Shown here: in pieces, positions 1-55,187 of the stretch
Layout: each line of letters opens with the position of its first letter
Numbering within the stretch: the first letter of the stretch is position 1
Origin: Gammaproteobacteria bacterium
Lineage (GTDB): Bacteria > Pseudomonadota > Gammaproteobacteria > Steroidobacterales > Steroidobacteraceae
Length of the DNA stretch: 55,187 nucleotides
Assembly: GCA_015655465.1 (NCBI GenBank)
Contig: JAATEY010000004.1
Coordinates: forward strand, 1 to 55,187
Direction of reading: 5' to 3'
The notes under the pieces: model-generated
What the model was told of the DNA's origin: nothing
The model's input: the letters and a program-made list of their open reading frames with translations, nothing else
Databases searched by the model: none
Made by a program: the position numbers and the translations under genes

Positions 1-62
1 GCAACTTTTTCCCGGACGGGGGTATCTAAAGATAGGTATCGATCGCTTTCAGGGAGAAACGG

Positions 63-380
63 ATGCCCAACAAGAGACAAGCTCTCGCAACAATATTGCT
101 CGCCACCGCCGCGGTCCTGGCCCATGCGCAGGAGGACGCGAAGAAGGAACCGAAGACCGGCACAAATTATGTACCCTTCCTCTCTTCCGCCATGCCAGCG
201 CGCGGTCAGGTGCGCATGATTTTCCGCAATATCTGCGCCAGCGCGTTCCAGATCCGGGTTGAGGCCCGCGGAAACATACGGGAAAGTGGCATCGAGGCGG
301 GTTCACCCGAAAAACCGTCCAGGGCCTTCGTCCTCTGCAAGACAGATGAACGCTGCGAGGTTGCCAAGTGGCAGTACTAA
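63..380 (+). CDS. small secreted protein, unknown function
   Basis: 105-aa ORF. SD-like AGGGAGA lies just upstream of the ATG. N-terminal signal peptide (ALATILLATAAVLAHA/QED). No family recognised. Confidence 0.5.
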   Translation: MPNKRQALATILLATAAVLAHAQEDAKKEPKTGTNYVPFLSSAMPARGQVRMIFRNICASAFQIRVEARGNIRESGIEAGSPEKPSRAFVLCKTDERCEVAKWQY

Positions 381-785
381 GCAGGTCCTCCTTCACAAGC
401 AGTTGCTGATCCGCCTGGACGACGCTTGCCGGAAGCCGCCCGGCAACCTGGGCGGGAAGGACGGTTCGTAGCGTAATGCCCGCGCGGGGCGTCAGGGTGT
501 GATCTCCTGAATCTGATGCGGGGGTTTGCGTGCTGATCTCATCAACTGGTTGACGCACAAAGTGCGTCCCATGTCTGGACAGCGCAGGCCAGGCGGACTC
601 TCCCGCGATGAAGAAGCTCGTGGCCCAGCTGGAGGCGAAGGGCTACAAGGTGGAGATCTCTGCTGAATAGCCGCCGCGACTTCCGCCAACCGAATCGTAA
701 GGAATTTCGCAAAGTCATGACTGAATGGTCTGGGCTCGATATCCATGATGACGGATGGCTCCTGCAATAGTTTCTGGACCCACCA

Positions 786-3458
786 ATGACACAGTTATGC
801 ACAAGGATGTGTTGTCTGCTGGCCGGGATTGCCTGCCTGATTGTGCAATGGCCCGCGCGCGGGGCCGATGAACCTGGCAGTCAGACTGCCCAGCCCGCGT
901 CGCCAGAAACCGAATCACCGGCAGTCGCGCAAGCAGATACGGAAGGACTGGATCAGCTTGAAGAAGTCATCATCTACGGCACCAATGGCAAGCTGGTGGC
1001 TGGCCTGCAGCCCGAATCCGAGGTCGACGCAGCAGGCATCGCTGCCTACGGCGCGAATACCGTAGGCGACCTGCTGAGCCAGGTTGCCCCGGATGTCGAC
1101 GGCAGCGAACAGGGGCCGGTCATCCTGATCAACGGCAAGCCGGCCAATGGCATCCGCAGTGTGAATGATCTGCCGCCAGAAGCGATCAGGAAACTGCAGG
1201 TGCTGCCACCGCAGGCTGCCGGAGCCATCGGCGAGAGCCCCACGCGTCGCGTGATCAACGTGGTCCTGAAGCCCCAGCTTCGTCAGGGCACCGGCAATCT
1301 CACCGTGCGCGGCGCCACGGCGGGGCAGGGTTTCGGCGGCAACACCAATGTCAGCATGCTGCAACTGAACGGCAACAACATCCGCAATCTCTCGGTGTAT
1401 GCCTCCCGCACCGAGCCATTGCTCGAAGCCCATCGCGGCATCGTGAACCAGCCAGCCGGTCTGCCGTATGACCTCATCGGCAATGTGCTGCCCTGGCCCA
1501 GCGGTGGTGGCGAGATCGATCCGGGCTTGTCCTCGCTCGCCGGACGCACGGTAACCGTGGCCGGCGTTCCGGAAGGAAACACGGATCCTGCACTCGCCGA
1601 CTTCGTCCAGTTTGCCAACCTTGCCAATGTGAGCGACATGGGACGCTACCGCACGCTGGTGTCGGAGCAGAACAACTACGGCATCAACGGCAACACGGGC
1701 ATGTCGCTGCCGCATAACAGTTCGCTCAACCTCAACATGTACGTGGAACGCAATGAGTCCAGTTCGTTGACCGGAGCGACCACCACGCTGCTGCATGTGC
1801 CCGCCTCCTCGCCATTCACCCCGTTTGGTCGCGACACCGGCATTGCGCGCTATCTCGGGAGTCCACTATGGCAGCAACGCGACACCACCAATGCGAGTCT
1901 TGGCGGCAACCTCAGCACCCAGCTCGGCAGATGGCGGCTGAATCTCGACACCAACGCCAGCTGGACGCGCTCGACCACGGACAGCCAACGCCGGGTGAAT
2001 ACCGCGCCCCTGCAGGCTGCCATAGACGCAGGTTCGCTGAACCCATTCGATGTCATTCCGGATGACCTGCTGGATGATGTGCTCAGCGATCACGCGCTGG
2101 CGCGTGGCTACAACGGATCGGCGACCATGCAGATCGCAGGTGCATTGTTCGATCTGCCGGCAGGCAAGGCCAATGCCAACCTGCGCGGCGAGTGGCGCGG
2201 CAGCCGGTATCACTCCAGAACCACAGGCGTCACGAATGTCAGCAGCGACCGCGAACGCCAGGAAGAAGCCGCGTACCTGTCGATGCAGCTGCCGCTGCTC
2301 GGTACGCCGCAATCGCAGGGCATGGGCATGGGCGGCGAACTCTCCGGTTCCGCGCGCGGGACGACAGGGACCGAGACGATGTTCAACTATGGCTACGGTC
2401 TCAACTGGCGCATGGGAAACCGGGTGCAGCTGCGGGTTGGCTTCAACCGCGAACAGAACGCGCCACAACCCAGTGCGCTCAGCGATCCCCTCGTCATCAT
2501 CGATGGCTACCGCGCGTACGACTTCATCCGCCAGGAGACCGTGCTGGTCCGCTACATCACCGGCGGCAATCCGGACCTGGGCGTGGAGAAGCGGGACATC
2601 ACCCGTGTCAGCGGCACGGTTCGACCGTTCAAGCCGATCGACTTCACGCTGAACGGGGAATACCAGCGAACGATTTACCACGACGCCATATCTTCGCTGC
2701 CATCCCCGAGTGAAGAACTCCAGGCCGCATTTCCGGATCGCTTTCGGCGTGATGCAGACGGGCGCCTGTACGAGATCGATGCGCGACTGGTCTCTTTTGA
2801 CCGCAGCAAGATCGAGCAGCTGCGCTGGGGAGGCAACTTCCGGCGTACCTTCGGCTTGCCCAAGGGACCGCCGACGCCAGGTCAGGGAATGCCTGCGGGA
2901 CAGATCGTTACGGTTGGCGGTGTGTCACAGATGGTCTACATGTCGGATGGCGGCGACGATCTCTCCGGCGCCGGGTGGCGATTCAGCGCCAATTTCAACC
3001 ACACCTGGCAGCTGTCGTACAAGCGCCGGGTGCGTGATGGTCTTCCCGTGGTGAACCTGCTTTCCGGTGGCACTGGCAATGGCGCCGGGCAGTCGCGTCA
3101 CACCGTGCAATCCCGGATCGGGCTGGCGTACAACGGTACGGGCATGCAGCTCAACGCGAACTGGAAGAGCCGCACCCATATCATTGCCGGCACCGTGAGC
3201 GCGCCGAATGACATCGTGTTCAGCCCTTTCCTGCGCTTCGATCTCCAGGCCTTCGCCAATCTGGGCACGGTGCTGCCCAACAACAAGCTCGCGCAGGGCG
3301 TGCGCATTTCACTCAACGTCGACAACCTGTTCGATTCCAGGCAGCGCGTCCAGGACCAGAATGGCTTCACGCCCCTGCGTTACCAGCCATACCTGCTCAA
3401 CCCGCTGGGGCGGGTGGTGTCGCTGTCCTTCCGCAAGGCGTTCACGGCGAACAAGTGA
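786..3458 (+). CDS. TonB-dependent outer-membrane receptor
   Basis: 890-aa ORF with a signal peptide, a plug-type lead-in (LDQLEEVIIYGTNGK) and a long Gly/Asn/Tyr/Arg-rich beta-barrel-type body. C-terminal beta-signal-like SLSFRKAF is followed by 4 extra residues (TANK). Confidence 0.85.
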   Translation: MTQLCTRMCCLLAGIACLIVQWPARGADEPGSQTAQPASPETESPAVAQADTEGLDQLEEVIIYGTNGKLVAGLQPESEVDAAGIAAYGANTVGDLLSQVAPDVDGSEQGPVILINGKPANGIRSVNDLPPEAIRKLQVLPPQAAGAIGESPTRRVINVVLKPQLRQGTGNLTVRGATAGQGFGGNTNVSMLQLNGNNIRNLSVYASRTEPLLEAHRGIVNQPAGLPYDLIGNVLPWPSGGGEIDPGLSSLAGRTVTVAGVPEGNTDPALADFVQFANLANVSDMGRYRTLVSEQNNYGINGNTGMSLPHNSSLNLNMYVERNESSSLTGATTTLLHVPASSPFTPFGRDTGIARYLGSPLWQQRDTTNASLGGNLSTQLGRWRLNLDTNASWTRSTTDSQRRVNTAPLQAAIDAGSLNPFDVIPDDLLDDVLSDHALARGYNGSATMQIAGALFDLPAGKANANLRGEWRGSRYHSRTTGVTNVSSDRERQEEAAYLSMQLPLLGTPQSQGMGMGGELSGSARGTTGTETMFNYGYGLNWRMGNRVQLRVGFNREQNAPQPSALSDPLVIIDGYRAYDFIRQETVLVRYITGGNPDLGVEKRDITRVSGTVRPFKPIDFTLNGEYQRTIYHDAISSLPSPSEELQAAFPDRFRRDADGRLYEIDARLVSFDRSKIEQLRWGGNFRRTFGLPKGPPTPGQGMPAGQIVTVGGVSQMVYMSDGGDDLSGAGWRFSANFNHTWQLSYKRRVRDGLPVVNLLSGGTGNGAGQSRHTVQSRIGLAYNGTGMQLNANWKSRTHIIAGTVSAPNDIVFSPFLRFDLQAFANLGTVLPNNKLAQGVRISLNVDNLFDSRQRVQDQNGFTPLRYQPYLLNPLGRVVSLSFRKAFTANK

Positions 3459-3531
3459 TGGTGGTCGCCCCTGCGGGACGGGCAATTGGCATATCCTGTC
3501 CGCCTTTCTTGCAACGGGAATCTGCAGCGCA

Positions 3532-4962
3532 ATGGTCGATACGAAACTCTTCTACATCAACGGCAAGTGGACCCCGCCCGCCACTCCGAAAGTGCTTGAT
3601 GTCGAGAATCCGGCGACGGAACAGGTGATCGCGCAGGTCAGCCTGGGAAGCCAGGCCGATGTCGATCGCGCGGTGGCTGCAGCACGCGTCGCCTTCGACT
3701 CCTTCTCGCAGACCACCCCCGCGGAGCGTGTTGCCCTGCTCGAGCGCATCGTCGCCGAGTACAACCGGCGTGCGCCGGATCTCGTCAGCGCCGTCACAGC
3801 CGAGATGGGCGCCCCGACCTGGCTGGCCCGCGATGCGCAGGTGCCGCTGGGTGCCGTGCATTTCACGCAGGCGATCGCGGCGCTCAAGACCTATCAGTTC
3901 GAACGCCAGTTCGGCACCTCCCTCGTGCGCCGCGAACCTGTCGGCGTGTGCGCCCTCATCACGCCCTGGAACTGGCCGCTGTACCAGATCGGCTGCAAGG
4001 TCGCCGCGGCCCTCGCTGCGGGCTGCACGATGGTGCTGAAGCCCAGTGAACTCGCGCCTCTGGATGCCATCATCTTCGCCGAAGTGCTCGATGCCGCCGG
4101 TGTGCCGGCGGGCGTGTTCAACCTGATCAATGGCGACGGACCGACGGTGGGCGTGGCGCTCTCCACCCACAAGGACATCGACATGGTGTCGTTCACGGGT
4201 TCGACCCGGGCCGGCATCGACGTGGCCCGCAATGCCGCGTCCACAGTGAAGCGGGTGGCCCAGGAGCTGGGCGGCAAGTCGGCGAACATACTGCTCGACG
4301 ATGCGGACCTGGAGACGTTCGTGCCGCAGGGCGTGCAGGGGGTCTTCATGAATTCCGGCCAGGCCTGCGCCTGCCCGTCGCGCATGCTGGTGCCGCAGCA
4401 CTTGCATGACGAAGTGGTGCGGCTCGAGAAGGCCTCCGCGCAAGGCACAGTGGTTGGCGATCCACTCAAGGATGGCGTCAAGGTGGGTCCGCTCGTGAGC
4501 AGGGCGCAATTCGATCGCGTGCAGGGTTACATCGGGAAGGGCATCGAAGAGGGCGCGACCCTGGTGACCGGTGGACCCGGCAAGCCCGAGGGTCTCGCAA
4601 CCGGTCACTTCGCGCGCCCCACCATCTTTGCGAATGTCCGCAATGACATGGCGATCGCCCGGGAGGAAATCTTCGGGCCGGTGCTCGTCATCATCCCGTA
4701 CCGGGACGAGGAAGACGCGGTCCGCATCGCGAACGACTCGCAGTATGGCCTCTCGGGTTTCGTGGTCTCGAAAGACCTGGAGCGCGCGCGCAAGGTCGCG
4801 AAGCGTATCCGTACCGGCCAGGTCCGGCTGAATGGCGCGAAGCACGACTTCTCCGCGCCGTTCGGTGGCTACAAGTATTCGGGCAACGGTCGCGAGTTCG
4901 GCGTGTTGGGCATCGAGGAGTTCCTCGAGGCCAAGTCGATCTGCGGATGCTTCGCGGCCTAG
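3532..4962 (+). CDS. NAD(P)+-dependent aldehyde dehydrogenase family protein
   Basis: ORF-track frame 3208..4962 trimmed to ATG 3532 (MVDTKLFYINGKW...). ALDH motifs ELGGKS, FMNSGQACACP (catalytic Cys) and PFGGYKYSGNGRE. Confidence 0.9.
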   Translation: MVDTKLFYINGKWTPPATPKVLDVENPATEQVIAQVSLGSQADVDRAVAAARVAFDSFSQTTPAERVALLERIVAEYNRRAPDLVSAVTAEMGAPTWLARDAQVPLGAVHFTQAIAALKTYQFERQFGTSLVRREPVGVCALITPWNWPLYQIGCKVAAALAAGCTMVLKPSELAPLDAIIFAEVLDAAGVPAGVFNLINGDGPTVGVALSTHKDIDMVSFTGSTRAGIDVARNAASTVKRVAQELGGKSANILLDDADLETFVPQGVQGVFMNSGQACACPSRMLVPQHLHDEVVRLEKASAQGTVVGDPLKDGVKVGPLVSRAQFDRVQGYIGKGIEEGATLVTGGPGKPEGLATGHFARPTIFANVRNDMAIAREEIFGPVLVIIPYRDEEDAVRIANDSQYGLSGFVVSKDLERARKVAKRIRTGQVRLNGAKHDFSAPFGGYKYSGNGREFGVLGIEEFLEAKSICGCFAA

Positions 4963-5109
4963 CGCCGATAGTCCCGCAGCACTGTCATGCGCAACTGCTC
5001 GAACAGGGTCTTGCCGTACTCAGTCAGGATTGTCTTTGATGCGACGCGGAAAGTGCCAGGTGCGCTGACCATCCAGGGGAAGCGACGCGGAGGCGTCAAA
5101 GGACCAGTC

Positions 5110-6318
5110 ATGATCCAGCGTCAGATGGGCATGTTGAATTCATTGTGGATGCTGTGCCTGCTTGCCGCGATGGCTGCAGGCGGCGCGGGGGCGGCTGAAT
5201 CCCCGGCCGATGTCGCGCTCGCCTCTGATCTGTTCCAGCGGGGTGACGTAGTGGGAGCCTTGCCAGTCTACGAGCGGCTGGCCGCGGCCGAGCCCGCGAA
5301 CGTCGTGTATGCGGAGCGCCTGACGATCTGCCTTGCCGCACAGCTGACACTCCTGCCCGCCGGCAAGGAGCGCGAGGAGTTGCTCACCCGCATCCACGCC
5401 GCGGCCGAACGAGCCACGGCGCTGGGCAGCAAGAACACCATCCTGCCTGGGCTGCTTGCGTGGCTGCAAACCGATGCCGCCCATACACCGGATCCCCAGG
5501 TGGAGGAACTGCGACAGGCGGAGACGGCCTTCGGCAAGGGAGATCTTGATGGCGCGCTGGTGGCCTACAAGGCGATCGCCGCGAAGAATCCGGGCTCGTA
5601 CGCCGCGCATCTTTATGCCGGCGATGTGTATTACCGAAAAGGCGATCTGGCGGCCGCGTCCGAGTGGTTCGGCAAGGCAATCGCGATCAATCCCAATGTC
5701 GAGACGGCATACCGGTACTGGGGCGATGCACTCGCCAAAGCGGGAGACGACAAGGCCGCGCTGCCGTACTACATCCGTGCGGTGGTGGCCGAACCCTACA
5801 ATCAGACCGCGCTCGGCGGCTTGCGGGCCTGGGCAAAACGAACTGGCGCCGGGCTGCAGCCACCGCAATTGCCCAGGCCGCAGGTGGGCCTGAAGGACGA
5901 CGGGACGGGCAAGGGTGCACAACCGAGCATCACCCTGGACCAGAACATGATGTCGGACAAGCGCGCGGGCGCGGCCTGGCTGGCCTATGCCATGAACCGC
6001 ATCGTATGGATGAGAGGCAAGTACCTGGAGCGCAATCGCGGGGCCGCTGCGTACCGCCACTCGCTGGAAGAGGAGGTGGAGTCGCTGCGCATGGCTGCCG
6101 AGGTCATTCAGAAGGATCTGCCGGATGCCGCGCAGCTTCCGGCATTGCGGGATCTGGTGCGCCTGTCCCAGGACGGCATGCTCGAACCATATGTGCTGCT
6201 GAATGGGGTTGATCAGGGTATTGCACAGGACTATCCCGCCTACCGCGAGGGGCACCGCGAGCAGATCGCAGCATTCATCGACAAATACCTGGTGGCAAGG
6301 CCGGAGGCCGGCAAGTAG
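5110..6318 (+). CDS. secreted TPR-repeat protein
   Basis: Frame 4987..6318 trimmed to ATG 5110 (MIQRQMGMLNSLWMLCLLAAMAAGGAGAAESP signal peptide). TPR-like repeats (GDLDGALVAYKAIAAKNP, AHLYAGDVYYRKGDLAAASEWFGKAIAINP). Confidence 0.7.
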   Translation: MIQRQMGMLNSLWMLCLLAAMAAGGAGAAESPADVALASDLFQRGDVVGALPVYERLAAAEPANVVYAERLTICLAAQLTLLPAGKEREELLTRIHAAAERATALGSKNTILPGLLAWLQTDAAHTPDPQVEELRQAETAFGKGDLDGALVAYKAIAAKNPGSYAAHLYAGDVYYRKGDLAAASEWFGKAIAINPNVETAYRYWGDALAKAGDDKAALPYYIRAVVAEPYNQTALGGLRAWAKRTGAGLQPPQLPRPQVGLKDDGTGKGAQPSITLDQNMMSDKRAGAAWLAYAMNRIVWMRGKYLERNRGAAAYRHSLEEEVESLRMAAEVIQKDLPDAAQLPALRDLVRLSQDGMLEPYVLLNGVDQGIAQDYPAYREGHREQIAAFIDKYLVARPEAGK

Positions 6319-6424
6319 CCTCGTCCGGATACGCGCCCCGGGTGCTGCATCAGCCGGATATCGACCGCGGGCTGGAGCAGGGCGCTCGGACAGCAAGGCC
6401 CGTTTTGATAACGAGACTAAATTA

Positions 6425-6453
6425 TTGACATGAGACAAATGCCTCATTAGAAT
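6425..6453 (+). promoter_or_regulatory. sigma-70-type promoter with embedded palindromic operator (snoaL-tetR operon)
   Basis: TTGACA (6425-6430), 17-nt spacer, TAGAAT (6448-6453). Imperfect palindrome ATGAGACAA|ATGCCTCAT (6430-6447) fills the spacer. A near-identical element occurs at 7737-7765. Confidence 0.7.
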
Positions 6454-6497
6454 CCACGCCGGATGTCGCAGGAAGCGACTGCCAGCGCGAGGAGCCC

Positions 6498-6920
6498 ATG
6501 TCACTGACCGCAAATCAAATGGATCGCCGGCTCGACGAACACTTCGGCTACGAGGCGCGGGACGACGTCGAAGGCGTGCTTGCAACGCTGGCGCCGGACG
6601 TCGTGCACGACATTGTCGGCTCGCCCACCGGCCCGACACAGGGACGCGAAGCCGCGCGCGGCTTCTACATGCAGCTGTTCGCCGACCTTTCCGAAGGCAG
6701 TGTGCAGTCACTGCGTCGCCTGCACGGCGCGAACTTCATCGTCGACGAATCCTTGTGGCGCGGCACCGCGCCCGGTCGGCCGTTCGGCGTTGAAGGGCTG
6801 GGGCGTCCCCTCGAGTTCCGGCTGCTGCATGTCATGGAGTTTGCCGAGTGCGGCGACATCGCGCGCGAGAACGTCTGGGTCGATATGGCGGCCATCCTGC
6901 GCCAGTTGCCGGCCGTCTGA
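6498..6920 (+). CDS. SnoaL-like / NTF2-fold protein
   Basis: 140-aa ORF with GAGGAG SD upstream. Size and pattern typical of SnoaL-like polyketide cyclase/ketosteroid isomerase-fold proteins. Immediately followed by the tetR gene. Confidence 0.65.
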   Translation: MSLTANQMDRRLDEHFGYEARDDVEGVLATLAPDVVHDIVGSPTGPTQGREAARGFYMQLFADLSEGSVQSLRRLHGANFIVDESLWRGTAPGRPFGVEGLGRPLEFRLLHVMEFAECGDIARENVWVDMAAILRQLPAV

Positions 6921-6921
6921 G

Positions 6922-7533
6922 GTGGTGGCTGCCAACAAGGGTCGCCCTCACCAGCGGCTGCGGACGCGAAAGGACCTGCTGCAGGCCGCCGCGCGGTTGA
7001 TGCGGCAGGGCGGCAAGCCCAGCCTGGAGGACGTGGCCGCCGACGCCATGGTGTCGCGCGCCACCGCATACCGCTATTTCCCCGACATCGGCGCGCTGCT
7101 CGCGGAGGCGTCGCTGGACGTCGACGTGCCCGATGCCGAAACCCTGTTCGCTGGCGAGACCACGCAGGATCCGGTGGTGCGGCTGGAGATAGTCGACCAG
7201 GCACTGCACCAAGCCGTAGTGGAGCACGAACCGCAGATGCGCCGGATGCTGGCCCACGCGGTCACCCGCAGTCTCGACATCCCGCCTGGTGACGCCATAC
7301 CGCCCCGACAGAACCGCCGCCTGCCGCTGATCGACGCCGCGCTGGCGCCGGCCCGCGCGCAGTTTGGTCCCGCCGCGCTGCGCCGGCTCGAATACGCACT
7401 GGCGTTGATCGTCGGAACCGAAGGTGTGATCGTCGCCAAGGATGTGCTGCGCATCAATGACGCAGAAGCGCGTCGGGTGAAGCGCTGGGCCATCCGCGCA
7501 CTCGTTGAGGCAGCGCGCAAACCGAATCGCTGA
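6922..7533 (+). CDS. TetR/AcrR family transcriptional regulator
   Basis: GTG start 2 nt after the snoaL stop. N-terminal HTH (RTRKDLLQAAARLMRQGGKPSLEDVAADAMVSRATAYRYFPD). About 203 aa, typical TetR size. Confidence 0.85.
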   Translation: MVAANKGRPHQRLRTRKDLLQAAARLMRQGGKPSLEDVAADAMVSRATAYRYFPDIGALLAEASLDVDVPDAETLFAGETTQDPVVRLEIVDQALHQAVVEHEPQMRRMLAHAVTRSLDIPPGDAIPPRQNRRLPLIDAALAPARAQFGPAALRRLEYALALIVGTEGVIVAKDVLRINDAEARRVKRWAIRALVEAARKPNR

Positions 7534-7736
7534 CCTGTCCGCGGCTGCGATTCCCTGGGCATCCATCGGCCCATATCCACGGCACGAACCGCGCCGCTGA
7601 CGACGGCGTCATCATCGCCGCCGCGTTGACCCAATCGTCCATCGCCGCCGTGCAAGGCGATCCCTGAACTGCGTACCAGAGCGGCGTCGCCCGCCACGAA
7701 CAAGTGCGTGCCAACAAAATAAATAATACTAAAGTA

Positions 7737-7765
7737 TTGACATGAGATAATTGTCTCATTAGATT
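7737..7765 (+). promoter_or_regulatory. sigma-70-type promoter with embedded palindromic operator (membrane-protein gene)
   Basis: TTGACA (7737-7742), 17-nt spacer, TAGATT (7760-7765). 18-bp palindrome ATGAGATAA|TTGTCTCAT (7742-7759). Paralogous to 6425-6453. Confidence 0.7.
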
Positions 7766-7826
7766 TCGGCCCGTGCCGGCCGGGAATCTGCCGCCAATCC
7801 AACAAATCCGAAGGAGGAACCTGTTC

Positions 7827-8630
7827 ATGAATGCCATTGCGGAATCGATCGCTGCTGCGCCGCCACTGTCGAGGCGGATTGCCGAGCGCCATGTGTTCGT
7901 CTTCATGACCGCGATGTTCGTCGCGCTCACGCTGGCGGGCTTAGTGCCGTCTTCACTTGCCAAGATCAACGCCGTGCAAACCGGCCAGAGGCCACCGTTC
8001 CCGGTGGAACTGCACGTGCATGCGGCAGTGATGGGCTCCTGGCTGCTGCTGCTGTTGACGCAGTCCGTGCTCATTGCGCGCGGTCGACGTGCCATGCACC
8101 GCATGCTGGGAATCCTTGGCGCGCTGCTGTTGCCGGCTATCGTCGTCAGCGGCGTGCTGCTGATTGCAGTCACGTGGAAGGGACTCTGGGGCCCTGCGGC
8201 GGCGGCGATGCCTGCGGCCGTGCTTGCGGAAACCCGGACGTTCGTCACGAACATCCTGCTGCTGCAGGGGAGGGCCCTGATCGTCTTTGCGGCCTTCGTT
8301 GCCTGGGCACTGTGGGTTCGCCGCACCGACCCGGATTCACACAGGAGGCTGATGATCCTGGGTACAGCGGTACCCCTGGTCGCAGGCCTTGACCGTCTGA
8401 CTACCACGCTGGGATGGACGACCATGCCGGTCAGCCCTCTGGCGCTCGACCTCTACATGATGGCGAGCGTGCTGCCATTGGTGGCCTGGGATCTGCTGCG
8501 CCACAGGCAGGTCCATCGCACCTCGCGGGTGTGGCTCGCCGTGAATCTGCCTCTGGCCTTCGTCACCAACCTGTTGTGGAGTTCCGACTGGTGGCTCGCC
8601 GCAGCGCCGCGGTTGCTCGGCGTGGCCTGA
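7827..8630 (+). CDS. polytopic inner-membrane protein, unknown function
   Basis: Frame 7773..8630 trimmed to ATG 7827, preceded by AAGGAGGA. About 7 hydrophobic segments. Sits downstream of the second TetR-type operator. Confidence 0.7.
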   Translation: MNAIAESIAAAPPLSRRIAERHVFVFMTAMFVALTLAGLVPSSLAKINAVQTGQRPPFPVELHVHAAVMGSWLLLLLTQSVLIARGRRAMHRMLGILGALLLPAIVVSGVLLIAVTWKGLWGPAAAAMPAAVLAETRTFVTNILLLQGRALIVFAAFVAWALWVRRTDPDSHRRLMILGTAVPLVAGLDRLTTTLGWTTMPVSPLALDLYMMASVLPLVAWDLLRHRQVHRTSRVWLAVNLPLAFVTNLLWSSDWWLAAAPRLLGVA

Positions 8631-8657
8631 CGCGGCGCTGGATGTCCGCAACCCGTC

Positions 8658-10655
8658 TCATCTGCCTGACGTTGCGCCTGGGCTCACGGCGTTCAGCCAT
8701 GTTCGCGTGTCCTGCGCCTGCGGATCACGCAGCCACGCGAACACCAGCGTATTCCAGAGAATGCGCAGCACATACGTGCGCGTCTCGTTGTAGGGAATGT
8801 TCTCGATCCATATGTCCGGATCCATCGCGCGCGGAGGCAGCCACCGCTGCACCGCGCCGGGCCCTGCGTTGTAGCCCGCAAGCGCCACTGGCAGCTGGTC
8901 ACCAAAGCGGTCGAGCAGCTCTTTCAGGTGGGCCGCGCCGAGCACGACATTGACTGATGGCTCGAACAGGGCGGTGACCGATGGCACCGGCTGCTTCCAC
9001 AGGCGGGCCGTTCGGCGGGCCGACTCTGGCAGCAGCTGCATCAGGCCGCGCGCATCGGCAGTTGAAACCGCGTCACTGCGGTACAGGCTTTCCTGGCGTA
9101 TGACACCGTAGATGAGGTCGGAGGGCAGACCCGAGACCTGCGCCGCAGCTGCCACCTCCGCGTCGTAAGGCCGCGGGTACAGCAGCGCATAGTCGTTGAA
9201 CACCCGCTCGCCAGTCGCAGTGGCGACTGCCTGGTCGTACCAGCCCCAGCGCGCGGCGAGATGGATGGCCTGGGCCCGCGCGGGCGGCTGCAGCGAATCC
9301 TGGCCGAAACGCCACTCGGCCTGCGCGTTGCTCACGAGCCCGCTCAAGCGAAGCTCGCGTGCGCGCACGAACGGCGGCAGGTTCCCGATGCTGGCGAGCT
9401 GCGTTGCGTCCAGCGGCAGGCCTTTCGGATTCGGCGCGATCCTGCGCTTCAGCCGCGCCGCGGCCATCGCGGAGTAGTAGTTGTCCTCCGCGAGGATCGA
9501 TTCGTACAGCTGCTGCGCAGAGGCGGTCTCTCCCTGCTGTGCCGCCACGCGCGCCGCCCAGTAGCGCCAGCGCGCGGTGCGACGGTTCTCTTCCGACATG
9601 GCGGCGATGCTGCGTGAGGCCTGCTTCCAGTCACCGGCCCACAGTGCTGCCCGCGCTTGCCACTCGCGGGCGGAGTCGTCGAAGTCGGAAGCATCGACGC
9701 GCGCGAAGTACTTGAGCGCATCCGCATCGCGGTCCCACGACAGCGCCAGCGCAAGTGCCAGCGCGAACGGGCTCGCCGCGCGCGCGTCGAGCTTGCGTGC
9801 ACGCAGCAGCGTCTCGAAGCGCTGCCCGGCCGCCGCCCGATCGGCGCGCGCCAGTAGCGTCCACCCGGCGAGCAGCGTGCGGGTGTCGACAGTGGTCTGC
9901 GGCGCGGTGAGCAGGGCATCGATCTCGCGTTGCGGGTTCTCGAGCAGTGCGGCCCATTGCAGCAGCGGGCCGGCCCGCTCGGCCGGCAGCGGTCGGGCGA
10001 TCTGGCGCGCGAAGGCCGCATTGCCGCCTTCGAGCGCGAGGCGCACGCGCTGCTCGATCAACGCATCGCTTAAAGTCCCGATGCTGCGCAGCCAGTCGAA
10101 CGCGCGTTCGCACTCGGGAAGGCTGCGCGGCGTCAGCCAGGCCTGGGCCACCTCCGCCGCCAGGCCCTCGGTGCGCTGCAGTTCGATACGCGCGGTGAAT
10201 CCATGACAGCGCAACGCAGCGCCGTCGCTCGCGTCGCGATGAAACGCGAGGAACTGGTTCCACCTGGCGCGCCCGGCGAGGCCGGCGAGCCAGCTGCGGC
10301 GCAAGTCCTGCGCCACCGGTTCCCCTTCGTGGGCACGGAGGAACAACGCGACCTGCTCATCCAGCACCGCCGGCACGCCGGCGCCCGCGACACCCAGGGC
10401 CTGGCCCAGGCGCGCGGCCTGCAGGTAGGGATACAGGACGTAGCTGCGCAGACTCGCACTGTCGACAGTTGCGACGACGGCGGGAGCGTCGGCGACCCGG
10501 CCATAGGCCTGCTGGAACTCGGTGCGCTGTCCGGCGAGCGGGTCGCCGGGGCTCGCGGCGCGGCTGCCCGGGAGTGCGAACAGCATTGCGAGGCATGCTA
10601 CAAGCCAGCGCCGACAGAGGGGGCCCGGTGCAGATTGGTCTGGAGTGTTGTGCAT
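8658..10655 (-). CDS. slt: soluble lytic murein transglycosylase (Slt70-like)
   Basis: 665 aa with a signal peptide, a long superhelical Ala/Leu/Arg/Trp-rich U-domain and a C-terminal SLT catalytic domain (IRQESLYRSDAVSTADARGLMQLLPESA ... AGYNAGPG). Confidence 0.9.
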   Translation of the reverse strand: MHNTPDQSAPGPLCRRWLVACLAMLFALPGSRAASPGDPLAGQRTEFQQAYGRVADAPAVVATVDSASLRSYVLYPYLQAARLGQALGVAGAGVPAVLDEQVALFLRAHEGEPVAQDLRRSWLAGLAGRARWNQFLAFHRDASDGAALRCHGFTARIELQRTEGLAAEVAQAWLTPRSLPECERAFDWLRSIGTLSDALIEQRVRLALEGGNAAFARQIARPLPAERAGPLLQWAALLENPQREIDALLTAPQTTVDTRTLLAGWTLLARADRAAAGQRFETLLRARKLDARAASPFALALALALSWDRDADALKYFARVDASDFDDSAREWQARAALWAGDWKQASRSIAAMSEENRRTARWRYWAARVAAQQGETASAQQLYESILAEDNYYSAMAAARLKRRIAPNPKGLPLDATQLASIGNLPPFVRARELRLSGLVSNAQAEWRFGQDSLQPPARAQAIHLAARWGWYDQAVATATGERVFNDYALLYPRPYDAEVAAAAQVSGLPSDLIYGVIRQESLYRSDAVSTADARGLMQLLPESARRTARLWKQPVPSVTALFEPSVNVVLGAAHLKELLDRFGDQLPVALAGYNAGPGAVQRWLPPRAMDPDIWIENIPYNETRTYVLRILWNTLVFAWLRDPQAQDTRTWLNAVSPGATSGR

Positions 10656-10892
10656 AGGTGGCGCGAGGGCATCGATAGTCGGATATCAATACCATGCCCC
10701 CGGCGAGGTGTTCGACTACCAGCACACGCCGTTCCGAAGCCCGGCGCCTGCAGCCGCATCCATTTCCGGTGCGACGACCAAGGGCGTTACTTCAGTCTTG
10801 ACGCGGCGCATCATCGGGCGGGAAGTCATAGGTAGAGATTGTCTGGATCTGGCGCTAGGTTACGCATTGAACGGGCGCGTAGCGAGAAGGTC

Positions 10893-11501
10893 ATGAAGCA
10901 ACCTGCACAACTCCTGTCCACGGTACGTGTCGCGTTGATCTGTTGTGCAGGCACCTTGCCTGCCGTCGCGGCCGCACCGGATGTTCCGGTCCTCGCCCAG
11001 GAACTCGAGAAAGTGCGAGCTTCCGGGGAGGTTCTAGCTGCCTTGTGGACTCGCCGCAGCGACTCCTACACCCTGCAGATCGTGCTTCGCAACCCGTTGT
11101 CTGGCGTGTTTGGGTCTCGCACGCTGGCGCTGATCGACGGCCGGCGCGTTGTTTCGACCTCCAACCAGGCGGATGTGGCGATGCCGCCCAACCCGGCAAC
11201 GCAAATATCCCGACCAGACGCGGAAGCAATCAAGACGCTGGTAGGGGACGCACTGAAGCCACTCCCGCGAACCCAGGTGTGGCTCCTGGGACCGGACGGC
11301 ACACTCATTCTTCCGACACAGCGCCCGGCCGATAATTCCAGGCCCAATGCCACCAGCCTCCGCAACATCGGGACCGCGGGGTCCGAGTTGCTGTACAGGT
11401 TCCTGCTCTCCGACGGCCAGAATGCGGTTGCCGCAGCGGTCATGATCGGCGACAACTTCTACATCGAGCGACTGGCACCACTCGAGGTCGACAGGAAATA
11501 G
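10893..11501 (+). CDS. hypothetical secreted protein
   Basis: Frame 10839..11501 trimmed to ATG 10893 (MKQPAQLLSTVRVALICCAGTLPAVAAAP signal peptide). No family recognised. Confidence 0.5.
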   Translation: MKQPAQLLSTVRVALICCAGTLPAVAAAPDVPVLAQELEKVRASGEVLAALWTRRSDSYTLQIVLRNPLSGVFGSRTLALIDGRRVVSTSNQADVAMPPNPATQISRPDAEAIKTLVGDALKPLPRTQVWLLGPDGTLILPTQRPADNSRPNATSLRNIGTAGSELLYRFLLSDGQNAVAAAVMIGDNFYIERLAPLEVDRK

Positions 11502-11797
11502 TCGGCGGCTGCCCCGATAGCTGGACTGCATTCGTTGACCCTGCGGTCCGCGCGAGCATCTTCGGCGTCACGGCACAATTCCCGACCCCTCGACCGCCGA
11601 CAAGATGAACCGCGCGTCGGAAAGATGCCTCTTGCAATAGTAGATATCTGCATCGGCACACCAGCGCCGTCTGAAAAAGGCGGTGCTCCTCCACGCTCGA
11701 GGCTGGCGGTGGGCGTGGCTCTGAAGCATAGTCGGTGTTCTCCGTTTCATCAGTCGGACGACCGGATGCGAATCGAATCGCGCGTCGGGAGAAGGGA

Positions 11798-12292
11798 ATG
11801 AATGCCGAAGAAGACATCGAGCGACGCGCTCACGAGCTTTGGGAAGCAGAGGGTCGCCCGGACTCCAGAGCACTCGATCATTGGTTCCAGGCGAAGGAAG
11901 AGACAGCCTGCAAGGCTCTCGGCTCTGCCACTTACAAAGCCACCCAGCAAGGTTCGGTGGTCACGGTCACTGCCAGCGGTGCCTTGCCAAGACACGGTAT
12001 GCAGGCTTCATTGGAAAACAACCGGCTGGAACCGGATGACCCGGATTACGCGGGCGTGGTCCTTGGGTACATGCTGCTCTTCCGGCCGGTCGGGCCGCTC
12101 GGCGAAGCAGGGCCTGTTGCGTTTCAGGCGACTGCAACGTTTGAGTACCAGGGCAGCGTCAACAAGGTTCTGGTATTCGACCGTTACGGGCCGCACATGG
12201 TGAAAGTAGCGCGGCCCCGGGTGAGCGTAACCAAACCTGAAAAAGTGGTCCCCGTCTTGAAGTCTCCCGCTCCCAAGCGGTCAAGGAAATGA
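11798..12292 (+). CDS. DUF2934-domain protein with unknown C-terminal domain
   Basis: Frame trimmed to ATG 11798. N-terminal IERRAHELWEAEGRPDSRALDHWFQAKEE matches the DUF2934 signature as I remember it. Basic C-terminal tail. Confidence 0.65.
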   Translation: MNAEEDIERRAHELWEAEGRPDSRALDHWFQAKEETACKALGSATYKATQQGSVVTVTASGALPRHGMQASLENNRLEPDDPDYAGVVLGYMLLFRPVGPLGEAGPVAFQATATFEYQGSVNKVLVFDRYGPHMVKVARPRVSVTKPEKVVPVLKSPAPKRSRK

Positions 12293-12344
12293 ACCGGATG
12301 CGCCATGCAATGCAGGGCATCTCCAACGCGGCCGGGATCGAGTG

Positions 12345-12602
12345 CTAGCTATGGTCCTTGATGTGGTTGCGCAGATACTCACTGTGTGCGTGATCCTTCT
12401 CCTTCTTCACGGCGCGGGCCTTGCCGTGTTCCGCGGCGAGCGAGCGCTCACGCGTCTTGCCAGTGCTCACGGAGGCGGAAAACGGGAATAATCGCTCGGG
12501 GTTCGCGGCGCCGCAGGCCGGACAGTCCGGCGTCTCGTTCAGCTTGACGATCTGCTCGAAGCGGTGTGCGCACTTTCGGCATTTGTAGTCGTAGATCGGC
12601 AT
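12345..12602 (-). CDS. FmdB-family zinc-ribbon putative regulatory protein
   Basis: MPIYDYKCRKCAHRFEQIV...CPACGA: the CxxC...CxxC zinc-ribbon N-terminus typical of the FmdB/CxxC_CxxC_SSSS family. Lies 39 nt downstream of paralog P1 on the same strand. Confidence 0.85.
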   Translation of the reverse strand: MPIYDYKCRKCAHRFEQIVKLNETPDCPACGAANPERLFPFSASVSTGKTRERSLAAEHGKARAVKKEKDHAHSEYLRNHIKDHS

Positions 12603-12641
12603 GGGAACAAGATACCTGAAGTGCTCCCGTCGATTGGCTGG

Positions 12642-13385
12642 TTATCGCGACGCCGACGGCTTTGCCGGTGCCGCTCCTTCCCCTGCCGGCTGCATCCGGT
12701 GCAGCGACAGCGTGAAACGGATGAACGGGTCGTCGTTGATTTCGATATCAATGGTCATGAACAGAAGCTTCGCGTCGGGTCTGGCATCGATGCGGATGGT
12801 CCTGTCGCAGGTTCGCCATTGTGCTTCGCCCCGGGGTGGCGGTCTCATTGAATTGAGCAGGACGGGCGTGTTCACGCATGGCGTCCTGAAAGTCGCAGTA
12901 TTGCCAGCGATGAAGCCCAGCCCGCCTTCGGGAAGACCCTTGTTGTCCACCAGCAGATAATTGATTCCCGACTTGCCGGGATCGAGGCCATACAGCGCCA
13001 TCGCCGGGTCCAGGTAGGACACGCCGCCCGGGATGTTGTAAACCCCGCCCCGCTCCGTGTCCGAGGGAGTCACCACTTCATGGATGTCCTCCCACGCCAC
13101 ATTGAGGATGCACTGCACGCCGGGACCGGTGCCCACGGAGACGCAGTCAGCCGTGCCCTTGATCCCCTCGCAGTAGCCACAGTCGCCTTTGGCAACCACG
13201 TTGATGATGCCCTCGAACTGGTACCTTCCCACCAGCCGCCTGAGCCAGACATCCGGCTCCGCTGTCGGCGTGACGATCTCCTCCAGTTTCGGCTCCGTAT
13301 GCGGCTGGGCGCTGACTCTGCCCGGAGCCAGCAGGGCGGTACATGCCAGCAGTGCGACGACCATGACGCGGAGGCAGCAGATCAT
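12642..13385 (-). CDS. secreted Cys-rich protein, uncharacterised paralog family (copy P1)
   Basis: ORF 12642..13460 trimmed to ATG 13385 (MICCLRVMVVALLACTALLAPGRVSA signal peptide). Shares the blocks WLRRLVGRYQFEG, GTGPGVQCILNVAW, LLVDNKGLPEGGLG, ATFRTPCVN and RTCDRTIRIDA with P2-P4. Confidence 0.8.
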   Translation of the reverse strand: MICCLRVMVVALLACTALLAPGRVSAQPHTEPKLEEIVTPTAEPDVWLRRLVGRYQFEGIINVVAKGDCGYCEGIKGTADCVSVGTGPGVQCILNVAWEDIHEVVTPSDTERGGVYNIPGGVSYLDPAMALYGLDPGKSGINYLLVDNKGLPEGGLGFIAGNTATFRTPCVNTPVLLNSMRPPPRGEAQWRTCDRTIRIDARPDAKLLFMTIDIEINDDPFIRFTLSLHRMQPAGEGAAPAKPSASR

Positions 13386-13467
13386 GGCCTGGGGCGTATC
13401 TAAGTTGAAGCGCGCCGCCAGCTCGTTGTTCAGTTCGGCATCGATCTGCATGTCGATCACCTTGCCT
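13386..13467 (-). pseudogene. relic of the 3' end of a P4-type paralog fused in frame to P1
   Basis: Encodes (KV)IDMQIDAELNNELAARFNLDTPQA directly upstream of the P1 ATG. It aligns to the P4 C-terminus (KVIDMQIDTELNTLLAARFNFRMRRVAQIQTPAAKP) with a ~29-nt deletion. No upstream body remains. Confidence 0.6.
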
Positions 13468-13480
13468 TGAACCTTGTTCT

Positions 13481-13508
13481 GCCCCGGGCCGGCAATCCGG
13501 CTCGGGGC
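13481..13508 (-). terminator. GC-rich hairpin downstream of the ABM-domain gene
   Basis: GCCCCGAGCCGG-ATTG-CCGGCCCGGGGC on the minus strand (12-bp stem, 1 mismatch), 8 nt after the stop at 13516. No U-tract. Confidence 0.35.
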
Positions 13509-13515
13509 AGCGCTG

Positions 13516-13893
13516 CTAACGCTTTCTGGCAGGCTTCTTTTTCTTCTTGGCAGCAGAGGATTTCTTTTTCTTTTTCGCCGCTTTCACGGGCTTCGCCGTG
13601 GCGAGCTTCAGAATTACCGCACCCGATACCGGATCGGTTACGCCAAGTTCGCCGCCAAGGTCCTCCAGTGCATCGCGAATGCCATCCAGCATGGAGATCA
13701 TCTGGGGACGCGCATTGACGATGCTCTGCTGGGTTCTCCACTCGGCAATGAAACAATAGGTCCGATCGCCCGTCTTGATTACCGATCCGCCAATGAACCC
13801 CTTGAGTTGGGGTCTGGCTTTGCGGTGATAGTCGATGAACCGTTCTTCTTCGCCGGGTTTGACACGGAATCGCACGACGTTGAACGCAGTCAT
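13516..13893 (-). CDS. ABM (antibiotic-biosynthesis-monooxygenase-like, ferredoxin-fold) domain protein with poly-lysine tail
   Basis: Frame trimmed to ATG 13893, preceded by AAGGAG. About 95-aa ABM-like core (MTAFNVVRFRVKPGEEERF...CFIAEWRTQQS) followed by ...AKPVKAAKKKKKSSAAKKKKKPARKR. Confidence 0.7.
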   Translation of the reverse strand: MTAFNVVRFRVKPGEEERFIDYHRKARPQLKGFIGGSVIKTGDRTYCFIAEWRTQQSIVNARPQMISMLDGIRDALEDLGGELGVTDPVSGAVILKLATAKPVKAAKKKKKSSAAKKKKKPARKR

Positions 13894-14300
13894 GGCGCTA
13901 CTCCTTTTGCAAAAAGTTGATGTTTCCTGGCAACCTGCATGCGCCGGTTTTTCGTGAAATAGGTCTCGCGGCTGCATGCGGATGCGTTTGGCACGGTGCG
14001 AGCATAACTTACACTTCCGGACGCCGCCTTCCCCGGTGCCACATTTCCTGCGCATTCCGTCCCACTAAGGATTGTTGGGGACTGCTGAAACTTCGTCATG
14101 TTCGCGCCCGTCCCATCGTACGTACTGACAGATTCGAAACGAGGTAGCCGACATGTATACGATTGCACTCTCCACCCTGTTGTTTCACAGCCTTGTCACC
14201 GTGGCAATGATGCTGGGCATGGCGCTGACTTCCTGCCTGCCGGACCGGCCAACGCGCACATGATTGCCGCATGTGGCGACTGTGGCCGGCATCGGCCGGG

Positions 14301-15134
14301 CTATCGCGACGCGGAAGGCTTTGCCGGCGCCGGGACTTCCCCGGTCTGCGGCACGCGGCGCAGCGACATCGTGTAGCGGGTCCAGATCTCGTCGTTGATT
14401 GCGAAGTCGATCGACATATGCAGGAGCCTGGCGTCGGGCTCCGCGTCGATGCGGAGGGTTCTTTCGCAGGTTCGCGGGGTTTGCCGGAACAAGGGTGGTT
14501 CGGCTGGTTGAGGTGGCGGTTTCATCTTTTCAAGCATGGTGGGCGCGTTCACGCAGGGCGTCTTGAAGGTCGCCCTGTCGCCAGCAATGGAGCCCAGCCC
14601 GCCTTCGGGCAGACCCTTGTTGTCCACCAGCAGATGATTGATCGCCGACTTGCCGGGATCGAGGCCAAACAGCAGCATCGACGGACCCAGGCTGGACACG
14701 CCGCCCGGCAGGTTGTACACCCCGGCCAGCGGGTTGTACCGCTGGTTCGGCTTGAGTTCCTTGGGATACACCACTTCATACAGGTCTTCCCAGGTCACAT
14801 TGAGTACGCACTGCACACCGGGACCGGTGCCGATGCCCGTGCAGTCACCCTTGCCCTTCATCGCCTTGCAGTACGGTACCGGTTCGGGGGGCGGGTCTCC
14901 GGCGCCGGGTTCATCCGGGTCGGGAACGCACCTGTAACCAGGATAGGTCACTTCGACCATGCCTTCGACACTGTACCTTCCCACCAGCCGCCTCAGCCAG
15001 GCGGCGATGTCCGCTGGCTCCGTGACGGGCCTCGCCTGGGTGACGGCCTGGCCTGCCGCGGAAGGGCGTGGCACGGCGTGCGCGCCGCCGGAGGCAAACA
15101 TCGCGATACAAGCCAGTACGGTTATTGCGCGCAT
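14301..15134 (-). CDS. secreted Cys-rich protein, uncharacterised paralog family (copy P2)
   Basis: ORF 14301..15380 trimmed to ATG 15134 (MRAITVLACIAMFASGGAHA signal peptide). Same conserved blocks as P1/P3. Carries a 19-residue Pro/Asp-rich insert between Cys1 and Cys2. Confidence 0.8.
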   Translation of the reverse strand: MRAITVLACIAMFASGGAHAVPRPSAAGQAVTQARPVTEPADIAAWLRRLVGRYSVEGMVEVTYPGYRCVPDPDEPGAGDPPPEPVPYCKAMKGKGDCTGIGTGPGVQCVLNVTWEDLYEVVYPKELKPNQRYNPLAGVYNLPGGVSSLGPSMLLFGLDPGKSAINHLLVDNKGLPEGGLGSIAGDRATFKTPCVNAPTMLEKMKPPPQPAEPPLFRQTPRTCERTLRIDAEPDARLLHMSIDFAINDEIWTRYTMSLRRVPQTGEVPAPAKPSASR

Positions 15135-15151
15135 GATGGCTTTTCCTGACC

Positions 15152-15927
15152 CTATCGCGACGCCGGGGATGCGCTGGATACCACGGGGCCCTGAACCTGC
15201 GGCACGCGGCGCAGCGACATCACGTAGCGGGTGAACGGCTCTTCGTTGATGTCGATGTCGATCGACATGAACACGAGCTTGGCGTCCGGTTTGGCGTCGA
15301 TGTAGATGGTTCTGTCGCAGGTTCGTGCCGGTGGGTCCAGCGGTTTCATCGCGCCAAGCAGGGCGGGCCCGTTCACGCATGGCGTCTTGAAGGTCGCCCG
15401 GTTGCCAGCGACGAAGCCCAGCCCGCCTTCGGGAAGACCCTTGTTGTCCACCAGCAGATAGTTGATCCCCGATTTGCCGGGATCGAGGCCAAACAGGAGC
15501 ATCGCCGGATCCAGGTAGGACACACCGCCCGGCAGGTTATACACCTTGCCGTCATCCATATTCACATCGTAGAGGTCCTGCCATGTGACATTGAGTACGC
15601 ACTGCACGCCGGCGCCGGTGCCGATCGCGATGCAGTCACCCTTGCCCTTGATCGAACTGCACCAGGGTTCGGCCGGAGGAGGCGGGTTGGAATTGGCCGG
15701 GTCCGGTGGGAGCTGACCGCACCTGTGATCCTCGGTTTTGACCACTTCGACGAGGCCCTCGAACTGGTACCTTCCCACCAGTCGTTTGAGCCAGACATCC
15801 ATGGCCGGGTCGGCGCCACCACTTCATCCAACCGCGGTTCCGTACGCGGCTGGGCGCTGGCCCTGCCGGAGAGCAGCGCCGTACACCCCAGCAGCGCGAT
15901 CACCATGATGCGGAAGCAGCAGATCAT
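15152..15927 (-). pseudogene. secreted Cys-rich paralog (copy P3) with an apparent 1-nt frameshift between signal peptide and mature domain
   Basis: Signal-peptide exon-like part (ATG 15927, MICCFRIMVIALLGCTALLSGRASAQPRTEPRLDEVVAPT) is in a different frame from the body (15802..15152, MDVWLKRLVGRYQFEG...). Alignment to P1 DNA shows one missing nucleotide near 15805-15812. Confidence 0.6.
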
Positions 15928-16658
15928 GGCTTGGCTGCGGGTGTCTGAATCTGCGCCACGCGGCGCATCCGGAAGTTGAAGCGCGCCGCCAGCAGGGTGT
16001 TCAGCTCGGTATCGATCTGCATGTCGATGACCTTGCCCTCGGACTCGGCGGTAATGCGGATGATCCGCTGGCAGCCCTCGGGTGCGTTCACGCACGGTGT
16101 CTTGAAGGTGGCCGTATCGTTGATGATGAAGCCCGTTGCGCCTTCGGCCAGACCCTTGCTGTTCACCTGCAGGTAGCGGATGCCCAGATCATCGGGCTCC
16201 ATGGCGTACAGGATCATGGCCGGCGTCAGGTCGGAGACCCCGCTCACGATGGCTTGCCCGTTGGGTCCGGGTATTTGCGGCCAGCGCACATTGATCTCGC
16301 ACTGCACGCCGGGCGCCACACCGAAGCCGATGCAGGTTCCCGTCCCCGTGGCGGTCCAGCGGTCCTGGGGGTTGCCCTTGCCGCCCAGATCGACCTTGCC
16401 CTCGAAGGTGTACTGTCCGAGCAGCCGCCTGATCCAGTCAATCAATACCGAGGGCTTCCGGGTGGGCTTCTCGGCGCTGACGATCACTTCACCCAGTTCG
16501 TCGGTCTGGGTCGATTTGGGGGCTGGCTGCGATGCGGGCGGCTGTGACGCAGGCGGCCGGGCGCTCGCGGGGCTGGCGGCAATGCCTGTGCCGGGCAGCA
16601 GCAGCAGCGCAACCGCGCAGCTCTTGAGTGTTTTCATGCCACGGATTCCGGTCGACAT
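15924..16658 (-). CDS. secreted protein, divergent member of the paralog family (copy P4)
   Basis: ORF 15924..16781 trimmed to ATG 16658 (GAGGGG SD 8 nt upstream; alternative ATG at 16637). Signal peptide, Pro/Ser/Gln-rich linker, then WIRRLLGQYTFEG, GVAPGVQCEINVRW and ATFKTPCVNAPEGC. Its stop overlaps the P3 start (ATGA). Confidence 0.75.
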   Translation of the reverse strand: MSTGIRGMKTLKSCAVALLLLPGTGIAASPASARPPASQPPASQPAPKSTQTDELGEVIVSAEKPTRKPSVLIDWIRRLLGQYTFEGKVDLGGKGNPQDRWTATGTGTCIGFGVAPGVQCEINVRWPQIPGPNGQAIVSGVSDLTPAMILYAMEPDDLGIRYLQVNSKGLAEGATGFIINDTATFKTPCVNAPEGCQRIIRITAESEGKVIDMQIDTELNTLLAARFNFRMRRVAQIQTPAAKP

Positions 16659-16916
16659 GATCCTTGCCCCTCTTAAATGTTTGCAGCGAGTGTGCCACGT
16701 GGCCGGCGCCGGGCGTAGTCTGGCGTCGCCCCTCACGACATTCATCCACTGGATGGCGTCCCGTCCGATGGTGCGCCGCAATAGCGGTTCCCCCCGGTTT
16801 TCAGGGGCTCATGACCCACTGTAGGAAGAAGCCGACTGCGCGTTGGGAGCGGCGCCGCTGGCTCCACCTGTGGCGACGCGAAAGACTGTGGGCAAGCGAA
16901 GTCACAGGAGGATGCC

Positions 16917-17129
16917 ATGAACGAGCAGATCATTCGCAATTGTGTGGTGACGGACCGCCTCGCCCGGGGCCTGGCGGAGTACTACTACCGCCGCGTGCAT
17001 GGCATTAGTTGTGGAGATCTGCTGCCGCCGGAGGAGCGTGCGAGCATCGACAGTCGCTACGACCAGCGCCTGCAGCGCGCCCGCCTGTTCATCCAGGGCT
17101 CACGGTCCCAGCTGCTCGGGGCAGGCTAA
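16917..17129 (+). CDS. hypothetical small protein
   Basis: 70-aa ORF with a strong SD (AGGAGG) 5 nt upstream of the ATG. No family recognised. Confidence 0.45.
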   Translation: MNEQIIRNCVVTDRLARGLAEYYYRRVHGISCGDLLPPEERASIDSRYDQRLQRARLFIQGSRSQLLGAG

Positions 17130-17199
17130 CCAGCCCACACACGGGCAGCGCACCCAGCGGCTGCGTGGCAGCCCTCGGCCCGTCACCCTGAGTTGATGG

Positions 17200-17421
17200 T
17201 CAGGCCTCAGGTCCATGACACACGGCTTCGACATTGTGTCCATCGGGACCAATGACGAATGCTCCGTAGTAGTCTGGGTGGTAGTGCGGACGAAGTCCGG
17301 CAGCGCCATTGTCCTTTCCGCCTGCTGCCATGGCGGCAAGATGGAACTCATCCACCTGCTTTCGGCTCCCGGCGATAAATGCGAGATGCAGGTGGGCAGG
17401 ACGTTCCTTCGCCTCAACGAG
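17200..17421 (-). pseudogene. relic of a VOC/glyoxalase-family gene (C-terminal half only)
   Basis: Not in the ORF track. Minus-strand translation gives LVEAKERPAHLHLAFIAGSRKQVDEFHLAAMAAGGKDNGAAGLRPHYHPDYYGAFVIGPDGHNVEAVCHGPEA*, a textbook glyoxalase/bleomycin-resistance-fold C-terminus. In-frame TGA at 17422-17424 and no start codon or N-terminal half. Confidence 0.65.
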
Positions 17422-17518
17422 TCACTGTGTTCGTGACGCCCAACTGGTCTTGTCACACTTTCCAATTTGGTGGAAGCTGGGGATTGGCTGCAAGCACAAA
17501 GAATTCCAAGGGGCCACC

Positions 17519-18436
17519 ATGTCATTTGCTGATCGATACCGCGACCCGGAAAGAGGCGACTTCCATCTGCTGACACTGCTGCGTGACGTGGCCATCCTGA
17601 TTGTAGCCCTCATTGTCCTGCGCATCATCTGGCCCTTCTACTCAGTGCCAACGGGAAGCCGCGGCGTGGTCACGCAATTCGGCAAGATCGTCGGAATCGA
17701 GCAGGAGGGGCTCGCCGTGCTGCCGCCGTGGCGCAAGCTTTCGGTTTTCAATATCAGGGCCGAGTCCGCCACCATAGAAAATGCAGATGGTGCCACCAGC
17801 GACACGCAACCCGTACGCGTCAGCCTGACTGTGAGATACAGCATCGAGCCCAACCGCGTCGCAGAAGTGTTCGAGAAATACTCCCATGACGGTGACCTGT
17901 CTTCCTACGTGCAGACTGCGGCCCAGGAAATATTCAAGGCGGTCACCGCGAGATATACCGCGCCGGATCTCATCGGCCAGCGCGCCGCCGTCTCCAGCGA
18001 CATCTACGCAGCACTGAGCCAGAAGCTCAAGCTGTACGGGGCGCAGGTCGTCAACATCGACATGCGCAACTTCTCGTTTTCCGAGTCCTACATGAGCGCG
18101 ATCAACGAGAAGGTGACGCAGGAGCAATTGCGCCTCGGTGCCGAGAACAAACTGAAGACCGTCGAAGCGGAGCAGAAGCAGAAAGTGGCAGTGGCGGAGG
18201 CAGAAGCCAACGCCCTGCGCGCCCGGGCGGATGGCGAGGCGTACGCAAATCTCAAGGTTGCGCAGGCACAGGCTGAGGCGCTCCGCGTGCAAAACGCGGC
18301 GCTGGCGCAGAACAAGGATGTGCTGGAATTGAGGCGAATCGAAGTGGAGAAGGTCAAGGCGGAACGCTGGGATGGAAAGCTTCCCCAGGCAATCTATGGC
18401 AGCGCGCCGATACCGTTCCTGAATGTAGGCAAATAG
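17519..18436 (+). CDS. SPFH/band-7 (prohibitin/HflC-like) membrane protein
   Basis: Frame trimmed to ATG 17519. N-terminal TM (VAILIVALIVLRIIW), an SPFH core (GSRGVVTQFGKIV...), and a C-terminal Ala/Glu-rich coiled coil. Confidence 0.9.
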   Translation: MSFADRYRDPERGDFHLLTLLRDVAILIVALIVLRIIWPFYSVPTGSRGVVTQFGKIVGIEQEGLAVLPPWRKLSVFNIRAESATIENADGATSDTQPVRVSLTVRYSIEPNRVAEVFEKYSHDGDLSSYVQTAAQEIFKAVTARYTAPDLIGQRAAVSSDIYAALSQKLKLYGAQVVNIDMRNFSFSESYMSAINEKVTQEQLRLGAENKLKTVEAEQKQKVAVAEAEANALRARADGEAYANLKVAQAQAEALRVQNAALAQNKDVLELRRIEVEKVKAERWDGKLPQAIYGSAPIPFLNVGK

Positions 18437-18648
18437 CTCAATCCCGGCGACATGGTGTTGCGGCAATTCGCCGCGTAGATGCCGCGGTTCATCCGGCATG
18501 CGACCCACCATGTGCGTGCCGTTCTCGATGCGGTAGCACCCGGGATGTTCCTTCACCAGGGCGCAGCGCGCGGCGCCAGTCCCCGATAGCGCCACTTCAA
18601 TGGATAAGCGATCATCGTATGGCTTGCATCTACGACATGGGGATGATG

Positions 18649-19998
18649 ATGTCTTGCCACCGGTTCCTGGTATCGCCATTGCTTGCCGTGCTGGCCATGG
18701 CGTTCGTCCGGGAGGCAGCCGCCGCCACGCCCGCGCGTCATCAGGACTATGTTACGGATTCCTCGACCTGTGATGGTTTTGCCAGGCTGCCGATAGTCAT
18801 GGCTCCGGGCTACTGCGCGGGTCTGGTGTTCGGACCGCCGCCCGGCAGTTTCCAGAAGAGAACGCTGAAGAATCCGCGGATGCTGCTGCCTCTGGCCGAC
18901 GGGCAACAATGGATCGTCACGGATCTTGGTGGCTGGCAGGAAGGTAATGGCGCGGTCTGGCTGCTGCAGGCACGGCGGAATTTACCGGCACAGCTGAGAC
19001 CCCTGATCCGCGGCCTGGATCTCCCGCACACGGTCGCGCTTGGGCCGGATCAACGCATCTACGTGGGCGAGATGGGTCGTATCTTCCGATTCGATGCGAT
19101 GGCAAAAGATCCGGCAAGCACGATCGAGGTTGTCGTCTCCGGCCTGCCCGACAACAAGCTGCATGACAACCGGCATCCACTGTCGCATTTCGTGTTTGAC
19201 AGGGATGGAGCACTGCTGGTCAACGTCGGTGCGCCCACCGATAGCTGTGCGCCTGACGCAGGCGTGCCAAAGGCGGCGACCTGCGCGTTGTCGGAAGGTG
19301 ATGACGGCAAGGCCGTCATACGCCGGTATGAATACCTGGGTGCCGGCAAATGGAGCGCCGCGTGGACGGTTCTCGCCCGTGGACTGCGTAATTCACTGGT
19401 TCTGCTTCGCCACGAATCGGGGTCGCTGCTGCAGGCTGAAAACAGCATCGATGCGCCAGCCTCGCGTGATCGACCGTATGACGAGATCAATCTGATCAGG
19501 CCGGGTGCGCACTATGGCTGGCCGTATTGCGTCGACATGGATAGCCCGACCGCTGGTTGGCGGCAATCGAAAGCAATGGATTGCAAATCCGAAGCCCATG
19601 CCAGACCTGTTGTGCTTCTGCCGCCCCATGTTGCTCCACTGGGTGCGGTTTATTACCCGGGCACCATGTTTCCGGACATGAAAGGCAGACTTCTCATGAG
19701 CTGGCATGGCTACAGGGCGACAGGTTCAAGACTTGTGGCGTTCGAAGTGAACTCGCAAGGCGTTCCCATCGTGGCGGCAGGGGCCCAATATGCCGAGTAT
19801 GCGGCTGCCGGCATGACGATGCGGAAGTTTGCCGGTCCCGCGGCCCAGCCCCTCGTGCTTACAGAGCGCTGGGATCTGAAGGCTGGAGTTCGACCGGCGG
19901 GTGCGCCGGTGGGTATTGCGGTAGCGCAGGACGGAGCGATCTGGGTTGCGGACGACCGCAATGGCGCCGTCATACGTATCGCCGTGGATCGACCCTGA
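18649..19998 (+). CDS. PQQ-dependent sugar (glucose/sorbosone) dehydrogenase-like beta-propeller protein
   Basis: Start chosen at the third ATG of ATGATGATG (GGGGA SD upstream; alternatives 18619-18646). Signal peptide. Motifs DLPHTVALGPDQRIYVGE, GLRNSLVLL, DEINLIRPGAHYGWPYC and GIAVAQDGAIWVADDRNGAVIRI. Confidence 0.75.
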   Translation: MSCHRFLVSPLLAVLAMAFVREAAAATPARHQDYVTDSSTCDGFARLPIVMAPGYCAGLVFGPPPGSFQKRTLKNPRMLLPLADGQQWIVTDLGGWQEGNGAVWLLQARRNLPAQLRPLIRGLDLPHTVALGPDQRIYVGEMGRIFRFDAMAKDPASTIEVVVSGLPDNKLHDNRHPLSHFVFDRDGALLVNVGAPTDSCAPDAGVPKAATCALSEGDDGKAVIRRYEYLGAGKWSAAWTVLARGLRNSLVLLRHESGSLLQAENSIDAPASRDRPYDEINLIRPGAHYGWPYCVDMDSPTAGWRQSKAMDCKSEAHARPVVLLPPHVAPLGAVYYPGTMFPDMKGRLLMSWHGYRATGSRLVAFEVNSQGVPIVAAGAQYAEYAAAGMTMRKFAGPAAQPLVLTERWDLKAGVRPAGAPVGIAVAQDGAIWVADDRNGAVIRIAVDRP

Positions 19999-20070
19999 TT
20001 TGCTTGGGGGGCCGCCGTGCATCGCAGTAAGATGCTGGCCTCTTGCAACCATCAGCCCGGTACGCACGCC

Positions 20071-22188
20071 ATGACCAATTCCCGCCTTTCCGCCCTGATC
20101 GCCGGTTCGATTGCGATATCCGCAGTCTTCTCTCCAGCCTGGTCTGCCGGCAAGGCTGCCGACGTTACCGCCAGGCGCATGGAAAACGCCGACAAGGAAT
20201 CCGGCAACTGGATGTCCCATGGCCGCACCTGGGGCGAGCAGCGCTTCAGCCCGCTGAAGCAGATCAACGAAAGCAACGTCGGTCGCCTCGGCCTGGCCTG
20301 GTTCGCGGACCTCGGAACCTACAAGGGTGTGACGGCGACGCCGCTGGTCATTGACGGCGTGCTCTACAACATCTCTGCCATGGATATCACCACTGCCTAC
20401 GATGCCACCAACGGCACGGTGCTGTGGACCTACGATCCGCGGCTTACTCCGGAGCAGGCTGCGGTGGCCTGCTGTGGTCCGGTGAGCCGTGGCCTTGCTG
20501 CGTGGGAAGGCAAGCTCTTCATCGGCGCCCTGGATGGCAGCCTGATCGGGCTGGATGCAAAGACCGGCAAACAGCTGTGGCGAACGCAGACGGCCGATCC
20601 GGGCCAACCCATCTCGATTACCGGTGCGCCCCGTGTGACAAAAGACGGCCTTGTGGTCATCGGCAACGGCGGCGGCGATCTGGGTGCGCGCGGCTACATG
20701 AATGCATTCGATGCCAACACCGGCAAGATGGTATGGAAGTTCTACATCGTGCCAGGCGATCCCTCGAAGCCTGATGGCGTTGCTTCGGATTCCATCATGG
20801 AGATGGCAGCCAGGACCTGGAACGGCGAGTGGTGGAAGACCGGCGGCGGTGGCAACAACTGGGACGCCATCGTCTACGACCCGAAGCTCGACCTCGTGTA
20901 TTTCGGCACGGGTAATGGCTCGCCGCATCCGCAGGCTTTCCGCACGCCCGGTGGTGGCGACAATCTCTTCATCGGCTCCATCGTGGCCGTGGACGCGAAG
21001 ACCGGCAAGTACAAGTGGCACTACCAGGAAGTGCCGGGCGACGAGTGGGATTACGACAGCACTTCGCCGCTGGTGCTGGCTGAGCTGACGCTCAACGGCA
21101 AGCTGCGCCAGGTCATCATGCATGCGCCGAAGGATGGCTTCTTCTATGTGCTCGACCGTGCCACGGGCGAGCTGCTGTCGGCGAAGAACTTCGTGCCCAA
21201 CACCTGGGCCTCGCATGTGGATCTGAAGACCGGTCGCCCGGTGATCTACCCGGAGGCCATGGTTGAAGTCGAGCCGCGCCTGATCACCCCGAATGCCGCG
21301 CACAACTGGAACCCGATGTCCTACAGTCCGCTGACAGGCCTGGTGTACATCCCCATCCAGGAGCAATGGATGATCATCTCGCGTATCGAGGACGGGAAAT
21401 TCCAGTTCCGCCTCGGTCGCACGACCATCGGTTCGGGCAACGCCAATCCGGAGCTGCGGCGCGAGTTCAACCAGAAGGTGAACAACGGCGACAAGGGCTA
21501 CACGCTGGCCTGGGATCCGGTCACGCAGACCGAGCGCTTCCGCATCGATGCGCCGTTCTTCTTCAGTGGCGGCACCATGGTGACAGCGGGCAACCTGCTG
21601 GTGCAGGGCACGATGAGCCGCACGCTGGCGATCTATACGGCCGACAAGGGCAGGAAGCTGTGGGAGTCGCCGACGATGTCGGTGCCGGTGGCTGGCCCGA
21701 TCACCTACTCGGTGAATGGCAGGCAGTACATCGCGGTGAATGCCGGCTGGAACCAGGCCATCGTGCACGGCCTGAATAACCACGACGAGCCGTTCGTCAA
21801 CGGCCCGGCCAAGCTCGTGGTGTATGCACTCGATGCAAAGGGTGTGGCGTTGCCGCCGCTGCCCGCAGCCGAGACGCTGTCGGCTCCGCCGCGTGACCGG
21901 CAACCGGCGGACAAGGTTGCAGCCGGAGCCGTGGTGTTCGCCAGGATCTGTGCGACCTGCCATGGCCAGAATGCGATTGGCTCGGACAAGAAGGATCTGC
22001 GCTTCATCAAGCCGCAGTCGCATACGGACTTCAACGACATCGTGCTGCGGGGCAAGTTCAAGGACCGGGGCATGGTGGCGATCACGGACATCTCGCAGGA
22101 AGAGGCCGATGCCGTGCATGCGTACATCATCGCGCGTGGCCAGGAAGACTGGGTGCAGTCGATAGCACAGCCGCCGGCGCGGCGCTGA
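20071..22188 (+). CDS. quinohemoprotein (PQQ + heme c) alcohol dehydrogenase, type II
   Basis: Frame trimmed to ATG 20071 (signal peptide ...SPAWSA). PQQ-ADH propeller with vicinal Cys pair (AVACCGPVSRG) and catalytic region GDEWDYDSTSPLVLAEL. C-terminal cytochrome c domain with CATCHG. Confidence 0.9.
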   Translation: MTNSRLSALIAGSIAISAVFSPAWSAGKAADVTARRMENADKESGNWMSHGRTWGEQRFSPLKQINESNVGRLGLAWFADLGTYKGVTATPLVIDGVLYNISAMDITTAYDATNGTVLWTYDPRLTPEQAAVACCGPVSRGLAAWEGKLFIGALDGSLIGLDAKTGKQLWRTQTADPGQPISITGAPRVTKDGLVVIGNGGGDLGARGYMNAFDANTGKMVWKFYIVPGDPSKPDGVASDSIMEMAARTWNGEWWKTGGGGNNWDAIVYDPKLDLVYFGTGNGSPHPQAFRTPGGGDNLFIGSIVAVDAKTGKYKWHYQEVPGDEWDYDSTSPLVLAELTLNGKLRQVIMHAPKDGFFYVLDRATGELLSAKNFVPNTWASHVDLKTGRPVIYPEAMVEVEPRLITPNAAHNWNPMSYSPLTGLVYIPIQEQWMIISRIEDGKFQFRLGRTTIGSGNANPELRREFNQKVNNGDKGYTLAWDPVTQTERFRIDAPFFFSGGTMVTAGNLLVQGTMSRTLAIYTADKGRKLWESPTMSVPVAGPITYSVNGRQYIAVNAGWNQAIVHGLNNHDEPFVNGPAKLVVYALDAKGVALPPLPAAETLSAPPRDRQPADKVAAGAVVFARICATCHGQNAIGSDKKDLRFIKPQSHTDFNDIVLRGKFKDRGMVAITDISQEEADAVHAYIIARGQEDWVQSIAQPPARR

Positions 22189-22206
22189 GCAGGCGGGGAG
22201 CGGGCC

Positions 22207-22839
22207 ATGCAGCGCAAGACCAGGGTGTTCGCAGGTTTCCTGCTGGCTTGTGGAGCGTTGTTGGCCGTCGCTTCCCGTGGCGAAGAGGTTGCGCAACCGC
22301 CCGCACCGGTTCCTGCGGTCGTCAATGTGGTCATGCACACCGCCCTCGGCGACATCCGCATCGCGCTCGAAAAAGACCGCGCGCCCATCACCGCCAACAA
22401 CTTCCTGCGTTATGTCGACCTCAAGCGCTTCGACGGCATCAATTTCTACCGCGCCGTGAAGATTGACGAAGAGGGCAGGTACGGTCTGGTCCAGGGTGGC
22501 CTGCGCGGCAATTCGAAGCTGGTGCTCAAACCCATTGCCCACGAGCCGCCGGCCACCACCGGCTTGAGCCATCTCGACGGCGCGATCTCGATGGCACAGT
22601 CCAGACCCGGCACGGCCCAGGCCGATTTCTTCTTCGTCATCGGAGATCTCAAGGATCTCGATGGCAAGGGCACGCCGGAGAGCCCTGGCTACGCCGTATT
22701 CGGTCGCGTGACCGAAGGCATGGATGTTGTTCGCGCAATCATGGTGCTGCCGCGCTCCGAAGATGCGGGTGACGGCTCGATGAAGGGCCAGATGCTCGCG
22801 AGTCCGGTGAAGATCCTCACGATACGGCGCGCCGAATGA
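22207..22839 (+). CDS. ppiA: periplasmic cyclophilin-type peptidyl-prolyl cis-trans isomerase
   Basis: Signal peptide followed by a cyclophilin core (GDIRIALEKDRAPITANNFLRYV...FYRAV...GYAVFGRVTEGMDVV). Confidence 0.9.
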   Translation: MQRKTRVFAGFLLACGALLAVASRGEEVAQPPAPVPAVVNVVMHTALGDIRIALEKDRAPITANNFLRYVDLKRFDGINFYRAVKIDEEGRYGLVQGGLRGNSKLVLKPIAHEPPATTGLSHLDGAISMAQSRPGTAQADFFFVIGDLKDLDGKGTPESPGYAVFGRVTEGMDVVRAIMVLPRSEDAGDGSMKGQMLASPVKILTIRRAE

Positions 22840-22849
22840 TGTCTGGCGA

Positions 22850-22868
22850 CCTAGGGGTTTCCCCTAGG
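22850..22868 (+). terminator. perfect hairpin after ppiA
   Basis: CCTAGGGG-TTT-CCCCTAGG, 11 nt after the stop. No U-tract, so function is uncertain. Confidence 0.3.
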
Positions 22869-22961
22869 CACTGCTCCAAACCCTGAAACACTCGCGTGGC
22901 GTGCCATTAGCGAGATGCCTGCACGGTTTGCGCTGCGGTATTTTCCGAAAATCCCGCGCAA

Positions 22962-24524
22962 ATGCTGCTCCACTTCAACCCGTGGCTGGTCGCGCTATCC
23001 ATCGTGGTGGCGATCGTCGTCTCCAATACCGCATGGGGGTTTGCTGCGCGTGGCCGCATGGCGGCCAGAATGCGCCTGTACGACGAGAGCCTGGCGAATG
23101 CGAACCGTCAGCTGCTGCACCAGGCAACACACGACGCGCTCACCGGTCTTCCCAATCGCACGCACTTTCTCGACAGCCTGCGACTGGCCATCGCCAGGGT
23201 AAGGAATGGCGAGCAGCAAATATTCGCGGTGCTGTTCCTGGATCTTGACCGGTTCAAGTTCATCAATGACTCGCTGGGCCACACTGCCGGCGACGAGGTG
23301 CTGCGACAGATCTCCCGGCGGCTGATGTCCGAGCTTGGGGACGACGTCGCTGGCGACCATGGCGCCGGCAATGTGGTCAGCCGCTTCGGTGGCGACGAGT
23401 TCCTGGTGCTGCTGAACAACCTCAGGACGCAGCCAGACGCGCACCGGATCGCCGAGCGTCTGCTCAAGGCCCTGTCCAGCATTTACAGTATCCACGGCCG
23501 GGACGTGCACTGCAGTGCCAGCATCGGCATCGTGAGCAGCGAGCAATGCTGCAGCTGTGCGGACGATGTGGTGCGCAATGCCGACGTGGCCATGTATGAG
23601 GCCAAGCGTGCCGGTCGTTCGTGCTCGGTGGTGTTCAAGGAAACCATGCACACCGAGGTATCCCGGCAGGTGCAGATCGAGACCGGCCTGCGCCGGGCAA
23701 TCGGCACCGATCAACTGAGCGTCGTCTACCAGCCCATTGTCGAGCTGTCGTCGGGGCAGCTGATTTCCGCCGAGGCACTGGTGCGCTGGCAGCATCCGAC
23801 CCTGGGCTGCGTTTCGCCGGCCGAGTTCATTCCGATTGCCGAAGAGACCGGGCTCATCATTGCGCTTGACCAGTGGGTGCGGCACCAGGCCTGCCACGCC
23901 ATGCGCCGCTGGCGGGAGAGCGATCCGAAGTCGGCGCCCGGTACGGTGAGCGTCAACGTGTCGCGCGCCGAGCTTGCACGCAACCAGGCCTTCCGCGTCG
24001 ACATCCAGCAGTTGTTGCGCAGCGTCGGCCTGCCGCCGCATTGCCTGCAGCTGGAAGTCACCGAGCGTGATGTCATGCGCAATCCGGAAGAAGCCCTGTG
24101 CCTGATGAACGATCTGCGCACACTTGGCGTGAAGCTCGCCATGGATGACTTCGGAACCGGCACATCGTCGCTGGGCATCCTGCGCACCTATCCGTTCGAC
24201 ACCATCAAGATCGACCGCTCTTTCGTGCAGGGACTGGTCGGTGGCTCCGATGTACTGGCGGTGATGCACGCGACCATCAATCTGGTCGAGCACCTGGGCA
24301 TGGCAAGCCTGGTGGAAGGCATCGAGCAGGAGGCGCAGGTATCCGTGCTGCTTTCGATCGGCTGCCGCTACGGACAGGGATTCCTGTTCAGCAAGCCCGT
24401 TTCCGCCGACCGGCTGCTGGGTTGCTTCCGGCGCAAGGCAGGACCAGTGACCCTGGACGAGCCGGTGCGGAAGGCTGAATCGTTCCGTCAGTCGGCGCGG
24501 TTCTTTCCGAGAATGGTGTCGTGA
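22962..24524 (+). CDS. GGDEF-EAL diguanylate cyclase/phosphodiesterase
   Basis: N-terminal TM segment, GGDEF domain (RFGGDEFLVLL) and EAL domain (SAEALVRW, DDFGTGTSS, IKIDRSF, EGIEQE). Confidence 0.9.
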   Translation: MLLHFNPWLVALSIVVAIVVSNTAWGFAARGRMAARMRLYDESLANANRQLLHQATHDALTGLPNRTHFLDSLRLAIARVRNGEQQIFAVLFLDLDRFKFINDSLGHTAGDEVLRQISRRLMSELGDDVAGDHGAGNVVSRFGGDEFLVLLNNLRTQPDAHRIAERLLKALSSIYSIHGRDVHCSASIGIVSSEQCCSCADDVVRNADVAMYEAKRAGRSCSVVFKETMHTEVSRQVQIETGLRRAIGTDQLSVVYQPIVELSSGQLISAEALVRWQHPTLGCVSPAEFIPIAEETGLIIALDQWVRHQACHAMRRWRESDPKSAPGTVSVNVSRAELARNQAFRVDIQQLLRSVGLPPHCLQLEVTERDVMRNPEEALCLMNDLRTLGVKLAMDDFGTGTSSLGILRTYPFDTIKIDRSFVQGLVGGSDVLAVMHATINLVEHLGMASLVEGIEQEAQVSVLLSIGCRYGQGFLFSKPVSADRLLGCFRRKAGPVTLDEPVRKAESFRQSARFFPRMVS

Positions 24525-25051
24525 TGCCGTTCCAGCATCGTCTGCAGCGTGTCATCGCCCAGAGTCAGATAGATTTCCGAATCGGAGCGCGCCAATGACC
24601 ACTTCATCCGCCGTTCAAGCCGGGCCACGACCTGCGCCAGCCATCCCCGGTCAAACGCGAACACCTGCAGTTCTTCCGCCCGGTGGATTTTCGCCTCCGC
24701 GATCCGCGCTGCCCATTGAGCCGGATCCTTGTGGGCATAAACCGCCACACGTCGTGCAGCTTTACTGGCACGGTGCAGGCGTTCCGGCTCGGGCAGGCCG
24801 ACGTCTACCCAGGTTGTAAGCGCGCCGGTCAGGTCGCGTACCAGCACGGCCGGTTCGTCGGGGTCTGAAAGACCCTTCGAGAATGCGATGCCCTCGGCAT
24901 ATTCCAGGCAGTACGCCAGTACCCGCGCCAGCAGATACTCGGGCGTTTCGCTCGGGTGCTGCGCTACCCGCAGGTTCAGGGTTTCATAGACACCGCGATC
25001 GACATCGGCGAGGTCGATATCGAAGGTGTAGATGGTGGCTCCGAGGGCCAG
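24488..25051 (-). CDS. yaeQ: YaeQ family protein, apparent CTG start
   Basis: The ORF track starts at GTG 24847. The same frame stays open upstream to 25087 and encodes (L)ALGATIYTFDIDLADVDRGVYETLNLRVAQHPSETPEYLLARVLAYCLEYAEGIAFSKGLSDPDEPA, which matches the conserved YaeQ N-terminus (E. coli MALKATIYK...ARHPSET...). The codon aligned to Met1 is CTG 25049-25051, with GGAG 6 nt upstream. Confidence 0.75.
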   Translation of the reverse strand: MALGATIYTFDIDLADVDRGVYETLNLRVAQHPSETPEYLLARVLAYCLEYAEGIAFSKGLSDPDEPAVLVRDLTGALTTWVDVGLPEPERLHRASKAARRVAVYAHKDPAQWAARIAEAKIHRAEELQVFAFDRGWLAQVVARLERRMKWSLARSDSEIYLTLGDDTLQTMLERHHDTILGKNRAD

Positions 25052-25087
25052 GGCAGTCTCCGGGGTGTGTCGTCGGTGCGCCGGACT

Positions 25088-25225
25088 TTACCCCGTTCGG
25101 GGGTGCCACCATTCGTCAATCGCCGCGAGCAGCGCACGTGCAGCGATACCCGATCGTGCCGCGAGCTGGCGCGCCAGTGTGGTTTTGCCTGTTCCAGGCA
25201 GGCCGGTGACGATGAGCAGGCGCAT
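25088..25225 (-). pseudogene. truncated P-loop NTPase/kinase fragment
   Basis: MRLLIVTGLPGTGKTTLARQLAARSGIAA... (Walker A) stops after 45 aa. Proteins with this N-terminus are usually ~170 aa. Its TAA stop is in frame with the yaeQ reading frame downstream. Confidence 0.4.
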
Positions 25226-25322
25226 TCCTACAACAGCTCGTGGCGGCGCGCTACACGCCTGCGATGCCGTGCAGAGTACCCTCTCGCAAACCCATTCCGG
25301 TGGACAGATCACGGGAGTCATC

Positions 25323-25628
25323 ATGGATACGCAGTCGGATCACGCTTCCATCGAGGAAGTGGCCTACCAGATATGGGAGCAGCGCGGCCGCCAGGCAGGC
25401 TCCTCCGAGGATTGCTGGCGCGAAGCGGAACTGCGCTGCCGCGAAGAGCGGGCCAGATGCACGAAGGCAATGGATGACGCCCTGAAGGCATCATTCCCCG
25501 CCAGTGATCCACCCGCGTCGCATATTCCGGACGATGTGCCCATCAATGCGGAAGACAAATGGGTGGCTGCCGCAGAATCGACCAGACCGCCGGCACGTCT
25601 TCATATGGTCAGGGAAAAAAAGAGCTAG
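25323..25628 (+). CDS. DUF2934-domain protein
   Basis: ATG 25323 with [37 protein letters not shown] matches the DUF2934 signature. 101 aa. Confidence 0.65.
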
Positions 25629-26497
25629 GCTGGGCAGGCAGTGACCGAAACTTCGGCCCACATGGTGTCGAATGCATTGTTTCCGCCATTGAAACTGCCT
25701 GCCACCGGCATGACCTGCTGGATGTTCCTGCCGGCCGCGACCGGAATGAGGTTGACGCCGCCAACACTGCGGTTGGTGGGATCGAAGGTGATCCATCCCG
25801 CGCCGGGTACATAGACCTCGGCCCAGGCGTGGGTGGAACCTGTAGCCGATGAGCCGACGACGGTCGCATCCGGGTTGTGCAGATAGCCCGAAATGACCCT
25901 CGCTCCGAATCCCAGCGTGCGCACCGCCTCGATGAACAGCACGGCCATGTCGCGGCAGGAGCCCATGCCACGATCCAGCGATTGCAGCGGCGACTGCGTG
26001 CCTTCGACATCGCGAATCTGATAGGCCACCGATCCGGGAATGCCGGTGTTGATGTCCTTCAGCAGCGACAGCGTGTCGGTGGGAGTGCCGCGCACAAAGG
26101 CATGCACCCATGCGTGCAGGCGTCCGGTGGATTCCGGATATTGCGGCACGGCAAGCGCGCCCAGGTCCCGCCACTCATCTTCACTGTATCGGAATGGATA
26201 GTGGATGGCGGAGGCTGAAACCTCGAACACCGGCCACGAGACCGCATCCAGTTCCAGCTCGACGATGCTGTCGATGACCAGGTTGCTGGTCATGCCCTGG
26301 AACACCGCAGTGGCCACCATGTTGCCTGCCACATCCTGTGCCCAGGTCACCGCTGCCCGCGGCTCTATGGCGAGTTCCATGGATCGCAGCCGCAGCTCGC
26401 GGCTTTCCCGCGGCCGGAGCATGAGGCGATGCGGACGCAGGCTCACCAGTTCGCGATAGTGATAGGTGGTCCGGTGATGCACTCTCAACGGGATCAT
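25625..26497 (-). CDS. transglutaminase-like cysteine protease superfamily protein
   Basis: N-terminal bacterial transglutaminase-like N-domain ([29 protein letters not shown]). Core with [27 protein letters not shown]...HAWAEV...D (Cys-His-Asp). Confidence 0.85.
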
Positions 26498-26568
26498 CGC
26501 GCTACCCTGCGGTGAACGCCTGAAGGCGACCGGGGCAATCCTATGCCATTGGCCCTGCGGCCGGCGTG

Positions 26569-27267
26569 TCAGTATTCCGTATGGGCCGGGGGCGAATAGA
26601 TCAGGCGCACCGTATCGCCGGTCGGCCGGCGCAATTCTTCCATCGTCAGCGCATCGGCCTTGCAGGGCGCAGCGCCGAGCACGCCGTCGCGCCGCCGCTG
26701 CAGTTCATTGCGAAGCTGCTCCACCAGGCCTCCCTCCGGTGCCTTCGTGCCGGTCTTGCGCTCGTCCAGCAGACGCGCCGTGTGCGCCCTCCAGTAGCTG
26801 GTATAGCTGCGCTCGTAGTCGGTAATCGCCCGCATGGATGACTCCGCACAGAATCGTTCCACGCAAATGTAGCTGGCCCCGGCTGCCAGGTAGTTGCGGT
26901 GTTCATTCACGACAGAAGTTGCAAAGTCGTGCGGACCGTACATCACGTGAAAAAAGCGGTGGCGGGCAGCACCACAGACATGTTTGTCGCGCAGGTATTC
27001 GAATGGCGCCTTGCGATGGATCATCGACAGGGCCACGCGCTTCACCTGCTGGATCTGTTGCTCGGTAGTGCCCGCATTCACGATCTGCCTGAGCAGCTGG
27101 CAATGGGGGCCTTCCCATTGGCGGAAGTTGTGCGGGGATTCCAGCACCCAGCAGGCCACCTGCTTCTGGTGACGTTCACCGTACTTCGCAACCTCGGAGA
27201 TCTGCTCCTCCGAGCACTCCATCATCCGGTCGAACATGACCCGCGCGGCGGAGTTGCTGTGCACCAT
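26569..27267 (-). CDS. hypothetical protein, Cys/His-rich
   Basis: 232-aa ORF in a slightly lower-GC stretch. No family recognised. Confidence 0.45.
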
Positions 27268-27430
27268 CCGAATCGGAACCTCTTGTGAGAATCGAGCCCC
27301 TTGAACCGAGTCTAGGTTCCTTGCCCGGGCCGCACAACCAATGATTCGTGCTCCCTACCTATGCACTGGTCAGTCGGGGTGGCGGATGCCCGGCGCCTGC
27401 AGTAGCCTGCTGCAAAACAAGGAGGGGGTC

Positions 27431-27970
27431 ATGAGGACACTGGGCTTCGGGCAGAAGGTCGGCCAGGTCGTGCAGACGGCCTACGTCGTGCAGGACATCC
27501 GCGCGTCCATGGACTGGTGGCAGAAGGATGCCGGGGTGGGGCCCTGGTTCCTGCTCGACAGTTTCACCGGCCCCGAGCAGCGCTACCGCGGTGAACCCAC
27601 CAAGGCCGATGTGGCCATCGCGATGGCATTCGCCGGACACATGATGATCGAACTCATCCAGCCTAAGGACAGGCATCCGTCGGAGTACCAGGAAACGATC
27701 AGGCAGCGTGGTTATGGGTTCCACCATCTCGGCATCGCGGTGGAAGACGTCGAGGCGGAGCGTGTGGCCTCTGCCAAGCGCGGCTATTACGTTCCCTTCT
27801 CCACCCCGGTGCCGAGCGGGGGCAATGTCTACTACATGGGTGACGGCCACAACGCGCCGGGTTTTGTCGAACTGATCGCGGCCACGGAAGGCACGGATGA
27901 AATGTTCACCCGTTACTGGCGGGCGTCAGTGGACTGGGATGGCAGGGATCCGGTGCGAAAGTTTGGCTAG
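27431..27970 (+). CDS. VOC (glyoxalase/extradiol dioxygenase-fold) family protein
   Basis: ATG 27431 preceded by AAGGAGGGGG. QTAYVVQDIRASMDWW...GFHHLGIAVEDVEAE pattern. Confidence 0.75.
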   Translation: MRTLGFGQKVGQVVQTAYVVQDIRASMDWWQKDAGVGPWFLLDSFTGPEQRYRGEPTKADVAIAMAFAGHMMIELIQPKDRHPSEYQETIRQRGYGFHHLGIAVEDVEAERVASAKRGYYVPFSTPVPSGGNVYYMGDGHNAPGFVELIAATEGTDEMFTRYWRASVDWDGRDPVRKFG

Positions 27971-28011
27971 GGCGCCGGGCAGCTCTTCCCCGCAGTGCAG
28001 CACGATAGCGG

Positions 28012-28042
28012 GCAGGCGGCCAACGTAAAACCGGCCGCCTGC
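28012..28042. terminator. bidirectional hairpin between convergent genes
   Basis: GCAGGCGGCC-(11 nt)-GGCCGCCTGC, a perfect 10-bp stem between the stops at 27970 (+) and 28061 (-). Confidence 0.5.
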
Positions 28043-28060
28043 GTCAACTGGTCTCCCGAC

Positions 28061-28444
28061 CTAAGCCCGCTTGAAGATGTCGATGACGCCGGTGAACTCC
28101 AGGATGATCAGCACGACAAATACGATGCCGATAACCACCAGCACGCCGCTGCCACCCGCCGGTGCGTTCTGCATCTGAGTGGCCATGGTCTGCAACTCGC
28201 TGTCGCTGAGGGTAGCCATACGCGTGTCTACTGCGGCCGCGTCAACGCCCATCTTCTCCATCTGGGCGCGCACTTCGCCGCGTGCAAGCGTGCTGCGGAT
28301 GGAGGCCATATTCAGGTCCCGGTCCGTACGGACGATTGCACTGGTCGAAACGATGCCCGCCTGCACGGCCGTCGTCATTCCAAGGTTCAGGATGGAAACA
28401 GCCAGTACCGCAATTGCTGCGGTACGCCATTTTGATGGTGTCAT
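28061..28444 (-). CDS. small secreted/C-terminally membrane-anchored protein (possibly PA2779/DUF6627-like)
   Basis: Signal peptide (AIAVLAVSILNLGMTTAVQA), a helical middle part (RSTLARGEVRAQMEKMGVDAAAVDTRMATLSDSELQTMATQM) and a C-terminal TM (VLVVIGIVFVVLIILEF). The family label is from memory only. Confidence 0.55.
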   Translation of the reverse strand: MTPSKWRTAAIAVLAVSILNLGMTTAVQAGIVSTSAIVRTDRDLNMASIRSTLARGEVRAQMEKMGVDAAAVDTRMATLSDSELQTMATQMQNAPAGGSGVLVVIGIVFVVLIILEFTGVIDIFKRA

Positions 28445-28696
28445 ATCAGTACTCCCTCCGGATTGATCCGGCTTGTAAAGGCAACTTCCCGACTATGCCC
28501 GTTCCTGCGTCCTGGAACGAGTGCCAAATGTCGCATCCGCTTGTCAGCGGATATCCCATCCTGTGGGTGTAGCGGCCGGCATGCCGCGCATGACGGCCTC
28601 GGCGGCGTGGATTTCACCGCGCACCAGCTTGTCGTTGTCCTCCATCACCACATGCGCGGCTGCTGAAGCAGTTTGCAGTGGATCGACGATGGGCGA

Positions 28697-29101
28697 TCAA
28701 CCCTGCTGTCTGCGCAGTCGATCCAGCTGGCGGCGTTCGCGTTTGTCGGGGCGGGTGTCAGGTCGCGGCCTGGTCAGGGCGGCGAGCCGCCGCTGTTCGC
28801 GGTGGCGTACCGAACGTGCGGCGCTGTCCGGCGTCTCGGCATAGCAGGCCTGTGCTTCCGGCGCGCTGCCGCGTCGATCCGGCAGGCCGAGCACATCGAT
28901 ATCGATCGAATGCTCGCCGCTGCTCACGCTCAGCCGCTCGCCGATGCGCACGCGATGCGCCGGTTTCACCCGTTCGCCATCCACCTTGACCTTGCCGCCA
29001 TTCACCGCAGCGGTGGCCAGCGAGCGGGTCTTGAAGAAGCGCGTGTGCCAGAGCCATTTGTCGAGGCGGTGGCGATCATCCTGGTCGGCGGTGCTGCCCA
29101 T
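28697..29101 (-). CDS. hslR: ribosome-associated heat-shock protein Hsp15 (S4 RNA-binding domain)
   Basis: RLDKWLWHTRFFKTRSLATAAVNGGKVKVDGERVKPAHRVRIGERL is the typical HslR S4 domain. Basic tail. Confidence 0.85.
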   Translation of the reverse strand: MGSTADQDDRHRLDKWLWHTRFFKTRSLATAAVNGGKVKVDGERVKPAHRVRIGERLSVSSGEHSIDIDVLGLPDRRGSAPEAQACYAETPDSAARSVRHREQRRLAALTRPRPDTRPDKRERRQLDRLRRQQG

Positions 29102-29327
29102 GAAGGTTTGCTATCGGCGCCCGGCGCCGGATTTCTCCAGTTTCTGCAGCCAGGTTTCGCGCTGCCTGTCGCTCATGCCCTCCACCATGCGTGCCATGAG
29201 GTCTCCTGATGGCCCAGTATCGACCTGCCGGGCGGCGCTGTCAGCTTTCGGGAACCAGATGGCAGTGATGCACATTTGCGGCCATGAGTGCTTGCCAAGC
29301 GACAGCAGGGCAGGGACACTCGAAAAC

Positions 29328-29924
29328 ATGTTTCCTGTGCGTCACAGTGAGCCGATCGTCGACCAGCGTCGACGCAGGCTGTTGGGCTGGCTGGCAGCGG
29401 GGCCGGCTGTCCTGGCGCTGGGTCTGCGTGGACAGGCGCTTGCAGCCAACGGGCTGGCCGTGCCGGACCTGCTGGCGCCGCGCATGCTCGGAATGGTCAA
29501 TACCCATACCGGCGAAAAGCTCCAGATCCGCTATTTCGAAGCCGGGCAATACGTTCCGGCCGCGCTCTCCCGGCTCAATCATCTGCTGCGCGACCATCGC
29601 TCGGGTGAAAGTGCGGCAATCGATCCGCGACTCTTCGACCAGTTGCACGCACTGGCGCGCTGCGCGGAATGCGAGCCCCATTTCGAGATCATCTCCGGAT
29701 ACCGCTCACCGGCATCGAATGCCAGGTTGCATGCGCAGAGCAAGGGCGTCGCCACCAACAGCCTGCATATGCAGGGCCGTGCGATCGACGTGCGGCTGTC
29801 GGGGACCACATGCCGCAGTCTGCGCGACCTGGCATTGGCCATGCAGAGTGGCGGCGTGGGGTACTACGCCAAATCCGACTTCGTCCATCTGGACACCGGG
29901 CGCGTCCGCACCTGGGCGGGTTAG
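29328..29924 (+). CDS. DUF882 / peptidase M15A family (YcbK/MepK-like peptidoglycan endopeptidase)
   Basis: Frame trimmed to ATG 29328. Tat-type signal (DQRRRRLLGWLAAGPAVLAL). ISGYRSPASNA...SLHMQGRAIDV...GVGYYAKSDFVHLDTG. Confidence 0.85.
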   Translation: MFPVRHSEPIVDQRRRRLLGWLAAGPAVLALGLRGQALAANGLAVPDLLAPRMLGMVNTHTGEKLQIRYFEAGQYVPAALSRLNHLLRDHRSGESAAIDPRLFDQLHALARCAECEPHFEIISGYRSPASNARLHAQSKGVATNSLHMQGRAIDVRLSGTTCRSLRDLALAMQSGGVGYYAKSDFVHLDTGRVRTWAG

Positions 29925-31090
29925 TCCTTTTCCAGACCGTAGAGATCGTCGAGAAACAGCACGCTGCCGTCTTCGCGCGCGATCGCCGTGCCATAGACGA
30001 AATAGACCCTGATCGGTTCGCGCAGGTTCACGCGCATGGACTCGGTACCCCGCATGGCCTGCGCAATGCGTTCAGGCGTCCAGGCCGGGTCGTCCTGCAG
30101 CACGAATTCAGCCAGCACCGCCGGCTTGCCGACGCGCACGCAGCCGTGACTGTATGCACGCGTGACCTGCGCGAACAGCGACCGGGCCGGCGTGTCGTGC
30201 AGGTAGACGTCATGCGCATTGGGCATCATGAACTTCACCGCACCCAGCGCATTGTCGTCGCCGGGACGTTGGCGGATGCGCAGTGTGCCCGCGGCCAGCG
30301 CCGCAAGGTTCGCGGCACTTTCCGGCACCACCGTGCCATTGGGCGATACCAGCTCGTAGTGATGATCGGCAAGATATGCGGGATTGGCACGCGCGGCGGG
30401 CAGCAGTTCCTTCATTGCGATCTTGCGCGGCACATCCCAGTACGGCCGGAAGATCACATGCGTAAGGTCTGCCACGAAGGTCGGAGTGCGCAGGTCCTTG
30501 ATGACCTTGCCCACCACGACGTCGATCTGCAGCATATTTGCTTCGCTGTCCTGCATGGCGTTGATCGCATACAGGCGGAAACGCGGAATATTGACGAAGA
30601 TGGCGCGGCGGTACGGGTTGGGCGGCAGTTCCCGCCATCGCTGCAGCGTGCGCTCGATCTGGTGCACGCGTTGTGTCAGCGGTGTAGTCATGACGCGCCA
30701 GGTCTGCTGGCCGAGCACGCCGTCTGTTGCCAGGCCATGGCGCTCCTGGAAGCGCCGGATGCCGGCGACCAGGTTTTCGTCCAGGGTATTGTCTGGCGCC
30801 GTGGCATCTGCTGCGGGTAGATCGCCCACGGCGATCAGCAGTCGCCGCAGCGCCGCGCTGCCCGCATAGGATTCGCGCGGCTTGACGGAGTGGCCTGGCA
30901 ACGCTGGCAGCTGCGTGAGTCCGGGCTGGCTTGCCAGCATCTGATAGCGGGGCAGCGCCTGTTCCAGCAGCAGGAAGTGGTGCAGCGTCTGCGGCGATGC
31001 TGCCTGCGCCGCCACGACAGCAGGCAGGAGGCAGGCTGCAGCCCAAAGGGTCACGATGGTGTGGCGAAGTGGCAGCATGCAGACACTCAT
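29921..31090 (-). CDS. L,D-transpeptidase (YcbB/LdtD-like, PG-binding + YkuD domains)
   Basis: Frame trimmed to ATG 31090 (MSVCMLPLRHTIVTLWAAACLLPAVVAAQA). PG-binding repeat (IRRFQERHGLATDGVLGQQTW). YkuD catalytic motif YLHDTP...YSHGCVRV. Confidence 0.85.
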   Translation of the reverse strand: MSVCMLPLRHTIVTLWAAACLLPAVVAAQAASPQTLHHFLLLEQALPRYQMLASQPGLTQLPALPGHSVKPRESYAGSAALRRLLIAVGDLPAADATAPDNTLDENLVAGIRRFQERHGLATDGVLGQQTWRVMTTPLTQRVHQIERTLQRWRELPPNPYRRAIFVNIPRFRLYAINAMQDSEANMLQIDVVVGKVIKDLRTPTFVADLTHVIFRPYWDVPRKIAMKELLPAARANPAYLADHHYELVSPNGTVVPESAANLAALAAGTLRIRQRPGDDNALGAVKFMMPNAHDVYLHDTPARSLFAQVTRAYSHGCVRVGKPAVLAEFVLQDDPAWTPERIAQAMRGTESMRVNLREPIRVYFVYGTAIAREDGSVLFLDDLYGLEKD

Positions 31091-31257
31091 TTTTCGGGCG
31101 CGCCGCGCGGCCCTTTTCTTGCGTTCACGGACTTGCGCAGCAGAAATTCGATCTGCGCATTGATGCTGCGCAGATCGTCCGCCGCCCATTTTTCAAGGTC
31201 CTTCCACAGATCCTCCGGGATCCGCAACAGGAATGCCTTGCGTTCGCTGGCAGCCAC
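31087..31257 (-). CDS. Arc/MetJ-type ribbon-helix-helix DNA-binding protein (56 aa)
   Basis: Absent from the ORF track (<60 aa). GTG 31257 lies 2 nt after the SPFH stop. Translation is (M)AASERKAFLLRIPEDLWKDLEKWAADDLRSINAQIEFLLRKSVNARKGPRGAPEK, with an RHH beta-strand and two helices. The stop overlaps the L,D-transpeptidase ATG (ATGA). Confidence 0.6.
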   Translation of the reverse strand: MAASERKAFLLRIPEDLWKDLEKWAADDLRSINAQIEFLLRKSVNARKGPRGAPEK

Positions 31258-31259
31258 GA

Positions 31260-32282
31260 TCAGCTGTAGAGCGTGCCGGTATTGATCACCGGTGAGGCAT
31301 CGGCGTTGCCGCAGAGGACCACCAGCAGATTGCTGACCATGGCGGCCTTGCGTTCGGCGTCGAGCTCGACCACGTGCTGGTCGGCCAGCTGCTGCAGCGC
31401 CATGCCCACCATGCCGACTGCACCATGCACGATCTGCTGGCGCGCTGCCACTATTGCCTCGGCCTGCTGACGCCGCAGCATCACGGAGGCGATCTCCGGT
31501 GCGTAGGCAAGATGCGTGAGCCGCGCTTCTTCCACGACTACGCCGGCCTTGTTCAGGCGTACCTGCAGCTCTTCCTGCAGCGCCTGCGCGACTTCATCGG
31601 TACTGCCACGCAAGGTGGGTTCATGCTGTTCGCCATGATCGTAGGCAAAGCGGGTGGCAATGCCGCGGATGGCAGCTTCGCTCTGCACCTGCACGTAGCT
31701 CTTGTAGTCCTCGACATCGAACACGGCCTGGGCGGTGTCCTGCACGCGCCACACCACGACCGCGCCGATTTCCACCGGATTGCCGCGCTTGTCATTGACC
31801 TTGAGCGTCTCGCTGTTGAAGTTGTGGGCGCGCAGCGAGAGCCTGGTGGAACTGCCGGAGTAGTCGACAGGGGCGGGGCGCGAAGCGTCCTTCTGCGCCG
31901 CCCTGTGGGTGTTCTCCGTGACTGCCCTGGCGGCATTGAGGTTGCGGCGCCGTGAGCAGAAGGGGTTCACCCAGTGAAAGCCGCTGCGACGCACAGTGCC
32001 GTTGTAGTTGCCGAACAGGATCAGAACCCGCGCCTCGTTGGGCTGCAGGACAAAGTAGCCACGGAGCGCAAACAGGCCCAGCGCGAAGCCCAGCAAACTC
32101 CACAGCAGCGGCCAGCCGGACTGGTCGGAGTGCAGGTGGATCCTGCCAATGATCACAAGGGCGAGCGCCACCATGGCCAGTATCCAGAGGATATTCGCGA
32201 CCAGCATGGCGAGACCCGGCAGGCTGCTGCCTGCGGTTTCACGCGTGATGCTGTTGACCGGGCGATCCGTTGTTGTCGGCAT
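31260..32282 (-). CDS. SPFH/band-7 domain membrane protein
   Basis: ORF 31260..32306 trimmed to ATG 32282 (AAGGAG 7 nt upstream). Two N-terminal TM segments, then an SPFH core ([29 protein letters not shown]...). Confidence 0.85.
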
Positions 32283-32294
32283 GGCTTTTCTCCT

Positions 32295-32317
32295 TGTGAT
32301 ATTCATATGATATCACA
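32295..32317 (-). promoter_or_regulatory. perfect 8-bp inverted repeat abutting the SPFH-arc operon SD (operator candidate)
   Basis: TGTGATAT-N7-ATATCACA. The most AT-rich spot of the 80-bp intergenic region, directly upstream of the AAGGAG SD (32290-32295). Confidence 0.4.
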
Positions 32318-32362
32318 ATGGTATCCAAAGTCACGCCTGACAGAAAACCGCGATCGCAGGCC

Positions 32363-32710
32363 TCAGGGCGTCCGCAGCACGCGCAGCGTCAGCACCAGCC
32401 CGGCAGCGCCCATGGCCGCAACGCAGGTCCAGACCAGTCCGCTGCCGGCAGAAAGCTGCGCCCAGGGCACGGCCCAGGCCAGAATTGCAGCCAGCCCCGC
32501 CGACCACAGCACTGTCGGGACGAACCTGTTGAGGTGGTCCAGCGCCACAACCCAGGCAGGCTCCGGTTCCACCATTCCCGTGGGCATTGCCCGTGCTGCA
32601 GCGGCCGCCAGGCGTGCAGTGAAGTCCGCCGGTGGCTGCCATTCGGGCAGTTTCGCCAGGGCAGCATCGATACGCCGTTCCAGGGCTTCTGGCTGGTTCT
32701 CGGTATTCAT
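32363..32710 (-). CDS. putative anti-sigma factor (membrane protein)
   Basis: 115-aa ORF whose ATG overlaps the ECF sigma stop (ATGA). Cytoplasmic N-terminus plus two TM segments. Confidence 0.5.
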   Translation of the reverse strand: MNTENQPEALERRIDAALAKLPEWQPPADFTARLAAAAARAMPTGMVEPEPAWVVALDHLNRFVPTVLWSAGLAAILAWAVPWAQLSAGSGLVWTCVAAMGAAGLVLTLRVLRTP

Positions 32711-33333
32711 GCAGGGTGTCTCCGGAATTCCAGGATCTGTTCCAGCTTCTCGCGCAGCAACTGCTTGCCCCGGAAAACCTGTGTTTTCACGGTGCCTGCA
32801 GGCATGTTCAGCATGGCCGAGATGGCATCGTAGTCGAGCCCGTCGATCGTCGCATAGACGATTGGCAGGCGGTATTTGTCCGGCAGGGCAGCGAGCGCCT
32901 CGCGCACCAGCTGGTCGCTTTGCAGCTGCGCTGTTGCGTGCTCGATATCAGTATCGGCGGCGACCTGTGCACCGGCTTCTTCGGGTGCAGTGGGGACGGC
33001 CCGCTGTCGCCGCCGCAGCTCGTCCATGGCCACCCGCTGTGCGATGGTGCAGATCCAGGTCGAGAGTTTCGACCGGCCTTCAAACTCGGGCAGGTAGCGG
33101 AATACCCGCAGGAAGGTTTCCTGCAGCAGGTCTTCCACGTCCTCGTGCCGGCCCATGGTGCGCAGGATGATGGTGCCGGCCACGCGGGCGTGCTGATCGA
33201 CAAGTTCTGCACAGGCTGCCTGATCACCCCTGGCGCAGCGGCCTAGCCATTCGAGCTGTTGTTTTTCCAAGAAAGGGGTGACTCGCCGGTACAGTTGAGG
33301 GGTGAGACGCCAGACGGTGGTTGCCGGTTTCAT
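32707..33333 (-). CDS. ECF-type RNA polymerase sigma-70 factor
   Basis: Trimmed to ATG 33333. Region 2 (DLLQETFLRVFRYLPEFEGRSKLSTWICTIAQRVAMDELRRR) and region 4 (LPDKYRLPIVYATIDGLDYDAISAMLNMPAGTVKTQVFRGKQLL). Confidence 0.85.
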   Translation of the reverse strand: MKPATTVWRLTPQLYRRVTPFLEKQQLEWLGRCARGDQAACAELVDQHARVAGTIILRTMGRHEDVEDLLQETFLRVFRYLPEFEGRSKLSTWICTIAQRVAMDELRRRQRAVPTAPEEAGAQVAADTDIEHATAQLQSDQLVREALAALPDKYRLPIVYATIDGLDYDAISAMLNMPAGTVKTQVFRGKQLLREKLEQILEFRRHPA

Positions 33334-33415
33334 TGCAGCGTTGAAACCGTAGCCGCGGACCAGCGTCTTATCCCAATGCAGACCACTTGTCTGCAGTGAC
33401 AACCGGAGCAGGATC

Positions 33416-33832
33416 ATGGATGGAGCATTGTTCATTCCAGTCATCGCAATCATCGGCGCTTTCTCCGTGCCCATCACCGCGATCGTCATGGACTACCTGC
33501 GTCGCAAGCTGCAGTTCGAGGAACGGCGCGCCATGATAGAGAAGGGAATGCAGCCGCCGCCGCTGGAAGAGCTGCCAAGGATGAGCCGTTTCCATCGCGA
33601 CCCGGCGGTGCGTCGTGAGAGAAGCCTGTTTGCCGGAGTATCCATGCTTTTTCTGGGCATCGGCCTGGGTGTTGGTGCGTGGCTGCTGCAGAACATCGTC
33701 AGCGAGTCATTCATGCCCAGGGAGGTGGTTGGGCCAATGACGGTTGGCAGCGCGGTAATGCTGTTCATCGGGCTTGGCAACCTGGTGTACTTTGCGGTTA
33801 CGGCGAAGCGGGCCGGCGAGCGCGCGCAGTGA
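33416..33832 (+). CDS. membrane protein, unknown function
   Basis: 138-aa ORF with 3 TM segments, divergent from the ECF sigma operon. Confidence 0.55.
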   Translation: MDGALFIPVIAIIGAFSVPITAIVMDYLRRKLQFEERRAMIEKGMQPPPLEELPRMSRFHRDPAVRRERSLFAGVSMLFLGIGLGVGAWLLQNIVSESFMPREVVGPMTVGSAVMLFIGLGNLVYFAVTAKRAGERAQ

Positions 33833-33882
33833 CATTGCGTCCTCTCCGGCCTGTTGTACAGTGAAGGTCAACAGGGGGAGGG

Positions 33883-34956
33883 GTGGCCATGGTTCATGCC
33901 GGCGTAACGGGCTGGGGCAAGTGCCTGCCGCCAGCGGTGCTCAGCAACGCGGACCTGGCGACTTTTCTCGACACCAGCGACGAGTGGATCAGCTCCCGCA
34001 CCGGCATCCACGAACGGCGCATCTCCCATGTGGGACTCACGGAGCTGGCACGCGTGGCGGCGCAACGTGCGCTGGCCGCCGCCAACCTCGATCCTGCTGC
34101 GCTGGAGCTGATCGTGTTCGGCACCACCAGTTTCGACGACCAGGCGCCCAACCAGGCTTCGGGTCTGCAACAGCAGCTGGGCGCAGTGCGTGCCGCAGCC
34201 ATGGATGTGAATACCGCCTGCACCAGTTTCCTCTACGCCTGGAGCACGGCAAATGCCCTGATCCGGACCGGCGTGGTGCGCAATGCGCTGGTGGTGGGCG
34301 GGGAAGTCATCAGCCGCTTCATGGACTGGAACAATCGCAATGTCGCGGTGCTGTTCGGCGATGGCTGCGCAGCGCTGGTGCTGGAAGCCTGCGACCGGGA
34401 TGAGGGGCTGCTGGGTGAAAAGCTCGGCTGCGACGTGGGCGGCCGCGATGCGCTGGTGATCCAGGGCATGGGCAGTCGCTATGCCGACTTCGAGCGCCGC
34501 TATGGCGTGACCAACTGGATATTCGACGGACAGGAGATCTTCAGGCGCGCAGTGATCGGCATGTCGCAGGCATCAGTCGAAGTGCTGGCCGCTCATGGCA
34601 TCTCCGGGGACCAGCTCGATCTGATAGTGCCGCACCAGGCGAACCTGCGCATCATCGAGGCAGTCGCGAAGCGGCTCGACATGCCCATGGAGCGTGTATT
34701 CGTGAACCTGCAGCACTACGGCAACATGTCGGCCGCGACGGTGCCGGTTGCATTGGTGGAAGCAGTGGAAGCCGGGCGGATCAAGCCGGGCGCGCTGCTG
34801 CTGCTGCCGGCGTTCGGTGCAGGCCTTACCTGGTGCGCACACCTCGTTCGATGGGGTGCACGCACTGTGCCACTGCGTGAGTCTGACGCCTGCCTTCCGC
34901 CTGCTCCGCACACCGCGCTGGAACTGGTGCAGGCCCTGATACGTCAGCGTTGCTAG
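33883..34956 (+). CDS. fabH: beta-ketoacyl-ACP synthase III (KAS III, FabH family)
   Basis: Catalytic Cys (NTACTSFLYAW), His (VPHQANLRI) and Asn (HYGNMSAATV). 357 aa. Confidence 0.85.
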   Translation: MAMVHAGVTGWGKCLPPAVLSNADLATFLDTSDEWISSRTGIHERRISHVGLTELARVAAQRALAAANLDPAALELIVFGTTSFDDQAPNQASGLQQQLGAVRAAAMDVNTACTSFLYAWSTANALIRTGVVRNALVVGGEVISRFMDWNNRNVAVLFGDGCAALVLEACDRDEGLLGEKLGCDVGGRDALVIQGMGSRYADFERRYGVTNWIFDGQEIFRRAVIGMSQASVEVLAAHGISGDQLDLIVPHQANLRIIEAVAKRLDMPMERVFVNLQHYGNMSAATVPVALVEAVEAGRIKPGALLLLPAFGAGLTWCAHLVRWGARTVPLRESDACLPPAPHTALELVQALIRQRC

Positions 34957-35804
34957 CGCCGCGTGATTTCGACCGGCGCCGCCAGCGCTATGGTGAACTC
35001 CGTGCCTTCCGCCAGGGTCACTTCGGTGCCGGTCTTCTGCGCGGCTACCGCGCCGATGGCACCACCCAGCAGTCCGCCGAGTACCTTGCCTTTGTCGCCG
35101 CCCTTGACCTGATGTCCCAGGATGGCGCCCGCAGCTGCTCCGCCCACGATCTTGGCGGTGTCGCGGCCGGTATCGCTCTTGCCTTTCTGCGTCAGTACGC
35201 CATCGATCGGCACGTCGACGCCGCCCGGCAGTTCCAGACGCTCGAAGCGCAGGCCCAGGGTCGGTACCCCGCCTATCTTGTCGCTGCCCGACACCACGTC
35301 GGTCACCTGACCTGCGACGGTGGAGCCCGCTGCGATGGCCACGCGCTCGTTGATCCGCACATCCTGGCTAACGTGCGCACGCACCGTGTCACCGACCTTG
35401 GCGGTCTTGGACGATAGCGCAGTTGCCAGCGACAGCGACAGCTGCGTGCCACTCGGTACGGTGAGCACCAGCGGAGGAGCAGGTTGGCTGGCAGCCGGGA
35501 ATGTGGGCCGGTCGCTCACGGGGGGCCTGTGGACGACCACCGGCTTCGGTGCAGGCCTGGGCTTCCTGGCTGTTGCGGCAGCCACGTCTGCCTCGCGCGC
35601 GGCTATGTCTGCCTCCCGCTGCGCAAGCTCGGCTTCTTTCTTCTGCACGGCGGCAGCCGCCGCAGCAGCGTCGGCTTCAGCCCGTGCAGCTGTAGCTGCA
35701 GCGTCTGCCGTCGCCGCGGTTTCCGTCTGCGGTGCCTTGTTGCAGGCCCCCAGCAGCATCAGACCGGTAAATCCGGCCAGCAGCAACGTGTGGTTGCTTT
35801 GCAT
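34953..35804 (-). CDS. lipoprotein with Ala-rich linker and C-terminal glycine-zipper
   Basis: Trimmed to ATG 35804 (AAGGAGA SD). Lipobox LLGAC. Ala/Glu-rich low-complexity segment. GGAAAGAILGHQVKGGDKGKVLGGLLGGAIGAVAA. Confidence 0.7.
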   Translation of the reverse strand: MQSNHTLLLAGFTGLMLLGACNKAPQTETAATADAAATAARAEADAAAAAAAVQKKEAELAQREADIAAREADVAAATARKPRPAPKPVVVHRPPVSDRPTFPAASQPAPPLVLTVPSGTQLSLSLATALSSKTAKVGDTVRAHVSQDVRINERVAIAAGSTVAGQVTDVVSGSDKIGGVPTLGLRFERLELPGGVDVPIDGVLTQKGKSDTGRDTAKIVGGAAAGAILGHQVKGGDKGKVLGGLLGGAIGAVAAQKTGTEVTLAEGTEFTIALAAPVEITRR

Positions 35805-35933
35805 GATGGGATATCTCCTTGTGTTGTTATGCAGGTGGATTTCCGCCTGATCGATGGCGAGTGTGGTTGTTCCCGGCTGGTGACGATATCGGGGGATTGA
35901 TGCTGATCGCTGTAAGCAAAGGACTACGCCGTC

Positions 35934-35980
35934 TGCACTGGCTATGTGCGTTTTGAACGAGGCTGCACTGCATCGAAGCA
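35934..35980. promoter_or_regulatory. two NtrC-like half-palindromic sites (candidate UAS)
   Basis: TGCACTGGCTATGTGCG (35934-35950) and TGCACTGCATCGAAGCA (35964-35980). Each matches 9/12 positions of TGCACC-N5-GGTGCA. Centres are 30 bp apart, 95-140 bp upstream of the -24/-12 element. Confidence 0.3.
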
Positions 35981-36073
35981 CGGTAGCAGCTGGCAACCAA
36001 TGGAATTTGTCTTCGCGGGGATCTGGAGTCCCTGTATCGGGCCTTGCCGTGCCGTTGTTCGCTGATCGCAGGA

Positions 36074-36089
36074 TGGCACGCAGTTTGCT
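36074..36089 (+). promoter_or_regulatory. sigma-54 (-24/-12) promoter of the nitrate-assimilation operon
   Basis: TGGCAC-GCAGT-TTGCT is an exact match to TGGCAC-N5-TTGCW, 144 nt upstream of the nrtA ATG. Confidence 0.6.
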
Positions 36090-36134
36090 TCTGTACTCGT
36101 CGCGAAGCTCACGCAATGGGCTTCACGGCAACGC

Positions 36135-36201
36135 CGCCGGTTCCGGTCTGGTCGCAGCTAACGCTGCTGATCCATACCGCATACCGGTGGCGTTTTTTTT
36201 T
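36135..36201 (+). terminator. leader terminator/attenuator upstream of nrtA (candidate NasT antitermination target)
   Basis: CGCC(ggtt)CCGGT at 36135-36147 pairs with ACCGG(t)GGCG at 36183-36192. It is followed by a T9 run (36193-36201) and encloses the smaller hairpin GCAGC-TAAC-GCTGC. Another hairpin, GAAGC...GCTTC, lies at 36104-36124. Confidence 0.5.
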
Positions 36202-36232
36202 GGGTTTCAGGAACGGCAAAGCTGGAGAGCAA

Positions 36233-37624
36233 ATGAAAGGCAAGCTGGGTGTATCACGACGCAGGGTTCTGTTGGGGATTGCGCTGGGCGCGCTGTCCGC
36301 TCACGCCGCGGTGTCCCAGGCCAAACCGATGAAGCTCGAGAAGGAGCAGATCAAGATCGGCTTCATCAAGCTGACCGACATGGTGCCGCTGGCCGTTGCA
36401 TACGAGAAGGGTTTTTTCGAAGACGAAGGTCTTTATGTGACGCTGGAGCCGCAGGCCAACTGGAAGGTGGTGCTTGATCGCGTGATTACCGGCGAGCTCG
36501 ATGCCTCGCACATGCTGGCTGGCCAGCCGCTCGGCGCGACGATCGGCATCGGCACCAAGGCCGACATCATCACTGCCTACAGCATGGATCTGAACGGCAA
36601 CGCAGTGACCGTTTCGAATGCCGTCTGGCAGCAGATGCTGCCGAATGTTCCCCGGGATGCGCAGGGAAAGCTGGTACGTCCCGTCAAGGCGAACGCGCTG
36701 AAGCCCGTGATCGATCAGTTCAAGGCTGCCGGCAAGTCATTCCGCATGGGTGTGGTGTTTCCCGTTTCCACCCACAACTATGAACTGCGCTACTGGCTGG
36801 CTTCCGGTGGCGTGAACCCCGGCTTCTACTCGCCGTCGGACGTTACCGGCCAGATCAAGGCCGACGTACTCATATCCGTGACGCCGCCACCGCAGATGCC
36901 GGCCACGCTCGAGGCTGGCACGATCAATGGTTATTGCGTGGGTGAGCCCTGGAACCAGCAGGCGATTTTCAAGAAGGTGGGCCTGCCGGTCGTCACCGAC
37001 TATGAAATATGGAAGAACAACCCTGAAAAGGTAATCGGTGTCACCAGGGCCTGGGCTGACAAGTATCCCAACACCCATCTGGCCATGATCAAGGCGCTGC
37101 TGCGCGCCGCGGCATGGCTCGACGCGAGCCCGGCCAACCGCAAGGAGGCCGCCGCGCTGATTTCACAGTCGCAGTACGTGGGTGCCGACGTGCGCGTCAT
37201 CTCCAGCAGCATGACCGGAACCTTTGAGTACGTACCCGGCGAGAAGCGCGCGGTGCCTGATTTCAATGTCTTCTACCGCTACTACGCCACCTATCCGTTC
37301 TACAGCGACGCCATCTGGTATCTGACGCAGATGCGCCGTTGGGGCCAGATTCCTGAAGGCAAGCCAGACAGCTGGTACCTGGAAACAGCCAGGAAGGTCT
37401 ACCGGCCGGACATCTACCTCAAGGCCGCAAAGCTGCTGCTGGACGAGGGCAAGCTGAAGAAGGAAGACGTGCCCTGGGAGTCCGACGGATTCAAGCCTGC
37501 CACCAGGGATTTCATCGATGGCGTGGAATACGACGGTCACAGGCCCAACGCCTACATCGATGCATTTGCCATCGGGCTGAAGGGCCAGCAGAAAGTCGAG
37601 GGCGCCAATGTCGTCGGCAAGTAG
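36233..37624 (+). CDS. nrtA: nitrate ABC transporter substrate-binding protein
   Basis: Trimmed to ATG 36233. Tat-type signal ([20 protein letters not shown]). NrtA/CmpA-like body ([28 protein letters not shown]...). Confidence 0.9.
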
Positions 37625-38738
37625 CAATGCGCGCAAGCTGGAGCCGGTCGTGACGCCCGCTCCTGCACCGGCGGGTCCTCCTGCCGCCGCCGCGTCGGCT
37701 CCCCCGGCGCGCAGGCTGCGGCAGACGCCGGAACGCCTGTGTCGCGTGCTGACGCTGCTGGGCCTGGGCTTTGTTGTGCCACTGGTGCGCATGGCTTGTG
37801 GTGAAGACCCGCGGTTGCAACTCAGGAGCCTGTGGCGCTCGGCGGGAGTGCCGCTGCTGGCCATGCTGTTGTTCGGGATGCTGTGGTCATTTTCGGCGGC
37901 CCGCATTCACACCAGTCTCGGCCAGATTCCAGGTCCCGGGGCTGTGTGGCAACAGGCTGGCGCACTGTGGGCCGACCACAAGGCCGAGCGTGAGCGTCAG
38001 GCGCAGTTCTACGAGCGGCAGGAGCGCCGCACCGCGGAGCGACTGGCCGCGGATCCGGCGGCCGAAGTCTCGCGGGTGAAATACACCGGGCGGCCGACCT
38101 ATATCGACCAGATCTTCACCAGCCTCAAGACGGTGTTCACGGGCTTCCTGTTTGCGACCCTGCTTGCCGTGCCCATCGGAATTCTCTGCGGCATGAGCCG
38201 CACGGTCGATGCGGCATTCAATCCTTTCGTGCAGGTATTCAAGCCCATCTCGCCACTTGCCTGGCTGCCGATCGTCACGTTGATCGTCAGCGCGGTTTAC
38301 AGCAGCGAGAGTCCGGTGTTCGAAAAGTCATTTCTCGTCTCGGCCATTACCGTGGCGCTGTGCTCTCTCTGGCCCACCGTGATCAACACCTCGCTGGGCG
38401 TGGCATCCATCGACAAGGACCTGCTGAACGTCGCCAGGGTTCTGAACCTCAACTGGCGGACGCGACTGATGAAGCTGGTGCTGCCGTCGTCGCTGCCGTT
38501 GATCTTCACCGGCATGCGGCTGTCGCTGGGCGTGGGCTGGATGGTATTGATTGCGGCGGAAATGCTGGCGCAGAACCCGGGCCTCGGCAAGTTCGTCTGG
38601 GACGAGTTCCAGAACGGCAGCGCCGAATCCATGAGCCGCATGCTGGTCGCAGTCTTCACCATCGGCTTCATCGGCTTCCTGCTCGATCGCGTCATGCTGA
38701 CGCTGCAGAGCCTTACCGACTTCAGCGGGAGGCGCTAG
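37608..38738 (+). CDS. nrtB: nitrate ABC transporter permease
   Basis: Long N-terminal extension, then a binding-protein-dependent permease core with an EAA-like loop ([17 protein letters not shown]). Overlaps the nrtA end. Confidence 0.9.
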
Positions 38739-38741
38739 GCC

Positions 38742-40424
38742 ATGCCCATCCTGGAGATGAAGCGGGTCTGCAAGAGCTACACGCAGGGCGTCAGGACGCA
38801 GTCGGTGCTGAAGGACGTGAGCCTGGCGATCGAAGAGGGCGAATTCGTGGCGCTGGTGGGGTTTTCCGGCAGCGGCAAGACCACGCTGGTGTCGATACTG
38901 GCGGGCCTGATCACCGCGGACGCAGGTGGGGTGCTGTTCAAGGGCAGGCCGGTGACCGGCGCGTCGCCGGAGCGCGCGGTCGTGTTCCAGAGCTACTCGC
39001 TCATGCCCTGGCTGTCCGTGACGGGCAACGTGGCACTGGCGGTGGATGCGGTGCACAGCGACATGTCTGCGACGGAGCGCGCGGCGCTGGTGGCGCGCTA
39101 CGTGAAGATGGTGGGACTGGGTCATGCTGCCGACCGCCGCCCTTCCGAGCTTTCCGGCGGCATGCGCCAGCGGGTGGCGGTGGCGCGGGCACTGGCCATG
39201 GAGCCCGAGTTGCTGCTGCTCGATGAGCCCCTGTCGGCGCTGGATGCGCTGACCCGCGCCAAGCTGCAGGACGAGATCGAGGCGATCTGGGAGAGCAATC
39301 GCCGCACGGTGGTGCTGGTCACCAATGATGTGGACGAAGCCCTGTTGCTCGCCGATCGCATCATCGCGCTGTTGCCCGGCGAAGCAACCGGGCTGGGACG
39401 TGAATTCCGGATCGATCTGCCGCGGCCGCGCGATCGCAAGTCCGTCAACGACAACCCGGGCTACAAGGAGCTGCGCGCGGAGATCACCACCTATCTGCAG
39501 GGCATCGGCAACGACCGCAGCGCAAGTCGTGAAGCGCGAGTGAACCTGCCCGATGTCACACCGCTGAGCGCGCTGGATCCGCTGCCGAAGGCCATGCGTG
39601 AGGCGCAGAAAGCCAGGCAGGCGCTCAGTCCCGGGAAATACGTGGAGCTGTACGAGGTGGTCAAGACCTATCCCACCACGCGCGGGCCGCTGACCGTCGT
39701 CGACCGCTTCAATCTGGACATTGCACGTGGCGAATTCGTTTCGCTGATCGGGCATTCCGGCTGCGGCAAGTCCACCGTGCTGTCGATGGCTGCCGGCCTT
39801 ACGGAAGTCAGCGACGGTGGCATCGTGCTGGATGGTCGCATGGTGGCTACGGCGGGTCCTGATCGCGGCATCGTATTCCAGGCACCCAACCTGCTGCCCT
39901 GGTTGACGGCCCGCGAGAACGTGGCGCTTGGTGTGGAGCGCGTGTTTCCCCATGTCTCGAACGGCGAGCGGAGCGACATCATCGAGTACTACCTGTCGCG
40001 CGTCGGCCTCGCCGATGCCATGGACCGGCGCGCCAGCGAGCTTTCCAATGGCATGCGGCAGCGCGTGGGCCTGGCCCGCGCCTTTGCGCTGTCACCCAAG
40101 CTGCTGCTGCTGGATGAACCCTTCGGCATGCTCGACGCGCTGACGCGCTGGGAGCTGCAGGAAGTGTTGATGGATGTATGGAAGCGCAGCCGCGTTACGG
40201 CGATCTGCGTAACCCACGATGTGGACGAGGCCATCCTGCTGGCCGATCGCGTGGTCATGATGACCAACGGTCCCAATGCGCGCATCGGCAAGGTCATGAA
40301 GGTGGATCTGCCGCGACCGCGCTCCCGCCGGGCGCTGCTGGAGCATCCACGTTACTACGAGTACCGCGGTGAGCTGCTGTCCTTTCTGGAGGAGTACGAG
40401 CACGCGCCGTCCGCCGTCGCCTGA
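38742..40424 (+). CDS. nitrate ABC transporter ATPase, two fused ATP-binding cassettes (NrtC/NrtD-like)
   Basis: Two complete cassettes. Cassette 1: [32 protein letters not shown]. Cassette 2: [32 protein letters not shown]. Confidence 0.9.
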
Positions 40425-40458
40425 TGCTTTGCATACGTACATGAATGGGAGATACAGG

Positions 40459-41697
40459 ATGAAGGGTGTTCTGATCAACGCAGCAATACTGGCCAGTGTG
40501 GCTGTGGCTGCGCAGGCCGACGGTCTGGATCCGCTTGTCGGCGCAATCGGCGAAACCAAGGTGCTCGCCGATGCGCGCCTGCGCTTCGAATCGGTGGACC
40601 AGGAGCCGTTGGCGAAGAAAGCCAGTGCAGTGACCCTGCGGGCGCGGCTCGGATTCGAGACCGGCAAGGCATGGAGTACATCGCTGCTGGTGGAGGGCGA
40701 CGGGATCTGGCCCCTGGTCACGAAATACAACAGCACCACCAACGGCAAGACGGCCTATCCCGTGGTGGCCGATCCGGAGGCCTATGAGTTCAACCGTCTG
40801 CAGCTGACCAACACCAGCATCGTCGACACCACCATCACACTGGGCCGGCAGCGTATCGTGCTGGACGACCACCGTTTCGTGGGCAACGTGGGCTGGCGGC
40901 AGAACGAACAGACCTACGACGGACTGCGCGTGGTCAACAAGCACATTCCGAACGTGACGATCGATGTCAGCTACGTGAACCAGATCAACCGCATCTTCGG
41001 ACCCGAGGGTCTGCCGGGCGCAAACGACGGCCGCTTCACCGGCGACACGTTTCTCGGGAACGTGTCCTGGCAGTTGCCGCTGGGCAAGCTGACGGGCTTT
41101 GGCTACCTGGTGGAGTTCGAGCAGGCGCCGGTGCCGATACGTGACACCACCCAGACCTATGGCCTGCGTTTCCAGGGTGAGCGGCCGCTGGCGAAGATCA
41201 AGCTTGGGTACATCGCGTCCTGGGCCACGCAGTCGGATCGCGGCGACAACCCGCTCGATTTCAGCAACCACTACTACCTGGCAGAGCTGACCGGCACCTT
41301 CCGCCAATACAGCGCCGGCGCAGGCTATGAGGTGCTGCAAGGCGACGGTGTGAAGGGATTTTCGACCCCGCTCGCCACGCTGCACAAGTTCCAGGGCTGG
41401 GCCGACAAGTTCCTGACCACGCCGGTCAACGGCATCGAAGACAAGTACATCAATCTTGGCTATCTGAAGAAGGGCTTCGGTCCGCTGGAAACGCTGCAAT
41501 TTTCCCTGAGCTGGCATGACTACGATTCCGCGCGGCTGTCCATCAACTATGGCCAGGAGCTGGATCTGCAGTTGCAGGGCAAGTACCACCGCTTTACCGG
41601 CACGCTGAAATACGCCGACTACGACGCGGCAGCGACTACACCGGCCGCCGTGCGCGATACCAGCAAGCTCTGGGCGCAGCTGGACTTCACCTGGTAG
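40459..41697 (+). CDS. outer-membrane beta-barrel porin (alginate-export/AlgE-like family)
   Basis: Trimmed to ATG 40459 (GGGAG SD). Signal peptide. Alternating beta-strand pattern (ADARLRFESVD...VTLRARLGFETG...) and C-terminal ...WAQLDFTW. Confidence 0.65.
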   Translation: MKGVLINAAILASVAVAAQADGLDPLVGAIGETKVLADARLRFESVDQEPLAKKASAVTLRARLGFETGKAWSTSLLVEGDGIWPLVTKYNSTTNGKTAYPVVADPEAYEFNRLQLTNTSIVDTTITLGRQRIVLDDHRFVGNVGWRQNEQTYDGLRVVNKHIPNVTIDVSYVNQINRIFGPEGLPGANDGRFTGDTFLGNVSWQLPLGKLTGFGYLVEFEQAPVPIRDTTQTYGLRFQGERPLAKIKLGYIASWATQSDRGDNPLDFSNHYYLAELTGTFRQYSAGAGYEVLQGDGVKGFSTPLATLHKFQGWADKFLTTPVNGIEDKYINLGYLKKGFGPLETLQFSLSWHDYDSARLSINYGQELDLQLQGKYHRFTGTLKYADYDAAATTPAAVRDTSKLWAQLDFTW

Positions 41698-41721
41698 TCA
41701 TGGAAGTCCAGACTCCACGCC

Positions 41722-42309
41722 ATGACAGAACATTCGCTGCGCGTATTGATCGTCGACCAGAACCTGATCCGGGCGTCGATCCTGGAGGACGGTCTGCGCG
41801 AGGCGGGCTATCGGGATCTGATCGTGGTGCGCGACATGCAGAACCTGCTGCGCCGGATCATCGATGAGGAGCCCGATGTGATCCTGATCGACCTGGAAAA
41901 TCCGAACCGCGACGTGCTGGAGCAGATGTTCCAGGTGTCGCGGGTGGTGCGCAAGCCGGTGGCGATGTTCGTCGATCAATCCGACCGCAGCGCCATCGAG
42001 GCGGCGATCGATGCAGGCGTGGGTGCATACGTGGTCGATGGCCTGCGCAAGGAGCGGGTGCAGTCGATCGTCGACATGACGATCAGCCGCTTCCGTGCCT
42101 TCGAGAAGCTGCGCGCCGAGCTGGACGACACGCGCCAGCAGCTGCAGGACCGCAAGCTGATCGACCGCGCCAAGGGCATTCTCATGAAGCAGCGCGGAGT
42201 GGGCGAGGAACGCGCCTACGAAATGATGCGCAAGGCAGCGATGGATGCCAACCTGCGCCTGGCGCAGGTGGCGCAGAGCGTGATTACGGCCGCGGAGCTG
42301 CTCAAGTGA
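41722..42309 (+). CDS. nasT: ANTAR-domain response-regulator-like antiterminator
   Basis: REC-like N-domain (LRVLIVDQNLIRASIL) and C-terminal ANTAR (LQDRKLIDRAKGILMKQRGVGEERAYEMMRKAAMDANLRLAQVAQSVI). Confidence 0.9.
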   Translation: MTEHSLRVLIVDQNLIRASILEDGLREAGYRDLIVVRDMQNLLRRIIDEEPDVILIDLENPNRDVLEQMFQVSRVVRKPVAMFVDQSDRSAIEAAIDAGVGAYVVDGLRKERVQSIVDMTISRFRAFEKLRAELDDTRQQLQDRKLIDRAKGILMKQRGVGEERAYEMMRKAAMDANLRLAQVAQSVITAAELLK

Positions 42310-43385
42310 GCGCCGACAGCCGCACGGAAGTCAGGGTCGGATTCATGCCGCTGCTGGATTGCGCGCTGCTGGTGGTGGCACACGAAGTTGGACTCGCCCG
42401 CCAGGCTGGACTTTCGCTGCGCCTGATACGCGAGTCGTCGTGGGCCAACATCCGCGACCGCGTCGCAATCGGTCATTTCGACGCCGCGCACATGCTCGGG
42501 CCGATGGTGGTTGCGGAAAACGTCGGCGCCGGGCACCTGGCCACGCCGCTCATTGCGCCGGTGGCGCTCGGCACTGGCGCCAATGCCATCACGGTGTCAC
42601 AGGATCTGTGGCTGGCCATGCAGGGGTTCGGCGCGGGTATCGGCCTGAGCCCCGCTGCCCAGGCGAAGGCGCTTGCCGGGGTTGTGGCACAGCGTGCCGC
42701 TGCGGGACTCGCTCCCTTGACCCTGGCCATGGTGTTTCCTTTCTCCTGCCACAACTACCAGCTGCGCGACTGGCTGGAATCCGCGGGAGTCGATCCCGAT
42801 CACGATGTGCGGCTGGTCGTGCTGCCGCCGCCGCTGCTGGTGGACGCATTGCGCAGCGGTCAGATCGATGGCTTCTGCGTGGGAGAGCCGTGGAACAGCC
42901 TCGCGGTTGACGCCGGAATCGGCGTGATAGCCGCCGTGTGCAGCGATGTCTGGGAGCGTCCGCCCGAGAAGGTAATGGGAATGCGGGCGCGTTTTGCGGA
43001 AGAGAGCCCGGCGGTCGTTGCAGCGCTGGTGCGCTCTGTCGACGCCGCGTCGCGGTGGGCTGCCGATGTGGGCAATCGCGGCGATCTGGCGCAGCTGCTC
43101 AGTCAGCCCCGCTATGTGGGCGCACCGGCGCGGCTCCTGCTCGCCGCGCTGAATGGATCGATATGTGCCGTGGCCGGGCAGGCCCCGATCCAGCGGCCCG
43201 ATTTCGTGTCATTCGGTCCCGACTCCATCGTGCCGTATGAGCGTTATGCGGAGCTGTTCTATTCCCGCATGCGGCGCTGGGGTCAGGTAGCAGCAGACAG
43301 TGCCGGACCTGCACGCGCGCGGGCGGGCTTTCGCGTCGATATTTTCCGCAGTGCCCTCAAGGGTGCCGCAGTGACCAGGGAATGA
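42306..43385 (+). CDS. nasS: nitrate/nitrite sensor, NrtA-like cytoplasmic binding protein
   Basis: GTG start overlapping the nasT stop (GTGA). No signal peptide. NMT1/NrtA-like fold (VRVGFMPLLDCALLVVAHEVGL...). Confidence 0.8.
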   Translation: MSADSRTEVRVGFMPLLDCALLVVAHEVGLARQAGLSLRLIRESSWANIRDRVAIGHFDAAHMLGPMVVAENVGAGHLATPLIAPVALGTGANAITVSQDLWLAMQGFGAGIGLSPAAQAKALAGVVAQRAAAGLAPLTLAMVFPFSCHNYQLRDWLESAGVDPDHDVRLVVLPPPLLVDALRSGQIDGFCVGEPWNSLAVDAGIGVIAAVCSDVWERPPEKVMGMRARFAEESPAVVAALVRSVDAASRWAADVGNRGDLAQLLSQPRYVGAPARLLLAALNGSICAVAGQAPIQRPDFVSFGPDSIVPYERYAELFYSRMRRWGQVAADSAGPARARAGFRVDIFRSALKGAAVTRE

Positions 43386-45940
43386 ACCTCATGCCAGACA
43401 GTCCATTGAATCGCAGGCAGCTGGTGGTGATCGGCAACGGCATGGTCGGGCAGCGACTGCTCGAAAAGCTCGCCGCCGGCACGCATGACTATGCGATCAC
43501 CGTGCTGTGTGAAGAACCGCGGCCAGCCTATGACCGGGTAGGGCTGACCAGTTTCTTCAGCGGCAAGAGTGCCGCCGACCTGTCGCTGGTGCCGGAAGGA
43601 TTCTTCGGCGAATCGGGCATCACGCTGCATTTGTCGGAACGCGCCACGACCATCGACCGGGAACGCCGGCTGGTGACCACCAGCACCGGGCGTACGCTGT
43701 CCTACGACAAGCTGGTGCTTGCCACGGGCTCTTATCCCTTCGTGCCACCCATTCCGGGTCGTGAACGCAAGGACTGCTTCGTGTATCGCACCATCGAAGA
43801 CCTGGTCGCGATACGCGAGGCAGCCCGCGCTGCGCGCAGCGGTGCCGTGATCGGTGGCGGTTTGCTGGGCCTCGAGGCAGCCAAGGCCCTGGTCGACCTG
43901 GGGCTGCAGACCCATGTGATCGAATTTGCGCCACGCCTCATGGCAGTTCAGGTTGATGATGGTGGTGGCCGCGTACTGCGGCGCCATATCGAATCGCTGG
44001 GCGTGCGCGTGCATTGCGGCAAGTCGACTACCGGCATCGAAGCGGGCACCGAGCACCAGCATGTGCTGCGCTTTGCCGATGGCGAGTCGGTTGAAACCGA
44101 CGTGGTGGTGTTTTCCGCCGGTATCCGGCCGCAGGATGCGCTCGCCAGGGCCGGCGGCATCCAGATCGGTCCGCGCGGCGGCATCGTCATCGACAACACC
44201 TGCCGTACCAGCGATGCAGACATCTACGCCATTGGCGAATGCGCCCTGTGGGAAGGAAAACTGTTCGGCCTGGTGGCGCCTGGCTATCAGATGGCCGAGG
44301 TTGCAGCGTCCAGTCTGCTGGGCACGGACGGGAAGCAGTTTGCCGGCGCCGATATGAGCACCAAGCTGAAGCTGATGGGTGTGGACGTGGCGTCGCTGGG
44401 TGATGCGCATGCTGCCATGCCGGATTCGCAGTGCTGCACGCTGGTCGATGAACGCGCCGGTGTCTACAAGAAGCTCGTCATCAGCAAGGACGGTACACGA
44501 CTGCTCGGTGGCATATTGGTCGGCGATGCCTCCGACTACGGCACCTGGCAGCAACTGATGCTCAACAGCATGCAGCTGCCCGCGAAGCCGGAGTCCTTGC
44601 TGGTACCCGCCGGCGACCCCGGCGACAGTGCGGGCATGGGAGTGTCGGCGCTGCCCGCGTCGGCCCAGATCTGCTCCTGCAACAACGTCAGCAAGGGCGA
44701 CATCTGCGCCGCGGTGGAGGCAGGTGTCACCACGCTGGGTGGCATGAAGAAGACCACCAAGGCCGCCAGCTCGTGCGGCGGCTGCGGCCAGCTGGTGCAG
44801 CAGATCATCAAGGCGGAACTGCTGCGCCGGGGCGTGGCGGTGAACAACCACCTCTGCGAGCATTTTCCGTATTCCCGTCAGGAGCTGTTCCACCTCGTGA
44901 AGGTGGGGCAGATAAAGACCTTCGCCGATCTGATCGGGAAGCATGGCAAGGGCCTGGGCTGCGATATCTGCAAGCCGGCCGCGGCGTCGATACTCGCCTC
45001 GCAATGGAACGAGTTCGTGCTGAAGCCCGACAAGGCCGTGCTGCAGGATACCAACGACTACTACCTGGCGAATCTGCAGAAGGACGGCAGCTACTCGGTG
45101 GTGCCGCGCATTCCGGGTGGCGAGATCACGCCGGACAAGCTGCTGGTCATCGCGCAGGTGGCGAAGAAATACGGCCTCTACACGAAGATCACCGGCGGCC
45201 AGCGCATCGACCTGTTCGGCGCACAGGTCAACCAGTTGCCGCTGATCTGGGGCGAGCTGATTGCCGCCGGGTTCGAATCCGGGCACGCCTATGGCAAGTC
45301 ATTGCGCACGGTGAAATCCTGCGTCGGTTCCACCTGGTGCCGCTATGGCGTGCAGGACAGCGTGGGCTTCGCCATCGAGCTCGAGAACCGCTACAAAGGC
45401 CTGCGCTCGCCGCACAAGATCAAGTTCGCGGTGTCCGGCTGCACGCGCGAGTGTGCGGAAGCGCAGAGCAAGGACGTGGGTGTCATCGCCACCGAGAAGG
45501 GCTGGAACCTCTACGTCTGTGGCAATGGCGGCATGAAGCCCCGTCATGCAGACCTGCTGGCCAGCGATCTTACTCGCGAGACACTCATCCGCTACGTCGA
45601 TCGCTTCCTGATGTTCTATGTGCGCACGGCGGATCGCCTGCAGCGCACTGCCAGCTGGCTCGAGAATCTGGAAGGTGGTCTCGACTACCTGCGCGCGGTG
45701 GTCTGCGATGACAGCCTGGGTCTCGCTGCCGAGCTCGAAGCGGCGATGGCGCTGGTGGTTGGCACCTATGAGTGCGAGTGGAAAAAGGCCGTGGAAGATC
45801 CGGCGACCCTGAAGCGCTTCCGCCACTTCGTGAACAGTGAATCGCTGGACAGCAATATCGTGCTGGTCGATGAGCGTGGCCAGCGGCGTCCGGCCACGAC
45901 TGAAGAACGTGCGCGCGTCCGCGCCAAGGTGAGTGCATGA
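43382..45940 (+). CDS. nirB: NAD(P)H-dependent assimilatory nitrite reductase large subunit
   Basis: FAD/NAD Rossmann folds (VVIGNGMVGQ, AVIGGGLLGLEAA), BFD-like 2Fe-2S (CSCNNVSKGDI...CGGCG) and a siroheme/4Fe-4S domain (CVGSTWCRYG, SGCTRECAEAQ). Confidence 0.95.
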   Translation: MNLMPDSPLNRRQLVVIGNGMVGQRLLEKLAAGTHDYAITVLCEEPRPAYDRVGLTSFFSGKSAADLSLVPEGFFGESGITLHLSERATTIDRERRLVTTSTGRTLSYDKLVLATGSYPFVPPIPGRERKDCFVYRTIEDLVAIREAARAARSGAVIGGGLLGLEAAKALVDLGLQTHVIEFAPRLMAVQVDDGGGRVLRRHIESLGVRVHCGKSTTGIEAGTEHQHVLRFADGESVETDVVVFSAGIRPQDALARAGGIQIGPRGGIVIDNTCRTSDADIYAIGECALWEGKLFGLVAPGYQMAEVAASSLLGTDGKQFAGADMSTKLKLMGVDVASLGDAHAAMPDSQCCTLVDERAGVYKKLVISKDGTRLLGGILVGDASDYGTWQQLMLNSMQLPAKPESLLVPAGDPGDSAGMGVSALPASAQICSCNNVSKGDICAAVEAGVTTLGGMKKTTKAASSCGGCGQLVQQIIKAELLRRGVAVNNHLCEHFPYSRQELFHLVKVGQIKTFADLIGKHGKGLGCDICKPAAASILASQWNEFVLKPDKAVLQDTNDYYLANLQKDGSYSVVPRIPGGEITPDKLLVIAQVAKKYGLYTKITGGQRIDLFGAQVNQLPLIWGELIAAGFESGHAYGKSLRTVKSCVGSTWCRYGVQDSVGFAIELENRYKGLRSPHKIKFAVSGCTRECAEAQSKDVGVIATEKGWNLYVCGNGGMKPRHADLLASDLTRETLIRYVDRFLMFYVRTADRLQRTASWLENLEGGLDYLRAVVCDDSLGLAAELEAAMALVVGTYECEWKKAVEDPATLKRFRHFVNSESLDSNIVLVDERGQRRPATTEERARVRAKVSA

Positions 45941-47508
45941 GCGGGCCGGGCAAGCGGCATTTCGTCTGTGCGCTGGACGATATCCTCGACTGCGGCGGCG
46001 TCGCGGCATTGGTGGACGACGAGCAGGTTGCGCTGGTGCGCGTGGGCGAGGAAGTTTTTGCACTGGAGAATTGCGATCCGTTCAGCGGCGCCAACGTGAT
46101 GGCGCGTGGCCTGGCCGGCGACCTGCAAGGCCAGCTCGTGGTTGCCTCGCCGGTTTACAAGCAGCACTTCAACCTGCGCAGCGGCTGTTGCCTGGAAGAC
46201 GAGTCGGTGAGCCTGCGCACCTGGCCCTGTGGCGTGCTGGATGGCCGTGTCTGGGTGGAGGCGCTGCCGCAGGCCGCTACCGGCACCCGTGGCAGGAAAC
46301 GCCTGGTGGTGATCGGCAACGGCATGGCCGCGATGCGCACCATCGAGGAGCTGCTGACCGAGGCGCCGGATGCCTACGACATCACGATCTTCGGCGCCGA
46401 GCCGCGCGGCAACTACAACCGCATCATGCTCTCGCCGCTGCTCGCCGGTGAAACGGAGCGCGAGCAGCTCGTGCTGCATCCGCTGCACTGGTACAGCGAA
46501 CGCGGCATCAGGCTGCATGTGGGCGATCCGGTGGTGTCAATCGATCGCCGCCAGAAAAGAGTGATCTCCGCCGCGGGGGTCGCGGCCAGCTATGACCGCC
46601 TGTTGCTGGCTACTGGCTCGGACCCGGTCCGCCTGAAGGTGACGGGGCATGACCTGCCGGGCGTGTTCTATTTCCGCAATCTGGATGATGTCGATGGCAT
46701 GCAGGAACGGGCTGCCGATGCACGGCAGGCCGTGGTGATCGGCGGCGGCCTGCTGGGCCTGGAAGCGGCCAGCGGGCTGCGCAAACTGGGTCTCGATGTC
46801 ACCGTTGTGCACATCCGTGACCGCGTCATGGACAAGCAGCTGGATGACGAGGCCGCGGGTTACCTGCGTGCTTCGATGGAAGCACGCGGCATCGCGTTCC
46901 GCCTGGCGGCGCGTACCGCGGCATTCGCCGGAGCTGGCCGTGTACAGCAGGTGCAGCTGGACGATGGCACGACGCTGGCGGCGGATATGGTGGTAGTTGC
47001 CGCCGGCATCACGCCGCGTACCGGGCTCGCGCGTGCCTGCGGGCTGCACTGCGATCGCGGCATCCTGGTCGATGACACCCTGCAGACCTTCGACCCGGCC
47101 ATCTATGCGGTGGGCGAGTGCGTGCAGCATCGTGGCGCAACCTATGGCCTGGTCGCGCCGCTGTGGGAGCAGGCACGGGTCTGTGCCGCGCATCTGGCGG
47201 AGCGTGGCGTCGCGCGTTATCGCGGTTCGAGTCCGTCTTCGCAGCTCAAGGTCAGCGGCATTGACGTTTATTCCGCCGGCGAGCATGGCAGGAATGAAGG
47301 CGCGGATTCCATCCGTTATGCCGATCGCGCGGCCGGGATTTACAAACGCCTGTGGCTGAAGGACAACCGCCTGCAGGCCGCGGTGCTGTTCGGCGACACC
47401 CGCAATGCCGGATGGTATGCGGATCTCATCGAGAATCAGCGCGATGTATCGGCGCTGCGCGACACGCTCCTGCTGGGCGAGGCGCAGGTTTCCGGTTCAG
47501 CCGGATGA
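45937..47508 (+). CDS. nirD: fusion of NirD (Rieske-like small subunit) with an FAD-dependent NAD(P)H oxidoreductase
   Basis: Residues 1-~105 are NirD-like (FVCALDDI...ALENCDPFSGANVMARGLAGDLQG...PVYKQHFNLRSGCCLED). Residues ~118-523 are a pyridine-nucleotide-disulfide oxidoreductase (LVVIGNGMAAMRT, AVVIGGGLLGLEAA, YAVGEC). Confidence 0.85.
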   Translation: MSGPGKRHFVCALDDILDCGGVAALVDDEQVALVRVGEEVFALENCDPFSGANVMARGLAGDLQGQLVVASPVYKQHFNLRSGCCLEDESVSLRTWPCGVLDGRVWVEALPQAATGTRGRKRLVVIGNGMAAMRTIEELLTEAPDAYDITIFGAEPRGNYNRIMLSPLLAGETEREQLVLHPLHWYSERGIRLHVGDPVVSIDRRQKRVISAAGVAASYDRLLLATGSDPVRLKVTGHDLPGVFYFRNLDDVDGMQERAADARQAVVIGGGLLGLEAASGLRKLGLDVTVVHIRDRVMDKQLDDEAAGYLRASMEARGIAFRLAARTAAFAGAGRVQQVQLDDGTTLAADMVVVAAGITPRTGLARACGLHCDRGILVDDTLQTFDPAIYAVGECVQHRGATYGLVAPLWEQARVCAAHLAERGVARYRGSSPSSQLKVSGIDVYSAGEHGRNEGADSIRYADRAAGIYKRLWLKDNRLQAAVLFGDTRNAGWYADLIENQRDVSALRDTLLLGEAQVSGSAG

Positions 47509-50156
47509 CGACTGTTACCCGGACAACATGCCCCTATTGCGGGGTGGGTTGTGGTGTGCTTGCGCAACGCGACGCGGACGGCCGCATCGAGGTTCGCGGT
47601 GATCCGGAGCATCCCGCCAGCCGTGGTCGCCTGTGTTCCAAGGGTTCGGCGCTGGCGGCGACGCTCGGCGCCAATGGCCGGCTGCTGCAGCCCGAAGTGG
47701 ATGGTGCGAAGGTGGACTGGGAGGCCGCCCTGTCCACCGTGGCCGGGCGCCTGCGCGGCTGCATCGATGAGCATGGTCCCGGGTCGGTGGCGCTGTATGT
47801 ATCCGGGCAACTGCTCACCGAGGACTACTACGTCGCCAACAAGCTGATGAAGGGCTACATCGGCACGGCCAACATCGACACGAATTCGCGGCTGTGCATG
47901 TCTTCGGCGGTGACCGGCCATGTGCGTGCCTTCGGTGAAGATGTGGTGCCCGTCGAGTATGCCGATCTGGACCAGGCCGACCTGCTGGTACTGGTGGGTT
48001 CCAATCTCGCCTGGTGCCATCCGGTGCTGATGCAGCGGGTGCAGGCTTTGCGCGAACAGCGGCCCGGAATGCGCCTGGTGGTGATCGATCCACGGCGCAC
48101 GGCCACTACCGAAGCGGCGGATCTGCACCTGCCGCTGCGCAGCGGCAGCGATGTCATGTTGTTCAACGGCCTGCTGGTGTGGCTGGCAGAGCAGGGTCAC
48201 AGCGATGCAGCGTATGTGGCCGCGCACACCAGCGGCGTGGACGAAGCGCTGCAGGTTGCGCGTGCCGCCAGCACCGATATTGCCGCGACCTCGCAGGTCT
48301 GCGGTCTGGACGCCACGCTGGTGGAACAGTTTTTCGCGATGTTTGCGGCGACGGACCGCGTCGTGACGATGTTCTCCCAGGGCGTCAACCAGTCTTCAGT
48401 CGGCGCAGACAAGGTCAACAGCATCATCAACTGCCACCTGCTCACCGGCCGCATCGGTCGTGCTGGCACGGGGCCGTTCTCGATCACCGGCCAGCCCAAT
48501 GCAATGGGTGGCCGTGAAGTCGGTGGTCTCTCGACGCAGCTTGCCGCGCACCTGAGCCTGGACGACGCCGGGCATCGCGACGCTGTACAGCAGTTCTGGC
48601 AGTCGCCGGTCATGGCCAACAGGCCGGGCTACAAGGCAGTCGAACTTTTTGAAGCAATCGATACCGGAAAGATCAAGGCAGTGTGGATCATGGCCACCAA
48701 CCCGGTGGTCAGCCTGCCGGATGCCGATGTGGTGCGGCGCGCACTGGCGCGTTGCCCGCTGGTCATCGTCTCCGATTGCGTCGCTGCCAACGACACGCTC
48801 GCGTTTGCGCACATCAAATTGCCCGCCAGCGGCTGGGCGGAGAAGGATGGCACGGTTACCAACTCCGACCGCCACATATCCCGGCAGCGGGCATTCCTGG
48901 CTGCGCCGGGTCTGGCCCAGCCTGACTGGTGGATCGTTTGCCAGGTTGCGCAGCGTCTCGGATTTACAACGGGTTTCGACTTCGACGGTCCGGCTGCCAT
49001 ATTCGATGAGCTGGCGCGAATCACGGCGTTGTCGCGTCGTTTCGGCATGTGCCTGGATCTGCAGGGTGTCAGTGGCCTGTCCGCGCAGCAGTACGACGCG
49101 CTGGCCGTGTCGCAGTGGCCACTGCCGGCATCGACAACTGCTCCGGAACGGCCATTCGCAAGCGGGCAATTCTCCACGCCGGATGGACGGGCGCGGTTCG
49201 TACCGGTGGCAGCGCGCGGCCCGCGCCACGCGCCGACTGCGGAGTATCCGCTGATCCTCAATACGGGCCGCATCCGCGATCAATGGCATACGATGACCCG
49301 TACCGCGCGTGCTGCCGCGCTCAATGCACACGAACCGGAACCTTATGCGGACGCGAATTCCTCCGACCTGGCTGCTGCAGGTGTGGCACCGGGAGAACTG
49401 TTGCGTGTGGTGACGCGCTGGGGCGCGGCGCTGGCAAGAGCCCGCGCCAGTGGCGACGTGCCAGCCGGCATGATCTTCCTGCCCATCCACTGGAGCGAGC
49501 AGTTTGCCCGTGAATCGCGCGTGGGCGCAGCCGTCAATCCAGTGGTGGATCCGGTCTCCGGCGAGCCGGAGTTCAAGCACACGCCGGCACGGATCGAGGC
49601 AGTGGTGGTGGAATGGCAGGGTTTCCTGCTGTCACGGCAGCGCGCAACCCCGCCCGATGCGCTGTGGTGGGCGCATTCGCCCGGCGACAGCGTGCATCGT
49701 CTCGAGTTCGCGGGGCGCGGCACCGTTCGACCCGATGCTGCATGGCTGAAAGTTGCGCTGCCCGGCCTTGCACGGGCCGACTGGATCGAATTCGACGATG
49801 GCGCCGCCGGCACCTACCGCGCAGCGCTGCTGGTGGATGGCCGCCTCGAAGCCTGCCTCATGGTAGGCGCGCGCCGTACCCTGCCCGGCAGGACCTGGCT
49901 GGCCTCACTGTTCGCACAGCCCCTGCTTGATGCGGCCGATCGACGCTGCCTGTTGCTGGGCCGGCGCCTCGGAGGAATCGATCCCGGCTCGACGGTGTGT
50001 GCCTGCTTTGGCGTGGGCGCCAATACCATCCGCGCGGCCATCGCGGGCGGTTGTGCCAGTGTCGATGCAGTGGGCCGGAAGCTGAAGGCCGGCACCAATT
50101 GCGGCTCCTGCCGTCCCGAGATCACGAAACTTATTGCAGCAGGCCGTAGTCGATGA
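47505..50156 (+). CDS. nasA: assimilatory nitrate reductase catalytic subunit (Mo-bisMGD)
   Basis: Trimmed to ATG 47505 (ATGA overlap with the upstream stop). N-terminal 4Fe-4S motif CPYCGVGCG...C. Molybdopterin oxidoreductase body. C-terminal BFD-like 2Fe-2S (CACFGV...CGSC). Confidence 0.9.
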   Translation: MTTVTRTTCPYCGVGCGVLAQRDADGRIEVRGDPEHPASRGRLCSKGSALAATLGANGRLLQPEVDGAKVDWEAALSTVAGRLRGCIDEHGPGSVALYVSGQLLTEDYYVANKLMKGYIGTANIDTNSRLCMSSAVTGHVRAFGEDVVPVEYADLDQADLLVLVGSNLAWCHPVLMQRVQALREQRPGMRLVVIDPRRTATTEAADLHLPLRSGSDVMLFNGLLVWLAEQGHSDAAYVAAHTSGVDEALQVARAASTDIAATSQVCGLDATLVEQFFAMFAATDRVVTMFSQGVNQSSVGADKVNSIINCHLLTGRIGRAGTGPFSITGQPNAMGGREVGGLSTQLAAHLSLDDAGHRDAVQQFWQSPVMANRPGYKAVELFEAIDTGKIKAVWIMATNPVVSLPDADVVRRALARCPLVIVSDCVAANDTLAFAHIKLPASGWAEKDGTVTNSDRHISRQRAFLAAPGLAQPDWWIVCQVAQRLGFTTGFDFDGPAAIFDELARITALSRRFGMCLDLQGVSGLSAQQYDALAVSQWPLPASTTAPERPFASGQFSTPDGRARFVPVAARGPRHAPTAEYPLILNTGRIRDQWHTMTRTARAAALNAHEPEPYADANSSDLAAAGVAPGELLRVVTRWGAALARARASGDVPAGMIFLPIHWSEQFARESRVGAAVNPVVDPVSGEPEFKHTPARIEAVVVEWQGFLLSRQRATPPDALWWAHSPGDSVHRLEFAGRGTVRPDAAWLKVALPGLARADWIEFDDGAAGTYRAALLVDGRLEACLMVGARRTLPGRTWLASLFAQPLLDAADRRCLLLGRRLGGIDPGSTVCACFGVGANTIRAAIAGGCASVDAVGRKLKAGTNCGSCRPEITKLIAAGRSR

Positions 50157-50772
50157 GCTTTTCCTGGTAGCCAGTCACGGTGAGCTTGATGGTGACGGGT
50201 GTTTCGCTGACATTGAGCCAGTACCAGCCGTGTTCGCCGGCAAACGGCGCAACCAGTGAGCCACTGCGCCCGGTTATGCCGTCGGCCTCTTCATAGCGCA
50301 CCCAGTACTTGTCGCCTTTCGACGGATCATGGCCGTGGAAATCCACGTATACCTTGCCGCCTTCCACCGACCAGCTGTAGACCATGACCTTGGCCTTGCC
50401 GAGCAGCGCCTTGATCTCGGTCTTCTCGTCCCAGCCCAGTTTGATGGTCATGGTTTCGGTTTTCGGCGCGGCTTTTTCCAGCTGGCTGACTGCCGGATTC
50501 GGCAGTGGCAGCGGATCCTCTGGGTCTGCATTGGCAGCGGCAGTGAGGTTGTCATTGGCCTTGAGCACATCGTCGATCACTTCGTCCAGCGAGGGCTCAG
50601 CCTTGCTGCGCTGTTTGCTCATGGCGGTAAGGCCGAGCGCCTTGCCGATGCCGGTGGGGTCGTAACCACGCTCTGCCGGCAGCACCACGGCGAACAACAC
50701 CACGACCGCAAACAGCGCGGCCAGCGCCATGCCGATCAGGACCTTGTACTTGCGCATTTCCGCCGACCTCAT
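50131..50772 (-). CDS. N-terminally membrane-anchored protein with beta-rich C-terminal domain, unknown function
   Basis: ORF trimmed to ATG 50772 (ATGA overlap with the hupE-like stop; alternative ATG 50757). TM (VLIGMALAALFAVVVLFAVVL), acidic linker, then a ~110-aa domain (TMTIKLGWDEKTEIKA...YWLNVSETPVTIKLTVTGY). Confidence 0.6.
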   Translation of the reverse strand: MRSAEMRKYKVLIGMALAALFAVVVLFAVVLPAERGYDPTGIGKALGLTAMSKQRSKAEPSLDEVIDDVLKANDNLTAAANADPEDPLPLPNPAVSQLEKAAPKTETMTIKLGWDEKTEIKALLGKAKVMVYSWSVEGGKVYVDFHGHDPSKGDKYWVRYEEADGITGRSGSLVAPFAGEHGWYWLNVSETPVTIKLTVTGYQEKLIDYGLLQ

Positions 50773-51458
50773 GCCGCCAGCAGGTAGCCTGCCAGCTGAT
50801 ATCCAAACAGGATGAACCCGACCGTCATCAGCAGCACGTTGGCCGGAACTATCGCGGCCTGGAAGCCGGACCAGCGGCGCCACAGGCTGAACACCATCAC
50901 CATCACTGCCAATGCGGCGAGCTGCCCGAATTCGACGCCCACGTTGAAAGCCACGAGATTGGCGGCGAGTCCCTTTGGCGAGAGATGCAGCTCCTGCAGC
51001 TTGGTGGCGAGTCCGAGCCCATGGGCAAGGCCAAAGCCCAGCACCGCGGCACGTGGATCGAGCTTCCACCCGAGGTTGCGAAATCCGCCGGTGTTTTCGA
51101 AGCCCTTGTAGACCACCGACAGGCCGATGATCGCATCCACGACGTAGGGATTGGCCCGGTATCCCAGCAACACCGCGCCCAGCAGTGTGATGCTGTGGCC
51201 CAGCGCGAACAGGCTGGCATACACGGCCACATCCCTCATGCGATACAGCAGGAAGATCACGCCGGCAAGAAAGGCCAGGTGATCGTAGCCGGTGACCATG
51301 TGCTTGGCGCCCAGGTAGGCGAAGGGCCCGAGGTTCACGCCCTGCACAGCGGTGACGAAGTTCGCATCGCGACTGGAAACGCCATGCGCCAGCGCAATGG
51401 CCGGCAGCATGCCGGCCAGCAGCCACAGGCCGATCTCACGTGAAGCTGGAGTTTTCAT
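50769..51458 (-). CDS. HupE/UreJ family metal (Ni/Co)-transporter-like membrane protein
   Basis: Signal/TM followed by His-rich membrane motifs (HMVTGYDHLAFLAGVIFL, FALGHSITLL, GFGLAHGLG). 229 aa. Confidence 0.75.
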   Translation of the reverse strand: MKTPASREIGLWLLAGMLPAIALAHGVSSRDANFVTAVQGVNLGPFAYLGAKHMVTGYDHLAFLAGVIFLLYRMRDVAVYASLFALGHSITLLGAVLLGYRANPYVVDAIIGLSVVYKGFENTGGFRNLGWKLDPRAAVLGFGLAHGLGLATKLQELHLSPKGLAANLVAFNVGVEFGQLAALAVMVMVFSLWRRWSGFQAAIVPANVLLMTVGFILFGYQLAGYLLAA

Positions 51459-51502
51459 TCTCGTTGTGCCGGCAGGATGCCATGAGAAGCGCAGCCTATG
51501 CG

Positions 51503-52027
51503 CTATTTTGCAGCCGCTGGCGGTGCTGCCGGAGCGGCCGGTGCTGGCGCTGCTGCGGGCGCGGTTTCAGCCTTCAGGGCGCGTGACTTGAAGCGCCAGC
51601 CACCCGCGGTCTTCACCAGCACATCGCTGTAGGTCACGTAGCCGGCAATCGAAGTTGGTTTGGTGGCAAGGTTCACCAGGATGGTGGATACCGTCGCCGT
51701 AACATCATTGGCCCCCGCCTTGATCACCAGATCCGCGGAGAAGTGACGTTGCGAGGCGCCAGTGCCTGCATGCCAGGTGTTGACGAAGCCCTTCAGCGCT
51801 TCCGTGCCCTTGAAGTTGTTGGCGAATACGCCATCGGGTGTAAACGTGGCGGCCCAGCCATCGGCATCACCGTGGTCGATCGCGGTGTTGTAGCGCGCGT
51901 AGAGCTGCTGGATCTCGGTGTAGTCCGCAGCAGTCAGTTCCGCCGCCAGCAGCGCCGGACTCATCGCACCCAGCACCACCGCAATCATCATGGTACGCAG
52001 GCCGGTCAATCTCTTTCCCCATTCCAT
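51503..52027 (-). CDS. secreted SnoaL-like/NTF2-fold protein with Ala/Pro-rich tail
   Basis: Trimmed to ATG 52027 (GGGAGA SD). Signal peptide. YTEIQQLYARYNTAIDHGDADGWAATFTPDGVF pattern. C-terminal ETAPAAAPAPAAPAAPPAAAK. Confidence 0.65.
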   Translation of the reverse strand: MEWGKRLTGLRTMMIAVVLGAMSPALLAAELTAADYTEIQQLYARYNTAIDHGDADGWAATFTPDGVFANNFKGTEALKGFVNTWHAGTGASQRHFSADLVIKAGANDVTATVSTILVNLATKPTSIAGYVTYSDVLVKTAGGWRFKSRALKAETAPAAAPAPAAPAAPPAAAK

Positions 52028-52110
52028 TTCATTCTCCCTGTTGTCAATTGCAATGTTATGATCGCGCCGCACCATCGTCACGGATTCCGACTGAGGTTGC
52101 GATCCTTAGC

Positions 52111-52521
52111 ATGACGTATATCGAACTGCCTCGCGCGGTCGAGGCCTATTTTGCTTTTGCCGAATTGCCGGCAACCGGGCGCGGCAGGCAATTCACCATC
52201 ACTTTCACCTATTTCGAAGGCACGCGCCTTGACCGGCTGCAGTGGTGGTGGCAGGTCAGCAAGGCACAGGAGCGTGCCGGCGAGGCAATGGTGCAAAGCC
52301 TGCGTCAGGAGGCGATTCTCCGCTTCAGGCAGCATATCGAGCGCTGGCTGGTGAACAGCCGTCGCTGCCTCAGGGGCGGTGAGCCGTTCCCGCAACTCGA
52401 GGCAATTGCCGCCGTGGAAGAGCCCCCCGCGTCGACGCAGCAACCCGCTGCGGAAACCGGCAGGGAATCGGGCTACGTGGAAACGGTGCGCGAATACGCC
52501 CGCATCGCCGCCGGCAGATAG
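52111..52521 (+). CDS. hypothetical protein
   Basis: Frame trimmed to ATG 52111. No family recognised. Its 3' end overlaps the convergent MerR-family gene by 49 bp. Confidence 0.4.
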   Translation: MTYIELPRAVEAYFAFAELPATGRGRQFTITFTYFEGTRLDRLQWWWQVSKAQERAGEAMVQSLRQEAILRFRQHIERWLVNSRRCLRGGEPFPQLEAIAAVEEPPASTQQPAAETGRESGYVETVREYARIAAGR

Positions 52522-53264
52522 TCGGCAAGACCAGTCGCCAGTTGTTCGTAACGTGCCCTGAAGTCCGGGTGCGATTCATACAGGTCGGCAAGGCCCGCAT
52601 AGGCGCCCGGTGAGCAGGGCTTGCCCCACATGCCTGCAACCCATTCGCGATGCCGCGCCAGCAGTGCATCCAGGGCGGGATCGCCCGCAGGCGTCTGCAG
52701 ACGGCAGTGCTGCGCCAGTGCAGTTTCGAGTTCGGCCAGCTGCTGCATGCGCGCCATGGCTTCTTCCGCACTGAACCCCGCGACGTGTTTGCGTGAGCGG
52801 TCGATATCGTCGCGCAAACGTTGGCGGCCGGATTCATCCGCGGCATAGCGCTTGACGATCCAGTTTTCGAGTTCGGCACGCTTTGGCGGGGTGAATCCCT
52901 TGTACAGACTTTGTGCATTCACGGACATCTCCCCTTCCAGGCCGGCAATCGTGCGATCCAGTGTTGCAATGAGCTCGCGGTAATGGTCGGTACGCTGCAC
53001 CAGCCGTTGCCGGTGTTCGCGCAGCCGGTCGATGCGGTTGCGTTCACTGCTGTCGAGCACGGCTGCGATGGCATCCAGCGGCAGTCCCAGTTCGCGGTGC
53101 AGCAGGATCTGCTGCAGGCGCAGCAGTTCTTCCGGACCGTAGTAACGATATCCGTTTGCGCCTACCTGCGCAGGGCGGAGCAGTCCGATCTCGTCGTAGT
53201 AGTGCAGGGTGCGTACGGACACCCCGGAGATCCTGGCCAGCTGCTTGACGGTATGCATCGGCAT
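52473..53264 (-). CDS. MerR-family transcriptional regulator with TipAS-like C-terminal domain
   Basis: HTH (MHTVKQLARISGVSVRTLHYYDEIGLLRP...GYRYY). Long helical C-terminal domain. The ORF-track start 53273 is a TTG inside the putative -10, so ATG 53264 (or 53258) is preferred. Confidence 0.85.
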   Translation of the reverse strand: MPMHTVKQLARISGVSVRTLHYYDEIGLLRPAQVGANGYRYYGPEELLRLQQILLHRELGLPLDAIAAVLDSSERNRIDRLREHRQRLVQRTDHYRELIATLDRTIAGLEGEMSVNAQSLYKGFTPPKRAELENWIVKRYAADESGRQRLRDDIDRSRKHVAGFSAEEAMARMQQLAELETALAQHCRLQTPAGDPALDALLARHREWVAGMWGKPCSPGAYAGLADLYESHPDFRARYEQLATGLADYLPAAMRAYSRTVST

Positions 53265-53271
53265 GGCCGGC

Positions 53272-53302
53272 AATATGGGCCCTGACGCTACGGCAGGGTC
53301 AA
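53272..53302 (-). promoter_or_regulatory. MerR-type promoter with 19-bp spacer and dyad
   Basis: On the minus strand: TTGACC (53302-53297), 19 nt containing CCCTG-N9-CAGGG, then CATATT (53277-53272). Only 7 nt separate the -10 from ATG 53264. Confidence 0.35.
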
Positions 53303-53322
53303 GACCCGGCGGAAAGCCGGAA

Positions 53323-54084
53323 TCAGTGCCGCAGCCGCCAGCCGGTACGGATCATCCAGGTGATCAACGCCAGGCAGGCAAGCATGATGCCGACGATGAT
53401 GGTGAAGCTCACGGCAACGTCCACATCTGCCTGGTCGTAGAAACTCCAGCGGAAACCGCTGATCAGGTACACCACCGGATTGAACAGCGTGATCGTGCGC
53501 CAGACCGGCGGCAGCATGTCGATGGAATAGAAGCTGCCGCCCAGGAAGGTAAGCGGCGTGATGATCAGCGCGGGAACGAACTGCAGTTTTTCCCAGCTGG
53601 TGGCCCAGATGCCAAGCACGAAGCCGAACAGGCTGAACGTCAGCGCAGTGAGCGCCAGGAACACCAGCATCCAGCAGGGATGCAGGATCTGCAGCGGCAC
53701 GAACAGTGTCGAAGTGGCCAGGATGATGAGGCCGACCAGCACCGACTTGGTGGCCGCAGCCCCCACATAACCGAGCACGATCTCCGCCGCGCCCACCGGC
53801 GCGGACAGCAGTTCATAGATCGTGCCCGACCACTTGGGAAAATAGATCCCGAACGAGGCGTTGCCGATGCTCTCGTTGAGCACCGACAGCATGATGAGTC
53901 CGGGCACGATGAACGCCGCGAATGCAACGCCGCCAATTTCTGTCATGCGCGAGCCGATGGCTGAGCCGAACACCACGAAATAGAGCGAGGTGGTGAGCAC
54001 CGGCGTGAGAATGCTCTGCACCACGGTGCGGAAGGTGCGGGCCATCTCGTAGCGGTAGATGGCGCGGACGGCGTGCAGGTTCAT
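53323..54084 (-). CDS. ABC-2 type exporter permease
   Basis: 253 aa with 6 TM segments and the typical ABC-2 N-terminus ([35 protein letters not shown]). The start overlaps the ATPase stop. Confidence 0.9.
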
Positions 54085-55025
54085 GCCTGCCCCCGCACCA
54101 GCGACACGAAGATGTCTTCGAGCGAGCTCTGCCGGGTTTCCAGGTCGCGGAAATCAATGCCCGCCCGGGTCAGTTCGCGCAGCAGCGCCGTGATCATGGC
54201 GCGCTGTTCATCATTGGCGAAGGTGAACACCAGTGTCATGCCATCGTCCGCGAGTGTCAGCGAATAGTCGGCGAGTGATGCCGGCACGGCATCCAGCTTC
54301 TGCACCAGGTGCAGGCGCAGCTCCTTGCGGCCGAGCTTGCGGATCAGGGTGGACTTGTCTTCCACCAGCATCAGTTCGCCCTTGTTGATGATGCCGATGC
54401 GGTCGGCCATTTCCTCGGCTTCCTCGATGTAGTGCGTGGTGAGGATGATGGTCACGCCGCTGTCGCGCAGCCCGCGGACCAGCTGCCACATGTCGCGGCG
54501 CAGCTCCACGTCGACACCGGCGGAGGGTTCATCGAGGAACAGGATCTTCGGCTCGTGCACCAGCGCCTTGGCGATCATCATGCGGCGCTTCATGCCGCCG
54601 GAAAGCGTCATGATCTTGGTGTCGCGCCGGTCCCAGAGCGACAGCGATCGCAGCACCCGCTCGATCACCGCCGGATCGGCAGGTTTTCCAAACAGTCCGC
54701 GGCTGAAACGCGCGGCCGCCTGCACGGTCTCGAATGCATCGGTGGCGATTTCCTGGGGCACCAGGCCGATCAGCGATCGCGCGGCGCGGGCTTCGCGCTT
54801 TACATCGAAGCCTGCCGCGACGACCCTGCCACTGGTGGCATTGACCAGCCCGCAGGCAATGCCGATCAGGGTGGTTTTGCCGGCGCCGTTGGGGCCCAGC
54901 AGCGCAAATATTTCCCCTTCCTGGATCTCAAGATTGACCGACCGCAGTGCGGTGAGGCCGCCGGGGTAGGTTTTGTTGAGGTTCTCGATCCGGAGGATGG
55001 GCTGCACGGGTAATATTCTACTCAT
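54081..55025 (-). CDS. ABC transporter ATP-binding protein (ABC-2 exporter partner)
   Basis: ORF trimmed to ATG 55025 (AGGGA SD). Walker [10 protein letters not shown], signature LSGGMKRRM, Walker B ILFLDEP. Confidence 0.9.
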
Positions 55026-55187
55026 GAAAACATCCCTGATTGTCGTTGCCTGTCTCGCTGCAGCGTCATTGACGGCTTGCAAGCCGCAGCCGCAACCTGC
55101 GGCGGAAACCCCCGCTCCCAAGGCCGCGCCTGAAGTGGCACCCGTGCTGCTGACCGAGGACGCACGCGACATTCATTCCTTTGCACA
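55024..55187 (+). CDS. lipoprotein, 5' partial at window end (possibly M1-family metallopeptidase)
   Basis: ATG 55024. [19 protein letters not shown] lipobox, Pro/Ala linker, then ...DARDIHSFA, reminiscent of the N-terminal D-x-HS-[FY] of M1 aminopeptidases. Runs off the window. Confidence 0.5.

Follow-up and report, generated by a model that had tools for sequence, protein, structure and literature searches.

A family of exported proteins with a predicted calycin-type barrel, encoded in A/B arrays of uncultured Steroidobacteraceae-type Gammaproteobacteria

What is the role of a tandem array of genes whose products resemble one another and no described protein? Such an array lies in the window analysed here, the whole 55,187-nucleotide stretch of contig JAATEY010000004.1. 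The initial annotation could not place the proteins in any family, and this holds: searches against Pfam, NCBIfam and the PDB sequences yielded no match, either for the copies themselves or for 120 of their relatives, and profile searches returned no full-length match to a characterised family. Among 5.8 billion proteins the family accounts for 136 and 114 clusters at 90% identity, every one called "hypothetical" and none with a Pfam domain; among 1.84 billion it has just 407 clusters at 50% identity. Where a source is named, it is nearly always one of the Steroidobacteraceae or an unclassified gammaproteobacterial MAG; the 10 loci in GTDB genomes all come from MAGs, six labelled Steroidobacteraceae and four no more precisely than Gammaproteobacteria, Pseudomonadota or uncultured bacterium. 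This undescribed family is nearly confined to uncultured Steroidobacteraceae-type Gammaproteobacteria. Its hosts are almost exclusively uncultured Steroidobacteraceae soil bacteria.

The array consists of four neighbouring paralogous genes, all on the (-) strand, as are the other features described below; positions and strand agree with the initial annotation, while of the four genes P4, P2 and P1 are intact and P3 is not an ORF. P4 (15924..16658) encodes 244 aa, with a signal peptide, a Pro/Ala/Ser linker, a TonB-box-like motif and a 10-stranded barrel with four Cys. P2 (14301..15134; 277 aa, six Cys) has a Pro-rich insertion between its first Cys pair, and P1 (12642..13385; 247 aa, six Cys) is displaced from the main array. 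P4 and P3 (15152..15927) overlap by an ATGA stop/start, and 17 nt separate P3 from P2, both as noted before. Family HMM scores of 168-366 bits exclude a chance resemblance. The sequence blocks reported as shared are real: P1-P3 are 57-64% identical in pairs and 37-42% identical to P4, and their central block is also conserved at the DNA level (89-92% identical, and 96-100% over LLVDNKGLPEGG). The N-termini are of the Sec/SPase-I type in P4 (...RVSA|QPH), P2 (...GAHA|VPR) and P1 (...SPASA|RPP); a signal peptide had been assigned to every copy, and in P3 this part is out of frame. The P3 frameshift, the organisation into two types and the TonB-box-like tether on P4 had all been missed.

As assembled, P3 (15927-15152, 776 nt) carries a 1-nt deletion near 15807, seen relative to P1 and to both paralogs in the related locus L001. 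This takes the signal-peptide segment (15927-~15810) out of the frame of the mature domain; the latter is open from an internal ATG at 15802 onwards and no earlier (15152-15802, 216 aa, without signal peptide), and scores 343 bits on the B-profile described below. Since dN/dS against the L001 B2 copy is 0.17-0.34, the lesion is either recent or an assembly error. A second irregularity is found directly upstream of P1, where DNA alignment with the P4/P3 junction reveals a ~95-nt remnant of a P4-like, A-type 3' end (13386-~13480; ..VIDMQIDAELNNELAARFN..), also visible as a weak second stretch on the family HMM (model positions 219-243). The remnant is fused in frame to P1, and gene callers therefore make P1 too long, at 269 aa; it shows that duplication of an A/B junction has rearranged the array.

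The family divides into two types, A and B, whose profile scores separate without overlap. P4 is of A-type (378 bits on the A-profile vs 168 on the B-profile), and the remaining copies are of B-type, with P2 and P1 scoring 351 and 366 bits on the B-profile. In 15 of 16 loci a single A copy comes first and is followed by one to three B copies in tight or translational coupling with it, the array genes being joined by start/stop overlaps. Across copies dN/dS is 0.13-0.48, which indicates purifying selection and not neutral drift, for which a value of about 1 would be expected; P4 and its L001 ortholog are 82% identical with a dN/dS of 0.12-0.28. The two types differ in pace: dN is 0.22-0.26 for the B copies vs 0.07-0.12 for the A copy and flanking genes, and the B copies, which evolve 2-3 times faster than the flanking genes, are also reshuffled or duplicated.

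Upstream of P4, 39 nt before its ATG, lies the element TGGCACACTCGCTGCA (16682..16697), with a sigma-54-like TGGCAC-N5-CTGCA pattern. In L003/L004, L006, L007 and L011 its core GGCACACTCG precedes the first array gene by 27-40 nt, and variants occur in L016 and L018. The -12 GC has its consensus spacing in the window only, so that dependence on sigma-54 is unproven. At the other end, 39 nt downstream of P1, the array was said to terminate in an FmdB zinc-ribbon gene (12345..12602); its identity (Pfam Zn_ribbon_8, E 3e-15, and TIGR02605) and position are correct, and we regard it as a syntenic neighbour and not as a demonstrable member of the system. The FmdB genes near the arrays of L001, L007 and L020 stand in another orientation or are separated by other genes. 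A gene for an ABM-domain protein with a polylysine tail (13516..13908; Pfam ABM, 25.3 bits vs a cut-off of 23.1) is inserted between P2 and P1; it is absent from every related locus and likewise counts as a neighbour and no demonstrable part. The locus of the array is chromosomal and forms a stable syntenic block, and its neighbourhoods largely mirror the shared ancestry of the related MAGs, offering no functional anchor.

AF2 models of P1 (pLDDT 91.6, pTM 0.80) and P4 (pLDDT 82.4, pTM 0.72) are confident, and in the P4 barrel (residues 61-240) most 10-residue blocks lie near or above pLDDT 90 (range 61-96). In Foldseek both fall among the nitrobindin/FABP-like 10-stranded calycin barrels, matching nitrobindin (3wjb/3ia8), OssO/OlmO (7sfp/7sfn), RsfG (7qh3) and Ycf58 (3bdr) with E 1e-4 to 1e-3 and TMt 0.57-0.76; P1 matches nitrobindin, OssO/OlmO, Ycf58 and THAP4, and P4 matches RsfG, OssO and THAP4 nitrobindin (TMt 0.62-0.75). 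An earlier hunch of a lipocalin-like, DUF1579-type protein thereby holds at the level of the fold, while no DUF1579 profile match was obtained. The relatives keep N-termini of the SPase-I type, and no lipobox was found in the copies or relatives. The cysteines are strictly paired: all 300 members have C81 and C92, 289 have both C170 and C193 while 4 have neither of these two, and a variable loop holds 0, 2 or 4 Cys in 299 members. The count of six Cys in the mature part of P1-P3 and four in P4 had been given correctly; the spacing is C-x8-C-x10-C rather than C-x7-C-x9-GVQC. DsbA-like and DsbB genes stand beside the arrays of L005 and L017, which together with the signal peptides and paired Cys supports the proposed disulfide-bonded, exported fold. 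We thus conclude with high confidence that these are small Sec-exported proteins with a nitrobindin/FABP-like 10-stranded barrel and two invariant plus one optional disulfide, encoded in an operon-like A/B array.

Comparison with the closest known systems sets the family apart from each of them. With the nitrobindin/THAP4-type heme-binding barrels (3wjb, 3ia8; Pfam THAP4_heme-bd/DUF1794) it shares a 10-stranded antiparallel calycin barrel after a short N-terminal helix, and these are among the best Foldseek matches of P1 and P4 (E 2e-4 to 9e-4, TMt 0.65-0.68); the barrel start L-x-x-L-x-G-x-[YF]-x-x-E-G presumably recalls the nitrobindin N-terminal motif. There is, however, no sequence-profile match, and the array proteins are exported, ~60-90 residues larger, and have 2-3 disulfides, loop insertions and an A/B arrangement. 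The family alignment contains no invariant His that could serve as heme ligand, which makes nitrobindin-like heme binding unlikely. The polyketide spirocyclases OssO and OlmO (7sfp, 7sfn) have the same barrel topology and reach the highest target-length-normalised TM-scores (0.71-0.76), but are cytoplasmic actinobacterial biosynthetic enzymes without signal peptide or disulfides, at 10-12% identity, and the array has no polyketide cluster context. Blc lipocalin, YceI and DUF1579 proteins belong to the same calycin superfamily, with an envelope location and presumed small hydrophobic ligands; classical lipocalins nevertheless match poorly in structure (TM 0.23-0.38), and none of 120 members has a Lipocalin, YceI or DUF1579 match in Pfam.

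Residues 53-68 of P4 (DELGEVIVSAEKPTRK; 16455..16502) form a TonB-box-like linear motif, ELxEVxVS[GA]EKPTRK, that is near-invariant in 102 A-type relatives (L55 98%, V58 98%, V/I60 100%, G/A62 100%) and absent from the B copies. Before residue ~61 the P4 model has no secondary structure and low confidence (pLDDT 55-69), which places the motif at the junction of an N-terminal tether and the confident barrel. Its L-x-x-V-x-V spacing equals that of the TonB-box consensus of Xanthomonas receptors, tLDxVxV (PMC1790865). In L006 the A copy reads DELSEVVVSGEK, and the N-terminus of a TonB-dependent receptor in this same locus of a related MAG (TIGR01779 N-terminal match, E 4e-4) reads DELEEIVVTGSN. 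The hexamer pattern occurs in 16 of 3593 six-frame ORFs, among them 13 A copies and the L006 receptor. A similarity over 6-7 residues is weak evidence alone. As in the TolA box of TolB and the TonB box of transporters, the motif is a short N-terminal periplasmic strand with alternating hydrophobics on a disordered tether, and TolB illustrates that a soluble periplasmic protein can carry a motor-binding strand. The array proteins, in contrast to TolB and the TonB-dependent transporters, lack a plug domain, a 22-stranded barrel or a beta-propeller, and have no adjacent Ton/Tol genes.

Based on this, we tentatively suggest a set of periplasmic small-ligand-binding barrels whose A subunit may be docked to a TonB/TolA-type motor. 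The barrels would bind a small, probably hydrophobic or amphipathic ligand, a role for which we see about even chances; of the best structural matches, several are not carriers but enzymes (OssO/OlmO) or a regulator (RsfG), and the many conserved charged residues (D80, K149, E153, N172, R195, R229, R230) would fit catalysis as well. The motor-docking step, taken by itself, is doubtful. The main alternative is that these are passive periplasmic calycin binders or chaperones without any motor link, in which the A strand holds A and the B barrels together or docks A to a different envelope partner. This draws equally on the evidence for fold, export and array; moreover, no TonB, ExbB/D, TolA or TonB-dependent receptor gene adjoins any of the ~16 arrays examined, the motif profile found no receptor among the PDB sequences, and A/B translational coupling fits a stoichiometric complex. 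Yet the hydrophobic register and flanking acidic residues of the motif closely match the receptor TonB box of the same lineage, and a strand for assembly should change along with the fast-evolving B copies, whereas the motif is almost invariant; we consider a purely passive role not very probable.

Somewhat less probable still is an enzymatic function, with the proteins acting as periplasmic isomerases or cyclases like OssO/OlmO, or as nitrobindin-type detoxifiers, on substrates related to the neighbouring PQQ quinohemoprotein dehydrogenases, and the paralogs covering different substrates. The rank of the spirocyclases among structural matches and the many invariant polar or charged residues would agree with this, as would the PQQ and cytochrome c dehydrogenase genes 0-10 kb from the array in the window, L001, L003/L004, L006, L020 and L021. 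These genes, however, lie at differing distances and in differing orientations, and do not occur near the array in the other loci examined, e.g. L005, L016 and L017; the low identity to OssO/OlmO also speaks against it, and the A-specific tether motif would be left unexplained.

A disordered N-terminal region with a TonB-box-like motif is the hallmark of TonB-dependent bacteriocins, and the array might accordingly encode secreted competition factors, with A imported into competitors like group B colicins and pyocins and the fast-evolving, reshuffled B copies as variable effectors or specificity modules; a HigB/HigA pair adjoins one distant relative. We find this highly improbable, as Sec signal peptides take a protein no further than the producer's periplasm, genes for immunity, lysis or secretion are lacking next to the array, Pfam/NCBIfam searches detected no toxin domain, the copy that bears the motif, A, is the one that evolves slowly, and the locus is not a mobile island. 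That the array consists of decaying, redundant duplicates without current role, as the P3 frameshift, the remnant upstream of P1 and the relatively high B-copy dN/dS by NG86 (0.34-0.48) could suggest, is largely refuted and scarcely credible given dN/dS well below 1 for all copies, at least 30 invariant or near-invariant positions across ~120 relatives, the A-then-B order kept in 15 loci, and the conserved upstream element.

Returning to the motor-linked binder set, the conserved strand of the A subunit would, on its flexible tether, pair with the C-terminal domain of a TonB/TolA-type motor through beta-strand augmentation, with the N-terminal TolA box of TolB as the analogue for a soluble periplasmic protein. 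The B paralogs would supply binding capacity or differing specificities. Docking might then couple ligand hand-over, or dissociation of an A-B complex at the envelope, to the proton-motive force.

All four paralogous genes of the array lie on the minus strand where the initial annotation had placed them, and three of them are intact open reading frames: P4, the first gene (15924-16658, 244 aa), P2 (14301-15134, 277 aa) and the displaced P1 (12642-13385, 247 aa). As assembled, P3 does not stand as an intact gene. DNA alignment of its 776-nt span with P1 and two paralogs from L001, the locus of a close relative, reveals a 1-nt deletion at CCGACC-CGG near 15807 (within 15800-15815, minus strand), which puts the signal peptide in a different frame from the mature domain; the latter is left as a 216-aa ORF without signal peptide that starts from an internal ATG at 15802. 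Either the gene has recently become a pseudogene or the assembly is in error here; programmed frameshifting is ruled out, since CCGACC-CGG contains no slippery site. The ATGA overlap of P4 and P3 and the 17-nt spacer between P3 and P2 are correct as described. Directly upstream of P1 and in frame with it lie ~95 nt left over from a P4-like 3' end (VIDMQIDAELNNELAARFN, 13386 to ~13480, minus strand), which indicate that the junction between the two gene types was once duplicated and the array rearranged. Some caution with automatic annotation is in order here: because the remnant is in frame, gene callers start P1 early, yielding 269 aa with the signal peptide buried, and they cut P3 to its signal-less 216 aa.

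The proteins are paralogs, as proposed: identity is 57-64% within P1-P3 and 37-42% between these three and P4. The family to which they belong is real, rare, taxonomically narrow and undescribed. Among 5.8 billion proteins P1 matches 136 clusters at 90% identity and P4 114, all of them labelled 'hypothetical' and none with a Pfam domain; searched exhaustively with a profile, 1.84 billion representatives at 50% identity yielded 407 proteins at E<=1e-3. In GTDB, with one genome per species, only ten array loci were found, all in MAGs, six labelled Steroidobacteraceae and four no further than Gammaproteobacteria, Pseudomonadota or uncultured bacterium. The four copies have no Pfam match at E<=1 and no significant NCBIfam match, 120 relatives scanned singly gave no significant Pfam match, and a profile search of PDB sequences with the array proteins found nothing, nitrobindin included; the earlier statement that no known domain signature is recognisable is thus borne out. 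DUF4438_C recurred on the GDCxxIGxGPGVQC hairpin in 49 of the 120 members, at ~15 bits against a cut-off of 27, and was rejected as a sub-threshold local similarity.

The AlphaFold2 model of P1 (mean pLDDT 91.6, pTM 0.80, from a 120-sequence alignment) begins at the N-terminus with a helix (WLRRL), after which 10-12 strands form a closed all-beta barrel; that of P4 (pLDDT 82.4, from 102 P4-like sequences) has a barrel at residues 61-240, most blocks of which are near or above 90, while residues 1-60 are of low confidence and without secondary structure. Foldseek against the PDB gave the same top set for both models, namely nitrobindin (3wjb), the THAP4 nitrobindin domain (3ia8), OssO/OlmO (7sfp/7sfn), RsfG (7qh3) and Ycf58 (3bdr), with E-values of 1e-4 to 1e-3 and target-normalised TM scores of 0.57-0.76; classical lipocalins and nitrophorins rank below with much lower TM, and against viral structures the only matches were uncharacterised giant-virus proteins with poor rmsd. 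By these models, the array barrels are of the nitrobindin/FABP-like branch of the calycins. With nitrobindin and THAP4_heme-bd (DUF1794) they share the 10-stranded antiparallel calycin barrel (3wjb and 3ia8 at E 2e-4 to 9e-4, target-normalised TM 0.65-0.68), whereas neither the array copies nor the 120 relatives match those families by sequence profile, and the heme-ligating proximal His has no counterpart, there being no His in the invariant or 90%-conserved columns of either the P4-like or the P1-P3-like alignment. The earlier hunch of a lipocalin-like protein is therefore right at the level of the fold and fails for membership of DUF1579 (PF07617), which is absent from the families matched by any of the 120 members at E<=1. 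The lipocalins proper, such as Blc, with their 8-stranded barrel, signature and, in bacteria, usually a lipobox, also differ: there is no Pfam Lipocalin match and their structures reach TM scores of only 0.23-0.38. The fold itself is thus already known, and it is the family that is new, a conclusion we consider well supported.

Two other barrel-containing classes were considered and rejected. A Slam/TbpB-type surface protein is ruled out by TM scores of only 0.25-0.28 and the lack of a DUF560 gene nearby, and an outer-membrane barrel by the lack of a C-terminal aromatic signal and by the better match of soluble barrels. The plug and 22-stranded barrel of TonB-dependent transporters are likewise absent, as the proteins are only 244-277 aa long, give a 10-12-strand model of the soluble type and have no Plug or TonB_dep_Rec match.

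The barrels are exported and stapled by disulfides. P4, P2 and P1 have the expected Sec-type N-termini, with a positive n-region and a hydrophobic core before a cleavage site of the AxA type (RVSA|QPH, GAHA|VPR and SPASA|RPP, respectively). The mature regions contain six cysteines in P1-P3 and four in P4, as counted before, while the spacing given earlier, C-x7-C-x9-GVQC, has to be corrected to C-x8-C-x10-C. Over 300 full-length relatives, in P1 numbering, C81 and C92 are both present in every one, and in the model they are predicted to oppose one another across a hairpin; 289 relatives have both C170 and C193, four have neither and seven have only one of the two, and the variable loop between strands 1 and 2 holds 0, 2 or 4 cysteines in 299 of the 300. 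Cysteines are thus gained and lost in pairs, which argues for disulfides and hence for an oxidising compartment; together with the signal peptides this upholds the proposed disulfide-bonded exported fold. In one related locus, L005, the gene immediately upstream of the array encodes a DsbA-like thioredoxin (Thioredoxin_4, 31.9 bits against a cut-off of 23.2), and in another, L017, a DsbB gene lies just downstream. No lipobox is conserved among the relatives, in agreement with the initial annotation; the LLAC of the P1 signal peptide, which might have marked a lipoprotein, is not conserved, and it is an SPase-I site, AxA|Q, that is conserved instead.

Family members fall into two types, a P4-like type A and a P1-P3-like type B, whose profile scores do not overlap: with the A profile, A copies score at least 329 bits and B copies at most 186, and with the B profile, B copies score at least 243 bits and A copies at most 180. 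The two profiles are clearly homologous (hhalign E 5e-62). In all 16 distinct loci with an A gene, the A gene comes first, and in 15 of them one to three B genes come next on the same strand, with stop and start codons that often overlap, so that the A-then-B operon is a fixed arrangement. Tandem two-barrel fusions also exist, as in the metagenomic relative P0197. A fifth, more divergent member of 204 aa, which shares 49-55% identity with the B copies, is encoded in L001 at 14606-15220 (plus strand), directly after the gene for the soluble lytic transglycosylase (SLT); the SLT gene of the window (8658-10655) has no such follower.

Comparison of the window with L001 shows that the two types evolve at different rates. 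The PQQ dehydrogenase (86% amino-acid identity, dN 0.07-0.09), SLT (87%, dN 0.07), FmdB (82%, dN 0.11-0.12) and the A copy (82%, dN 0.11-0.12) are all well conserved, while the B copies, which show no clean one-to-one orthology between the two loci, are 63-67% identical with dN 0.22-0.26; the B copies thus evolve 2-3 times faster than the A copy and the neighbouring genes. Across all copies dN/dS is 0.13-0.48, far below the value of about 1 for neutral evolution, and this includes the mature part of P3 (0.17-0.34); the array genes are therefore under purifying selection. The conservation of the central block of P1-P3 at the DNA level is confirmed, at 89-92% identity and 96-100% over LLVDNKGLPEGG, with the same codon used at 87-93% of identical residues; the corresponding values are 76-81% among the three L001 paralogs and 79-87% between the two genomes, so that we ascribe it mostly to amino-acid constraint and codon bias. 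The modest excess of identity within the window agrees with a degree of homogenisation among the copies.

The A copies are set apart by a strand in their N-terminal tether. Between the signal peptide with its low-complexity Pro/Ala/Ser linker and the barrel, all 102 A-type sequences have an almost invariant motif, [DE]-E-L-x-E-V-x-V-S-[GA]-E-K-P-T-R-K (L 98%, V 98%, V/I 100%, G/A 100%, P 90%), which was looked for in the B copies and is absent from them. In P4 it occupies residues 53-68 (16455-16502, minus strand), and as the unstructured region of the P4 model ends at about residue 60, the motif would sit at the junction of tether and barrel. Its L-x-x-V-x-V register is the same as in the TonB-box consensus tLDxVxV, reported for all 72 TonB-dependent receptors of Xanthomonas campestris (PMC1790865). 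In one related locus, L006, the A copy reads DELSEVVVSGEK, and a receptor-like ORF at the edge of the locus, similar to TonB-dependent receptor models at their N-terminus (TIGR01779 positions 3-72, E 4e-4), reads DELEEIVVTGSN at the corresponding place. The hexamer [DE][VIT][VIL]V[ST][AG] is found in only 16 of 3593 six-frame ORFs in all fetched DNA, and these 16 include 13 A copies and the L006 receptor-like ORF. A 23-column profile of the motif against PDB sequences found no receptor, only a chance EKPTRKV match in PDE10A. Judged from its sequence, the putative likeness of the A-copy motif to a TonB box is a strong lead.

A domain of ~480 aa, fused after a B barrel in P0130 and before an A barrel in P0207 (both metagenomic relatives), opens with its own LDEVV-type strand after the signal peptide; it has no homolog in any fetched locus, and the fused parts of P0130, P0207 and a third relative, P0158, have no Pfam or NCBIfam domain. 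The P0207 gene adjoins a HigB/HigA-like pair.

The gene at the end of the array (12345-12602, minus strand) is indeed an FmdB zinc ribbon (CxxC...CxxC; PF09723, Zn_ribbon_8, 56.4 bits against a cut-off of 34.4; TIGR02605, 58.7 against 31.3), and it does not hold up as a member of the system: in the window and L001 it lies downstream on the same strand, in L007 upstream on the opposite strand and in L020 beyond three opposite-strand genes, and these shifts of orientation and spacing speak against it as a component. The ABM-domain gene (Pfam; 13516-13908, minus strand), with a polybasic C-terminal tail, KPVKAAKKKKKSSAAKKKKKPARKR, occurs only in the window and was likewise rejected as a component. 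It is inserted between the remnant/P1 unit and a small hydrophobic ORF convergent to P2 (14153-14263, plus strand, 36 aa, MYTIALSTLLFHSLVTVAMMLGMALTSCLPDRPTRT, with a GAGG ribosome-binding site); the small ORF is conserved in L001 at the corresponding position, with a called length of 59 aa (77% identity over 40 aa). The window also has, between FmdB and the SLT region, a gene for a DUF2934-domain protein (11735-12292, plus strand), which L001 lacks. Upstream and divergent from the array are genes for a soluble glucose/sorbosone dehydrogenase-like protein (18619-19998, plus strand) and for a PQQ and cytochrome c quinohemoprotein dehydrogenase (20017-22188, plus strand), and five other lineages (L001, L003/L004, L006, L020 and L021) also have PQQ dehydrogenases at 0-10 kb from the array. 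SLT, a GGDEF-EAL response regulator and FmdB also recur, as do regulators, either PadR or ArsR or an ECF sigma factor with a HEAT-repeat anti-sigma factor. Distances and orientations differ between loci, and since the genomes are related, the neighbourhood is mainly shared synteny and offers no firm functional anchor. A tandem pair of paralogous ~320-340-aa proteins without Pfam or NCBIfam family is encoded near four arrays (L001 8639-10539, L005 4226-6219, L017 1917-3898, L021 7525-9503) and has no counterpart in the window; in L005 a ~165-aa protein homologous to window 10839-11501 is encoded before it, and genes of similar size lie upstream in L017 as well. Farther away, an assimilatory nitrate/nitrite cluster (36044-50156, plus strand; NrtA-like binding protein, ABC ATPase, NirB-like and Rieske-NirD-like reductases, NasA-type molybdopterin nitrate reductase) marks the window as ordinary chromosomal DNA, not a mobile island.

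An element with the core GTGGCACACTCG lies 27-40 nt before the first array gene, at 16682-16697 (minus strand) in the window and at about 8527 in L003 (of L003/L004), 9204 in L006, 1306 in L007 and 9789 in L011, with variants in L016 and L018. Against the sigma-54 promoter (TGGCAC-N5-TTGCW, with GG and GC ten bases apart), the window element, TGGCAC-N5-CTGCA, is a good -24/-12 match, whereas the related loci retain TGGCACACTCG without the GC at -12, so that the element is sigma-54-like only in the window; no gene for an enhancer-binding protein was seen near the array. The element overlaps palindromes, GGTGCC/GGCACC in L003 and GCCAC/GTGGC in the window, and could be an operator rather than a promoter. 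Consensus scans for promoters and terminators gave counts at shuffle level, and Rfam found no riboswitch in 11500-18000.

As for function, the commonest use of the calycin-type fold suggests for the barrels a periplasmic role in binding a small ligand, probably hydrophobic or amphipathic. The B paralogs may add capacity or cover a range of specificities; their faster evolution and variable loops would agree with such a role. The strand of the A copy might dock to the C-terminal domain of a TonB/TolA-type protein and so couple the set to the proton-motive force. A precedent for such a strand on a soluble periplasmic protein is TolB, whose disordered N-terminal strand binds the TonB-like motor protein TolA. 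It is an improbable proposal by our own estimate that the A copy is a soluble periplasmic calycin with a genuine TonB (or TolA-paralog) box, and that the motor would pull on a soluble A-B carrier complex, not on the plug of an outer-membrane transporter, for instance in removing a hydrophobic ligand from the outer membrane or in emptying the B barrels. Foremost among the rival explanations is a set of binders or chaperones that works independently of any motor; no Ton, Tol or receptor gene adjoins an array in the loci examined, and none is present in the window. The proteins might also be periplasmic enzymes with a calycin fold, or else, much less probably, bacteriocin-like factors. Decay of the array is all but excluded.

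Our literature searches found no paper on periplasmic nitrobindin-like proteins and nothing relevant on soluble TonB-box proteins; in the libraries and papers searched there is no description of the family, of its array of two types or of a soluble barrel with a TonB-box-like tether. Steroidobacteraceae are abundant, mostly uncultured bacteria of soils and sediments, and the array gives them a lineage-specific envelope system that is under purifying selection, with a confidently predictable fold and no database family, which makes it a clean target from which to define a new protein family. Should the A tether be a motor-binding box, soluble ligand-binding barrels would join outer-membrane transporters, bacteriocins and TolB among the clients of Ton and Tol; the array would then stand for a new kind of Ton/Tol client as well as for a novel disulfide-stapled calycin family specific to Steroidobacteraceae. 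The new family, though taxonomically narrow, thus comes with a concrete and testable mechanistic lead.
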